A stretch of 64,000 nt of DNA from Macrostomum lignano. Lineage: Eukaryota. The stretch covers positions 170,559-234,558 of the forward strand of contig NIVC01001813.1 of NCBI GenBank assembly GCA_002269645.1. Reading direction: 5' to 3'. The first letter of the stretch is position 1. Each line of letters starts with the position of its first letter. Below, one piece after another: positions 1 to 64,000 of this stretch. The translations under genes and the position numbers were made by a program. The notes under the pieces were generated by a model. That model was not told the origin of the DNA, ran no database searches, and was given only the letters and a program-made list of their open reading frames with translations.

Positions 1-769
1 AGATAACAGGGCACGCGAGTAGTATGCTACTAATGTGTAATATTATCGAATTTGTACTAATAAAAACGTGAATAAATATAGGATTACTAATGCTATACAA
101 AGGGCTAACTTCAACACATGGCAGATGGAGTGTACTATAAAAGTACAACTGCGAGAGACTTATTTTTCAAAGAGTTTTGATGCCAGGCAGCCACGAAGAA
201 TAAAGGGCAGTTCGATGCTGCCCGAATATCACAAGGTGAAGGAGACAGATCTTATAGATGCAGAATTTGACAGCTCATTCTAGTGGGGAAAGTGGCATAC
301 TTTGGCAAGCCTAAATTAAAATTACAATGACAAAACTTTCATCAACTGAAAACAGCTTTACTTCACTATCAATAAACAGTGGTATCAGATATTCTTGCGT
401 AAATCTGACTCAGAAAAACTTTAGAAACTTTCATGCCTACTTGCCTACCCGTTTATCAGTAGGCAGATGAGAAAATTTCGGAAGGGAGCAGAAAAATGTA
501 CAGTAAATAAGAAAACACAAATCATAGTCTTGCACTGACCTGCAGTAATTGAAAAAGTTACAAGAGCAAACAACGGCTAACGGGGAGGCTCGTGCGCACC
601 GATGACGTCATGGAGGGTGGGGGCGGGCGGGAAGCTTCAACGTTGTAACAATATGGATATATATATATATAGACCGATTTCTGCGTTAGCTGATTCATAC
701 TATTGGAAACAAGTTGCGTTTTTATTCAGACGGCTCTGGAAAATAATAGGGAAATGGGAGCCTGCAGGA

Positions 770-1672
770 AACAGAGAAGAGGGAAATGAGGAGAGAGGAG
801 CGAATAGAGGAGAATAGAGAGGAGAGGAGAGGAGAGGAGAGTAGAGGAGAGAAAAGAGAAGAGGAGATAGGAGGGAGAGGAGAGTATAGGAGAGAAAAGA
901 GAAGAGGAGATAGGAGGGAGAGGAGAGTATAGGAGAGCAGAGAGGAGAGGAGAGGAGAGGAGAGGAGAGCAGAGAGGAGAGGAGAGTAGAGGAGAGAAAA
1001 GAGGAGAGGAGAGAGGAGAGGAGAGGAGAGAGGAGAGGAGAGAGGAGAGGAGAGGAGAGTATAGGAGAGCAGAGAGGAGAGGAGACGAGAGTAGAGGAGA
1101 GAAAAGAGGAGAGGAGAGAGGAGAGGAGAGGAGAGGAGAGGAGAGGAGAGTATAGGAGAGCAGAGAAGAGAGGAGAGGAGAGTAGAGGAGAGAAAAGAGG
1201 AGAGGAGAGAGGAGAGGAGAGGAGAGGAGAGGAGAGGAGAGGAGAGTATAGGAGAGCAGAGAGGAGAGGAGACGAGAGTAGAGGAGAGAAAAGAGGAGAG
1301 GAGAGAGGAGAGGAGAGGAGAGAGGAGAGGAGAGGAGAGAGGAGAGGAGAGAGGAGAGGAGAGAGGAGAGGAGAGAGGAGAGGAGAGAGGAGAGGAGAGG
1401 AGAGGAGACGAGAGTAGAGGAGAGAAAAGAGGAGAGGAGAGGAGAGAGGAGAGGAGAGGAGAGGAGAGAGGAGAGTATAGGAGAGCAGAGAGGAGAGGAG
1501 ACGAGAGTAGAGGAGAGAAAAGAGGAGAGGAGAGAGGAGAGGAGAGGAAAGGAGAGCAGAGATGAGAGTATAGGAGAGCAGAGAGGAGAGGAGACGAGAG
1601 TAGAGGAGTGAAAAGAGGAGAGGAGAGTAGAGGAGAGAAAAGAGGAGAGGAGAGGTGAGGGAGAGGAGAGAA
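770..1672. repeat. GA-rich low-complexity tract, mostly (GAGAG)n with longer-period variants
   Basis: Directly visible. The Ser/Leu/Pro-rich ORFs at 722-1772 are translations of this repeat. Confidence 0.95.
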
Positions 1673-2329
1673 GGCTAAGAGCAGGATGGACGGGAACTTG
1701 AATCCGGATGGACGAGTTCGGGTTCCAATGGTGCCTCCAACACGGTTCGGTATTCCCAAATTTGACTCTCATCGCTCAATGAACAAGGCATACATTTTAA
1801 ATGATGGAGCAGACTATGCATAACAAAGTTGCTTGCAAGGTTGTAACAAATTGAAATGATGTCACAATTTTGGCGGGCGACAACGGTAACTTAACAAAAG
1901 GTCACTCCGAGACACGGCTGGGTGTGTGGCAGATGCAAACGCGCTACTTATTACTGGCAAGCGCCAGTTGAAAAGTAGTGCGCGCGGATATTAGTTGATA
2001 AAAAATAATTGTTACAAGTGAATAAATTACACGTCTTCAAGTTGAATCTTCGCAAGCGGATAAGCCGGACATCAAGCCAGGGGGGCAAAGGGGGCGGGAA
2101 ATGGAGGAGCCACTAAAGAAGAAAGTCGCGATTTTTTAGCAAGATAGTGATTAGTGAAGCTGCAAATTTAGCTCGAATGGTCTGTCTCTTTGAATTCATT
2201 TTCATTTTTCTGAACTGGAAAACTTCAATAGAGATTTGATTTATTTCATGTTTGCATTATTCGAATTATAACAAATACTAAATCCTTGTTGAAGCTCCGC
2301 TACCTAGCCAGAACTCAACCCGTACTCAA

Positions 2330-2808
2330 GCGAGGGTGAGACAGGGGTGCGACAGGGGTGAGATAGGGTGGAGACAGGGGTAAAGATAATGTGAGACAGG
2401 GGTAAGATAGGGGTGAGACAGGGGTAAGATAGGGGTGAGATAGGGGTGAGACAGGGGTGAGATAGGGTGGAGACAGGGGTAAGATAGGGGTGAGACAGGG
2501 GTAAGATAGGGGTGAGATAGGGGTGCGACAGGGGTGAGATAGGGTGGAGACAGGGGTAAAGATAATGTGAGACAGGGGTAAGATAGGGGTGAGACAGGGG
2601 TAAGATAGGGGTGAGATAGGGGTGAGACAGGGGTAAGATAGGGGTGAGACAGGGGTGAGACAGGGGTAAGATAGGGTGAGACAGGGCTGAGACAGGGGTA
2701 AGATAGGGGTAAGATAGGGCTGAGACAGGGGTAAGATAGGGTGAGACAGGGGTGAGACAGGGGTAAGATAGGGGTGAGACAGGGGTAAGATAGGGTGAGA
2801 CAGGGTGG
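2330..2808. repeat. Minisatellite, ~11/22-bp unit (gtgagacaggggtaagataggg)
   Basis: Tandem degenerate copies visible immediately downstream of the GRB2-like gene. Confidence 0.9.
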
Positions 2809-2897
2809 GACAGTCAAGTAGATCCAATGAGTCAGCACAGCAGTTGATCACACAGTCAAAGCAGTTCCAGTCTGCACCCCAAGCAGCACGCGCTCGC

Positions 2898-4218
2898 CTA
2901 GCTGTAGGGCTGCACATAGTTGTAGGGGAACACGCCGCGCCGCCCATCCTCAGTCTCGCCCAGCCACCAACTCTCGTCCTCCTTGCCCAGTACAGTGATG
3001 ACGTCATTCTGACGGAACCGCAGCTCGTCCGGATCCTGCGGATTGAAGTCGAACAGGGCCACCACCCGCTGCTGGCTGGGCAAGGCGGTGGTCTGGGGTC
3101 CGGCCAGGGCGGCCGGGGCGGCCCTGTTCTGGGCAGGGCCTGAGGGCACCGCTACCGGGTCCACCATGTCGCGCAGCAGCATGTGGCTGTTAGTCTGGCT
3201 GATGGAGTTCAGCCTGTGGTATTGGATCATCTGGTTGATGCTGTCGAACTTTGTAAACCACAGGTAGTACTTGCCGGCCTCGTCTTTTAGCACCTGCGCA
3301 CGTGGATTGTTTGCGAGGTTAGCGTTGCACTGTACATCGGCCCCGCTTCGCAGGGGTACAGGGACAAGCTGCGCCAACCCCACTCCGCTGGGGTACAGGG
3401 ACAAGCTGCGCCAACCCCACTCCACAGGGGTACAGGGACAAGCTGCGCCAACCCCACTCCGCTGGGGTACAGGGACAAGCTGCGCCAACCCCACTCCACA
3501 GGGGTACAGGGACAAGCTGCGCCAACCCCACTCCGCAGGTTGCAGGGACAAGCTGCGCCAACCCCACTCCACAGGGGTACAGGGACAAGCTGCGCCAACC
3601 CCACTCCACAGGGGTACAGGGACAAGCTGCGCCAACCCCACTCCGCAGGTTGCAGGGGCAAGTTGCGCCAACCCCACTCCGCTGGGGTACAGGGACAAGC
3701 TGCGCCAACCCCACTCCACAGGGGTACAGGGACAAGCTGCGCCAACCCCACTCCACAGGGGTACAGGGACAAGCTGCGCCAACCCCACTCCGCAGGTTGC
3801 AGGGGCAAGTTGCGCTAACCCCACTCCGCTGGGGTACAGGGACAAGCTGTACCTGCACCAAACAACCAACCTTGAAGTGCTGCAGCTGGTTGCCGAATTT
3901 GACGCTGATGCTGAAGTCCGGAGCCGTGGTCTCACTGGTGCGCACCAGGAACGCTCCGTCAGGCTGTATCAGGGTGCCCCGGGCGTCCCGCTTAAGCAGG
4001 AGCTCCTCAGCGTGGCTTCTAGTGCAGTTCGGCACGTACCACGAGTGGTCAGCCATGCGAACGTAGTTGCTGGGCACGAGGCCCGACTGGCCATTCAGCT
4101 CGGCCAGGTACCAGCCTGGATCAACGTCCATGCTGAGCACCTTAAGCAGCTGATTTTTGCTAAATCTCAATTCGTCACTGTTCGACGGAGTAAAGTCGTG
4201 CAGTGCAACGGCTTCCAT
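2898..4218 (-). CDS. GRB2: GRB2/Drk/Sem-5-like SH3-SH2-SH3 adaptor, 2 exons (4218-3871, 3293-2898), ~247 aa
   Basis: N-SH3 MEAVALHDF..DELRF..WYLAELNGQSGLVPSNYV. SH2 W..GAFLVRTSE..FSISVKF..QHFK|VLKDEAGKYYLWFTKFDSINQMIQYHR. C-SH3 VVALFDFNPQDPDELRF..WW..GRRGVFPYNYV. Phase-0 GT-AG intron 3870-3294 joins QHFK|VLKD. Confidence 0.93.
3345..3850. repeat. 37-bp minisatellite (with shorter variants) filling the GRB2 intron
   Basis: Unit gggacaagctgcgccaaccccactccacaggggtaca, period 37 (copies at 3361, 3398, 3435 and onward). Confidence 0.95.
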
Positions 4219-4417
4219 TGCTCTAGTATTGTTTTCAGTCTTTCTTCATGCAAGCAACATGGTTAGGATTTGTACTGCTGCAGAGAACACTAAGATCAAT
4301 GGTGTAAGGCGAATTTCTGTTGCAAACTTCTAATTGCCAATGGCAACAGTTGGTTGGTAAGAACAATAGTCCAGTTAGTAATGCAACTGCTAAGAACGGT
4401 TTGGTTGCTAATGTCAC

Positions 4418-5040
4418 TGGCCTAGCTGGTATGTCACTAGCCTAGTTGGTATGTCACTAGCCTAGTTGCTAATGTCACTAGCCTAGTTGCAATTGTCACT
4501 GGCCTAGTTGCAATTGTCACTGGCTTAGTTGCAATTGTCACTGGCCTAGTTGGTATGTCACTAGCCTTAGTTGGTATGTCACTAGCCTAGTTGCAATTGT
4601 CACTGGCTTAGTTGCAATTGTCACTGGCTTAGTTGCTAATGTCACTGGCCTAGTTGCAATTGTCACTGGCCTAGTTGCTAATGTCACTGGCCTAGTTGCT
4701 AATGTCACTGGCCTAGTTGCAATTGTCACTGGCCTAGTTGCAATTGTCACTGGCCTAGTTGCTAATGTCACTGGCCTAGTTGCAATTGTCACTGGCCTAG
4801 TTGCTAATGTCACTGGCCTAGTTGCAATTGTCACTGGCCTAGTTGCAATTGTCACTGGCCTAGTTGCTAATGTCACTGGCCTAGTTGCAATTGTCACTGG
4901 CCTAGTTGCTAATGTCACTGGCCTAGTTGCAATTGTCACTGGCCTAGTTGCTAATGTCACTGGCCTAGTTGCAATTGTCACTGGCCTAGTTGCTAATGTC
5001 ACTGGCCTAGTTGCAATTGTCACTGGCCTAGTTGCTAATG
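4418..5040. repeat. 21-bp minisatellite (ggcctagttgcaattgtcact / ggcctagttgctaatgtcact)
   Basis: Roughly 29 tandem copies. Explains the ATRPVT(I/L) repeat ORF. Confidence 0.95.
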
Positions 5041-5824
5041 AAAGCTGTTGGTTGCTAAGGCTTGGCCTAATTATATTCTAAGGCTGGGTTGAATTCAAGA
5101 AACGAACCAGGCTGGCAAGGGCGTCAGCGCAGAGTTGCAAACAAACAGTTATACGCAGTTTTATTTAGGCCGTTGGTGCTCCGACTCCGAAGTTAATGTA
5201 ATTAAGAAGCGGCGAGTTTCACTTGGTTACTACTTGTTAGCGTAAATGCAGCAATAAAGGGAGCCCGAGCCCCCCCCCCCCGTCTGACACGCATTTTGAG
5301 CCTGACTCCTCAGCTGCAGATAGCAACAATAACAAACTATACTCGATGTCCATAAAGAGCGTTGCGTATCCTTAAGAACACTCGGTCACCATGCCTACAC
5401 TGAGCATTGAGTGTTCTTTGTTATCTATTTGTAATCCTGCTCATAAAGAGCATTAAAGGTCAAGAACCTGAACACAAAGAACATTTAAGGTCATGAACTC
5501 TGCCCATAAAGAACATTTAAGGTCATGAACCCTGTCATAAAGAAACTCAACTCGCCCTTCAGCTGAACGTCAAGAGGTGTGCAACGGCATCTGCTATGAG
5601 TCGCACTAGCTAAACACAACCTGCGAAATAGCGGAATTAAAATCCAACTGGAAAAATCATGCCAGTAAAACTACAGAAAAAATAACAAAATTAGAACGAA
5701 ATTTGCATAAAGAGCGGAGCTTTGCCATTGCCGCGTACGGAACTCGAAATGCAGTCCTAGGTATAACGGAATTGCGAATTGGAGAGGGCAGAGAGAAAGA
5801 CCGAGTCATTCAGGGCAGGCGGGC

Positions 5825-5948
5825 AGACTGACAGACATACTAAAAAGACAGATAGACAGACAGACAAACAGGCAGTCACAAACACTAAGACAGACACAGT
5901 CAGTCAGACAGTCAGACAGACAGACAGACAGACAGACGCAGACAGGCA
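5825..5948. repeat. (CAGA)n microsatellite
   Basis: Visible repeat downstream of the CNOT2-like gene. Confidence 0.85.
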
Positions 5949-6002
5949 GTTTTTCCAGACCAAAGCCGCTATTCCAGGTAACAAAATTCACAAGCCGTCT
6001 CC

Positions 6003-8317
6003 TCAGTGGAAGCCGTTGGCGGGTGCGGCAGCGGGCGCCGCGGTCACCAGCCCGTTGCCGCCGCCGCTGCCAGACGGTACCGCCGGGTCCGGGAAGTTGG
6101 CAGGCGAGTCGTCAATCTGGTCGTAGTGAATGGCGAACTCCCGGGCCTGCACAGACCAGCTGTCCGTGTCCCAGCACAGGTAGCGGCCCCGCTCGCCCTC
6201 AGCTCCGGACAGCCGCTCGTGCTTGTCGCCTGACCGCGTCACCCACAGCCTGTCGGCTTTCACCCAGCGCCAGTGCCGCTTGTGCAGCTCCTTGGCGGCG
6301 CACAGCTGCAGCCGGTCGCAGGTGCAGGCGTAGAACATCCAAAACAGCGTCTCCACGGGCAGCTGGTCCAGCGGGGGCGGCGGCAGGCGGTCCCGGACTT
6401 GAAGGCCGACCAGGTACTCCAGCGGGACGGGATGGTCCGAGTACTGCGGCTTGTGCAGGCAGCAGTCGGACAGGGGCGACGCCAGCAGGGGGTGGAGGTC
6501 GCTGCGGAGCGGCAGAAAGGCTTCTTAATAGAGTTGGGGATGCGGGAGGTTAAAAAAACGCAGACTGAGGGCGGCGGCGGTCCAGAAACTGAGGATCTGG
6601 GAGGCTGGCCCAGCAACTGATTCTGGGAGGCTGGTACTGCAACTGAGGATCTGGGAGGCTGGCACTGCAACTGAGGATCTGGGAGGCTGGTGGCCCAGCA
6701 ACTGAGGATCTGGGAGGCTGGTGGCCCAGCAACTGAGGATCTGGGAGGCTGGCACTGCAACTGAGGATCTGGGAGGCTGGTGGCCCAGCAACTGAGGATC
6801 TGGGAGGCTGGCCAAGCAACTGAGGATCTGGGAGGCTGGCCCAGCAACTGAGGATCTGGGAGGCTGGCCCAGCAACTGATGATCTGGGAGGCTGGCCAAG
6901 CAACTGAGGATCTGGGAGGCTGGCCCAACAACTGAGGATCTGGGAGGCTGGCCCAGCAACTGAGGATCTGGGAGGCTGGCCCAGCAACTAATGATCTGGG
7001 AGGCTAGCCAAGCAACTGAGGATCTGGGAGGCTGGCCCAACAACTGAGGATCTGGGAGGCTGGCACTGCAACTGAGGATCTGGGAGGCTGGCACTGCAAC
7101 TGAGGATCTGGGAGGCTGGTGGCCCAGCAACTGAGGATCTGGGAGGCTGGTGGCCCAGCCTGAGGATCTGGGAGGCTGGTGGCCGAGCCTGAGGATCTGG
7201 GAGGCTGGCCCACCCTGAGGATGTGGGAGGCTGGCCAAGCAACTGAAGATCTGGGAGGCTGGCGGTCTTTCACTGATAGTTCACATGCACGACAAAGGGG
7301 CTGGTGTAATACTTGGATGAATAAACTACTCTTAATGCATATTAGATGCACAGTTATTAACAACTTGCATACAAAAATACTTTCACGCAGTCAAGGCCAT
7401 CCATCCGCATCTGAAGGAAGTTCTACACAGCCCTATAGTATAGAAGGTAAACTTAGAATAGAAATCAGACAGACATGCACACCAGAAAAAAGGTCCACGA
7501 GAAAACTGCAGTGCAGCTGCAGCCTTGGGGTGGGCCGCTGGCTCGGGCGCAAGGCACTTACTTCCTCTCGCTGCTGCAGTGCGCGAACTGACATTGCTGG
7601 GGTGTACCTTCACACTGACAGTGGCATGCGCTGCGACCTGGCTGCAGCCCCGCCCTCCCGGTCATGCAGCCCCCATCCTCCTCGTCATGCAGCCCCTACC
7701 CTCCCGGTCATGCAACCCCCACCCTCCTGGTCATGGAAGCCACCCTCCTGGTCATGCAGCCCCCACCCTCCCGGTCATGCAGCCCCCACCCTCCCGGTCA
7801 TGCAGCCCATCCCTCCCGGTCATGGCAGAGCCGCCACTCACCCTTGCTGGGTCATCGGCAGGCCGACGCCATTGGGGTCCACGCCGCGCCCGATGAACCT
7901 GGTGTCCTCGCGGTTCTCCTCGCACAGCCGAATGAAGGACAGCAGGCCGAGCATGCCAAACCTGTCCCGGATGACGCGGCTGCCGCTGCCTCCGCCACCG
8001 CCGCAATCGATAGAAAAGCGCGCCAGTTCGTCCACGAGCTCCTCCCGTTCGCCGCTCAGGCCGCTTGGAGCGGCGGGCAGAGCCGGGAAATCCTCCTGCT
8101 GGATGGAGAACTCGGCAGAAGCGGCTCCCGGATTTCTGCTCACAGCGGCAACAAAGCTGGGCATGGCGGAGTGCGGCTGCTGCGGCTCCCTGCTTGACCG
8201 GCGCGAGTGTCGCCGCCTGCGTCGCTTCTCGCCCTCGCCCTGGCCCTCCTTGTTACTATCGGTGTGATGCTTATTGCCAGCCAGTTGGCCACTGAGCCTG
8301 TCTTCTTTTGCAAGCAA
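6003..8317 (-). CDS. CNOT2: CCR4-NOT subunit 2-like (NOT2/3/5 domain). 5' exon ends ~7841; 3' exon ~6523-6003; N-terminus uncertain
   Basis: FSIQQEDFPALP and DRFGMLGLLSFIR in the 5' exon. ASPLS..PVPLEYL..ETLFWMFY..LQLCAAKELHKRHWRWVKADRLWVTR..ERGRYLCWD..W..REFAIHYDQI in the 3' exon matches the NOT box. The splice phase is off by 1 nt as assembled (see findings). Confidence 0.85.
6583..7262. repeat. 28/31-bp minisatellite in the CNOT2 intron (gcaactgaggatctgggaggctggccca)
   Basis: Period 28 at 6844/6872, more than 20 copies. Confidence 0.95.
7645..7830. repeat. Second minisatellite in the CNOT2 intron (ccctcccggtcatgcagccccca-like)
   Basis: Degenerate tandem copies next to the 5' splice site. 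Confidence 0.85.
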
Positions 8318-11300
8318 CTGCGAATTCGGCTTCAGGCTGGCAATGGAGAAGCTGTTTGCTGAGCTCGGAATTTTGACAGCGTACTGGATTTATGTAAGGC
8401 CAGAATGCAGATAGGCTTTTATAGTGGCTGGCCACCATGAATGGTTTTGCATTGCATTTAGTCAAATATGACTGCATGCATCCCACTGCGGGATTATAAC
8501 AGCAATAAAGGTGCAGATTGTTTTCCTATTTGCAATACAAAACAAAGTTCTTCCATTCAAGCAAACTCTCATATGTATTAATAATAATGCCATAAATATT
8601 TCCATTTCAATTAAATTTTCCTTCTATATAAAACATTTAATCAAATATAATGTACATACTGTATCTTCTAGCAATTATGGTTATGCAATTAATTATTGAT
8701 TATGGTTAAACCCTTGCTAAATACAAATTTATTATTTTATCAAAGCATATATTTTAAATCTTAATATAAATAATGACATATTGCTTGGCAATATAATTTA
8801 TCCTTTATAACAGGTTTTATTAATCTATTATCTTTATTTCCTAACTATATTTTATAGTATTGTATATAACATTATTTTTATACCAAGTAGTTAGCCTTTT
8901 TTTGAAGTAGAACAAAAGCCAAAGGCTTTAATTATATTAAGCTTATATAAAGTAATCAATATTTATGAAACCCTAGCCAATATTGTCTCATTTGTCTGCA
9001 TCTTTAAACTATTGTAGTTCAAAACTCCAATTTATTTTTTACCATATTTAATAAGCTAAGAATGATAAAAGGACAAAATGAATAAGTTGTACTATGCATT
9101 TTTTATTACTTTTAGGCATGGGATATTTATACCTAAAGTGATTAGCCAAAATATAAAGATATTTTTGCTGCAGTGTGTCACACTTGTTATTTGGGTTTGG
9201 AAATATTTGCTTGGCTTTTACATTTAGTAGCACTTGCCATTTGTGTGCTTAGCTATATTAGGTTAGGACCTATACTATCTAAGTCCCTGTCATAAGCTAC
9301 AAAGTTATATACTATTGTGCAACTATAATATCATTTTTTCCTTTTTGCCACACTATGCTACACTGCCAAAGAGACCTATCTATAAAGTATAGCATTATAG
9401 ATTTACCCAGCCATTTCTATTGGTAACACAGTAATTTACATATGTCTGTTGCCAATATGGCCAGGTCCCAGGTGATTTTCAAGATGTATATATAAGATGC
9501 TTACTATCTAGATACTTTTTGGGGGATGGGGAAGTAAATATTGCTAGTTTTATTTTATGGTAACTGAAATAAATATGCTATAAATCATACATGCCCAACC
9601 CCCTTGATTTACACTGGCCATGCAACTTAATTTTTTACTAAAAATATAACTTACCTATTAAAAAACCCTAAAGCAAAAACAATACAACTTTGGATAAATG
9701 GAGGAGTAACTATGACTGTCTTATTGCCTCAATGCTAAATGCCTCATAAGCTAATTAGTGCTATATCTGTATTCTTTGTTGGGATGGGGATAGCGCTATA
9801 TATGACCACCTCCTGATATGTAATCAATGCACTAAAGTTAGACGCTAAGAAATTTGAAATTATCGATTGTAACCATTAGAGTATAAAGTTGTCTACTCTT
9901 GGTCTTGGGGCATTGTACATTAAACAGCTAAAGGCAAAGCCCACCATGAATATCCAACTTGGTGGTAGAGGGGCGAATGTCCATCTAAGGATGTTCTGAC
10001 CCAATGTGCTTGCCTCTTATTTAGGGCCATCTAACTCTGCTACTTATACTTGCATCATTTTGGCTTACTAGACTTAAAAATTTACCATCTTTCTGATCTA
10101 TATTTTGCCTGAAGATGCCAATTGTTCAACAAAACATGTTGTGCAAAGATTAGGCCCTAATAAATTGTAATTTCATAGCCATCATAGCCATAGGCCTAGA
10201 TTATTAAAGAAAAAATGAGAATATCTACCATGCAACTTCTAGACCTCCACAAACTGACAAATATGGCCTAGGCTAGGCCCTACCACTACCAGTCTTAATC
10301 CTAGATCTAGGCTAGCCCTAGCTAGGCCTAAGTATTTGACTTATCTAGCATTCTGCTTAAAAAGCCTAAATTACAGACATTTTTTTATATTAGGCCTGGC
10401 CAATCTTTCAATGCAACTCAAATGTCAATGTCAGAAATTCAGAATCAAATGCCAGTGAAATAGTGTCATGAAAATTGAAATAAGCTTACAATAGCTATAG
10501 GCCTAAGCTATATCCCCAGTATATATGGCTTGGCCTTGCAGTTGCAGTTGCACCATCATTGATTTGTCATTCGCCACTTTACATTTACATATACTAAATT
10601 GCTAAATTAAATATCTTCCCATACTACAATTATCCATTAGGCTAGACCTAAGAGTTAGGTGGGAGGGGGGAGGCAGGTGCATGACTGTCTACTCATGCAG
10701 TTCGCTTGATTTAGTGAACTACGGAAATATTTTAAGGGTCATTAAAAAGTAGCAATAAAGTCTTTAATTTTGTGACAATAAAAAATTTTAAACCACAGGT
10801 AAAAAAGCATAAGTTTCTAAACTAATAGTCTTTTTTATTCGCAGTAAGCTTGCTATGTGTTGTTTTAATGACTTTTAATTACATTGCTAAAACTTAAAAT
10901 GTTTTTTTTTCTTCGAAAGCAAATGCCATATTTATAAATCATTCCAGTCTTGTCGTCTAAATTTTTCCATTTTTCAGGCATCAAACATCGCTCCTAAATT
11001 AGACACCATTGTTTCTGAATGAAACGCTACTTATCGCCTAAGTGAAAAATTTCCTTGTTCCTGGAATGATCTGTTGCCAAAAGGCTTGGCACCCACAATG
11101 CCAATACATAACATCAGATAGCCATGACATGACAGATGACAAGTGAAGTGACAACAATAGTTTGAAACAATTGTTCATATTAAGCTCATTTTTTATAATT
11201 TATTCTAAAGTAAATGAGAATGCTGCTGAAAATAAAATGCTCTTATTTTGTTTTTATATACAGTGTATATGGCCTATTCTATAGCTTCATTAAATTTACA

Positions 11301-11654
11301 AAATCTGTTTTCTTGTCTTTTTTTCTTATATATGAGCTGAGCAAAGTCACTAAGCTATATCATTTAATAGTTTTTACAGCTATAGATATATTAATATCAT
11401 ACATTATTTAATGATTTATACTGTTACAAGCTGTTGAAACCCGCGGATTTTGAACCCGGGGAATTCCAATCCCCGGAACTACTTTTGCATGTATTCTGAA
11501 ATCTAAGGCCATACACAAACAAATTAATGTTAGTAGGATAGAGGTAGACATAAAATGGAGCACATTCGTGTAAAATTAGGGTTTGAGGCAAACATTGATA
11601 TTGTTGGCTGGGGTACTCCGAAGAATGTCAGGCAATGTCTGTTTGACTCTAAAA

Positions 11655-12349
11655 CATGTATTGGCAAACTCTGGCCTCTCCCTGACTCTCCCTACGTCCC
11701 TTAGATCCTTTAAAATTTCTATCGTCTCTTCTGTTTCCTCTCTTCTCTCTCGTCCCTCGTCTCTTCTCTCTCCTCTCTCTTCTCTCCTCTCTTCTCTCGT
11801 ATCTTCCCTCATCTCTCTTCTCTTTCATCTCTCTTATCTCATCTCTTGTCTCTTCTCTCTACTCTTTCCCCTCTCTCTCTCCTCTCTACTTTTCGTCTTC
11901 TCTCTCCTCTCCTCTCTCCTCTCTACTCTTTCGTTTTCTCTCTCCTCTCTTCTCTCCTATCTTCTTTCGTATCTTCCCTCATCTCTCTTCTCTTTCATAT
12001 CTGTTATCTCATCTCTTCCCTCTTCTTTTCTCTCTCCTCTCCTCTCTCCTCTCTCCCCCTCTTCTCTCGTCTCTTCCTTCTCCTCTCTATTCTTTTCTCT
12101 CTTCTCTTAACTCTCTTCTCTACTCTCTCATCTCTCCTCTCTACTCTTTCCTCTCTCTCTCCTCTCTCCCCTCTTCTCTCGTCTCTTCTCTCACCTCTTT
12201 CCTCTCATCTCTTTTCTTGTTTTATCTCTTCTCTCTCCCCTCGTCACTCGTCTCTTCCCTCACCTCTCTTCTCTCTTGTCTGCATTTTTATCTCTCCTTT
12301 CTCTTCTTTTATTTTTTCTCTCTTATCTCTTCGCGTTTCTCTCTGCTCT

Positions 12350-12416
<67 letters not shown>

Positions 12417-13144
12417 TCTCCTCTCCCATCTCTCTTCTCCTCTCTACTCTCTCCCCTCTTCATTCTCCTATTTCCTCTCCTCTCTCCTCTAGTCTCTGTA
12501 ATCTCTTCTCTCTTCTCTCTCCTCTGTTCTCTCTACTCTCCCATCTCTCGTCTGTTCACCCTCATCTCTGCTCTCTCATCTGTCATCTTTACTCTCTTAT
12601 ACGTTCTCTCACTTATCTCCTCTGTACTCTTCTCTTTCACCTCTTCTGACTCCTCTCTTTCCTTACTCCTCTCTTCTTTTCTCTTCCCTCTTCTATACTC
12701 TCTTATCTCTATCTCTTCTCTTCTCACTCCTCTCTCCCCCTCTTATCTCTTCTCTATCCTTTCTACTCTCTCCTCTCCTCTTGACCCTCTGTCATCTTCT
12801 TTCTGCTCTCTCATCTCTACTCTCTTCTCACTCTTCTTTACTCTCCTCTCATCGATCCTCTGTCTCATCTCTCCCCTCTTCTCACCTTTACTCTTTCCTC
12901 TCCCTCCTTTCTCCCCTCCTCTCGCTTCTTCCTCCCTTCTTCTCTGCTCTCTCCTCACCACTTGTCTCTCCTCTTATCTTCCATGTTTTCTCTTACCCCC
13001 CTCTCGCCTCTCCTCTCTTCTAATCTCTTCTTCTTCTATCTCTTCTAAGTCTACCGGTATTCCTTCTCCTTTCCACTCTCATCTGGCCCGCACATAAGCT
13101 GGATTCTTTATCTGGCTTTTGAAGTAAAAGTCTGCCGATCCCTG
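11655..13144 (+). mobile_element. hAT (Buster-like) MITE with a ~1.3-kb internal CT-rich expansion
   Basis: Ends catgtattggcaaac..ctgccgatccctg. Subterminal sequence is homologous to the 20331 and 26962 copies. Flanks ctctaaaa/cttcgaaa (5/8) may be a decayed TSD. Confidence 0.6.
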
Positions 13145-13779
13145 CTTCGAAAGCCAGTTTGTGGGACGTACTACTCTCATCGTTATTCTCATGCTTTGAT
13201 CACGTCATCTTTCTTGCCAATTTGCAGCCCTGAAAGGAATTTGTGTATCTTCAGCTCCACTGCAGTCTGCATCAGTCTAACAACCAAGGAAATACGCATT
13301 TCTTAGGCCATTTAAATTTCAAAGTACTTTTAAGAGAAACTTAAAATTTCCATGGTGTGCCTAATTTAGTAGGGTTGTATTTCATTGCATCGCATCGCCT
13401 TTTCATAAATATTTCGCTTTTACAAACCATGCTTGATTGCCTCGATTTGCCAATTGCCATCCACTGTTAAACTGCTGCAGAGTTTGCCTATACAGAGGGG
13501 AGGGCAGTGGTTAGAATTCTCACTAAACTGTTATGGCTAAACGTAGCCTCTCCACTCTCGGGGTGCGAGATTGCGAGAAGGCTATAAATAAAGTTATTCC
13601 AAAACACTGTACATTTGCTATGTACATTCAGTCCTATCGCCTGACCCTTCGTCTGGCTCTGGGGAATGAGTGAGTGAGTGGCACAAACAACAGAAAAAGC
13701 AGACAAACTTCACATGCTTACAGTTTCTTTTTCGGTTGAGTTACAGAGTTGAAACTTTACATTTAGATAGAGAATGAGT

Positions 13780-14313
13780 CAATGAAGAATTGTGTCAAGT
13801 TTAAAGTCAATCGCTTTACGTGGAGCAAACTTATGGCAGCTGAAAGTTAGTCAATTTTGAAACCCTTTTACACATCTGGGCCCAGATCGGAAAAGAGAGG
13901 CAGGCGGGCGGAGGTTGGGGTGGTTGCTACGCTGAAAAAACAGCCTAACTTTAAAAGTGCACAGCGGCTTTCAGGATTAACTTTGAGATTTGAAATTTTA
14001 CACGATTGTGTCAAAATAGTTGAAAATTGCCTGTGTCAAATTTGAAGAGAATCGGTAGAAGTGGAGCGGCGCTATGGAGGATTTAGTGAAAAAATCGCGC
14101 ATTTTGAGCAGTTTTTTTTACTTTTAGGTAGGAAGACTTGAGTCTAGGAAATTAAAAGGTAGCCTAAGACATTCTCCGTAGTAAGTTTAGGGTGGGTGTA
14201 AAGTTTGGTGTCATTTGGTTGAGCGGTTTCGGAGTCCATAGCGATCAAAATTGTCCACACACAGACAGACAGACAGACAGACAGACAGAGTTTTGATTTT
14301 TATATGTAGAGAT
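13780..14313 (+). mobile_element. Possible non-autonomous Helitron/Helentron-associated (Lep1/DINE-like) repeat
   Basis: The 3' part aagtttggtgtcatttggttgagcggtttcggag..(acag)n..tttttatatgtagagat resembles the layout of such elements. Boundaries are approximate. Confidence 0.35.
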
Positions 14314-16421
14314 GAGTACTAAGACCTAAGATTTTGAATATTGCCTATTTTTACCTTGAATTTAAAATTTTGAAATTTTAAAAATTTGAACTTCACCTTG
14401 AATGTTATAGTTACAGTAGGCCTATAAAATAGTTTTATAGCATGAGTTAATTTTGACATCTTTATTTTTATATTCTATAGGACAAATGTAAAGGGATCGT
14501 AAGATGAAAGAATGCCATAGTTTTAAAGCATGAGTTAATTTTGACATCTTTATTTTTAATTATAATTTTTATATAGGCCATGGACATAGCTAATAGCATA
14601 TAAAGAGTATATATCTTAGGCATTGATCATAGAAATATTACTTATGAGTGTAGTTTTAATTTGAGATTTTTATTAATCTTTTTTATGGGTTAGGACACAG
14701 AAAAGTTGCATAGAAATGGCACATAGATAGTGCATAGATTTCCTTCTAAAAATGTATTCTGCAGTTCATATTATTATCTTGATTATGGATTGGTAAAAAT
14801 AGAGCTATAAAAGAGTTGAAGTAATAATTAAGCTGTTTCACTGTGTCTGTATTATGGCTGTAATCTCTTTGCCTATAGGAGCAGATCTAGAAAACATTTG
14901 AGGTGGCCAACCTATATGATATTAAGCCATTTTAAAAATAATATAGTAGCTAAAAATTATAAAATATAGTGAAGTACATGGTAACAATTTCATATACTTG
15001 TAGTATAGACATGTATAGTGAAGTGACGGTTGTCTGGTTTGTGAGCTGGGTAACTGTGGGGGGCTTGTTTATTTAACTTCGCTTAGTCACCTTGTTTGCA
15101 GCTTGCAATCTGCGTGTACTCAGTAAATCATTGTGTACTCTATGCGTACTCTACTCTGTTCCACGTGCATCATTGCGCTAGCCATTGCCTCACCCCTTAA
15201 GTCTCTACCATTTTGTACTCTCTCCACTCACGGTGTCAGTGCATCTGTGAAATCCAATATTTACAATATTTAAGCTATTTCTCTCGGTCTTCAACTCATC
15301 AAGTACCTAAGCTATTTTACAAATATATCGCAAGCATTCACATTCGTTGTTAAACAACAATCAGCTCCTGACTTTCGCATCATGTCATATAGAATGTATG
15401 TGTACTAGGGATTTTTTCTCTATATTTACGAATTGTCCTAAAGCTGTTACTGAGTTGTACTAGGGCTATACTTCTTTCTATATTAAATGTCCTATTGTTG
15501 TTGGCTGCCACCAAGACTATTCTATTAATAAATTATAATCCGAGTCTAAGTATATATCCAAGTATTTGTCTGGTTATTTATCTAAGCATTAGTCTGAGTA
15601 TATACTACTATTTAGCCATTACAAGTATCATTCTTCTGTTATTCTAGTAGTGTTCTACTAGTAATTTGGCCTGAGTGGTGTATTGGTCTACGGGTATGTG
15701 TACTTTATGTATTTCTAGTCCCAGGCATTACCAAGATCAAAGGGTCACAGCCTCTGTTTATTCTTGTATGTATCAATTTAGGATCTACTTTGTTTTTTTC
15801 TACTACTTTACCTCTCAGTAGTATATACTATATATGCTTTGGTCTATTTCACTCTACTCTGCAAATAATTGACTTGAAATACACTTCTTGAATATTTCTT
15901 GAAAACTCACTATTATATGTTCACTATTAATCTTGCTTTGAGACTTGAGTCCGCAAACAAAGTTGCCTCTTCTGGCTCCAAAAACTCATCTATTTATACT
16001 AGCTTTGATTGTTGTTTGAAACAAAAAATAAATTAGAGAAATATTTCTGAAAATATGAATAGTAAAAAAGTTTTTCTTAGTTTTGTGCGAGTTTGAAATG
16101 CGTACAGACAGATGATTTTGTACATAAAATGAGAGGGGCTTTTTACACATGTATATCATACAATTCTACCTCATATTATACCACACCAAGCTATGGTTAA
16201 ATAAATGGGAGATTCAAGCAAAAACCCTTTATTGTTAATTAAAATGCCAAAAAACCTTTTTGGTAGGTTTGGGCCAACAAAACCTTTTTGGTAGGTTTGG
16301 GCCAACAAAACCTTTTTGGGATATCATGTGTAGCACTATGCAATGTGCATTTATGCCATTAATTCTGGCCCCAATTCTGATCATATAAACAATTAAATTA
16401 AATCATTGTTTTCTGTCAGAC

Positions 16422-17129
16422 TTGACTCATCAGGGTTCAGGCATTGTTGCCACTAGCCAATCAGGCTTGGAATCTGTGGCTGCCATTGTGCAAGAAATTC
16501 TAGCTCTACAATTGCGGCGGTGCTTGGCTCATGACCAGCTGAGTAGGGCATTTCGTCGTTATCTTAGTTCTGCTACTGACACAGGAGCTGGCGCTGACTC
16601 AGGTGCCATCGTGAGCACAAGTGCCAATGGTCACAATGGGAGCCCAGCTGACACAGGAGCTGGCGCTGACTCAGGTGCCATCGTGAGCACAAGTGCCAAT
16701 GGTCACAATGGGAGCCCAACTGACACAGGAGCTGGCGCTGACTCAGGTGCCATCGTGAGCACAAGTGCCAATGGTCACAATGGGAGCCCAGCTGCCGCAA
16801 ACGCAGAGACAGTTTACCTGACTGCCATCCAAGAGTGCACCACCCAGTTCGGCAGCATTTCCAATGACTTCCTGGAGCTGATGCGGCGGCTCAGGCAGCT
16901 GGACAGCGACTCCGCGGTCAGTCAGCGGCCTGCTGAGCTGCTACTGCGGCACGCTGAGAAGCTGCAAGACTTGGAGGCCCAGCGACTCCGCGTCACTGTA
17001 GACTGGCAGCACGCCGCTTGCCGATGCACGGACGATTCAGATGAGCATCAGCTGCGGCTGCATCTGCGCCAGCTCGCTGATGAACTCGACGAGGTTGTGG
17101 AAGCCGTCAAACTGGACTTTGATGACTGA
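16422..17129 (+). CDS. REX1BD: REX1BD/C19orf60-like protein with a 3x24-aa insert; start exon uncertain (candidate ATG 16244, phase-1 intron 16263-16419)
   Basis: ILALQLRRCLAHDQLSRAFRRYL, YLTAIQECTTQFGSISNDFL, HAEKLQDLEAQRLRVTV and the C-terminal EVVEAVKLDFDD align by eye with the REX1-B family pattern. Confidence 0.7.
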   Translation: MTHQGSGIVATSQSGLESVAAIVQEILALQLRRCLAHDQLSRAFRRYLSSATDTGAGADSGAIVSTSANGHNGSPADTGAGADSGAIVSTSANGHNGSPTDTGAGADSGAIVSTSANGHNGSPAAANAETVYLTAIQECTTQFGSISNDFLELMRRLRQLDSDSAVSQRPAELLLRHAEKLQDLEAQRLRVTVDWQHAACRCTDDSDEHQLRLHLRQLADELDEVVEAVKLDFDD

Positions 17130-17184
17130 CGATGTCGGATGCTGATCAATTGATTGTTTATTGATAACTGTCGCTTTTAATCGT

Positions 17185-17375
17185 CAGGGGCGTCGCCATT
17201 GATTTTATGGTGGGGGAACAAAGGGAACAAGGGAGGGGGGTGACTATTAAATGCCTACATGTACCTGTACATTATTTTTAGAATCGGTGTTTACAGCGCT
17301 CATTTTGGCGCCACAGGCACTCATTTTGGCGTCACAGGCCCTCATCCTTATTTTGGTGCTGCAGGTGCGGGCCCA
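17185..17375 (-). mobile_element. Partial copy of the 24976 hAT MITE family
   Basis: caggggcgtcgccattgattttatggtggggg is the reverse complement of that element's right end. It also shares the cactcattttggcgccacagg subrepeats. Confidence 0.7.
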
Positions 17376-18490
17376 TGACAATTGCCCGCCGATATTTGCC
17401 TGCAGTGCAGATTTTGTCTGCATTGCCCTCCAATGTTTAGTACAGTGTATGTCTTAATAGAGATTTACCCGATCCTCATACCAACGTTTTAATCACAGAA
17501 TATACTATGCGTTTTGATAGTAACTGTATATCAAATTCATATTTTCTTGTAGGCATTCCCCAGTTCTATATACTGTACATACATGCAGCGGTACAGTACA
17601 TGATTCATGCCGTGTCGCTTTGTCCCCCAAATCTATTTATTAAGACTGCGGTACTCCGGATTGGGGGTGGCAATGCAGACAGAATCTATAATGCGCTGCT
17701 GGAAAAAAATTTCTGAGCAAACCTCGGCGAGCTTTTTGTACATATCTGGTTGCCTGTATTTCTACATAACAATGAATTGAAGTTGTTCTGTTGAGACTTA
17801 CGACAATTAATTCAAATACAAATACATTAAAATATCCATGTTGATCTTTTAAAAAAATTGCATTTCATTAGAATCATGTCAATCAGTTGCAAGCTTTGTT
17901 GATCCAGTAATGTCTACTTCATGGTTTAGCCCGAATAGCTTTTAGAATGTACACACGCACAATGCATGTGCAAGAATATTTAATTTCCGGCTTAAATGTG
18001 ATACAGTATGTGAAAGTACGTATTTATTAATTCGCTTCCAAATTCACAAGCATTGTAGGTCTTAAATTGCGATCTGGGTTAACTAAGAACCGCAAGACTG
18101 TCCCAGTCACAAGACTGAGCATTCATTTGGTGACTCTAAAAGGGCCGTTTTATTTTTACTAGTCCTCTACTAGATTAACGGAATAGTAGTAATAACTAGG
18201 GCCTAACCTCATTGATTAAATGAAGAATTGCTGCCAGAAATGGTTATTTCAATTGTAGGTTTAGTATTACATTTAAAATTTGATGCGGCAATGCTCATGC
18301 TGTCTGTAGTGTAGCTGCATTGTAGACTGAAATTGGCCCTACGTGTCGTGTTGCAATGTATTTACATGTAAACATGCAGTTAAGCATATTAACCAGTTTT
18401 AGTATCAATAAATTTAAAACAGACTTCCACAAACGACGAACAGGAGCAGTTTTTAACGAAGAACGACAGCAAGCACAATCCGTATGTGGT

Positions 18491-18506
18491 GGCCCTGAAA
18501 AGGGCC
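18491..18506 (-). terminator. Histone mRNA 3' stem-loop of H2B
   Basis: aaaacGGCCCTTTTCAGGGCCacca on the minus strand, ~80 nt after the stop. Confidence 0.95.
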
Positions 18507-18586
18507 GTTTTATCGTTCAGATTAGATTAGCCTAGGCACGGCTAGTTGATCGCCACTTTTACCAGACGCCTTGCAAATTGCAAAGT

Positions 18587-18952
18587 TTACTTGGCGCTGG
18601 TGTACTTAGTGACGGCCTTGGTGCCCTCGCTGACGGCGTGCTTGGCCAGCTCGCCAGGCAGCAGCAGGCGGACAGCAGTCTGGATCTCGCGGCTGCTGAT
18701 GGTGCTGCGCTTGTTGTAGTGAGCCAGACGGCTGGCCTCGCCGGCGATGCGCTCGAAGACGTCATTGACGAAGCTGTTCATGATCATCATCGCCTTGCTG
18801 GAGATGCCAGTGTCCGGGTGCACCTGGCGCAGCACCTTGTAGATGTAGATTGCGTAGGACTCCTTCCTACGCCTCTTCCTCTTCTTGTCCGTCTTCGGAG
18901 CCTTGGCCTTGCTAGCCTTCTTGGCAGCTTTACCACTAACCTTAGGAGGCAT
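18587..18952 (-). CDS. H2B: Histone H2B (replication-dependent, intronless)
   Basis: [63 protein letters not shown]. The ATG is at 18952, not at the ORF-track start. Confidence 0.99.
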
Positions 18953-19351
18953 TTCAACCGGATTTTCTAAAGTGATACAAACGAGAAAATATGTGATCAA
19001 ATTGAGTGCAACTGCTCTTACTATTTTCACACTTTATTATATATTCTGGGTAGGTGGACCAGAAAACGAAATTTTATTAAGATCGATAATTTCAAACTTT
19101 GTATCAGCCAATGAGGGAGCTCCAAATTTCTAGCCTTGGTAATAAGAGTAATTTTCTTATCACACTACTATTAGTGGCATGTAAAGTTTTTTTCTTTAAG
19201 GTCTTGGCGAAAAACGGCAGAAAAAAGGTTGAAGAAACAAAGAAAAAAGTAACTTGGTAAATGGTAATGGATACTTATTTCAGTGGCGGCGCAGGGGGGG
19301 GGCAGCTGCCCTCGGGTGACCACAGGTCACTGCCTTAAGGGGGGTGACCAC

Positions 19352-19724
19352 GGGTCGCTTTCACAAGCCCTAAATTTCACAACGTCGCAAGACAAAAACT
19401 TTCATAAGCTCTAAATTTCATAAACCCTAATTTTCACATCGTCGAAAAGTTGTGCACAGTATTTCATAAGCTCTAAATTTCACAAGCTCTAAATTTCACA
19501 ACGTCGAAAACAAAACTTGCATCAGACTGCATAAACTATAAATTTCAGGGTTTGTGAAATTTAGGGTTTGTGAAATTTAGAGATAGTGAAATTTAGGGCT
19601 TTTGAAATTCTGTGCATGCCTTTTAGGTGTTATGAAATTTAGGGCTTGTGAAATTTAGGTCTTGTGAAATCTGCTGCATTGCTTATTTTCGACGTTGTGA
19701 AAATTAGGGTTTGTGAAACGACCC
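19352..19724. mobile_element. Foldback/MITE-like element with long inverted repeats of aaatttagggtttgtg-type subunits
   Basis: gggtcgctttcacaagccctaaatttcacaacgtcg .. cgacgttgtgaaaattagggtttgtgaaacgaccc. No clear TSD. Confidence 0.75.
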
Positions 19725-20330
19725 TATCGAATTGGCTTCTATTGCTTTAGGCTCGTTCACAGGTTTTTGAATAATAAAATTACATTAGTCTGCGGGTACA
19801 CTGTTACACCTAAAATCTTACGATCTGCCAACAGCTTCAGTTTTATATCCCTGCAGCCCTAGCCTTCTCACTAGCCTGCATGCTCAAAATATGAATAAAT
19901 CAAAGCAAAAAAAATTAAATGGGTGATGATTTTCACCTGACTAATATTGTCCATTAGGAGCTCCCACTGTGTTGGGTTGGTTTTTAAGTTTGGTGGAAGT
20001 GGTGAGGATGGGGATAATAGCCCAGCTGCAGATATACTATACTACTCGAGAATGGAATGATTGAATTATTGCAAACCGGGATCAGGATCCCGATGGTCAA
20101 TTTCGGGATTTTCGAATCCTGGACAATTGTGATCCCGGAATTTCGGGATCCCGAGCGATTGATTTGTATTCCCTACGCTGCACACTGCCAACAAAACCGG
20201 CCTGAGCTTGCATGGTGTCAGGGGTCCTCTTTGTACATGTAATTTGTTGGCTTTAAAAATGTTTCTTTTATTGCTACAAAGATCAAGTTGCAAAGCGTAT
20301 GGCATACTTTAAATGCAATTTGGCTTACGG

Positions 20331-20564
20331 CAGGGATGGGCAAGACTCCGGCCCACAAACCCCTCTATTCGGCCCTCAGGTCTTAAAGTCCTTTGAAACT
20401 TCACGATATCAATCCATCTCGCTTAAGGTCTCTCTAGTATTCTCTCGCCTCTCCTCTCTTTCCATTCCTTCCCTCTCTGTACCTTTCTCCCATTCTCTGG
20501 CCCGCAGTCAAGCTAGCTAGATTCTCTATCTCGCTTGCGGTATTAAAGTTATTGCGGACCCCTG
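20331..20564 (+). mobile_element. hAT (Buster-like) MITE, short form
   Basis: TIRs cagggatgggcaa/ttgcggacccctg. 8-bp flanks gcttacgg/gtgtacgg with central TA. Short CT-rich core. Confidence 0.75.
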
Positions 20565-21386
20565 GTGTACGGACGGTGACGGTCGTCAAAAACAATAGCT
20601 ACTGGGTATTTGAGCTGCATAAGGATTTATTGCATTTGAGATTTTGGTTTCCACATGTACTAATACACTGCAGCTGCAGTTTAAAACATCACGTACTGGT
20701 AGCCAGGTAGCGGGAAACGGGGATACATGCGCGTCATGTAGGGTGCTTTTAGTTCGCTGTAGAATCGCTGCTAATTAATTTTGCCGTGAAAATCGGCATA
20801 CTTTAAAATTTGCGGTTACCTGAAAAGGGCCGTTTTAGCGTTCAATTCAAATTGTAAGTGCTTATCCCCATGGTCCCATGCCGATAATTCTAATTTAATC
20901 CACTTCCACACGGATCTGTATCAATAATTATGCTAGACTAGCATCTAATGATAAGCCGAGGATGAACTAACTGCCTATACTGGCTATAGTTTTCCACTTA
21001 TCAGATTGACATTCGTAAAGCTTCTCAGAAATAAGGAGCATTAGGGATATATCTAGAATCATCTTAATTTTGTATTGTAATGAGCTAAAAATTTAATTTT
21101 ACTAATAAATTGCTGTACTTAATTGCATCAAGGTAACAAACCATACATGTAGACTAGACTTAAATGCATGTATTATAGATTCACTAGATTTAGAACTAGA
21201 TAGAATTCGGATGCAGAATTTAAATGCCTATTTTATTGTCAGATAAGTCATACGTAATTCTAGAGTGTCAACACAAATATGTGTATTAGTTTAGCAGCTT
21301 GGAAGTTAGGTCGTGCCTAGTGGCTGTGCTGCTGTAGTGCAAGTCATAGTTTTGTCTTGTGATTTACGACATCATTTAATTGTGGT

Positions 21387-21402
21387 GGCCCTGAAAAGGG
21401 CC
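21387..21402 (-). terminator. Histone mRNA 3' stem-loop of H3
   Basis: aaaacGGCCCTTTTCAGGGCCacca on the minus strand. Confidence 0.95.
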
Positions 21403-21485
21403 GTTTTAGCGTTCAATTCAAATTATGCTAGACTAGCATCTAATGATAAGCCGCGGATGAACTGCCTAATGAATTCAAAGGCAGC

Positions 21486-21920
<435 letters not shown>

Positions 21921-23612
21921 TTAGGTAGGTGGCTGATGGTTGAAGATAGTTAAAAGTTTATAACTTCAATTGTGCGCAGACTATGCTTTATATGTAGTCT
22001 GTACTCATTAGTATAATTTATTACAACAGTTCTGATTGGCTAAGAAAAAAGTTAAAATATTCAACGAACCTTTTCATCTTTCTTTACTAACAGTAGGCAA
22101 TGCCTAATTCAAAATTTAGTGTTTGGCCCTGCCGCCTAAGGGCCCTAGGCCACTGAGGCCAGAATCAACACTAAAAAGGCTTTTAACAACTTCTTTACAA
22201 CCAATTTACAATTTTTTAATTTCACATTTTAAGCCATTGATTGCACAATCCACATTCCCGCCAGACTTAAACAGTTGTATTTTTGTCCAAAGGCAAAGGT
22301 ATTACTATCAGATATCAAAGTATAATGATCATTACGTACTCTCCAATCCAAATAATTAACCAATTCTCACTTTTAGACCACCAGAATGCGTCCATTTCAT
22401 CGAAGTTTCGAAATGCTACTTTTTATCTCGTAGTGGCCTCAGGAACTTAGGAATCGAAAAACCATTCTTCGATTGATGCGCTGTGTTCATGTTCATGGTT
22501 TGTTGGGGAAGCTATACAAAGCGCACACTCGTTGAAAATGGCAATTTATAACGCATGAGTTGTAGTGTTAATGTGTTTAATGTGTAATAATGATAACTGT
22601 ATGATGCATGTGCAATGCATTGCAAGTACTGTAAGGGTATATGTACACCGGTACATGTTAATTGCATACCACTTTCTAAGCAATTTAATGAATTATGTAC
22701 GAAAGTACGAGCTACATGTGCAGACGGCAACGGCAAGGTTAAGAGAAAATAAGTAATACTGTACATGTATTAAACAGTCATTATGGTTGGATTGTCCGCG
22801 GATAACCCCGGCTTTTATGCTACCGACATCCTGATTAATTATTAGTAAAAAAGTCACGCAGTTCATCGCTATTCTCGCATTTATACTGTTATTCTGAAGT
22901 ATGTTATGTATGACTTACAAAATTCTTCGCCCTTAAAAGGGCCGTTTTAGCATTTATTTAAGATAACGTAACCGGTCACTAACATCTAGCAAGACCCGTG
23001 CATCGGTTTATTGCAGATTTCAAATTTAAACAATTACACGCCAGCACAATTTTTTGGATACTTAGATAAACTACACAAGCATTCAAAGCTGTTTTTACTC
23101 TTGAGAGTCAGTCTACCAAGACAAGCAGAACCTGGATTAGATTTACATTGACATTTGACTGGGCTAAATGGCCTAGAAAATTTTTACATTATCCTGACTC
23201 GTTGAACCATTAAATTAGTCAGACTAGGATCCAGAATAAATCTTGAATTTGAGTCTTACTTGCTCGACTTGAAGTTTTTAACCAAGTCCAAATGCTATGC
23301 ATTCTTTAAATTTCGCATATTTTTATTTTTAGTTGAACTTTTGAGAGAGTTTAATGGGCTATACAGATGCAATGAAGATAATAAGAATGTATTTCTGCAA
23401 TGCTTTTGCGGCTGTCTCATGTTATTGTTATCTTGGGTGAGTATGCAGAGATGCAGACTACATCGATTTCCATACCAGCGATTAAAAGGACAAGTCACAG
23501 GACTGACTTAGGCTAAGCGATACTGTATGTGAAATGTTTACAATTTTATACAATCGTCAATCGAGATTAACACGAACAGGATGAAGACACGACTACATCA
23601 TCTTAATGTGGT

Positions 23613-23628
23613 GGCCCTGAAAAGGGCC
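23613..23628 (-). terminator. Histone mRNA 3' stem-loop of H2A
   Basis: aaaacGGCCCTTTTCAGGGCCacca on the minus strand. Confidence 0.95.
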
Positions 23629-23732
23629 GTTTTAACGTTCTTAAGAGCGCAGCAATTACTTGCTGTCGCTGTCTGGCTGGGATCTAGCAAAAGATGCGCT
23701 CAGCCTTATAGCGTCCGTTATGCGTAGACTGT

Positions 23733-24146
<414 letters not shown>

Positions 24147-24975
24147 CTACGGTTAAGAGTTGTATAGCAGTATGGAAACGCTCCTCTGTGAAATATATAG
24201 GCTCTTGTTCCTACAAATAATCTTAGCAACGGTTAGCAACGGGGCTGAATTCTGATTGGTTAAGAAGTTTCTAAGTTAAGACAAAAATTAGCAAGTAAAA
24301 TTTTACTTGTTACTCTACTAACAGTAACACAATAAGAACACGTTAATTTTGCAAATTTGCAAACATTCTTGAATTAGATGGATACATTGCAATTTATATT
24401 TTTTTATTCACAGAGCCGGGTAAACATGCAAAACAAAAATTGTACTTAATCTCTCCCCGACTGTCGAGTTGCACAAAAAATTGGTTGACACGTAGCTTTT
24501 CCGAGTCGGACAATGCTGTATAAAAACATGAGATAAAATTTCTTAGCTGACGAAATTTTTTTAGCTGACGAAAGCATTGGCATTTAGGAATCTTTTAGGA
24601 CCACCGAGGCCTTAAATTTGACCCGAGGGCCCAGCTGCAACGCCGTCCAAAATCCTGAGGGCCTCGTGATTCAGGCCGAGAGTTACTGTCAGCCTGTACA
24701 GGAGTCCTGCTGCTAACCTTAACTACAGAACCCGTTCATGATGCGTTGTTTGATGTCGTCTGCCCGAATTTACTTTTCAGTGTGGCGTCTTTTGTTGTCA
24801 TTTTTAGAAAGCAGAGTCAAGGAATTTTTTAATTGTGATGAAATTAAGTGATTTGCAATAGTCATCCTATGGGTTTGATGTGATTGTGCATTGCCATTTA
24901 AAAGCACTCTATACAAGTTAAATGTAAACAACTATCAGCACACAGCTTTTGTTCACATAACTGCATCACTGCCAG

Positions 24976-25366
24976 CAGGGGCGTCGCCAACGGGGGGGAC
25001 AGGGGGGGCATGTCCCCCCAGTAAAAGATCTGGGGGGCATGCCAATGCTTTGTCCTCCCCACCACACTTTGTGGCCCTTTGTGCAAATCAATAATTTTGC
25101 TGCATGGCGACAAAACACAGCACCTGCAGCGCTAAAATGAGTGTTTGTGGCGCTAAAATGAGTCCCTGTGGCGCTGAAATGGTGCCTGCGGCGCTAAAAT
25201 AAATGCTTGTGGCGCTATAATGAGTCCCTGTGGCGCTAAAATGAGTGCTGACAACACCGATTCTGAAAAGAATGTACATGTAGGAATTTAGTCGTTTACA
25301 TGGATGTACATGTAGAATTCTTGGCTTTGTCCCCCCCCCACCATAAAATCCATGGCGACGCCCCTG
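24976..25366 (+). mobile_element. hAT-superfamily MITE
   Basis: 14-bp perfect TIR caggggcgtcgcca/tggcgacgcccctg. Perfect 8-bp TSD actgccag at 24968-24975 and 25367-25374. Confidence 0.93.
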
Positions 25367-25930
25367 ACTGCCAGCATGCACGAGAGTATATATAGACACT
25401 TTTACCCTTAGGCCAATGTACTTTATTAACCTTATAGAGCAAGTGTACTTATACCTAGGGATTGCAAAATCCCGGTTTTTTGCGATCCCGGGATCTCGGG
25501 ATTTAATCCCGTAGTAATATTTTTAAAAAAAATATGCGCTTAACGTATTTTTGCTTCCATTTTTGATTGTTATAGAGATAATGATCTTTTGTATATGAAA
25601 AACAGCATTATCTTGTGACGTATTTAAGTAAGTAGTATAAAAGTACTGTTAGTAGTACAGAAGCTAATCATATATCAAAATTTACATTGGAATACATTTC
25701 ACATTTGAATCTACATGTATTTTCGCAGAGCGATTGACTGCAGCTCACTGCAAATGACGAAATTATAAGCCTTTCCAACTCTCGCTCAGACGCGGCGGGG
25801 TCTTAAGGGTGGTGGCTGATTATTAGTTGTTGCTGAGGCCTGAGAGTATAAACTCGATATACCTTACACACTCTGACAAGGAACATTAATTGCAAATTGC
25901 TAACAATTGAATCTGTTTTCAAACTATAAC

Positions 25931-26311
<381 letters not shown>

Positions 26312-26368
26312 AACTATGACAAGTTTGAGCTACATGTAGCCAGCGAGTAGAAAGCTTTCAGTTAAAAC

Positions 26369-26384
26369 GGCCCTTTTAAGGGCT
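26369..26384 (+). terminator. Histone stem-loop of the frameshifted H2B
   Basis: aaaacGGCCCTTTTAAGGGCT. Confidence 0.8.
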
Positions 26385-26961
26385 ATATATTAATGTAGCC
26401 ATGGAATACAAAGTTTAAATATTTTAATCTCATCTGCGTTATCAAATGTCTTACTAAGCTATTAAAATATTAATATTGAACGATCTGTGCTTCGCTCGGA
26501 CTGATTAATTATATGCAATTATATGAGTAACAGTTTTAAATGAATCAGATTTTTTTCTAAATGCTAAAAATGAGTTGCGTTGGCCTACTGTTTTTTAAAT
26601 TAAGATTTGGCAAAAGAAACAAATCCGACAAACGGAACAGTCCGATAATTTCTCAGATCGCCGGCAAAGGCACAGAGAGACAGAAGTGGAAAAGCAGTTG
26701 CAGAGCATAAAATGAAGTTATAATTTTGTGTAAAAGCGACAGCTTTGCCAGCTCAGCAAACGCTTCGTTGCCGAAAGTTGGTTAAAAACAGAAATGCCTT
26801 CCGGAGTAAAAAGACGAATTAATTTCTCAAACAAGCATCAATAAAGTACAGTTTGACAGACGGATAAGGCAATTTGTACCCACGGATGCAAGAGGCGAAT
26901 ATCTAGGAATTGCACACGACAGAGCAGATCATGAAGATAATAACAAAAAACTCGTTTTGAG

Positions 26962-27381
26962 CAGGGGTCGGCAATTTTTAACCCAAGAGTCAGATAGAGA
27001 CTGCGGGCTGGAGGAGAGGAGAGGAGAGGAGAGGGGAGGATTAGAGAGAGGGGAGGATTGGAGAGGGGAGGATTGGAGAGGGGAGGATTGGAGAGGGGAG
27101 GATTGGAGAGGGGAGGATTGGAGAGGAGAGGAGAGGAGAGGAGAGGAGAGGAGAGGAGAGGAGAGGAGAGGAGAGGAGAGGAGAGGAGAGGAGAGGAGAG
27201 GAGAGGAGAGGAGAGGAGAGGAGAGGAGAGAAGAGAGGAGATTAGATAGGAGAGCTGAGAAGAGACACAAGCCTTGAGCGGGCCGGATCGGTATTGTGCA
27301 GTTTCAAAGGATCCGAGGGCTGGACAGAGAGGCTTCGCGGTCGGCGTGTAAGACCCGTAGGCCGAAGTTCGCCGACCCCTG
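26962..27381 (-). mobile_element. hAT (Buster-like) MITE with an internal (GAGAG)n array
   Basis: TIRs caggggtcggcaa/ttcgccgacccctg. Flanks gttttgag/gttcagag (6/8). Confidence 0.8.
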
Positions 27382-28031
27382 GTTCAGAGTTAACAAAGAG
27401 AAAAATCAAGCTTTGCCTCATGTGAGGAGTGAATTAAAAGTACAAAAGGGAATTGAAAGCTGAGGCAATAACAGCGCGCTGGCAGGGGCACAAGTCACCA
27501 CAAGCCCTAAAGAGGCTTGAAGTCGGTGAAGATCAGGTGTAGAAACGGCAAAACTTCCAGAGGCAGCAGATAGTAAGGAAAAATTGGTTAAAAAGTTTAA
27601 ACAACGAATAAACAAAACATGTTGGCTGTTGTATTTGCGTTCTAAGTCTAATAAAAAGTGTCGTTAGTTTAAAACGGCCCTTTTAAGAACACACTCAATG
27701 TCGGCTACGAATGGCCAAAGAACAGATGATTACAAGTAGGGCCAGGACAAGGACGGAAAGAGCACGCAGAAAATTTTTATTAAATTTAAAGGCACAGACA
27801 GCACAAGAACCGATTTACTTGAAGTGTTCGATTTTTCTACGAAAGAGTTGCCAAAGAGTTGCAATGAGTCTGAAGCGGTTCTGGTTGCGGTAACGTTTTC
27901 AACGGGATGAAGCCCAGTATGGCAACCGAATGCGTATCAATTTTCAGAATAATTTAGCAGCTTGAGATGAAAATTGCATTATAGGATTTTTAAAATCTAA
28001 CAAAAACGGCCCTTCTCAGGGCGGTCCCACG

Positions 28032-29095
28032 CTACACAATGTTATTCCGCTTAATCAGACACCGGATGGCCTCCGACCGTTCAGCGGCCAGCACCAACTC
28101 CGGGTCCAGCGCGGCGGCGATCTCGTAGTGCTTAGCGGCCTCAAGCCAGTCATTGGAGCCGGCGTGGATGTTGGCCAGGGCCATGTGGCCCGCCGCAGTC
28201 GGCTGAGACTGCGCGAACGCCAGGTCGATCAGGACGAAGGCCAGACGCCGGCCGACTTCATCATACAGACCGAGCAGCTCGGCGAGGCCCAGCAGAGCCA
28301 CGTGCCTCGCACCTGCTGGCGCCCAGTCGTGGGCGGTCAGCAGGCACTCGAACGCGGCCGTGTGGTTGCCATGGCGACGGTGCTGCAGCGCTGCCAGCGC
28401 GGCCGAGGCCCAGGCCTCCGAGGACGGCGTGCCCGGCCGCCGGTTCGGCACCAGCCTGGCAATCTCGGCCTCGTTGTTCGCCATGTCCGAGCCGAGGTCC
28501 GACCAGCGCAAGCCCAGGCCGGACAGCAGTTCGGCCAGCTGGCCGCCCAGCCGCTTATTGGCCTCGGATAAGGCGGCAACCGGCTCAGCGTCCGGACGGA
28601 AGAATTTCCGGCCAAGCTGGGCCTCGGCCAGCAGCCGGCGAAGTTGCTGCTGGCCTTCGCGCAGCGGTGCTGAGAAAGTGGAGGCGGCAGGCGCCGCGGG
28701 GCCCTGCTGGAGCATCTGCTGCTGCTGTTGTTGCTGCTGCTGGGTGTCCTCGGCCAGCAGGTCGGCCGCAGTGGTCGGGCAGGCGGGCGCCGCGCCAGAG
28801 GCCAGCGACTCAGCTGTGGCGGCGGGGAGTCGGGTGTCGTTGGCCTCCATGTCTGCGGCCGCGGCAACAGAGTCGCTCGAGTTCGCCGCCATCTCGTTGC
28901 CGCCGCTGGCATTTTTTGACACCGCAGGCGCCGAGGCCTGGCGGAGTCGCCGCTGGAAATCGAGGTGCAGCCGGCGCCGCTTGTGCAGCCGGGATAGCCG
29001 GTCCAGCAGCAGGTCGCCCGGCCAGGTGGGCGGCGCGGGTTCCGCAAGGCTGGCGGCAGATGGACAGCTGCAGGATAAAGTGGGGAGCTGGTATA

Positions 29096-29168
<73 letters not shown>

Positions 29169-29195
29169 GGCAGACAGACAGACAGACAGACAGGC

Positions 29196-29252
<57 letters not shown>

Positions 29253-29255
29253 GGC

Positions 29256-29312
<57 letters not shown>

Positions 29313-29315
29313 GGC

Positions 29316-29352
<37 letters not shown>

Positions 29353-32300
29353 GCAGAAAGCGGACAACAGAAAGTGGACAGCATACCCCTCCAGGTTCAG
29401 CTGGCTCAGCGGGGGTCTCCCGGCCTGCAGCAGCTCGGCGTGCCGGTCGATGAGCCTCTGCAGTCGGTTGACGAACTCGACGGTCTCGGCGAGGACCTTC
29501 GCTGCTGCAGTGGCGGCGGCGAGTTTCTGGCAGCCGGGCGACTGCGAGCTGTCGTTGAAGACCACGCAGTCAGCTCCAGACGGGTCGGCAGCGGCACCGC
29601 TGCGGTCAGAGTTGAACAGCAGGCCCTTGATCACAGCCTGGCTGTTGTCCTTGCGCGGCAGCAGGTGAATGTGCGGCACCCTGCGGATTGGCAGTCATTG
29701 GCAGTCATGGATGCTTTATTGGGATGGGTTCATGGACTCAAGAGGATCTGTAAGAATAGAGCGCAAGGGTCCAAGACAGGACACCATAATAGAATAGTTG
29801 CCAGTTTGACAGCGTGTCAGCGTCATCAAGTACACCGAGGACCTCTGAGGTACCCACAGGACACACTCAGGTACCCTTAGGACAGCCGCACAGATACCCC
29901 CGGACACAGCCGCCCAGCTACTCCCCGGACACAGCCGCACAGATACCCCTGGACACAGCCGCCCAGCTACTCCCCGGACACAGCCGCACAGATACCCTCG
30001 GACACAGCCGCCCAGCTACTCCCCGGACACAGCCCACAGATACCCCCGGACACAGCCGCCCAGCTACTCCCCGGACACAGCCGCCCAGCTACTCCCCGGA
30101 CACAGCCCACAGATACCCCCGGACACAGCCGCCCAGCTACTCCCCGGACACAGCCGCCCAGCTACTCCCCGGACACAGCCGCACGCCCGCACAGATACCC
30201 CCGGACACAGCCCGGACAGCCGCCCAGCTACTCCCAGGACACAGCTGCACAGATACCCCCGGACACAGCCGCACAGATACCCCCGGACACAGCACAGATG
30301 CACAGCCAGACAGCTCACTTGAAGGCGATGGAATTGGCGGGCGCAAGGCACTCGGAAGCCGAGTACTGCATGTAGTGGGAGTACAGGTCGCAGATCTTCT
30401 CCTGAAAGTGCGCCCGCAGCTCCGCACAGGCGTGCCGGCCGCGGCAGGGCCGGTCCGGATCGAACGGGCTGCTGGCGCTGTGACCGCCGATCCCGGCGGC
30501 TTCGGCCGAGCGGCGCTGGCACCGGACAGCGGCCAGCCTGGCGGTGAGGTCGGCGGCCCGCTCCGGGTCCTGGCGCATGGCGGCCAGATAGTGCGCCTCA
30601 GCTCCGGAGTAATTGGAGAGGCTGGGCGAGAGTGTTAAGTTAAATATATATAGTAAAATAATGTTGAGAAGGGCGACTGGAAATTAAACAGACTTAGTGG
30701 CACAGGGACAGCACACAGCGGTAGCATATTCTTGGATATTGCTCAGGCTGTACCTGAGGGTTGTAGCTCAGTGGTCAGAGCGTCGGACTCACGACTGAAA
30801 GGTCAGGAGTTCGATTCTCGACCCACTCAACAATTTGTGTCCTTGAGCAAGACATTTAAGTCTGCATTGCTTCAGTTCACTCAGCTGTGAAATGGGTGCC
30901 AGCATTAGCTGGGGTAATTGATGGTGTGCGTGGTGACCCCTACCCCCCCCCCCCCCAGTCTTTGGACTGAACAGCCGTATGCAGCCTTCAGATACAGCTG
31001 CGGCTGAGCTGTCGGTTACACAGGTAACAGCACAGGTGGTTGCACAGGTGGTTACACAGGTAACAGCAGAGGTGGTTACACAGATAACAGCACAGGTGGT
31101 TACACAGGTAACAGCACAGATAGTTAAACAGTTAACAGCACAGGTGGTTACACAGGTAACAGCACAGGTAGTTTCACAGGTAACAGCACAGGTGGTTACA
31201 CAGGTAACAGCACAGGTGGTTTCACAGGTAACAGCACAGGTGGTTACACAGGTAACAGCACAGGTGGTTACACAGTTAACAGCACAGGTGGTTTCACAGG
31301 TAACAGCACAGGTGGTTACACAGGTAACAGCACAGGTGGTTACACAGGTAACAGCACAGGTGGTTACACAGGTAACAGCACAGGTGGTTACACAGTTAAC
31401 AGCACAGGTGGTTACACAGGTGGTTACACAGTTAACAGCACAGGTGGTTACACAGGTAACAGCACAGGTGGTTACACAGGTAACAGCACAGGTGGTTACA
31501 CAGGTAACAGCACAGGTGCCCCATACCCGGCAAGCAGATGGCCATGCATAGCATGCACAGCGGGCTCCAAGGCGCCGGGTCCGGCCAAGGCATCCGCAGT
31601 GAGGCTGGCCGCGTCGGCCAGGTGTCCGGAGCGAGCCAGCATGCCGGCCAGACAGAGCAGCGGCACGTCCCTGTAGTTGTCCGGCGCCAGGAAGATCGCG
31701 CGGCGCAGACAATCGACGCTGCGTCTTGGACTGGCTCGGACGCGCCAAAAAGCACCGGCCAGGGTGAACAGCGCCCACTGCGGGCCGCCCCGGCCGGAGC
31801 GCAGGCCAGTCAGCAGGCGCTGTCCGAGATCGTCCAGGTGCATGCGGAGTGACAGGCCGCCAAGCAGCGGCTCGGCCGGCTCCGGCTGCATGGAAGCAAA
31901 GCCGTCCATCGGCTGGCGCTGCTGATGACGGCTGCTGGACGCAGACGATTGCTGGCCCACGGACGGGTCGGCGGCCCGGGCGAGTTTCACAGCCTCCAAG
32001 TGGTCGCCTGTGAGCCGGCTGGGCTGCGGATCTGGGAACTCGGAGCAGTCTGGCGGATACCTGAAGTGGCCAAGGCGAATGGAACCAACAGTTGCTAAGG
32101 GGAATGATTTGGAACCAACCGTTGCTAAGGGGAATGATTAGGAACCAACCGTTGCTAAGGGAATGATTTGGAACCAACCTTTGCGAAGGGGAATGATTAG
32201 GAACCAACCGTTGCTAAGGGGAATGATTAGGAACCAACCGTTGCTAAGGGGAATGATTAGGAACCAACCGTTGCGAAGGGGAATGATTAGGAACCAACCG

Positions 32301-35283
32301 TTGCGAAGGGGAATGATTAGGAACCAACCGTTGCTAAGGGGAATGATTTGGAACCAACCGTTGCTAAGGGAATGATTTGGAACCAACCGTTGCTAAGGGG
32401 AATGATTTGGAACCAACCGTTGCTAAGGGGAATGCTCACTATCAACGGTTTGCTAAGATGCATAGCTTCGCTATCAACGGTTGCTAAGGACCATAGCTTC
32501 GCTATCAACGGTTGCTAAGGACCATAGCTTTGCTTTCAACGGTTGCCAAGGTGCAGTGCTCAGACTTACCAGGGCAGCGGGTGCTCGTCGCCAATCCGAA
32601 TGCCCAGGCCGTCAGTCAGCATGGCAACGGATTCGAATCCTTTGTTCTCCAGAGGCACATGCTCCGAAGGCACGGACTGCAGGTCGCTGCCACTGGTCTC
32701 GCCGTGGGATCTGCACTCGGACGGCGAAGGGAAGGCGCTGGCGTTAACCAGGTAGCGCAGAGCTTCGGGCAGGTCGATTCGGGCTACTTGGTGCACAGGC
32801 GGTCGGCGCGGCTGGCTGAAGTCCGCCACCGACGGCTGCGGGCTTGGCGAAGACGCCGAAGACGAGGCGGCGGCGGCGGTCGGTCGAGCGGCCGGCGACA
32901 AAGACGGATGCCGGGCAAGGTACTCATGGTAGGCGGCCTCTGAGGCTTTACGGGCCTGCGCAGATCCGGCAGAAAAAAATTTTCGGATTGCAAAACACTT
33001 GCTTACATACCAATGCTCGCTGGTAGTGGTCTAGGATACTACTGTCCTCTATTACTCATACTTGGGGGAGAGCTGCGCGAGGAGGGGAGAAGAGGGACGT
33101 TAGAGACAGGATTGGGAACATCGAGAGGAGGGGAGGGAGAGGAAAAGGAGGCAGATGAGGCAGATGAGGAAGAGGGGAGGATGGTAGAAGGGAGAGGATG
33201 GGGAGAAGGGAGAGGATGGGGATGAGAGAGAGGATGGGGGAGAGGGAGAGGAAGGAGAGGAGGGGGAGAGGATAGGGAGAAGGGAGAGGTGGGGAGAGGA
33301 GAGGAGAGAAGGTCCGCTCACCTGCAGAGGCGCAACCTCGCTGGCCGCGAGCTCCTTAGCCCTGGCCAGCGCCTCGGACCTCGCATGGAAGCGCTGGACG
33401 CGCGCCATCGCGGCGCCAACCTGACGGTTCTGCTGGCGCAGGCTGGATTCGAGGCCAAGCTGGCAGCGAACTGCGGCCGCTTTGCGCTGAGCGTCGGCGC
33501 GCAAAGCTAAAACGGCGCCGGCCGAAGGCGCCGCTTTGCTGGTGAGGCTGCTGTCGGACGGAGTCGCCTCAGGAAGCGACGGCTTCTCGGCTTTCCCAGA
33601 CTTTTTATCGCCAGTGGCTGGCTGCTGCTGCTGCTGTTTCTCCGCGGCCGGCGGCGAGCTCAGCGGCAAAGCCAGGGCGGACTGGAGAAAAAAGGCGAAC
33701 AAAATATTTCCATTTTTACTGACAGTAGAGCAGTGTGAAAACTTATCTATGACTGTCACAAATAGTAAATACACATTTAATAGACGAATTAAATAAACGG
33801 GAAAATGTGTTTTGTTCTACTGCAAGTAGACAGCATGGAGCATCACCTAATTTTAGAAAGACCGAAAATTCTCATTTTGCCTGTAGCTTTCAATAAAGGC
33901 TGCCAGGCTCACCTGATAAGCCCGCAGAGCGGCTGGAAAGTCGGCCAGCAGAGTCAGCACGTTGCCTAGCAACATGTAGGCCGCCTGGGAGCGCGAATTT
34001 ATAGCCAGAGCGGAGCGCAGCACAGTCAAAGCGTCGGAGTGGCGCTTAGCGGCGTGCAGGAGGCTGGCGAGGTTCAGCAGCACCGCGTCTCGGCTGTGGT
34101 GGCTGCAGCGACGGGGAGGCACTGGATGCACCGTGCTGACGAGTTTAGGCAGGCAGACAGACAGACAGGCAGACAGGCAGACAAACAGGCAGACAGACAG
34201 AGAAAGAGAGGCAGACAGACAGACAGACAGGCAGACGCACCTGGCAAGCCGCAGGGCCCGCAGCGCACACTCGGCAGCCCTGGGCGCGTCCCCCTTGATC
34301 CGCCAGTAGTAGCTGGCCATGTTGTGCAGGTGCCAGGAGCTGGCGTTGGCCGCCATGGCCTCCCCGATGAGGTGTCCGTATTGGTCCGGCGTCAGGCCGC
34401 CCGGCACGGCCGTCCGGTACAGGAAAATGTCGGGCGGAGCCTCCAATTCGGCGCGGTGGCGCACTGAGGCCACGTGCTCAAGCGAGTCCATTGAGAAGGG
34501 CAGCTCCATGGCAGCCTCGCAGTCGGGCACCTGGACAGGCCGGGAGGGAGGAAGGGCAGGGTGGATATGAAGGATACTCGACTGAGAAGGACAAGAACGA
34601 GACAGACACAAAACTCTGAAGATGAGACATAGAGAAAAGGCCAAAAAGACAAGCAAAAGAACCTTAAAGAAAACACATTGGGATGGGATCAAGTGCAAAG
34701 CGGGTGAGCCAGACAAGTAGGCAGACAAAAGTGCAAGGTGGGTCAGCCAGCCAGACAAGAAGGCAGACAAAAGTGCAAGTTCAGACAAAAGTGCAAGGTG
34801 GGAGGCGCACCAGCAGGCTGACGGCTCGCCAGGCTGTGTCGGGCTTGGCCCCCAGATCCAGGCCCGGGTCCAGGGGCACGGACACGAACAAGTCGAGATC
34901 TTGCAGCGGCTTCCCGGCGGCTACGCAGTCGGCGTTGCTCCGCTGAAACTGTTCAACAAAAGCGTCGTCCTTGGCCGGCATGGACTCCAGCGTGGCGTCG
35001 GACTCGGCCAGCTCGCGCTCCAGGCTGTCCAGCAGCTGCAGCCGCTCCCACTGGCGCAGCCACTCGGCCAGGTCGGCTGGCCGGCGCATGGACAGCCGGG
35101 ATTGCTCGGCCGGCAGCGGCTGCGGCAGGCCGCCATCTGGGGAGGCCACCCAGTGGGTTGAGGCCGATGCGGGCAGAGGATGAGGAGGCCAGACTGGCTG
35201 GATGAGCAGCAGCAGCAGCTGCACCAGGTACTGCAGTGGCTTTGACTGCTGCAGATTTAAGGATGGCAAAAATTTGGTTGCAT
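28032..35283 (-). CDS. TTC17: TTC17-like TPR protein, 9 exons: ~35283-34811, 34530-34241, 34102-33913, 33681-33322, 32955-32570, 32060-31527, 30621-30319, 29680-29387, 29067-28032
   Basis: STHWV, DCVAAGKPLQDLDLF, PDCEAAMELPFSM, SSWHLHNMASYYWRIKG..ECALRAL, DAVLLNLASLLH and WYPPDC match TTC17. All eight introns have GT-AG ends with compatible phases. The start needs a 1-nt homopolymer correction. Confidence 0.9.
29098..29352. repeat. (CAGA)n microsatellite intron of TTC17
   Basis: Fills intron 29386-29068. Confidence 0.95.
29880..30305. repeat. Minisatellite (ggacacagccgcccagctactcccc / ggacacagccgcacagatacccc) in a TTC17 intron
   Basis: Alternating related units visible. Confidence 0.9.
30758..30995 (+). 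mobile_element. tRNA-derived SINE with a V/Meta-type central domain
   Basis: A box tagctcagtgg, B box gagttcgattc, core tgtgtccttgagcaagacatttaa..cagctgtgaaatgggtgcc. A second copy lies at 47783-48024 (-). Confidence 0.85.
31010..31516. repeat. 24-bp minisatellite (acagcacaggtggttacacaggta) in a TTC17 intron
   Basis: Period 24. Source of the VTAQVVTQ ORF. Confidence 0.95.
32080..32545. repeat. 30-bp minisatellite (gaatgattaggaaccaaccgttgctaaggg) in a TTC17 intron
   Basis: Period 30 at 32221/32251. Grades into a related unit near the donor. Confidence 0.95.
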
Positions 35284-36448
35284 CGTTTCTTCTCTATTTC
35301 ACAGCTAGAGCTCAGCAGTGCTATGCTGTGATCATGGCTATGGCCATAGACTATGGCAACTTTAGTAAAATGGCTCAAGAGTACAAGACTCTGAAATCTG
35401 CAGTTGCTTTAGTTCACCAAGCTATAGAATGGAGACCAGAATTAGCTGGGATAATTGACAGTGTGCACGTATGTGGTGATTAGCCATGTGAGTAGCCATG
35501 CACTGCTTAATAGCTACAAGCTACATAATATGCAATAGCATATTGGCCCTTTAGGAGAATATTTAATCAATTATTGTTATTATTACTATTAAATAAAAGT
35601 AAACAAAATTATCTAAAAATGGTAGCATATATAAATAAGATAGTAAAGGATTGCAATATAAATAATAAGTGCAAAAATTATTTATCAATTTATTGATATT
35701 ATATTGATCATTTTACAATATACCTGCCTTGGTCATAGTTTAAATCTTGCTCATATTTGAATTGAGATAGAATAAAGGCACTAGTGTGTAAAGGAAAGTG
35801 GATGTAAAATACACTTTGAAAAGTTTGAACTTTTGATAAGTGAAAATAACCTACAATTAAAAAAGGTGGCATAGCATATCTTTGAATATATATTTTGATA
35901 CAATCTATACCATAGTCAGGAAGATAACTTTTTTCATAGAAATTCTAGCATAGAAGGGGGTTGGATTTGCGCCACATCAGCACATTCCTGCACAATAGCA
36001 AGCAGGGGAGAAAAATCTAGCACAGTATGGCATAAGAGTCAAGGCAAAAAATTGGTGCATTTTATTGCAAGACAAAAACTTTTCACAAGACAATATTTTT
36101 GCAAACAGAAAATTAGCATGTAATTTCTTTTTATTAGCACTTCTTTGTTGATAGTTTTTTATTAATTAAAATATGTTAACATTGCATTTTCTATGAAACA
36201 GATTAAAATAAAAGTTTTATTGGTATTTTTCAAATGGAAAATACTGATTCTTGTGTTTTTGTATTTTTCAAAAAGTTCTAGCATAGTGCAAGCAGACTTC
36301 TTTGAATAGGAATAGTTATAGTACATGGTGCAATCAAACTTTTTTAATAATATTTTTCTGGCACATGGCAAAATCAAACTTATTTGATAGGATTTGTTCT
36401 AGTGTAGGCATGCCATGATCCTGACTATGGAATCTATGTACTGTCCAT

Positions 36449-37015
36449 TAGAGGTGTCATTAGAGCTTGACAACATGAGATTCAAGATGAGATCTTGAAA
36501 TTTTTTCTCATCTCAAGAAATCTCAACTTTTGTGGAAAGTTTCGAGATGAGATTTGAGAAATTGAGAAATTTTTGGATTGCTAAAAACAAAATTTTTGAT
36601 TAAGAAAGTATGTGAAAAGGCAAGTATTTTTTCAAAACACCTAAATACTATTGTTGAACCTGTGCTTTTTGTTTGAATATTTTAGCAAGACGATTTTGAA
36701 ATGGATAAATTCTGTGATAGGTTAGGTTAGTTGAGCAGTTTTATATCATTGTAATAAATGCAAACATAATTATAAATTCTAACATATAAACTTGTTCTAA
36801 TACACATTTTTGTTATCGTTATAGTCTTGCAACAAGGTGATTCAGTAGTAAACTCAAAGGATCTGCTGATCTTATGGTGTATTTGTTATAATGAGATAAA
36901 TTATATTTTCAAATATTTTTTTAATCTTATCCCATCTTGTCTCAAAATTTCTCAACTTCAGACTTTTTTGTCTCAAATTTCATCTTAGTCCAAATCTCAA
37001 TTTCTGACAGCTCTA
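36449..37015. mobile_element. Probable old hAT MITE
   Basis: Ends tagaggtgtca/tgacagctcta, subterminal tgagatt/aatctca repeats, flanks ctgtccat/ctatctat (6/8). Confidence 0.5.
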
Positions 37016-38549
37016 CTATCTATGCATGCACTATTCAATTTCCTAACCTAGGCTATAGAGTATATAAAACATGCATATAAATCAAGCATTTTAAAATACA
37101 AGTTAAATGAAGAAATAATGATATTTTATAATAAATTTTCTACAATAAGTTGTATGCTACATATACCAAGTCCAAGGACCTGCAACCATGCAATGTCTAT
37201 TGTGATATCTATCTCAAATGCATCACTGACACCTTGTGAATACCAGATTTATTTAAGGGAAAAGGCCACCTATAATAACTAAATACAATATAGCCTATCA
37301 TTGCCATATTAAAATGGCTTATCAAGATCTAAAATTAGGAAAAGGCCTATAGTATAGGCTATAGAGAAAAGTCATACTAGGCTTCCACTTAGAGACTTAG
37401 AAAAGCATTACAGTGACTTTAGCCAATTGATCAAACAATAAAGCTAATATATTATATTAATTAGCTAAAATATTATATCAAAATTAAAATAATTGTTTAA
37501 TTTACCTATCGTATAAAATTTGCAACTTTCTTAATTTTCTAAAATTGTTCTATTGCCTTGCTATATAATCTTAATAATATACTATAGGCCTATTGTTTTG
37601 TTTACTTAATTGACTCAAGAGTCAAGAGTCAATATAAAAAGTCAAGAGGTAAAATAAGAAAGAGAGAAGAGAGTGGAATTAGATAGAAAGAAGAGGGATA
37701 AAAATAGCTCTAGGACTGATAGGTCTGTAGGTAAGAAAGTAAGCCACCCCCTTCCTTATTCTCTCTCTACCCAAAACCCCAATCCAGTACGTCGACGGTC
37801 GACCAGCGATAAATGCATCGTTCTCGGTAAGTTAAAAATGATTGTTGTACGTCGAAACATTTTCTTCGAAACTAGAGCATCATAACAAAACTCTAAGAAA
37901 ATGAAATCTTTCGCGTTTTAATAACAAAAATTAAAAAAATCACGTCAGTTGCTTTCAAAACTTTTGTGACCATGTTAGCTTTGAAATATAATAGGGGATA
38001 AACGCGGAGATGAAACCGGAATTATTATGTATTAATTGATACATTAATTAAATGTTTTGTGGTTAAGTAGAAGATTCAGCATCACATGCCTTTTGGGAGC
38101 TATTTTAATATTTTTCCCCCGTAGCCCTAGTGGCCCTCGTGATTTACGAGTACCCGAATAACTGCCTCAAAAGCATATTTATATAATCTCATTCTCATTT
38201 TAAACATGGATAAATATTTTACCAGACAATTATTGAATAATTCCAAATATAATCTTGGAGAACGCATATAATGTTACCCTTGCCACTGTGTTGGTGGTAA
38301 GGGCGTTTATACTGCGGGGGGAGGTGGCTCGCTGGGCTGGGGCGGTGCGTGCGGGGTTGCGTGTGCTGCGGGGGGCGGGGGTGTCGTGTGGGTGGTAGCT
38401 CGTTTTCATATTTAGTCTTGTCCTCCGCTCGTACGCCGCGCGTTCGTGATTGCTCAGATTTTTTTCTCAAACTTTTTTTTTGATTTTTTTCTCAGCCACA
38501 ATCGATATGGCCACCTCTAGTCAGCTGCAAATCAGTCACCGATCTGAGC

Positions 38550-39596
38550 GTGCCTCAACTAAAGACGGCATTGCAAGCGCGCAAATTGCCAATTAAAGGT
38601 AGCAAGGCTGCCCTGCTACGTACCCGTCTGTGCGACGCGATTCTCAACGAGCGTCTAGCTGCTGACGCCGAGAACAGGACTTCCCACAGGGAGCCACCGA
38701 GGGATTCTGACGACTCGTCCGATGGAGGGAGCAGCCGGCAGTCCAAGGGGGGTGGCACCTCTTTGGGTGGCGCGGCTCTGGATGCGGAGATCGAGCTCAC
38801 CCGACGACGCATTGAACTGCTAAGGCTGCAGAAAGAAGAGGCGGAGCTGCGACGGTCGGTGGATAAGGCACCAGATAATCGCGGTAAGCTACCAGAATTT
38901 TTGAGCCAGTCTGCTTGCGCTGAGTCTGATAGGTGGTCCAATGATGGTGAACTTGATGCTGCTATTTTTGCTCCAAGCAACGCTAGAGTTTCATCCGGGC
39001 GGCTGCTCCGTATTTGCGACTTCATTGATGCCCCAGGCCAGGCTGACGAGCTTCTTGCGCAGGGTGAGACAGCTAAGCAGAATCTCAAGAGCGGTAGACC
39101 AAAATCTGTAGACTCTGTGACAGTCGGCCAATGGATTTCTGCCAATGCTAAAATCATGTATGCCATGCTGCAATCCGGACAGCTAGCGTCTCATGACACC
39201 GATAGTGAGCCAAAAAGTCTCCTGGACTACTTGCAGCACGTTATCCATATCGGCGATTTGCTTGATGGGGGGTACGACTGGCAAGTCCTTCTTCGTTATG
39301 ATGACGATCTGCGTAAGTTCCAGCATGCGCATGCTTCCAAGTGGTCCCAGCCGCCTTTGTCTCTGATCTGTAAGCACCTGACGGCCCCAAAGAACCTTCA
39401 TAGTCGGCAAGCTAGCCAAGCTGGCCGCGGTGGCCGCCGACAATTCGCTTCGCGAGGCCAAGCGGTCTGTGAACTGTTTAACAGCGCCACCGGATGTCAG
39501 AGAGACACCTGCAACTATCTGCACTGCTGTCGGATTTGTGGTGGCTCACATGCTGCTGCTAGCCACACCAACCGTGCTAATCAAGCAAAAAACTGA
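38550..39596 (+). CDS. Gag-like ORF1 with an N-terminal SAP-like motif and a C-terminal CCCH/CCHH-type zinc finger
   Basis: DLSVPQLKTALQARKLPIKGSKAALL and CELFNSATGCQRDTCNYLHCCRICGGSH. The likely ATG at 38507 is 1 nt out of frame. Confidence 0.8.
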   Translation: MPQLKTALQARKLPIKGSKAALLRTRLCDAILNERLAADAENRTSHREPPRDSDDSSDGGSSRQSKGGGTSLGGAALDAEIELTRRRIELLRLQKEEAELRRSVDKAPDNRGKLPEFLSQSACAESDRWSNDGELDAAIFAPSNARVSSGRLLRICDFIDAPGQADELLAQGETAKQNLKSGRPKSVDSVTVGQWISANAKIMYAMLQSGQLASHDTDSEPKSLLDYLQHVIHIGDLLDGGYDWQVLLRYDDDLRKFQHAHASKWSQPPLSLICKHLTAPKNLHSRQASQAGRGGRRQFASRGQAVCELFNSATGCQRDTCNYLHCCRICGGSHAAASHTNRANQAKN

Positions 39597-39810
39597 GAGA
39601 AGCGTCGCATGCAGATTCCATCGCCTGCGACGCCTTTTCTTTTAACTTCCTGCCTGCCCGCGACATCGCCCAACCTGCCTGCCTGCCTTCCTCCGAACTC
39701 GCTCAACCTGCCTACCTGCCTGCCTCCGACGTCGCTCAACCTGCCTGCCTGCCTCCGACGTCGCTCAACCTGCCTGCCTGCCTGGCTCCGATGCTGCCAA
39801 ACCTGCCTAC

Positions 39811-42795
39811 TTGTCGGCCTCCGTCATGGATCCTGCCTGCCGGCTAGCAAACGGCTGTCCTCCGGTCGATCCCCGTCGGTGCGGCGACCTCGTCGTGGCT
39901 GTCTGGGAGGAGCGTCTTCGTGGTGATCCGGACGAGAATTTCCTTGTCGACAGTCTTCGTGCTGGTTTTTCTTTAATCGACGACGGTTCTAAAGTGCCCG
40001 CCTTTGAGTCCGATAACTACCCGTCGGTGGAGGAGTTCAGACAGGAGGTCGAATGCCTGCTGCTTGAAGAAATTCGCAGGGGTAGAGTCGTGGTTGTGCC
40101 AGATCCGCCAAGCTTGGTGAGCCCGCTTGGGGCTATTCGCAAATCTTCTGGTGGCGTCAGACTCATTCACGACTGCTCCGTCCCCCATAATGCGTCTCTC
40201 AACGACTGTTTCACCGCCGACCGCAAGCTTCGTTTTGCGTCTGTCGAGGATTTCGTGCGTCTTCTTCGGCCAGGTCACTTCATGGCTAAAGTTGATATTG
40301 CCTCGGCGTATCGGTCCATTGCCTGCCACCCCAGCTGCTGGCCTCTTCTTGGTCTGAAGTTCAAGTTTTCCGGCGACGATCACGTTACTTACATGCAAGA
40401 CCGACGCCTTCCCATGTGTGCTGCCGGCTCTGTTCCTAGATTTCACCGTGTCTCTCAAGCCATTCATCGCTTCATGGTCAAGGACGGCTATACCGCTGTT
40501 GTCAACTATCTGGATGACTTTGCTGTCACTGCCGCTACCTACAGAGATTGCTTCAAGGCCTATGATCACCTGCTAAGTCTTCTGGAGCACCTTGGCTTCG
40601 AGGTCAACCGCAAAAAGTGCACCCCGCCTTGTCAGGACATGGTCTTCCTTGGTGTTCGTATCCAGACGGACATCGGAGTCATGTCTCTGCCTCCGGAAAA
40701 GCTGCATGAGCTGCGTCAGTTGCTCACTGACTGTCTTGCCGCTAGACAAGTCTCTGCTTCCTTCTTGCGTCGCCTCACCGGAAAGTTGAGCTGGTTTTGC
40801 CAGGTGCAGAGACAAATTCGCATGTTCCTTCGCCCCATCATCGAGTTTACCGAGAGGCTTAGTCGTGAAAATCGTCGAGTGCGCATTCGCGAGAGTTTGC
40901 GGCATCTTCTCCAATGGTGGGAATCGGCCGTCAAGTGTTACCACGATCGTCTCATCTGGCCCATCTTCTCCGACGCCTTGGCCGTGGAAACTGACGCCTG
41001 CATCAGTGGCGGCGCTGCCATTCTCAGCAGTTGCTGCTTCCGCGATTGGTTTTTCGTTGATTTTTCCTCGGACTTAGACGGCCGTTTTGCTGATCTGCAC
41101 ATCAATTACAAGGAGGCGGCTATCGCTCCTCTCACTCTGCTGCGGTTTCGTGACCAGCTTCATCAGGCCCAGGTGGTCTTCTACAGCGACAACCAAGCAG
41201 CTGTCGGCATGCTTAACCGTGGCTCTGCTAAGTGTCCCATCGTGAATGACCTTCTGATGCAGGCTGGGTTTGTCTGCATGCAGCAGCAGATCACTTTTAA
41301 GGTCTTTTACATGCCCGGTTGCCGCCAGTTCCTCGCTGACCCCGCCTCTCGTCTGCTGACGGGAGACGCTGCTCTGATTGATTTTGCCTCTCGTTTCTAC
41401 GGTCATTTGTTGATTGATCCCTCTGAATTTGCTTCGCATGCGCTGGGTCCTGCTTCCGCTTCCACCCTGTTTTTCAGGTGCCGCCTCCTTTGGGCTGCCA
41501 ATCGAGCTGCTCCCTCTGGTTCGCGCCGCCTTCGCACCGGCGACGCTGCGGTCGCTGGAAAGCAAATGGAGGACGTGGCGCGCTTTCTGCAGCGAGGCAA
41601 AGATCAACGCTCTGAAGCCGACTCCAACTCAGATTTGCCAATTCATCAACTTCCTCATGCACCATCGCTTGTCGCGACAATCGAGCCTGCAGGCATACGT
41701 CAGCTCGATCTCCACTCTGTTGCGACTCAGCGACTCTCCGGTTACGACAGACTCTGGACTCGTGCGCTTGGCTCTTCGAGGTGCGAAGCGGCTGCTGGCC
41801 GTAACGCCTGCTCGCCGCAAGGCTGCGCTGGGGCCGAGTCATCTTCTGCGACTGCGGCGCTGCCTACAGCTGCAGACCGGCCTTGGAGCTGCTCTGTGGA
41901 GCCTCATCTTAGCCGGCTGGTGGGCGATGCTGCGGGCGGCCAATCTCTGCTCTGTCAGCCGGGCAAACGTCGGCACGGCGGTGCTGATCAGCGATCTTCG
42001 GCTGGGCGTCAAGGAGGCTCGGATTTTTGTTCGCCTGTCCAAGACGAATCAATTCGGCGAGCGCCGCCATGTCGTTCTTCTGCCCTGCATCTGCAAGAGT
42101 GCGACTGCTCCGCTGTGTCCGCTTTGTGCGCTCCATCATCATTTCAGCCGGAACTCACTAGACATTGCACCTCCTTCGCAGCCTCTGTTCTCGACCCTGC
42201 AGTCAGCAGGAAGCTGGATGAGCTTAACTGCAGCGCATGTCCGGCGCGAGTTGTCCCAGCTTTTTCACCAGGCTGGCCTTCCGAGAGACCGCTTTTCAAT
42301 GCACAGCCTGCGCCGAGGCGGCGCCAGCTTTGCCAGGCGTTCAGGCATCGCGATCGAGGATATCAAAGCCATTGGCGACTGGAAGAGCGATGCGGTTCAT
42401 CTCTATGCGGGCCAGCAGCCGCAGGTGGCCAGCCGTGCTGTTTGTCGCATCGGGGCGGCGGTGAAGGCTGCGTTCTAACCGTTTGGCTGTTTAACTTTGT
42501 CGGTGCTGGCGTTAACTTCTCCGTTCTTGAAGTTTCCCCTGTGTTTTTCTTTTACTCCTGTCTCCGTTTCTGTCCGTTCTCCGGTTTGGGTTTGGAGGTT
42601 CCGTTTCGCGCCAACCCTTGTCTTGCCTCGTTCCTTTCCCCGCGGTGTAATGTTACCCTTGCCACTGTGTTGGTGGTAAGGGCGTTTATACTGCGGGGGG
42701 AGGTGGCTCGCTGGGCTGGGGCGGGTGCGTGCGGGGTTGCGTGTGCTGCGGGGGGCGGGGGTGTCGTGTGGGTGGTAGCTCGTTTTCATATTTAG
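39811..42795 (+). CDS. Reverse transcriptase/RNase H ORF2; recognisable domains end ~41400
   Basis: VRLIHDCS, KVDIASAYR, NYLDDF, FLGVRI. RH motifs ETDAC, HINYKE, YSDNQ, LADPASR. Confidence 0.9.
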   Translation: MSASVMDPACRLANGCPPVDPRRCGDLVVAVWEERLRGDPDENFLVDSLRAGFSLIDDGSKVPAFESDNYPSVEEFRQEVECLLLEEIRRGRVVVVPDPPSLVSPLGAIRKSSGGVRLIHDCSVPHNASLNDCFTADRKLRFASVEDFVRLLRPGHFMAKVDIASAYRSIACHPSCWPLLGLKFKFSGDDHVTYMQDRRLPMCAAGSVPRFHRVSQAIHRFMVKDGYTAVVNYLDDFAVTAATYRDCFKAYDHLLSLLEHLGFEVNRKKCTPPCQDMVFLGVRIQTDIGVMSLPPEKLHELRQLLTDCLAARQVSASFLRRLTGKLSWFCQVQRQIRMFLRPIIEFTERLSRENRRVRIRESLRHLLQWWESAVKCYHDRLIWPIFSDALAVETDACISGGAAILSSCCFRDWFFVDFSSDLDGRFADLHINYKEAAIAPLTLLRFRDQLHQAQVVFYSDNQAAVGMLNRGSAKCPIVNDLLMQAGFVCMQQQITFKVFYMPGCRQFLADPASRLLTGDAALIDFASRFYGHLLIDPSEFASHALGPASASTLFFRCRLLWAANRAAPSGSRRLRTGDAAVAGKQMEDVARFLQRGKDQRSEADSNSDLPIHQLPHAPSLVATIEPAGIRQLDLHSVATQRLSGYDRLWTRALGSSRCEAAAGRNACSPQGCAGAESSSATAALPTAADRPWSCSVEPHLSRLVGDAAGGQSLLCQPGKRRHGGADQRSSAGRQGGSDFCSPVQDESIRRAPPCRSSALHLQECDCSAVSALCAPSSFQPELTRHCTSFAASVLDPAVSRKLDELNCSACPARVVPAFSPGWPSERPLFNAQPAPRRRQLCQAFRHRDRGYQSHWRLEERCGSSLCGPAAAGGQPCCLSHRGGGEGCVLTVWLFNFVGAGVNFSVLEVSPVFFFYSCLRFCPFSGLGLEVPFRANPCLASFLSPRCNVTLATVLVVRAFILRGEVARWAGAGACGVACAAGGGGVVWVVARFHI
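41414..42478 (+). CDS. Tyrosine recombinase ORF3
   Basis: Catalytic set: LRAANL (R), SKTNQ (K), HSLRRGGA (H-x-x-R), GDWKSDAVHLY (W, Y). Confidence 0.92.
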   Translation: MIPLNLLRMRWVLLPLPPCFSGAASFGLPIELLPLVRAAFAPATLRSLESKWRTWRAFCSEAKINALKPTPTQICQFINFLMHHRLSRQSSLQAYVSSISTLLRLSDSPVTTDSGLVRLALRGAKRLLAVTPARRKAALGPSHLLRLRRCLQLQTGLGAALWSLILAGWWAMLRAANLCSVSRANVGTAVLISDLRLGVKEARIFVRLSKTNQFGERRHVVLLPCICKSATAPLCPLCALHHHFSRNSLDIAPPSQPLFSTLQSAGSWMSLTAAHVRRELSQLFHQAGLPRDRFSMHSLRRGGASFARRSGIAIEDIKAIGDWKSDAVHLYAGQQPQVASRAVCRIGAAVKAAF

Positions 42796-44505
42796 TCTTG
42801 TCCTCCGCTCGTACGCCGTGCGTTCGTGTTTGCTCAGATTTTTTTAGCTTTTTTTCCTCATTCGACTGTTAAATCTTTCGCAAGAAATAAATTAGTTCAT
42901 CGGCTGGCTTTTTTTCGACCAGAGGAGGTTCCGTTTCGCGCCAACCCTTGTCTTGCCTCGTTCCTTTCCCCGCGGTGTAATGTCTAGGAAATGTTTAAAT
43001 ATATGTTTTATTGAATACAATTGTTATGTAATTGTTATGTAAGTCGTTAATAAAAATTCATTTTATATAATATGTTACTAGCGATTACGTTGAACATTTG
43101 ACGAAAGGACAGCTATCTTTTCTTATGGCTTAAGCATTGCAATATTAATGCACTTCGACAGAAAATCGGATAATTGATGTACGATCCGTCCGATAAAAGT
43201 AATCCTAAATTGTTGGAATGCATGTACGGTGGTTCTTCAAAAATATTATGCAATGTCAAACTTTCACGACTACGATTTGTGTGCTTACATGTACATGCAT
43301 CTTGTACAGCTGCATGGTTACTACGAGTTCAGAGCTTCTGGTTATTATAGCGCTGTTGTCTAAATGTCATGATATGGCCAGCCTCCTCATGCCCCCATGC
43401 ACTATCCATTTGTCTGTAGCGCTGGCTACCAAAAGATAAAGATGATTGATTAAGTTGAGCGAAAGGTTAAACCTCGGCTGGGGGGCGATCGCGTCTATTT
43501 AATAAAAATAAAGTACAGTTAGTTTGGGGTGGAAACCGAAAGTTGGAGTTTGGGTCATAGACAACCTAGCTTGTGGGCACTCAAAAGAAAGTACTTTTAT
43601 TACGCAAGGACAGTGGGAAACAAGGCGCTACATGTGTTTGGCCAGAAGCCATCTTCACCAATAACTCGACCGTGCGGTAAATTCCATTGTCTGTGATTGA
43701 TGGGGAAGTCAACGAAGTGAAAAGTGCAACGACAATCAAGCTTATATAAACTGCTACAATTTCTATCCCTGTTGCTAGCTAAAGCCTATTAAAGTTGCAA
43801 GTTCAATACATTGATGTTTGATACATGAAAATAGTGTAATGTACCCCGACAATGACAGCTAGGGGTTCTGCAAATAAGTTATGAGATATATTTAGAGATT
43901 ATATGCATGTGCTGCACATGCGAACCGCGAATGCGGCGTTCTGAATAAACGATACATTTATAGATTTATTCGTCCCTGTATGGTGCCTGCGCATTGCATG
44001 CTTCGTGTACACACGGTACGTATCAATTCGATTGAACGAAGTGAGCATCTATACATTTAAAAACACGTTCGAGATTAATAAATTCTGCTGAAACAGATTC
44101 CGTTCAAACCGCTAAAAACGACTCAAAAATAGATATGATACGCACTCATACTGTACGTGCCTGTGCACATGCTAGAAAATTAACAGACGACAGCAGATTT
44201 TACGTACGATTTTATGTAGGCCACATATGTACACATGTACGTGTACAACTGTACAAATACTTTTATAGCTCGTACAAGTACAATAAAACCGCGAAAATGG
44301 ATTTATAAAAATATTTGAAGCTCTAAAACTTTTATACTCAAGATTCAGTGTGAAAAAATTACATAATCTGGACACCTCGCATGATCTGAATTAGGGCAGA
44401 TAAACTAATAAAACAATTTTCATGCAGTTTCTAAAGTAAGCTCTTCAAAGCTCTTCAAAGAAGCGGAGAGTGTGATAAGTTCAATAAGTTAGCCATTACA
44501 TGTAT

Positions 44506-47097
44506 TTATTGCTTACGGTATCGTCCAAAGAAGCTGCTGTCAGAGTTCTGCTTCTGTTGCTGCTCTTCCTGCTGCTGTTGCTGCTGCTGAACTTCTTCAT
44601 CAATTCGCAGGTTCAAGCTCTCCCTCAGCTTGGTGCAGTCCGCTTTGTACTTCTCCTTTTCTGCTCTCTCTTGGGCGAAGTCTCGCTCATAGTCTTTTAA
44701 GGTTGACTGCAGCAGATTTTTTGTATCCTCATTTTGTTTCAGCTCCTGCTGAGCCTCCTCAAGCTTCGCCTGCAGCTGGGTCAGCCTGGTCTCAAGTCTC
44801 TTGCATTCGTCGTTCTTGCGACAAATATCCTGCTGCAGCTCTCGGTCCCCCTGCTCCAGCTGGTCCAAACGGCGCTGCCGCTGTTCCAAGCACTCGCGCA
44901 TTCGTTCAGCGGTGCTGAGGGCCGAGTCTCGCTGCTGCTGCGCCTGCTGCACCTGCTCCGCGGTGGACTTGCGCTCCGAGTCCAGCGACGCGCGCAGCTG
45001 GCGGATCTGCTCGTCAGCTACCGACCGAGACTGGAAGTGGGAGGGATGGGAGAGATGTAGGACCATTTTTGTAATTAATGTTTTCCTTGATCCACTTGGG
45101 CCCATTCGTTCCCATGCTATCTTTCGAGGCATCCTTGTGCATCCAAGCTACACCAAGCCAAGTCTCAATTTATCATCACCTGCTCCGCCTCCTTTCTCTT
45201 CCATGTCTCCTCATTCATTCTTTGATAGAGCCGCTCCTCTCGCTGTTTGAGCTCGGCAACGCGACCGTCGTGCTCATCGGCCTGAGCCCTATGCCGATCC
45301 AGCAGCTCGTCAACTCTCGCTCGGTAATTATTCTCCTGCAAATGTTGCAGCAGAGAGCAATGAAGTATCTAGGACTTAACTATGCAGTTAATTGATGCTC
45401 CCTAAGAGTCCTCAGTCAAGAAGCCACCTACGCTTGTGCATGCGCATGTACTTAGAAGCCTAAGTTGTCGAAGTTAACGAACACCGTCAACCACCTTACC
45501 CTCTCCTGGCAAGCCGACAGCTCTTGCTGCTTGTCAGCAAGTTCCCTCTCGGCTGCAGACAACTTCCGCTGCTTATCTGCCAGTGAATCTTCTGCAACCG
45601 ACAGCTTCCGCCGATTATCTGCCAGTGCTTCTTCGGCGGAAGACAGCTTCCGTTGCTTATCTGCCAGTGCTTCTTCGGCAGAAGACAGCTTCTGCTGCAA
45701 ATTTGCTTCCGTCTCGGCCAGTTTTTTCTGCAGCCTTCTATCCGACTGTTCCATTTCTTCCAACTTCTTCTGAACTTCAGTCAGCGACTTTCGCAGCGCC
45801 TCCTCGGTGCTTTGTTGCGTGTCCAGCTCTCGCTGCAGCCGTTGGACCTCCTGGCTGGTGGAGGCGGCTCTATCCGATGCCTGCTTCAGCTGCTCCTTAC
45901 AGGCGCTGAGCTTGGCCGCCTTGGTGTCCGCCTCCTTCCGAGCCATGCCCAGCTCGATTGCCTGGCTTTCCTTGGCTTTGCTGTAAAAAAATTGAGATGA
46001 GTTTTAGGTGGACACTTCAGGAACGCTGCTTTAAATAATCAGACTGTAAATAAATCGATGATACGGTAGATTGTGTCAAACCGTGCATCCTCACCTCAGC
46101 AGATTTCGCTCCTCTTTCAGCTCGGCCTCTAGTTTGAGTATCCGATGTTTCAGCCTATCTGACTCGCTACTGCTCTGCTCTCGCCTGCGGGAAACGGGTG
46201 GCTCAATTTTCAGCAATGTTCCGGACATGGTCAGAAATATAGGACTTGAGTAATAAAAAATTCCCAAAAGAGCTGAGCACCCACTGCGTGTTTCGCTCGG
46301 CATTGAATTGTTCCTGCAGCTGCTCCAAGCGCAGGTTCAGCACCACGACTTTGCGATTTGCATCGGCGAGTCTTTGAAAAGGGTGTCGATATATTATGGA
46401 ACGTTTAATCGTTATAAAATATTTGATCACACATAAAACAAGAGTAAAAACAAAAATGCCCCACTCACTGCTTCTGGAGGTCATCATTCGTCGCCTTCAA
46501 CGCACGAAGCTCTTCGCTCCCGAGCGCAGCTGGAGCTCCTGCTGATGGACGCGCTTCCACTTTTGGCTCGAGCGCACTTTCACCTTGGGAAGAATCTGAC
46601 AGGAGCTCGTGCAGGAGGTCTTCGATATGTAAATCATAATCTGACTTTGTCTTTTCTAGCTGATGCTCGGCCTCAGCCAGCTTCTGATTGAGCTGCTCCA
46701 ACTCTGCCGCGTGTTTTGCCTTCAAATCGTTCTCGGACTTCAGGTTGAAAGCGCAGATGGCGTCCATCTGCTTCTTGCACGTCTGCTTCTCCGTTGCCAG
46801 CGCCTTCTCATGCTGCTCCACCAGAGCCGCGCCGTCAGCTTGGTGGGAGCTTTGAAGCTGCTCAATTTCAACTCTGTGCTTTTCCTGCTCAGCAGACAGA
46901 TCTTCTTTAAACTGAGCGCTCAATTCGTCTCTCTGCTTTTCTAGGGCCTCTGCATGCTGACGTTTGAGCTCGGCGATCTCCAGCTTCTGCTGCTCAACTA
47001 CCGCTTCTTGAGTTCGGTTTCGCTCTTCCAGCCTAGCTTTTTCTGCTTTAAAATTCTTTAGCTGAGCAGCCAACTGTTGAATTGGATTGGCAGTCAT
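44506..47097 (-). CDS. Multi-exon long coiled-coil protein of unknown identity, including 14-aa repeats LADKQRKLS(S/A)AEEA
   Basis: Heptad-rich E/K/Q/L/A open segments with GT-AG boundaries (e.g. 47097-46469, 46371-46281). No recognisable globular domain. Confidence 0.65.
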
Positions 47098-47782
47098 GGT
47101 TGTACTTGTTGAAGGGTGGTCAGGCAATCGAGTTTTATGTAGCGAGTTCGAATTCAGCTACCTGTCCTGCTCAAATATTCAGTTTTCGCTTTAAAATATT
47201 TGGTTATTTTGTAACCAATTCCCCAAACGAGAATTGAGGGACCTACAAGGCACTAAAAGCAGAGTAGCTTCGTATGCTTTTTACGTCATAAAATTTTCTG
47301 GAAATAAGGTACTGTCTCAGTATTAGCAAGCAAGCACTGCACTTCATTGGTCTGAGAGCGCGCATAAGCAAAGCCACAAGCAGTGTACTTCTTGCGCGGA
47401 GAACAGCCGAGTGTACACTGGTCCCGTCTGTTTCCAATTTAACGCACTGCTAAATGTACACACCTATAGCCGAGGACTGTACTGTTTTAGTGCCTTGTTT
47501 CTGCATTGCTGCATTGCGCGGAAAACTCACTGGTTTAAACTGGTGCCATTCTCCCTCATTTTTGATAAACAGATCTGAAGTGTAGTTCGCGGGTCGGCTA
47601 TCGATCAAACACATTTTAGTTGAATTCGGGTTGTAAAAAATAAAAAAATGGTTTTGGGAGGCAGGATGCCATACATGACTTTTTCATGAATAGATGCTGG
47701 ATATACTGAAACTGCAGCTAAGCTTGCTCTTTCTCTGAATTGAAAATTTATATAATTACTTAATTAATATACAATTAATATT

Positions 47783-48024
47783 CAGCTATTGCGCGGCGCA
47801 TCTGAAGGCTGCATACGGCTGTTCAGTCCAAGGACTGGGGGGTCGCCACACACACCTTCAATTACCCCCAGCTAATGCTGGCACCCATTTTACAGCTGTG
47901 TGAACTGAAGCAATGCAGAGTTACGTGTCTTGCTCAAGAACACAAATTGTTCCAGTGGGATCAGGAATCGAGCCACCGACTTTCAAGTCGGGAGTCCGAC
48001 GCTCTGACTACTAGGCTACAATCC
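47783..48024 (-). mobile_element. tRNA-derived SINE, same family as 30758
   Basis: Reverse-complement match through the head, core and tail. Confidence 0.85.
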
Positions 48025-48443
48025 TCTCCCCCGAACTTAGCTCTTCCCGAACCAGGGAAGCAAACCATTAGTTCGGGACCGAGAAGGAAGCCTCGAACTA
48101 AACCATTTAAATTCATCTCAGGATACCTCATCGTACTAACGCGGTCTTTGCTAGCAGACGCGCTGTTTCGTACATGATTTTTATGTCAGGAAGTAGTTCT
48201 GCCAAGCTCCACAAGTACATTTTTTTATAATTTATCAACTGACATCAACTGCGTCCACTACGCAGTTCTATTAATAGCCATTACCGGCGCGGCCTCCCCG
48301 CGGCAAGGCCGTGGAACGGCTACGGAGATTCCGGGCTAAGCGCCAACAAACAGCTGTGGCTTGGAGTGAGCCGACTCGATACTTTGCAACTGCAGCACCC
48401 TGATCACCAATCTGCCTAATCCATTCTGATGTGAACGAGAAAA

Positions 48444-50424
48444 ATGAGTGAGTAGATTCCATACTAGCTATCAAATGCTGGCAAAGTTTGGGATGCATAT
48501 ATCATCAATCTGCCTTTTAACACATCAGCATTATGCAAAACTTCGTATTAAATGCCTCAATAATAACTAAACTGAACCTTCAGCAATTTACCTGGTTGCC
48601 AATGGTAAATCGAAGAGTGACTTCAAAGACCTGCAGGATCATCTAATCAGGGAGAAGCTAACCATTAGCATTGAAAGATCGTGGCCAGAAAGTGCAGAGC
48701 AATGGATGGAGCTGCTGGAAGACGTCAAAGCCAGAGAGGACAACCTGCTGGTGTTGATCTTTAACAGAGCTCCGGACAGTGAGAGTAATTTGACCAGAAT
48801 CTGCAGCTTTGTCATGGACTTGGCAAGTTCATTCAATTGCGTTTACAATGCATATTCGTTTTGCTGTGCACAGCATCAACCCGACTGGTTGAATCAACGC
48901 TCTGCTTTTTAGTGTGTGGAACTTCGAAGCTGCAGAGTTTACCTGGTTAAACAATTCAAAGACTGTGGCAAAAATGCCTTCAAAGTGAACAGACGAGCTA
49001 GGAAAATGCTGCAGTACCTTGACCTGGAGGCTGAGAGTGGAAGCTATCTCAGATTGGTCGAAGCTATTAAAAAAGGTAAGAATTACGACTTCCTCGGAGA
49101 TTAAAATTAGGAGAAAAGGCGATATGGGAGAACGGGTTTCTATTTTCACTTGCACAGGTCCTGGCAGCTTCAGCAGTCGCGGGGAGAGCTTTGCCTGGCA
49201 GCTGGTGACCGGATTTCTCTGCCACATCCTGCCGCTCCTTTCCCAGCGGGTCAGCAGTCAGCTGGCCGATAAAGCGGGCACCGCTCTGCCGGAGGCTTTA
49301 CGAAGATTCAATGCAAAAGGCGTGGATGCCAGACGGGTTCTCGTTGTGCCAAAGTACTTTCTGCTGCTCAGCAAACCGGTTGCTTGCGGCCAGAAACAGG
49401 CGGAACTGTGCCCCGATCAGCTGTTCCCCGGCTGCCAGAAAATCAGCGACTGGTCGTCCGAGCTGGAGTTTGACAGTCCCGGATTCAAGAAGCGAATTCC
49501 GGTGTACCTGACCGAGCTGAGAGAGCCACTGCCAAGCGGACACACCCACGCCATGATCTTCTGCGGATTTGCCGCGCCCATCTTCATCATGCGGCAGCTG
49601 GAGCTCAGCAAAAATGAGCGGGGAGAAATATTTGACGACTTCGTATGCGAACTGAGTTACATTCTGAGTCACCCAAGCTCAAGCCAGCTGCTCTGTGACT
49701 TGGGTGGAGCAGCCACGGGGGCCACGGGCTCGGAGTCCTCGACAGTCAGCCTGATAGAGCTGGCCGGCACGGGCGGTGATTCCATAAGAAATGAAGTTTT
49801 GGAACGAATCGACGAGTACTTGGAGAAGCGGGACTGGGATGCTTGCGACGATTTAAGAGACGAATGGGTCCTCGTTACTTCTTTGATGAATTTATTCGTA
49901 AAATTCAGCTCATCCTTCACAACCGAAGTAAAGAGCTCTGTCCGCAACTGGCTTTCAAGACTTGGCTTCAGAACTAACGAAACTGCGGTTGACTCGCCAC
50001 TGCTTCCGAGCCAGAGAGTTCTGCTACTGCTGCATATCCAAGATCTCGAGTCAAATGACGAGCGTATGCACACCCAAATTCGGCATGCTGTTGAGAATGT
50101 AGGCAGCTCAGTTCAAGCTGAAATGTCACGTTGACAACCCAATTAGACCTTTCGCTTGGCTGATGCTCTCGAGCTTTAACTTTTCAGATGCATCGCAGTG
50201 ATTGCCAAAACATTTTCGTCATCATAGAGACAGCTCCAGGAGAGCACCAGGCTGCCTTCAAGTCCCTGCCGAACATTCTGCGGTGCCTTCCTGACAAATG
50301 CACAGCCGCGGTGACCGGCTTGAAACAGCTGAGCTCGCTGAAGTTTTCGTTCCCTGATGGAACTCAACGCCTGGCAGGGTTTAGCGATCTGATCAAAGCT
50401 TTTAGTAAGATTTTAAACTTCTAG
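48444..50424 (+). CDS. TIR-STING-TIR protein; proposed exons 48444-48447, 48584-48822 (or 48840), 48913-49075, 49158-50098, 50188-50424
   Basis: STING CBD motifs GESFAWQLVTGFLCHILPLLSQRV, RRVLVVP, GFKKRIPVYLTEL and CGFAAPIFIMRQLELSKNERGEIFDDFVCELSYIL. The flanking alpha/beta segments show TIR-like strand/helix order. Splice phases are compatible. Confidence in STING is higher than in the TIR calls. Confidence 0.78.
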
Positions 50425-50427
50425 GAA

Positions 50428-50580
50428 TCCAGGGGCTTTAGCACCAGGGGCTTTAGCACCAGGGGCTTTAGCACCAGGGGCTTTAGCACCAGGGGCTTTA
50501 GCACCAGGGGCTTTAGCACCAGGGGCTTTAGCACCAGGGGCTTTAGCACCAGGGGCTTTAGCACCAGGGGCGCCAGCACC
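50428..50580. repeat. 15-bp tandem repeat (caggggctttagcac)x~10, directly after the STING-gene stop
   Basis: Near-perfect copies. Confidence 0.95.
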
Positions 50581-51334
50581 AAAGTAGTTGTTGGGGAACT
50601 GCTAAAATTTATAGCCAGTTTTTCGCCTGTCTTTCTGGGGAGTGGAGGCCCCTCTTGGTGCCTTGGCAACGCCCATGAGATCTGTTGATGAGCATTAAGA
50701 CCTTAAGGCATTCCATTTCAGAGCTGGACTCGAAACCGGACTGTGCAGATGAATGTCTGCCTCTGACTTCCATGAGCTTCGCAATGGCGGCCAACTGTTG
50801 GTTCGGCTTTGCGAATCGATTGCTGCAGAGTGAGTTGAAACTTAATAATAATATTCATCAAATACACTCGCAATAATAAGAATAGTAATAATAATTATTA
50901 TTATTCGATTTAAGATGCAAATTTCGGGTCTCAAGGCCATTAAGTCTTGAGTCAATGGGCAAAACACATTGTCCTCTGAGTAAGATTTTTTTAAAATCGA
51001 AACTTTATACGATATTTCCTGATCAAACTTGTCACGGGAGCACTAGGAAATTTCCCGCTGCACTTAAAAAGGAACTGAACTTCACTTTCTACCCCGCATG
51101 GCATTTCGGGCAGGTCTTCTTCTTCTCGTAAGGGATCTTTGGTCTCGCAGTCCTTGTTTCGCTAATCTAAGCGGTGACAGGGTGCGATTTAATTCTGGAT
51201 TGGAAATTTCCAGGGCATACCTTTTGACTGAGTTGCATCAGTAGTATAGAATAAGGACAGAATTAAGTCTTGAACTCAGTTTAATTAAATTCTAAAGTCA
51301 GCATATGTTGAATATAGCTCGTACGGTGTGGCAC

Positions 51335-51810
51335 TGCCTCCGGCCTGCCCCACCCCGCCTCCGGCCTGCCCCACCCTGCCTCCGGCCTGTCTCATCCTGC
51401 CTCCGCGGCCTGCCCCACCCTGCCTCCGGCCTGTCTCATCCTGCCTCCGGCCTGTCCCACCTTGCCTCCGGCCTGTCTCATCCTGCCTGCCTCCGGCCTG
51501 CCCCACCCTGACTCCGGCCTGTCCCACCCTGCCTCCGGCCTGTCTCATCCTGCCTCCGGCCTGTCCCACCCTGCCTCCGGCCTGTCCCACCCTGCCTCCG
51601 GCCTGTCCCACCCTGCCTCCGGCCTGTCCCACCCTGCCTCCGGCCTGTCCCACCCTGCCTCCGGCCTGCCCCACCCTGCCTCCGGCCTGTCTCATCCTGC
51701 TTGCCTCCGGCCTGCCCCACCCCGCCTCCAGCCTGTCCCACCCCGCCTCCAGCCTGTCCCACCCCGCCTCCAGCCTGTCCCACCCCGCCTCCAGCCTGTC
51801 CCACCCCGCC
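51335..51810. repeat. 21-bp minisatellite (ccaccctgcctccggcctgtc), probably intronic
   Basis: Tandem copies visible. Confidence 0.95.
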
Positions 51811-51843
51811 TTCAGGGCCTCCCTCTCACTGATTGGCCAGTAG

Positions 51844-52407
51844 ACAATCAGCGACGTGGGCCAGACCCCACCATTTTCCTACGTTTATTTCGATTTTGGT
51901 AAGCTTAAATATTTACGGCCAGCATGCCCAATAATTCCAGGCATGAACGCCAGCACCGGCCGAAATTCAAAGCCGATGTTCGATCCGCCCTACTGCTTTG
52001 TGATCCCATCAAGCGGCCGGTTTCCCGACGAAAACCAACTCTACGATCAACTGTACAGCATTGGCGTCCGCTGGAGCGTTTCGGAATTCCGGCTGGAAGG
52101 CAGACGCTTCACATTTCGCGTGCACCGATGGGGCGACGTCAGCATTGCATTCGAAGTGCCCGCGTCGGTGCTGTCGATACATCGACAGGCCGACAGTCGC
52201 ATCGGCGGCGTCCGAGCGAAGAGTTTGAGCAGCCAGCTGGCCGAGTTCGGCGCAGAGCTGGACAAGTACTGCGCAAATAGCGGCGGCTGGTTTCGAGTGA
52301 TTCGGTGGGATGACAGCGTCTTGAGAGTTGGCGCAGAATGCCCCGACTTGAGCCGGGTAGAAAGTCTAATGAGCTGCCTGGGAGAAGCGTGCAGTATCCG
52401 CCCGTGA
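51844..52407 (+). CDS. Hypothetical protein exon(s), no recognised domain
   Basis: GC-rich non-repetitive ORF with a phase-1 GT-AG intron 51899-51940 that keeps frame. Possible first exon 51305-51325. Confidence 0.4.
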   Translation, partial: TISDVGQTPPFSYVYFDFGKLKYLRPACPIIPGMNASTGRNSKPMFDPPYCFVIPSSGRFPDENQLYDQLYSIGVRWSVSEFRLEGRRFTFRVHRWGDVSIAFEVPASVLSIHRQADSRIGGVRAKSLSSQLAEFGAELDKYCANSGGWFRVIRWDDSVLRVGAECPDLSRVESLMSCLGEACSIRP

Positions 52408-52534
52408 AGCATGTTGTTTAGGGAACTTTTCACTTCACTTGGTGTTTTAGGAGCGCTCAAGTTTTGTTTATTTAGGGTACTGAGACAGACAGGGGCATCC
52501 GCAGCTCTGTTGACTTTCATCAACCCACACAAAC

Positions 52535-52945
52535 AGCATCAAACCGCATCCCGTTTCTCACCCCGTTTCTCACCCCGTTTCTCAATCCGTTTCTCATCCC
52601 GTTTCTCATCCCGTTTCTCATCCCGTTTCTCATCCCGTTTCTCATCCCGTTTCTCATCCCGTTTCTTAACCCGTATCTCAACCCGTATCTCACCCCGTAT
52701 CTCATCCCGTATCTCATCCCGTTTCTCAATCCGTTTCTCATCCCGTTTCTCATCCCGTTTCTCATCCCGTTTCTCATCCCGTTTCTCATCCCGTTTCTCA
52801 TCCCGTTTCTCAACCCGTTTCTCATCCCGTTTCTCATCCCGTTTCTCATCCCGTTTCTCAACCCGTATCTCAACCCGTATCTCACCCCGTATCTCACCCC
52901 GTATCTCATCCCGTATCTCATCCCGTTTCTCAACCCGTATCTCAT
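52535..52945. repeat. 12-bp minisatellite (ttctcatcccgt)
   Basis: More than 30 copies. Confidence 0.95.
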
Positions 52946-53429
52946 AAGTTTGCTCAGTTACAAGTATTCGATTATGACAACTTTGTGTTTCTTAGGGTTT
53001 ACAGTAGTCTGTCTGTATTCACTGGTCCATAGGGCGAAGACAATGTGTACATAATTAATTTTTGACATCCCACGCCAAAAACTAAGCTGGAATGTATTCA
53101 GAAATACATGCAAATAGTGTAGTAAAAAACGATATATAATGATTTGATATCATTCTGTAACTATTGAGGTTTTATGCTACTTTTATCGTACTCATATTTG
53201 AGTCGATTCAAATAGTAGCATGAAAAAGTGACTGGTCTTGTCGATTTTCTTATTAAACTACATGTACTGCATGTATCGAGAGGACTTCCAATTTGACTAG
53301 ACGGGTCCTTGGCTACAACTGTGCATCCCATCATATCTACCAATGAAACCTTCAGTAAACTGCAGTCCCGAGAGACTGACAACACAAAGACAAAGGCATT
53401 AAAGTCCCGAACAGACAGACACTACACTT

Positions 53430-53650
53430 CGAAACTTCACAATAGCATTCCGGCACGCTCAAGGCTTGTCTCTTCTCAGCTCTGCTCTCTCTTCTCTCCT
53501 CTCTTCTCTCCTCCATCATCTCTTTCACCTCATCAATGCTTTCATCTCCTTTGTCTTCTCTTTCATCTCTCCTCTTATCTCATATCTCATCTATTTTCTC
53601 ATCTCATCACCTTTAGCAAGATATATCGCTCTTGAAAATCGCTATCCTTT
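53430..53650 (+). mobile_element. Decayed copy of the CT-core hAT MITE family
   Basis: gaaacttcacaatagcattccggcacgctcaaggcttgtctcttctcagctct matches the internal sequence of the 26962 element. Confidence 0.55.
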
Positions 53651-55151
53651 GTGTCGTAATCCAAAATATCTTTCCAAGAGTAAATTTTTGCGATTTTTTC
53701 CTTTCGTAGTTTTTTCTTCTTTCCGATTGACCCCACCACTAAAGATTTTAGCCACGCTTAAAACAGAACCAAATATAAATGTGAAACCCCCACAACTTCT
53801 AAAAGTATACCTCCCACCAGCGCCTTATCATCGCAAACCACGAGTCAAAGCAGGCAGTGTCGCCACTTAGGAGCGGACATCCCCTACACCGCCCATCATC
53901 TACAGTTGAAAACCGCAGCTCACGCAATGAATGTTTAACTTTTGGAAGAGAAAGAAGTCACATGGTTCCACGTCAGATGAATGCTGTTGGCTGTTTAACT
54001 AGAGTCCTTGCGTCTCCAAGAACCATAGCCTTTGTCTGCTCGTTCAGTAGCACCGAAGCGCCACGTGAGCCCAGGTAACTGGAGATCATCCTCTTTCTGT
54101 GCTTCTGTTCTGCCTCATCTGGACTCGGGCTCGTAGCAGTAAGGTAGCTCGGTCGCAAGTCACAATGATAGCGAATACATTTGAGACACCTGGCAACTGG
54201 TCAGCTTGTGCGGGCCGATGTTGTCATGCCTCTATATTTAGTCTCTTGATTCGTTCTTCGCTTGTGATCTTCCACCAGCTGTTGGACACGAGCCAATGTT
54301 TTAAATTCTGAGGCAGCTGCTTCCCGTCTTCCAAGGAGTCTTGGCCAGGTCAAAACTCCCTGCGGTTGCTAATTGTGAAGTAGAACCTACACAAGCCACT
54401 GACTCTTTCGTGGCACCGTCAGGTAGGGAGTGCGAAGTTAAAACTGCCCGAGCGGGCGAATATTATATTTTCTTGAAGTTTCAGGAGTCCGTACATAAAA
54501 AGATGTATTTTTCTAGCGGCGATAGGAAGAATACCATAGGAAAAGAGGTATAAGCGAGGCTAAAAACTTTTATTGTGCCACTTGTTATAATCAAAATGCT
54601 TTTAAAACACGTTAAAAATATTTTCGTATTTTCACAAAAAAATATTGCTATTGCTGCATTGCAATGCCTTTCAATTCGATCTTGGTCAAAATAAAATTAA
54701 CCAGCACATTCCATTTTTGGGTTTGCCAAACCTTTTATCGTCCGAAGTTAAAATGGAATTTTCAGGTGTATCACATACATTATGGGAAAATCTGACCTTC
54801 TGCATGCCAGAATTGTTGAATATCTCGAAGATCCTTTTAGTCAGTCAGGTTTTGAGTGCTCTTACAGCTGGGAGTTCACGAATCCTAATGGCCTCTAACA
54901 GCCGGTTGTCAACAAGTCAATATACCTCTATTCTAACTGCACACAGCTTGGCAAGAATATCAATCATACATGTATTTGAAGATGAAGAGTTTAATGGGAG
55001 CTGTTCCAGATCGTGTCAGTCAATTTGGTAAGTTATCATAATTGCCAGGCTGTATAAATACAAGCTGAATTTGATAGCCTAGAGTTGCGCAGATCCGATA
55101 GGGCCCGGAATACAAAGCAGTCAGTCTGGCAGCAGCACATCTGAGTAGGGC

Positions 55152-56790
55152 ATGCGGCGCACCTTCATTTGGATCTTCGCCTGGCTCTGCATCAGAACTG
55201 TGGAAGACGCCGGAGCTGTTTCTGTTGACTCGGCCCAGAAGCGCTTTGTCCTGAGTGAGAACTCGATTGTACTCGGAGATCGGGTGAGCAGCTTCTTGGT
55301 CTCCATCACGATGACTCTGGGCCTTCAATGCTTCGCCGAATGCGCCAGGCTGGGCTGCGCAGCCGTCAAGATGAGCGTCGCAGCGGGACGGTGCGAGCTG
55401 CTGCTGTTGCACGACGCTTCGAAGCCGGGCCGAGCAGAGCTGGCTGGCACTTTCAAGCACCGGACACTGAGCGTGGAGACCGGCTGGCTGCTGTGGAAGA
55501 CGGCCGACTTTGAGGAGCTGCTGAAGCTCAGTACCTTTCCACGACTGTTGGTTGTCAATCGTGAGTACTTCAAACATTTGAGATTTTTAGGGTTTTCTAT
55601 TTCGAACCGTCAGTGAGTAGCCTCTGCCTATCTGTGAACTTGGAGCTCTACTACAATGATACATGTCCCTGTACCGGTGGCTTTCATTGTTACACATCCG
55701 GGGATAGTTCCGAGTTCGGGTTTTTCAAGCTCACCAGTCGCTACCCCGCTTATAATGACCCTAAGGTCGTGCCCCAAATCAGTTGATCTATCTAATAACA
55801 AGTAAGATTTCTGCATCAAAAAGCAAGTTCGCCATGCTACTGTCCGCAGCCTCACCTGGAAATGGATCAATCGAGAGCTTTCTGGTGCCGATCGCTGCCT
55901 GCTACCGAATCGAGGCCCGAGGTGGCAGGGGCGGTTCCACCTATCCAGGGAGGAGTCTCTTCACCGGCGGCAGAGGGGCCTTCATGGCAGGCACGTTTAA
56001 CCTCACTGCCGGCTCCAGGCTCTCCATTGTTGTCGGACGGCGGGGCGGCGATGCGTCTCAGAACGAAGACTTCGCCGGCTCAGGCGGCGGCGGCGGCTCG
56101 TTTGTGTACGCGGAGGGAGCCGGCATGCCGCTGCTTGTGGCAGGAGGGGGCGGCGGTGGCAATAAAGACTCTGAAGGTTGGTGTCTTCTGTTATGCTACA
56201 TGTACCGGCTGACCCGCGCATCAATTCCTGTCTAATAGCTTCCAGTTGTGCCATTTTGATGACCCAAAAGGTCCCGCTATCGAGATAAAGACACTGTTCT
56301 ACGCTTTTAATGCTTGACAGGTAAACCCGGCAGAAATGGAACCAGCGGCAGCATGTCAGCAGCGGAGTATGAGGAGCAAAACGGCTTCGGCGGCTCTGAT
56401 GGATATCCGGGCTTCTTAGGCCCCAGTTTCGTCCCGGAGGGTTCAGCTAACTTTGGTGGAATGGGAGCCGGCTGGTTCGGCAAGGCAAACGGTACTGGAG
56501 GAGTTAGGGATGGCGGACCTGGTGGCAGCCGGCTTGACGGCTGGGTTGGCGGGACCGGAGGCGCCATCGGTGGATTCGGTGGCGGTGGGGGCGGTGGGGA
56601 GTCTCCCGGCGCCAGTGGCGGCGGCGGAGGCTTCAGCGGTGGCGGTGCGGGTTTCGGTGGTGCTTGCGGCGGCGGCGGCGGAGGCTCCTACTGCGGCGGC
56701 AGCGACTGCGTCGGAGTGACCGGTGGCAACACGGAAGGGGAGCACGGCTCGGTTGCCATGGAGATTCTGCTCGGCGCTGTTTGCAATTGA
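55152..56790 (+). CDS. Secreted PAN/apple-like plus ALK/LTK-type glycine-rich domain protein; exons 55152-55560, 55850-56176, 56321-56790
   Basis: Signal peptide, CFAECARLGCAAV..GRCELL, VPIAACYRIEARGGRGG..GGRGA..GTFNL..IVVG..GGGGGSFV..LLVAGGGGG, terminal GSVAMEIL. Both introns are phase 1. Confidence 0.8.
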
Positions 56791-57254
56791 GGTCTAGTGT
56801 TCAACTAGATTAGCTACTTTAACAAAGAGGTCCACGGTTGCGAACAAATGAATTGATTGTTTATTTTAAAACTATTCACTAAGTAAACAAATAGATTGAT
56901 TAAACTTGAAACTAAAGTCCAAAATTATATTCAGCAAGCATTCAAAAAGTATTAAACAGCTTTAAGAATTCACTTATACTGATTTCTCACGAATCTACAA
57001 AATGGAAAATCAAACCTCAAAGCAGAAAAGACCGACCAGGACGCAGTCTAGACTGAAAGAAACTAAAAAAGTTGACTTTGATCTACTGTCTCTCGTGAAA
57101 ATCAAAGCGACAGTACTATAGAGAACCCCTCAACAAGCAACGAGGCAAAAAGCAGATACGCCCACTTCGTTGACCCCTAAGCACATGGATACGCACACGC
57201 GCTCACATAGGATGCACAGCGGCCTTGACTTTCCCTTCGTCAGCAGTATAATAA

Positions 57255-57500
57255 TCGTAATAATAATGAATTATAATTTATTACAACCGCAGCTATTTGC
57301 GCGTAGCATCCAAAGGCTGTATACGGCTGTTGAGGTTGTCCAAACAATCTATAACCCTCTTCGTCAGACATGTACACACTGGCCTTACGATCTAAGTGTT
57401 GGCCAACACGTACCTGAATCGCACACCCCCCCGGACCAATTTTCGCACATAAGGACCAAATTAAGGTGACTGCGCACTCGGAATCGAACCGATGGGTAAT
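57255..57500 (-). mobile_element. SINE-like element with a different body but the same 3' tail as the 30758/47783 SINE
   Basis: Shared cagctatt..gcgcg..gcatc..aaggctg(c/t)atacggctgtt, a B-box-like ggttcgattcc and an (ATT/TAA)n tail. Confidence 0.55.
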
Positions 57501-58687
57501 GTAATAACTCACGCAAACTCTGCTAGTTAAATTAGAACGTCGTGGAGGCATTAAGTGACTGCAATACATGTATATTAAACTAACGATGAATCGTGCTCAC
57601 GCCGCTCCACACGCTCATGCAGTAGACAGATACCTTGGCGCGAGCCGAACTCAAGCCGGCACATCAAGCGGACTGTACAACGACCTTGACCCCCCTCCCA
57701 GCGTCCCGTAAAGCGGCAGAGTGAGTTTTTTTCATCCATATGGTAGATTCCTTCACACGCGAGCGCCGTTGAATGAAATACAGGCTTGGAAAAATCAATA
57801 AATATCCTACAGCTCAGATCGCGTCTGGCATATTTTAAAGAGAATATTTGAAGAGTCAGTTTACAAGTGTTTCTATTTTTAGCAACATTATTCAAACCTC
57901 ATTTCTCCGCTTGAGACTGTCCGCGTTAAGCAAGCAGTGCGAGGTTTATGAATCTAAAATGTGAAGAAATTTCAAGATTAGTACTCACTCTAAACTTTCA
58001 AAATTTGCTTACAAATCTCGTTGATTTTATCATCTACATATGAGCGATACTTTTCTATTTTAGCCTAAAATCGAATGCTAAAATGATCAACAGAAACCCT
58101 TTTGAGATCTGTCTGTTCTGGCATTCATTTCCGCGACAGCTCATTATCAAAGCATTACTGAAGTCACTACCCTTCCTGTATGCTCCCGGTGCTCCCGGAT
58201 CGGCAGCTGCCCAAAGCCTTAAGGGGTTATTGTGAGGGACAAATTTTAATGCAAGAGCTGTACGCGCGGGCGAGTACCACATGCCGCTGACCACGAGCGT
58301 ACATAAAGTGTATCTGACAGAAGCAAACGCTTGGCCCTGCACGCTCTTCTACTCTTCTCCCTAATCCCTGCCCCTTCCCTCTACCATTTCGCTTCGCTGC
58401 ATTGCAGTAGTTGAGTCTCCGGGGTGCACAGTGACTGGAAAGGGGAGGACAATCCGCGTCTCTATTGCCAAGCACCCGTGTCATCGATTTCGCGCGATCG
58501 CTTATTGATTTGGTCTGGAGACGCGCTGTTTTAGATTGAGGCGCTCGCTACTTTGGGGCGAAGCTGTTTCAGAGCAAGATCGGTCCGGTTTCTAGTGAGC
58601 TGACGCACCCTAGTTAAAAAACAGCAATCTTTATAAAAGAGCTCATAATTAAGCCATAATCACGCATCACTCACACCGACAAGTCTG

Positions 58688-61600
58688 ATGCCTGCCTTGC
58701 TAGTCAGCATCGGCCCTTTGCTTGTCTTCGCTTTGACAGCTTTCGCCTCCAACTGCTCTCCGGCTTGCGTGAATGGGGCCTGCAACGCTGATGGGACCTG
58801 CGTCTGTCCCACCGACACGTTTCTGACATTTACGGACACCAAGTGTGACAGTGAGTGGCTTACACCACGGCCTACATTTAAAGGAGCTTAGATTATGTAT
58901 TACTACGCTCGTATTTCTGAAAACTTTAAAAGAACTACTCGTGTTACGTTTTTTAACTAACGCAAACTCCTTTGAAACTAGCAGAAAGCGTCTTTGAAAA
59001 CAAGCATTTAATATCATCGGTTTGGGATGCACTGGAAAAGAGTCGTCAAACCATTAATTCCATCAGCAGTCATCGATCTTTTCAAGCCATACACAGGCAT
59101 ACACAGTTAATGTTCATAATATTAATGATTAAAGAGACATAAAAATGCTAATTTATTCAAATTAATTCCAGATGTGAGCACAATTTCTGCTGGAGGTGTC
59201 GTCAGTAAGCTTGCACAGAGCAATACAACTTTTCTGCAGTCGCAGCAGGTCAACTTTGCTGACACCGTGTTCCAGGGCGGGTTCCCCATTGGAGAGGGTG
59301 TCATTGCCACCGCTCTCTTCGTAAGTACTTTTTGCAACACGAATGACAGCTGAATATGGCAGTAACTCTTTGATTTGATTAGATTTTTTGTTTATATTTT
59401 AAAGGACTAATCAATAAAACAAAACTCGAACCTGATCAGATCTGCTCAAACGGCTACGTGACATTCGACAGCAACTACTGCACAAGCAGAATCGATTTGC
59501 TGCGGCACTCTGTCGCGCCCTCATTTATCGCCCCATTTGCGACCAGCTTCGACTATCGCAGCGCTGTCGGTGCTGTCTCCACAGAGTCAAGCGTCACCTA
59601 CGAGCTGGTTCCGAGCATCGATGCCGTGCCGCGTCTGAGCCAGATGCGCGCCAACATCAGCGACCTGGCGAACACCACATCGGCCATTGTGATCACTTGG
59701 GACAAAATGTCGCCACCGACGCTGGAGTATAGCAAAACTGTGCAGCAGGTTTGTTTCGTGGTTTATTTTGCTGTTTGAATTTCAGTAAATAAGCTTGATA
59801 CGGACTAATTGCATTAATGGAGATCATCGCTCAAAATGGGTTCATTTCAGATCACCATGCAGCTGATAATCTTCACAGACATGCGGAAGGTCACAGTTGC
59901 TGCGATGCTTTACTCGGGCAACACGCTAAAGCACTACTTCAACTGGGTGCCCACCCTGGTTGCTTGGAAAACTGGTGGCAACTTGGTCACCCTGGCAAGC
60001 ACTCGCAGTACAGCCATGGCTTATGCCAACCAGACTGTCAACTATAACCGTGAGTTTTACGCTAAATCAAGGGTTCTCAAGGTTAAGCCAGCCAAAGGGT
60101 TAAATTAGTCTGTAATAGTTGTATTGTTTAACAAGTAAAAAGTTAAATCTTGTACCCGCAGCTGTGAAGACTCGGATTCGAATCCTGCCAATCTACCTGA
60201 ACAACAGCGCGCCGGTGAACTACGCCGCGATGTGCAGCCGAGAAGCGACAACCCCCCTGCCCGTCACACCGTCCTCTTCCGTGGCCAACGCCTGTCCGCA
60301 GACGCAGCAGCAAGCCAGGTCTGACCCGCGGTACACCAAGGACGCCGCCACTGTTACGGGCAAGCAGCCATACAAGCTGCTGCTGACAGCTAACCTGGAC
60401 AATGTAACGCAATTGACTTGCGTGTACCATAATGACAGCGGCGGCCTCCTGGTGCAGGACTCGTCCATCAAGGTGGTCAGCAAGAATGTCACTTTGGGGG
60501 TGAACCTGTTCGACTACTGCTGCAACCGGGCGCCCGCTCTGTGCAACCTCTACTATAACAAATTTTCACAGCCTTCGTCAATCGGTTATGGTGCTCCCGG
60601 ATCCGCAGGTTAGCGTGACAGGAGGCCAGTTTCAACTGCACCCTTTAAATGAATTGGGAAGCTAACATAGTAACAAACAGAAGCAAAGTGCACACTTAGA
60701 ATGTATATAAAAGCAGGCTTAAGGTTTCATAGAGATCACCTAAACTGCCCTCATTCAGGCTTTGTCACTGGCGCCGGTCTATTCCGAACCTTCGATAACT
60801 ATCAGTACAAATTCTTGGCCATCGGAGACTTCTGGCTGGTGAATAACGCAGGCTTAAAAGTACAGGTTCGGATGGAGAATTTGAACACGCCAAGTGCCAA
60901 CAACACAGCGGGCGTCACCTCTGTGGCTGCGCAGTTCACTGGAGCAACAAACTTTTCTATCGAGGTGCGTCTGTCTTGTAGTTTGCTGCTCATGAATATA
61001 GCTAAGTTGTATCCATGCGTTCCAGCCTTCCCAGCAACAATTTCAGGTGTACCGAGACAAATCCGTAGCCAAAATTAGCACTGCGCATTACAGCATCAAC
61101 CAAGGTCCATTTACTCGTAAAAATCTCACAGGCAGCAGTGCTGTGCAGACGGAAGTTCTGAGCAACGGTAACAGTTTTAGAGCACAGCTCTGGAATAATT
61201 TGACCCTTTGCCTGTCGGTCCTTTACATGTTTTCTAGATAATATTTGCAAGAAACGAATGCTTAGCTACTCACAAATGTGTTGTTTCCAGTGGCAATTAT
61301 CAGCAGCAGCAATAAGATTATTTGCTACACAAGCAACTCCAACAGCTGGATCGAAGTGAGTCCAGTATCTGATGGCTTTCTGGGTTGGATAAATGCGCAG
61401 TGTGTTTGCAAGTTCAAAGCCCAACCTGATGAATTTCAGATTTCAACTGCTCCAAACGGACTCACAGTCACGGTATTTCTCAACAAGTCGCCAGGAAACG
61501 TTGCTGGATTGCTGGGAAACAATGATGCCAACAGCCAGAACGAGGTGGCTTACCGGAACGGAACCGCGCTGTCTGTGGCGCAACAGGCGACTCTGACGCT

Positions 61601-64000
61601 GTTTACGGAAGCCATGACTACCTGTGAGCATTTTGCAACCATAGTACGTTCGTACAGCGTAAGCTAGAAGTACAGGCATGAAAGTGGACATCTTTAGTTC
61701 TTTCTAATAGCTTTGCCGGTTCCAAAATAGTCGTAGGAAAATGACAGTCATACTTAAAAATATAACCCATTATTAATATATTGATTAGTGCCTCTGTGAG
61801 CCCAGTGCCAAAAAGTAAAAGTACATATGTCTGAATTCCATTTCCGTATAATATTGTACCACTACACTACTAAATCGAATTACTGATTATTACCAGCGTA
61901 CACTGCTAAAGAAGGAAGTTCAACTTGCAGAAACTCAAGACTGCTTCAAGAGTCTCAAAATCTAGAGATTTAAAGTGCTGCTAACTTTTGACCACAAATC
62001 CAGGGGCCGTAGCGCCGACTGGCGAATCCCTGTTTCTGAACTCGTCGACCCCGCCAACAGCTGCCACTAACTGGACGCCGCTCTATTGGAATGCTGCTTG
62101 GAACACCAACCAGACGGCGCTGATTGAGGCACTCTTTCTTCGGCAACGAGACAGTCTACAACGCCTCAGTGGCGGCTTGCTCTGCCAAGCTCAGCAACAC
62201 AACCGAGTACCGGTACTGCATACTCGAGTTTGTTGACTGCAAACTGCAGGCCTCGTGCTCAGAAGCTTACCTTACTCGCCTAGACTCTCTGGTTGTGCAG
62301 CTCAAAGACCTCTCCTGCTTGCCACCGCAGTGGAACGCAACTTCCACTCCGTTCAATGTTAAAGAAGGCGACATCTTCAAAATGGAGCTTGCGACGGTGG
62401 TAGATGGCGGCAGTTCTGGCCGAACTTTTTCAAAGATTTCAGGACCAGTTGGACTAAACGTGTATGAGAACGGCAGTTTTGACCTGGGTGCCAGCTCAGA
62501 GCGAAATCTCAGCGCTGATCGTGCTGAGGTTGCTGACGTGGCCAGCGGCTGCGCCAGTCTCTCTGGCCGGTGCCGCTCAGATGACCAGACGGAACGGCCT
62601 GTGTCCGCCAACGCTGCTGAAAGTTTTGCGACTCCATTGGCCTCGGGAATCGCCATCACGCCTCAGAGTGAGTAGGCAGTCAATAGTGTCAGACGCAATT
62701 GACTGCAACTGCAAGTTGTGTCTACTGCAAGTAGACACAAAATGAGTGTCAGTTTTCAATGTCCCATTCGATCTCTATTAACATTTTTGGTGTCTTTTTA
62801 TATCAATAATTTTAGACCAGGCTTCCATGTCTGCCTGCGAATGCAGCCAAAATTATTACGGCCCTAACTGCACTTTCGCAACCTGTCCGTTAAACTGCTT
62901 TGCGTGCAATACCACCCTAGCAACAAGCTGCTCTTCCACCTGTCCCGCAAACTACGACCTGTCCACATCCGGCAGTCTGACCATCTGTGCCTACAGAGAC
63001 CGATGCGACAATTCCGCGTGCACAGGCGCTGCCTACACCGGGTGCATCAGTGCCGACCCAGCAATACAAACCGAATTCTACAAGCACCAGTGCATCTGCG
63101 CGACTGGCTTTCAGTACCCGCTCAGCAATCTGGCGAATAAGACTCGATGCGAGGGTGCGTAGCGAGAAAATTAGTTTTACTGCAACTATTAGCTGTCCTA
63201 TTCAATATTAGCTTTGATTTCAACATTTTAGATATCAACGAGTGTCTGCTGCCAACGCATTGTGACACCAGCAAAAACAGAACTTGCAACAACACTGCGC
63301 CGGGCTTCAGCTGCCCTTGCAGCGATGGATTTGAGCCTGTGGATGCAGGCTGCACAACAGGGACATGCAGCTGCAAGGACATCAATGAGTGCTCAAAAAA
63401 TTCCAGCATCTGCTCGAACGGCAACTGCACCAACACCATCGGGTCGTACCGGTGCGAATGTTCGACTGGCTTCTACGCAGAGACATCGCGCAAGTGCTCG
63501 GACATCGACGAGTGCGCCAACCCGGCAACCAGCAAGTGCACACACGACTGCACCAACACGCCGGGAGGCTTTAATTGCACCTGCAAAAACGGTTTCGCTC
63601 ATCCGAGCAGCGATCCGGTGGCTTGTGTTGCCCAAAGAACTGCACGAGCAATACTTGCGCGTACAAGAGCATGTGCGCCAAAGTCGGTGACGCGGACACG
63701 TGCTACTGCTTGCCAAAGCAGACTCTGTCCGGAACGGCATGCAATCGTAAGTGATTCTTAGCAAAACGGTGCTTGGATTCAGGTGTATCTTTTCAGAGCT
63801 TAGGTCCAAAAACGGAATGGTGTTTAGACTTAAATTAACTCTCACAAATCCGCAAATTCTACTTTTAGCCGCATCTTACTGCACAGCCGCTACCTGTGGC
63901 GCGGCGGCAACTGCACAGACGTCGGCGAGCCCTCCACCGGCTACAGCTGTGTCTGTGGCGAGCACTACGAGAAAAATAGCCTCGGCACGTGCGTCAGTGA
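58688..64000 (+). CDS. MUC4/SUSD2-like extracellular protein (signal-EGF-NIDO-AMOP-like-VWD-EGF/cbEGF), multi-exon, truncated at the window end
   Basis: NIDO: FIAPF..ITWDKM..FQ..IFTD. AMOP-like: FDYCC..LCNLYY. VWD: TGAGLFRTFDNYQYKF..GDF and GLLGNNDANSQNE. cbEGF: DINEC repeats. Confidence 0.8.

Follow-up and report, generated by a model that had tools for sequence, protein, structure and literature searches.

A soluble protein of the flatworm Macrostomum lignano with a probable tandem arrangement of TIR-like and STING-type domains

The stretch of DNA analysed here (the window; 64,000 nucleotides) is contained as an exact piece in contig NIVC01001813.1 of Macrostomum lignano, which bears out the earlier suspicion of a flatworm host. 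Within it lies the gene BOX15_Mlig018577g1 (positions 48444–52407 of the window, plus strand), which has seven exons and encodes 712 amino acids. The gene runs on into a second STING-fold domain, and the predicted layout is therefore TIR-like, STING, TIR-like, STING. We consider it probable that the four domains, here called N, D1, M and D2, make up two TIR-like/STING modules in tandem within a soluble protein that would serve as a receptor. The translation of the seven-exon splice is 100% identical to PAA63807.1 (UniProt A0A267ESF9, "hypothetical protein"). The features of the locus are as follows.

48444–48447, plus strand: coding part of exon 1, the ATG and one base, with donor ATGA/GTGAGT at 48447/48448 (splice model equal to PAA63807.1)
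48584–48822, plus strand: exon 2, first part of the N domain, residues 2–81, TIYLVANGKSKSDF...LLVLIFN...SFVMDL (matches the public model)
48913–49075, plus strand: exon 3, second part of the N domain, residues 82–135, CVELRSCRVYLVKQF...YLRLVEAIKK (matches the public model)
49158–49837, plus strand: 5' part of exon 4, D1, residues 136–362 (profile-profile comparison and shuffle controls), with helix α1 SFAWQLVTGFLCHILP, the lid region FDSPGFKKRIP, CGFAAP (compare human LEYATP), and the last strand and helix VSLIEL...SIRNEVLERIDEYL
49838–50098, plus strand: 3' part of exon 4, the short acidic connector DACDDLRDE and then the first half of M (strand LFVKFS, a helix, strand RVLLLLH, a conserved DLE, helix αC); the donor, GTAGGC, follows 50098
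50188–50404, plus strand: exon 5, second half of M, NIFVIIE...LPNILRCLP...LKFSF...FSDLIKAF, with donor TTTA/GTAAGA at 50404/50405
50405–50721, plus strand: intron 5, with a perfect tandem repeat (15 bp x 9.5) at 50429–50571
50722–50829, plus strand: exon 6, a connector and helix α1 of D2 (LPLTSMSFAMAANCWFGFANRLLQ; helix 180–204 of the model)
50830–51940, plus strand: intron 6, 1111 bp, with a tandem array (21 bp x 22) at 51334–51811
51941–52407, plus strand: exon 7, the remainder of D2, YCFVIPSSGRFPDE, the lid EGRRFTF, IAFEVPAS and WFRVIRWDD, with the stop TGA at 52405–52407

A preliminary description of this locus, made from the sequence, had spliced it by hand into a shorter gene. All the peptide stretches that it quoted are present in the frames given, and three of its junctions (48447/48448, 49075 to 49158 and 50098 to 50188) agree with PAA63807.1. 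The donor of exon 2 is GC (TTG/GCAAGT at 48822/48823, with the acceptor before 48913) and not the GT that had been implied. The acceptor of intron 1 ends at 48583, matching the public model. The end of the gene had been placed at 50424, and 2 kb more of the gene lies beyond that point: the true donor is at 50404/50405 and exons 6 and 7 form a phase-compatible continuation after exon 5, so that the stop at 50422–50424 can be reached solely by reading into intron 5. This truncation led to the reading of the protein as a TIR-STING-TIR "sandwich", in which D2 was missed. Since the sandwich architecture is not supported, there is no basis either for the accompanying proposal that a STING filament would present TIR surfaces at its two ends.

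The gene is a member of a small, fast-evolving family detected in M. lignano only. When 1.84 billion representative proteins were searched with exon 4, which covers D1 and part of M (relatives having only D2 could have escaped), all those found were M. lignano relatives. All full-length relatives pair D1 with D2 in the same order, and D2, invariably placed downstream of D1, is 34–41% identical in either paralogue type. The layouts vary among the paralogues, being N-D1-D2 in some and N-N-D1-M-D2 in others; in the P0002-type proteins, which lack M, D2 follows D1 directly. In one paralogue D1, the connector and helix α1 of D2 lie in a single open reading frame, and the position of intron 6, after helix α1 of D2, is common to the window gene and that paralogue.

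Standard searches retrieved little. No match reached any threshold in Pfam (every exon and the full protein) or in PADLOC and NCBIfam (three family representatives, with P0001, 97–99% identical to the window protein, standing in for it). Searching the PDB with phmmer gave nothing for exon 4 or D2, and a word-indexed homologue search gave nothing with exon 4 and only the near-identical P0001 with the family alignment. No paralogue besides the present locus was found within the window by tblastn, and no cGAS-like gene is present among the scanned window ORFs or the annotated neighbours. The gene itself has an existing GenBank entry, and UniProt gives some copies an automatic STING name; our literature search found no paper on a Macrostomum STING.

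Profile-profile comparison supports the assignment of D1 as a divergent STING ligand-binding domain of metazoan type. Against 18 deuterostome STINGs, hhalign gave a local E-value of 0.0026 over 135 columns and a global E-value of 4.4e-5 over 173 columns with 25% identity, collinear over the full domain. Based on column-shuffle controls, the z-scores are 8.6 (local) and 10.8 (global), and 0 of 60 shuffles reached the observed score. When a D1 profile built from three family representatives was compared with the PDB, the best 60 matches listed were all STING (best E = 0.037). A STING-type domain starting at 49158, as originally proposed, is thus upheld by hhalign, and the Pfam profile stays below threshold: STING_LBD (PF15009, gathering threshold 27 bits) matches neither the whole window protein nor its parts at E ≤ 10, and the paralogue P0003 reaches a sub-threshold 18.5 bits (E = 0.0014) over helix α1 only. 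What was formerly taken for an acidic helical linker, the segment at about 49745–49837, corresponds in the alignment to the final strand and the C-terminal helix of the STING ligand-binding domain. D1 was modelled poorly (pLDDT 47), yet its elements follow the STING order and Foldseek ranks 24 STING chains first, as weak matches (E ≥ 0.016, TM about 0.2). A copy consisting of N and D1 only is named "Stimulator of interferon genes protein" in UniProt.

Several of the residues through which human STING contacts its ligand are replaced in D1 (S162 by Q, R232 by S, Y240 by P or T, E260 by G, and T263 by A or P). The Y167 position holds F, and the R238 position holds R in two of three paralogues and T in one. 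The whole family has the α1 motif A-W-Q...G-F-L...L-P unchanged.

D2 (residues 522–712) is probably a very divergent second STING fold, an assignment based on one AlphaFold2 model, and M is predicted to be a TIR-like α/β domain. The model of M and D2 together, a single model made from an alignment of three sequences, has a pLDDT of 60–85 over D2 and about 50–60 over M, and the helices and strands of D2 come in the STING order. Its 48 Foldseek matches at E ≤ 0.001 consist entirely of STING and TIR-STING entries, with the oyster TIR-STING 6WT7 first (E = 4.7e-8, 369 aligned columns, both domains) and the bacterial TIR-STING class 9LMQ/9LMR at ranks 2–5 (E about 2e-6 to 9e-6, 348–358 columns). 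Against STING-only chains D2 has a probability of 1.00, E-values of 1e-5 or weaker and TM-scores by target of 0.55–0.61. The E-values for TIR-STING are two to four orders better than those for STING-only chains of the same origin (8YDN, 3.5e-4; 6WT5, 5.4e-4).

At the level of sequence, D2 is not recognizable as STING. With hhalign the E-values are 0.05 (local) and 0.26 (global), with shuffle z-scores of 2.3 and 1.2; there is no STING among the PDB profile matches of D2; and neither BLASTP nor hhalign finds a relation between D1 and D2. In this alignment, which is not significant by sequence, F551 (in GF), R613 and F615 (in EGRRFTF) fall opposite human Y167, R238 and Y240. Across the paralogues the arginine is invariant and the lid aromatic is F or Y.

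For M, the low-confidence model and the joint alignment of M and D2 with TIR-STING structures favor the TIR-like fold that the preliminary description had given to both flanks; a TIR signal in sequence is lacking for M and N alike. M has no match to Pfam TIR, TIR_2 or SEFIR, nor to PADLOC, at E ≤ 10, and TIR is absent among the PDB profile matches of M and N. The automatic UniProt name of a 97–99% identical copy, "SEFIR domain-containing", is a weak pointer only. The model is not good enough to locate an active site, and in its predicted helix αC the two paralogues having M have no glutamate in common. The window protein has E at two αC positions where P0003 has N and T, and the D-L-E just before αC is common to both. 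Any flavodoxin-like fold might align in the way that M, with its pLDDT of about 50–60, does.

The sequence pattern of the N domain suggests an α/β (flavodoxin/TIR-like) fold, with a strand-helix pattern that also finds support in the homologous N region of paralogue P0002. Searches of N against Pfam, PADLOC and PDB profiles gave no match, and hhalign finds no relation between N and M. The earlier view that the protein is membrane-less holds: by Kyte–Doolittle no transmembrane segment is present in the window protein or in either paralogue type (maximum 19-residue mean 1.46, no window ≥ 1.6).

By comparison with known systems, the locus does not represent a new type. Like the TIR-STING of Crassostrea gigas (6WT7/6WT6), also from a spiralian (lophotrochozoan) host, the flatworm protein is soluble, without a transmembrane domain, and has a TIR-type α/β domain directly N-terminal to a STING domain. 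It differs in having an additional N-D1 module in front, in its low sequence identity to the oyster protein (about 13%, with the flatworm domains below the Pfam TIR and STING thresholds), and in the relative orientation of the domains in the model (rmsd about 14 Å and global TM 0.34–0.36 against 6WT7). Ligand binding has been demonstrated for oyster TIR-STING and is proposed for the flatworm protein. Oyster STINGs whose annotation lists two domains each of STING and TIR are already on record (PMC11103948), which removes the novelty first claimed for the architecture. If N is TIR-like, the composition equals that of the oyster class: STING-type and TIR-type domains, two of each, and no transmembrane helices. 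The oyster domains meet standard signatures and the flatworm domains do not; in addition, the two flatworm STING halves are unrelated to each other by hhalign, and the layouts of the flatworm paralogues vary.

Bacterial CBASS TIR-STING (Sphingobacterium faecium; the 9LMQ/9LMR class) shares the TIR-STING order and fold but consists of one module rather than two, and the α1 motif of flatworm D1 is of metazoan, not bacterial, type. The bacterial TIR has a catalytic αC glutamate and proven NADase activity, in contrast to M, where no such glutamate is conserved between paralogues. In the bacterial mechanism, which we take as a working model, ligand binding closes the lid, STING forms filaments and the TIR domains are activated (PMC9402430). 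Relative to canonical STING (TMEM173), D1 is sequence-homologous to the ligand-binding domain over its full length and D2 has the same fold. TMEM173 has four N-terminal transmembrane helices and the flatworm protein none; inspection by eye reveals no counterpart of the vertebrate C-terminal tail that recruits TBK1/IRF3. The flatworm chain also has two domains of the ligand-binding type, with several pocket residues of D1 replaced.

We infer that the protein most likely acts in the cytosol as a receptor for cyclic dinucleotides, which cGAS-like enzymes of the worm would produce. Li et al. describe an α1 aromatic, a lid arginine and a lid aromatic as contacts common to all known STINGs (PMC9980059). 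Since D2 appears to retain these three, it would be the half better preserved for ligand binding, and D1 a partly degenerate partner. Binding of the ligand would drive STING–STING oligomerisation and so bring the TIR-like domains together, which could signal as a scaffold or by cleaving NAD+. Li et al. (PMC9980059) list at least one cGAS-like protein of M. lignano (PAA86972.1) among their constructs, in a supplementary table.

Two alternatives to this reading concern the structure of the gene. A three-domain sandwich ending at 50424 would result from reading through the donor of exon 5 to the in-frame stop, and an intron-retaining isoform is possible. That this is the main product of the gene is nevertheless very unlikely, given that the donor is strong and two phase-compatible exons come after it, that PAA63807.1 and three further public predictions contain exons 6 and 7, that D2 is conserved downstream of D1 in both paralogue types, and that in a paralogue a single reading frame spans D1 and the start of D2. 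Conversely, the annotation might have wrongly joined a neighbouring N-D1-M gene to a separate D2 gene; intron 6, at 1.1 kb, is long and rich in tandem repeats, and the 393-residue public model P0124 has N and D1 only. Against this, exon 6 has no suitably placed start codon of its own and is phase-matched on both sides, the paralogue carries D1 and helix α1 of D2 in one uninterrupted frame, and the P0002-type proteins pass directly from D1 to D2. We regard such an artefact as highly improbable.

The other two alternatives concern what the domains are and do. The resemblance of both D1 and D2 to STING could be due to chance, as no curated threshold was met and the PDB E-values are marginal (0.037 or weaker). 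The D1 shuffle z-scores with their full-domain collinear alignment, the listed PDB profile matches of D1, every one of them STING, and the Foldseek probability and uniformly STING or TIR-STING matches of D2 leave this with hardly any probability. An unlikely but serious alternative is that the architecture is as described and the protein is a degenerate pseudo-receptor that does not bind cyclic dinucleotides, its domains serving as oligomerisation or scaffold modules or responding to another ligand. Such a role would fit the extreme divergence of the family (no Pfam match, and a D2 undetectable by sequence), the loss of most pocket-floor and lid contacts in D1, the detection of the family in M. 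lignano only, and the reported absence of cGAS-like receptors other than Mab21 proteins from most flatworms (PMC9980059). It fits less well with the three contacts described as universal, which D2 appears to keep and which are invariant or conservatively replaced across the paralogues, with the invariance of the D1 α1 motif, and with the presence of at least one cGAS-like protein of M. lignano in the published construct table.

Returning to the receptor reading, a more specific and rather doubtful version of it is that the protein is a "single-chain STING". D1 and D2 would pair within one polypeptide and form an asymmetric, pseudo-heterodimeric pocket, perhaps tuned to a nucleotide signal, asymmetric or unusual, that cGAS-like enzymes of the worm make. 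One lid of such a pocket would be canonical, from D2, and the other degenerate, from D1.

An early survey concluded that cGAS as well as STING had disappeared from flatworms (PMC4117786). The present locus and its paralogue cluster indicate that STING-fold genes were kept in at least the early-branching flatworm M. lignano, in a soluble form linked to TIR-like domains, as in molluscs. Because M. lignano keeps these genes and a published cGLR screen lists at least one cGAS-like protein from it, the cGLR-STING axis becomes testable in a transgenic, RNAi-amenable flatworm. The family also provides a very divergent data point on whether the TIR-STING fusions of spiralian animals were inherited or arose by convergence. 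Two dissimilar STING-type domains fixed in one chain raise the question of how STING dimers can evolve, and a single-chain STING, if true, would be found in a phylum of animals from which STING has been described as lost.

The gene that the preliminary description placed at 48444-50424 is real, except for its right-hand boundary. This is eukaryotic sequence whose introns are short and of GT-AG type, and every peptide quoted in that description was found in the three-frame translation. A strong donor (TTTA|GTAAGA) at 50404, in what had been taken as the last exon, precedes the stop at 50424, and the boundary was off by 2 kb. Rebuilding by hand added two phase-compatible exons 3' of this donor, one at 50722-50829 and one ending at a TGA (52405-52407). 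The gene structure is established by PAA63807.1 (UniProt A0A267ESF9; 'hypothetical protein BOX15_Mlig018577g1', 712 aa; our P0125), which is reproduced exactly by splicing seven window exons.

Exons of the gene (exact splice match to PAA63807.1)
48444-48447, plus strand, exon 1
48584-48822, plus strand, exon 2
48913-49075, plus strand, exon 3
49158-50098, plus strand, exon 4
50188-50404, plus strand, exon 5
50722-50829, plus strand, exon 6
51941-52407, plus strand, exon 7

No good GT donor fits at exon 2 because its donor is of the GC type (GCAAGT). Positions 38444-62407 of the window are identical to the PAA63807.1 locus (contig NIVC01001813.1, assembly GCA_002269645.1), which bears out the guess of a flatworm host, here Macrostomum lignano. 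Tandem arrays occur in intron 5 (perfect 15-bp x 9.5, 50429-50571), in intron 6 (21-bp x 22, 51334-51811) and from 140 bp beyond the stop codon (12-bp x 33, 52547-52945). Long spurious ORFs arise on both strands from each of the three.

Domains of the protein
aa 1-135, N, an N-terminal α/β region
aa 136-362 (49158-49837, plus strand), D1, with STING ligand-binding homology
aa ~371-521, M, predicted TIR-like (AlphaFold2 model and Foldseek)
aa 522-712, D2, predicted STING fold (AlphaFold2 model and Foldseek)

Pfam gave no match for the window protein; the paralogue P0003 has a sub-threshold STING_LBD match on helix α1 (18.5 bits, E = 0.0014). When a three-sequence D1 profile was compared with all PDB sequences, 61 matches were obtained at E ≤ 10. 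Every one of the 60 on the list is a STING, and the top match among them is Nematostella STING (E = 0.037). Against an alignment of 18 STINGs (from vertebrates and one hemichordate, collected by searching with the human ligand-binding domain), hhalign gave E = 0.0026 over 135 columns in local mode and E = 4.4e-5 over 173 columns in global mode, the latter at 25% identity and covering the entire domain. None of 60 column permutations reached the observed score (z = 8.6 local, 10.8 global). From these profile comparisons we take D1 to be a genuine but divergent homologue of the STING ligand-binding domain of metazoans. The STING-type domain proposed from 49158 is thus upheld, at a level below the Pfam threshold. 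The label of acidic helical linker has to be given up, since in the global alignment this segment corresponds to the final strand and the C-terminal helix of STING. Built from three sequences, the AlphaFold2 model of D1 is of poor quality (pLDDT 47); Foldseek ranked 24 STING chains first for it, with weak scores (E ≥ 0.016, TM ~0.2). D1 keeps an aromatic residue in α1 (F at the position of human Y167) and, in two of three paralogues, the lid arginine; the human contact residues S162, R232, Y240, E260 and T263 are replaced.

The proposed new TIR-STING-TIR sandwich arose because the gene model ended too early: D2, absent from that model, follows M. By sequence, STING homology of D2 was not demonstrable with hhalign (E = 0.05, shuffle z = 2.3; 107 columns collinear with STING from first strand to last), and no relation between D2 and D1 was detectable. 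We modelled M and D2 jointly from a three-sequence alignment, using residues 346-698 of P0001; pLDDT averaged 58 and was 60-85 in D2, with low confidence in M. The predicted D2 elements follow the STING order (long α1, strand, helix, β-hairpin, strand, two helices, strand, helix). All 48 Foldseek matches to the PDB at E ≤ 0.001 are STING or TIR-STING, with probability 1.00, and full-length TIR-STING proteins take the first five places. Oyster 6WT7 matched at E = 4.7e-8 over 369 columns and the bacterial filament structures 9LMQ/9LMR at E 2e-6 to 9e-6 over 348-358 columns. Chains with STING only (Nematostella, human and others) matched at E 1e-5 or weaker over ~180-190 columns, with a target-normalised TM of 0.55-0.61. 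Those from the same sources as the TIR-STINGs scored two to four orders of magnitude worse (8YDN, 3.5e-4; 6WT5, 5.4e-4), and the M part therefore adds positive score against TIR. The model thus shows a predicted STING fold for D2 and a TIR-STING-like arrangement of M and D2.

Strands and helices alternate in the predicted M (βA LSVKFS, αA, βB, βC RVLLLLH, αC, βD IFVIIE, αD, βE). This supports a TIR-like fold in the position that TIR holds in TIR-STING proteins, though other flavodoxin-like folds may fit the model as well. Pfam, PADLOC/NCBIfam profiles and a PDB profile search found no TIR or SEFIR signature in M. The N domain alternates hydrophobic strands (IYLVA, TISIE, LLVLIF, RVYLVKQ, YLDLE) with amphipathic helices, as in a (βα)5 domain, a pattern also present in the paralogues. 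No sequence method used linked N to TIR, SEFIR or M, and N is therefore called TIR-like only by analogy with M-D2. The protein was described as membrane-less, and this stands: the peak 19-residue Kyte-Doolittle mean is 1.46, inside the D1 core, and no 19-residue segment reaches 1.6 in this protein or its paralogues, establishing the lack of transmembrane helices.

With exon 4 as the query, HMMER searched 1.84 billion representative proteins exhaustively and found no more than three matches. By cluster look-up, these and their cluster members, PAA63807.1 (P0125) among them, all come from Macrostomum lignano. The three representatives can be aligned over their whole length.

Family representatives
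P0001, copy of the window protein, 97-99% identical
P0002, 582 aa, M absent
P0003, 927 aa, N-terminal α/β region twice (N-N-D1-M-D2)

The core order is the N-terminal α/β region (once, or twice in P0003), D1, an optional M and D2. Every full-length member has D1 followed by D2, which establishes their obligatory co-occurrence. In a paralogue cluster on contig NIVC01000486.1 (positions 10001-13266, 17305-17544 and 20011-21973 of locus L001) 6.7 kb separate the P0003 gene from a P0002-type gene (N-D1-D2). The D2-like fragment in this interval (67% identity to P0003 residues 807-890) is probably a pseudogene remnant. D2 might have been a separate gene, but the P0002-type gene carries D1, the connector and D2 helix α1 in one unbroken ORF, with an intron after this helix at a position matching window intron 6, and this excludes it. 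P0124, a 393-aa model with N and D1 only on two other contigs, may represent either a truncated copy or a gene model that is incomplete. UniProt automatically names it 'Stimulator of interferon genes protein'. Near-identical copies (97-99%) are also named 'SEFIR domain-containing' and 'Death domain-containing', the paralogue fragment P0129 is 'RWD domain-containing', and 'Uncharacterized' is also among the names across P0124, P0001, P0126 and P0129. This scatter suggests borderline automatic matches.

Other features of the window
23589-23633, minus strand, histone 3' UTR stem-loop just downstream of H2A (sole Rfam match in the window, 34.4 bits)
23733-24113, minus strand, histone H2A gene, 126 aa
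28035-29384 and 33856-34788, minus strand, tetratricopeptide-repeat ORFs (TPR_12, E = 6e-7; ~60% GC), probably exons of one gene
39811-42795, plus strand, 994-aa ORF with a reverse-transcriptase domain (Pfam RVT_1, E = 3.4e-7), marking a retroelement ~5.6 kb upstream of the STING gene
41414-42478, ORF overlapping the RVT_1 ORF, no Pfam match
44506-47097, minus strand, upstream annotated neighbour, 655 aa, glutamine-/glutamate-rich, coiled-coil-like by eye, no Pfam family
55783-56790, plus strand, glycine-rich ORFs (GGRGGS..., GGGGGG runs) between the STING and NIDO/VWD genes
58688-62236, plus strand, downstream annotated neighbour, 691-aa NIDO/VWD protein

An immune-signalling partner is not evident in either annotated neighbour, and there is no adjacent cGAS-like gene.

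In bacterial TIR-STING, ligand closes the lid, STING-STING surfaces are exposed, a filament forms and the TIR domains pack (PMC9402430). By analogy, the flatworm protein would sense a cyclic dinucleotide as a soluble receptor, and its signal would arise as the ligand drives the TIR-like domains to oligomerise. Of the two STING-type domains, D2 is the stronger candidate for binding the ligand. Contacts of the Y167/R238/Y240 type are common to all known bacterial and metazoan STINGs (Li et al., PMC9980059); the D2 counterparts, in an alignment below significance, are F at Y167 (in an invariant G-F), an invariant R at R238 and F/Y/Y at Y240. Pairing could be in cis, between D1 and D2, or between two chains, D1 with D1 and D2 with D2. 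For the TIR-like domains, NAD+ cleavage and a scaffold role can be weighed: the two M-bearing paralogues have no glutamate in common within the predicted αC of M, sharing only a D-L-E just before αC, and we therefore lean towards a scaffold. A plausible signal source exists, since Li et al. (PMC9980059) include one or more cGAS-like proteins of M. lignano (PAA86972.1) among the constructs tabulated in their supplement; by their account most flatworms lack such enzymes apart from Mab21 proteins.

TIR-STING is regarded as rare in eukaryotes, the oyster case being of animal origin (PMC10732462), and oyster TIR-STING (6WT7) is the closest solved relative of the flatworm protein. Oyster STINGs annotated with two STING and two TIR domains are already on record (PMC11103948). 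For flatworms, an early survey (Wu et al., PMC4117786) inferred the loss of both cGAS and STING. We found no description of a Macrostomum STING in the literature; some copies are already automatically named STING in UniProt. Our results support the reading that this flatworm gene encodes a protein of the soluble TIR-STING type, in a variant that is highly divergent, specific to its lineage and equipped with two STING-type domains in each chain.
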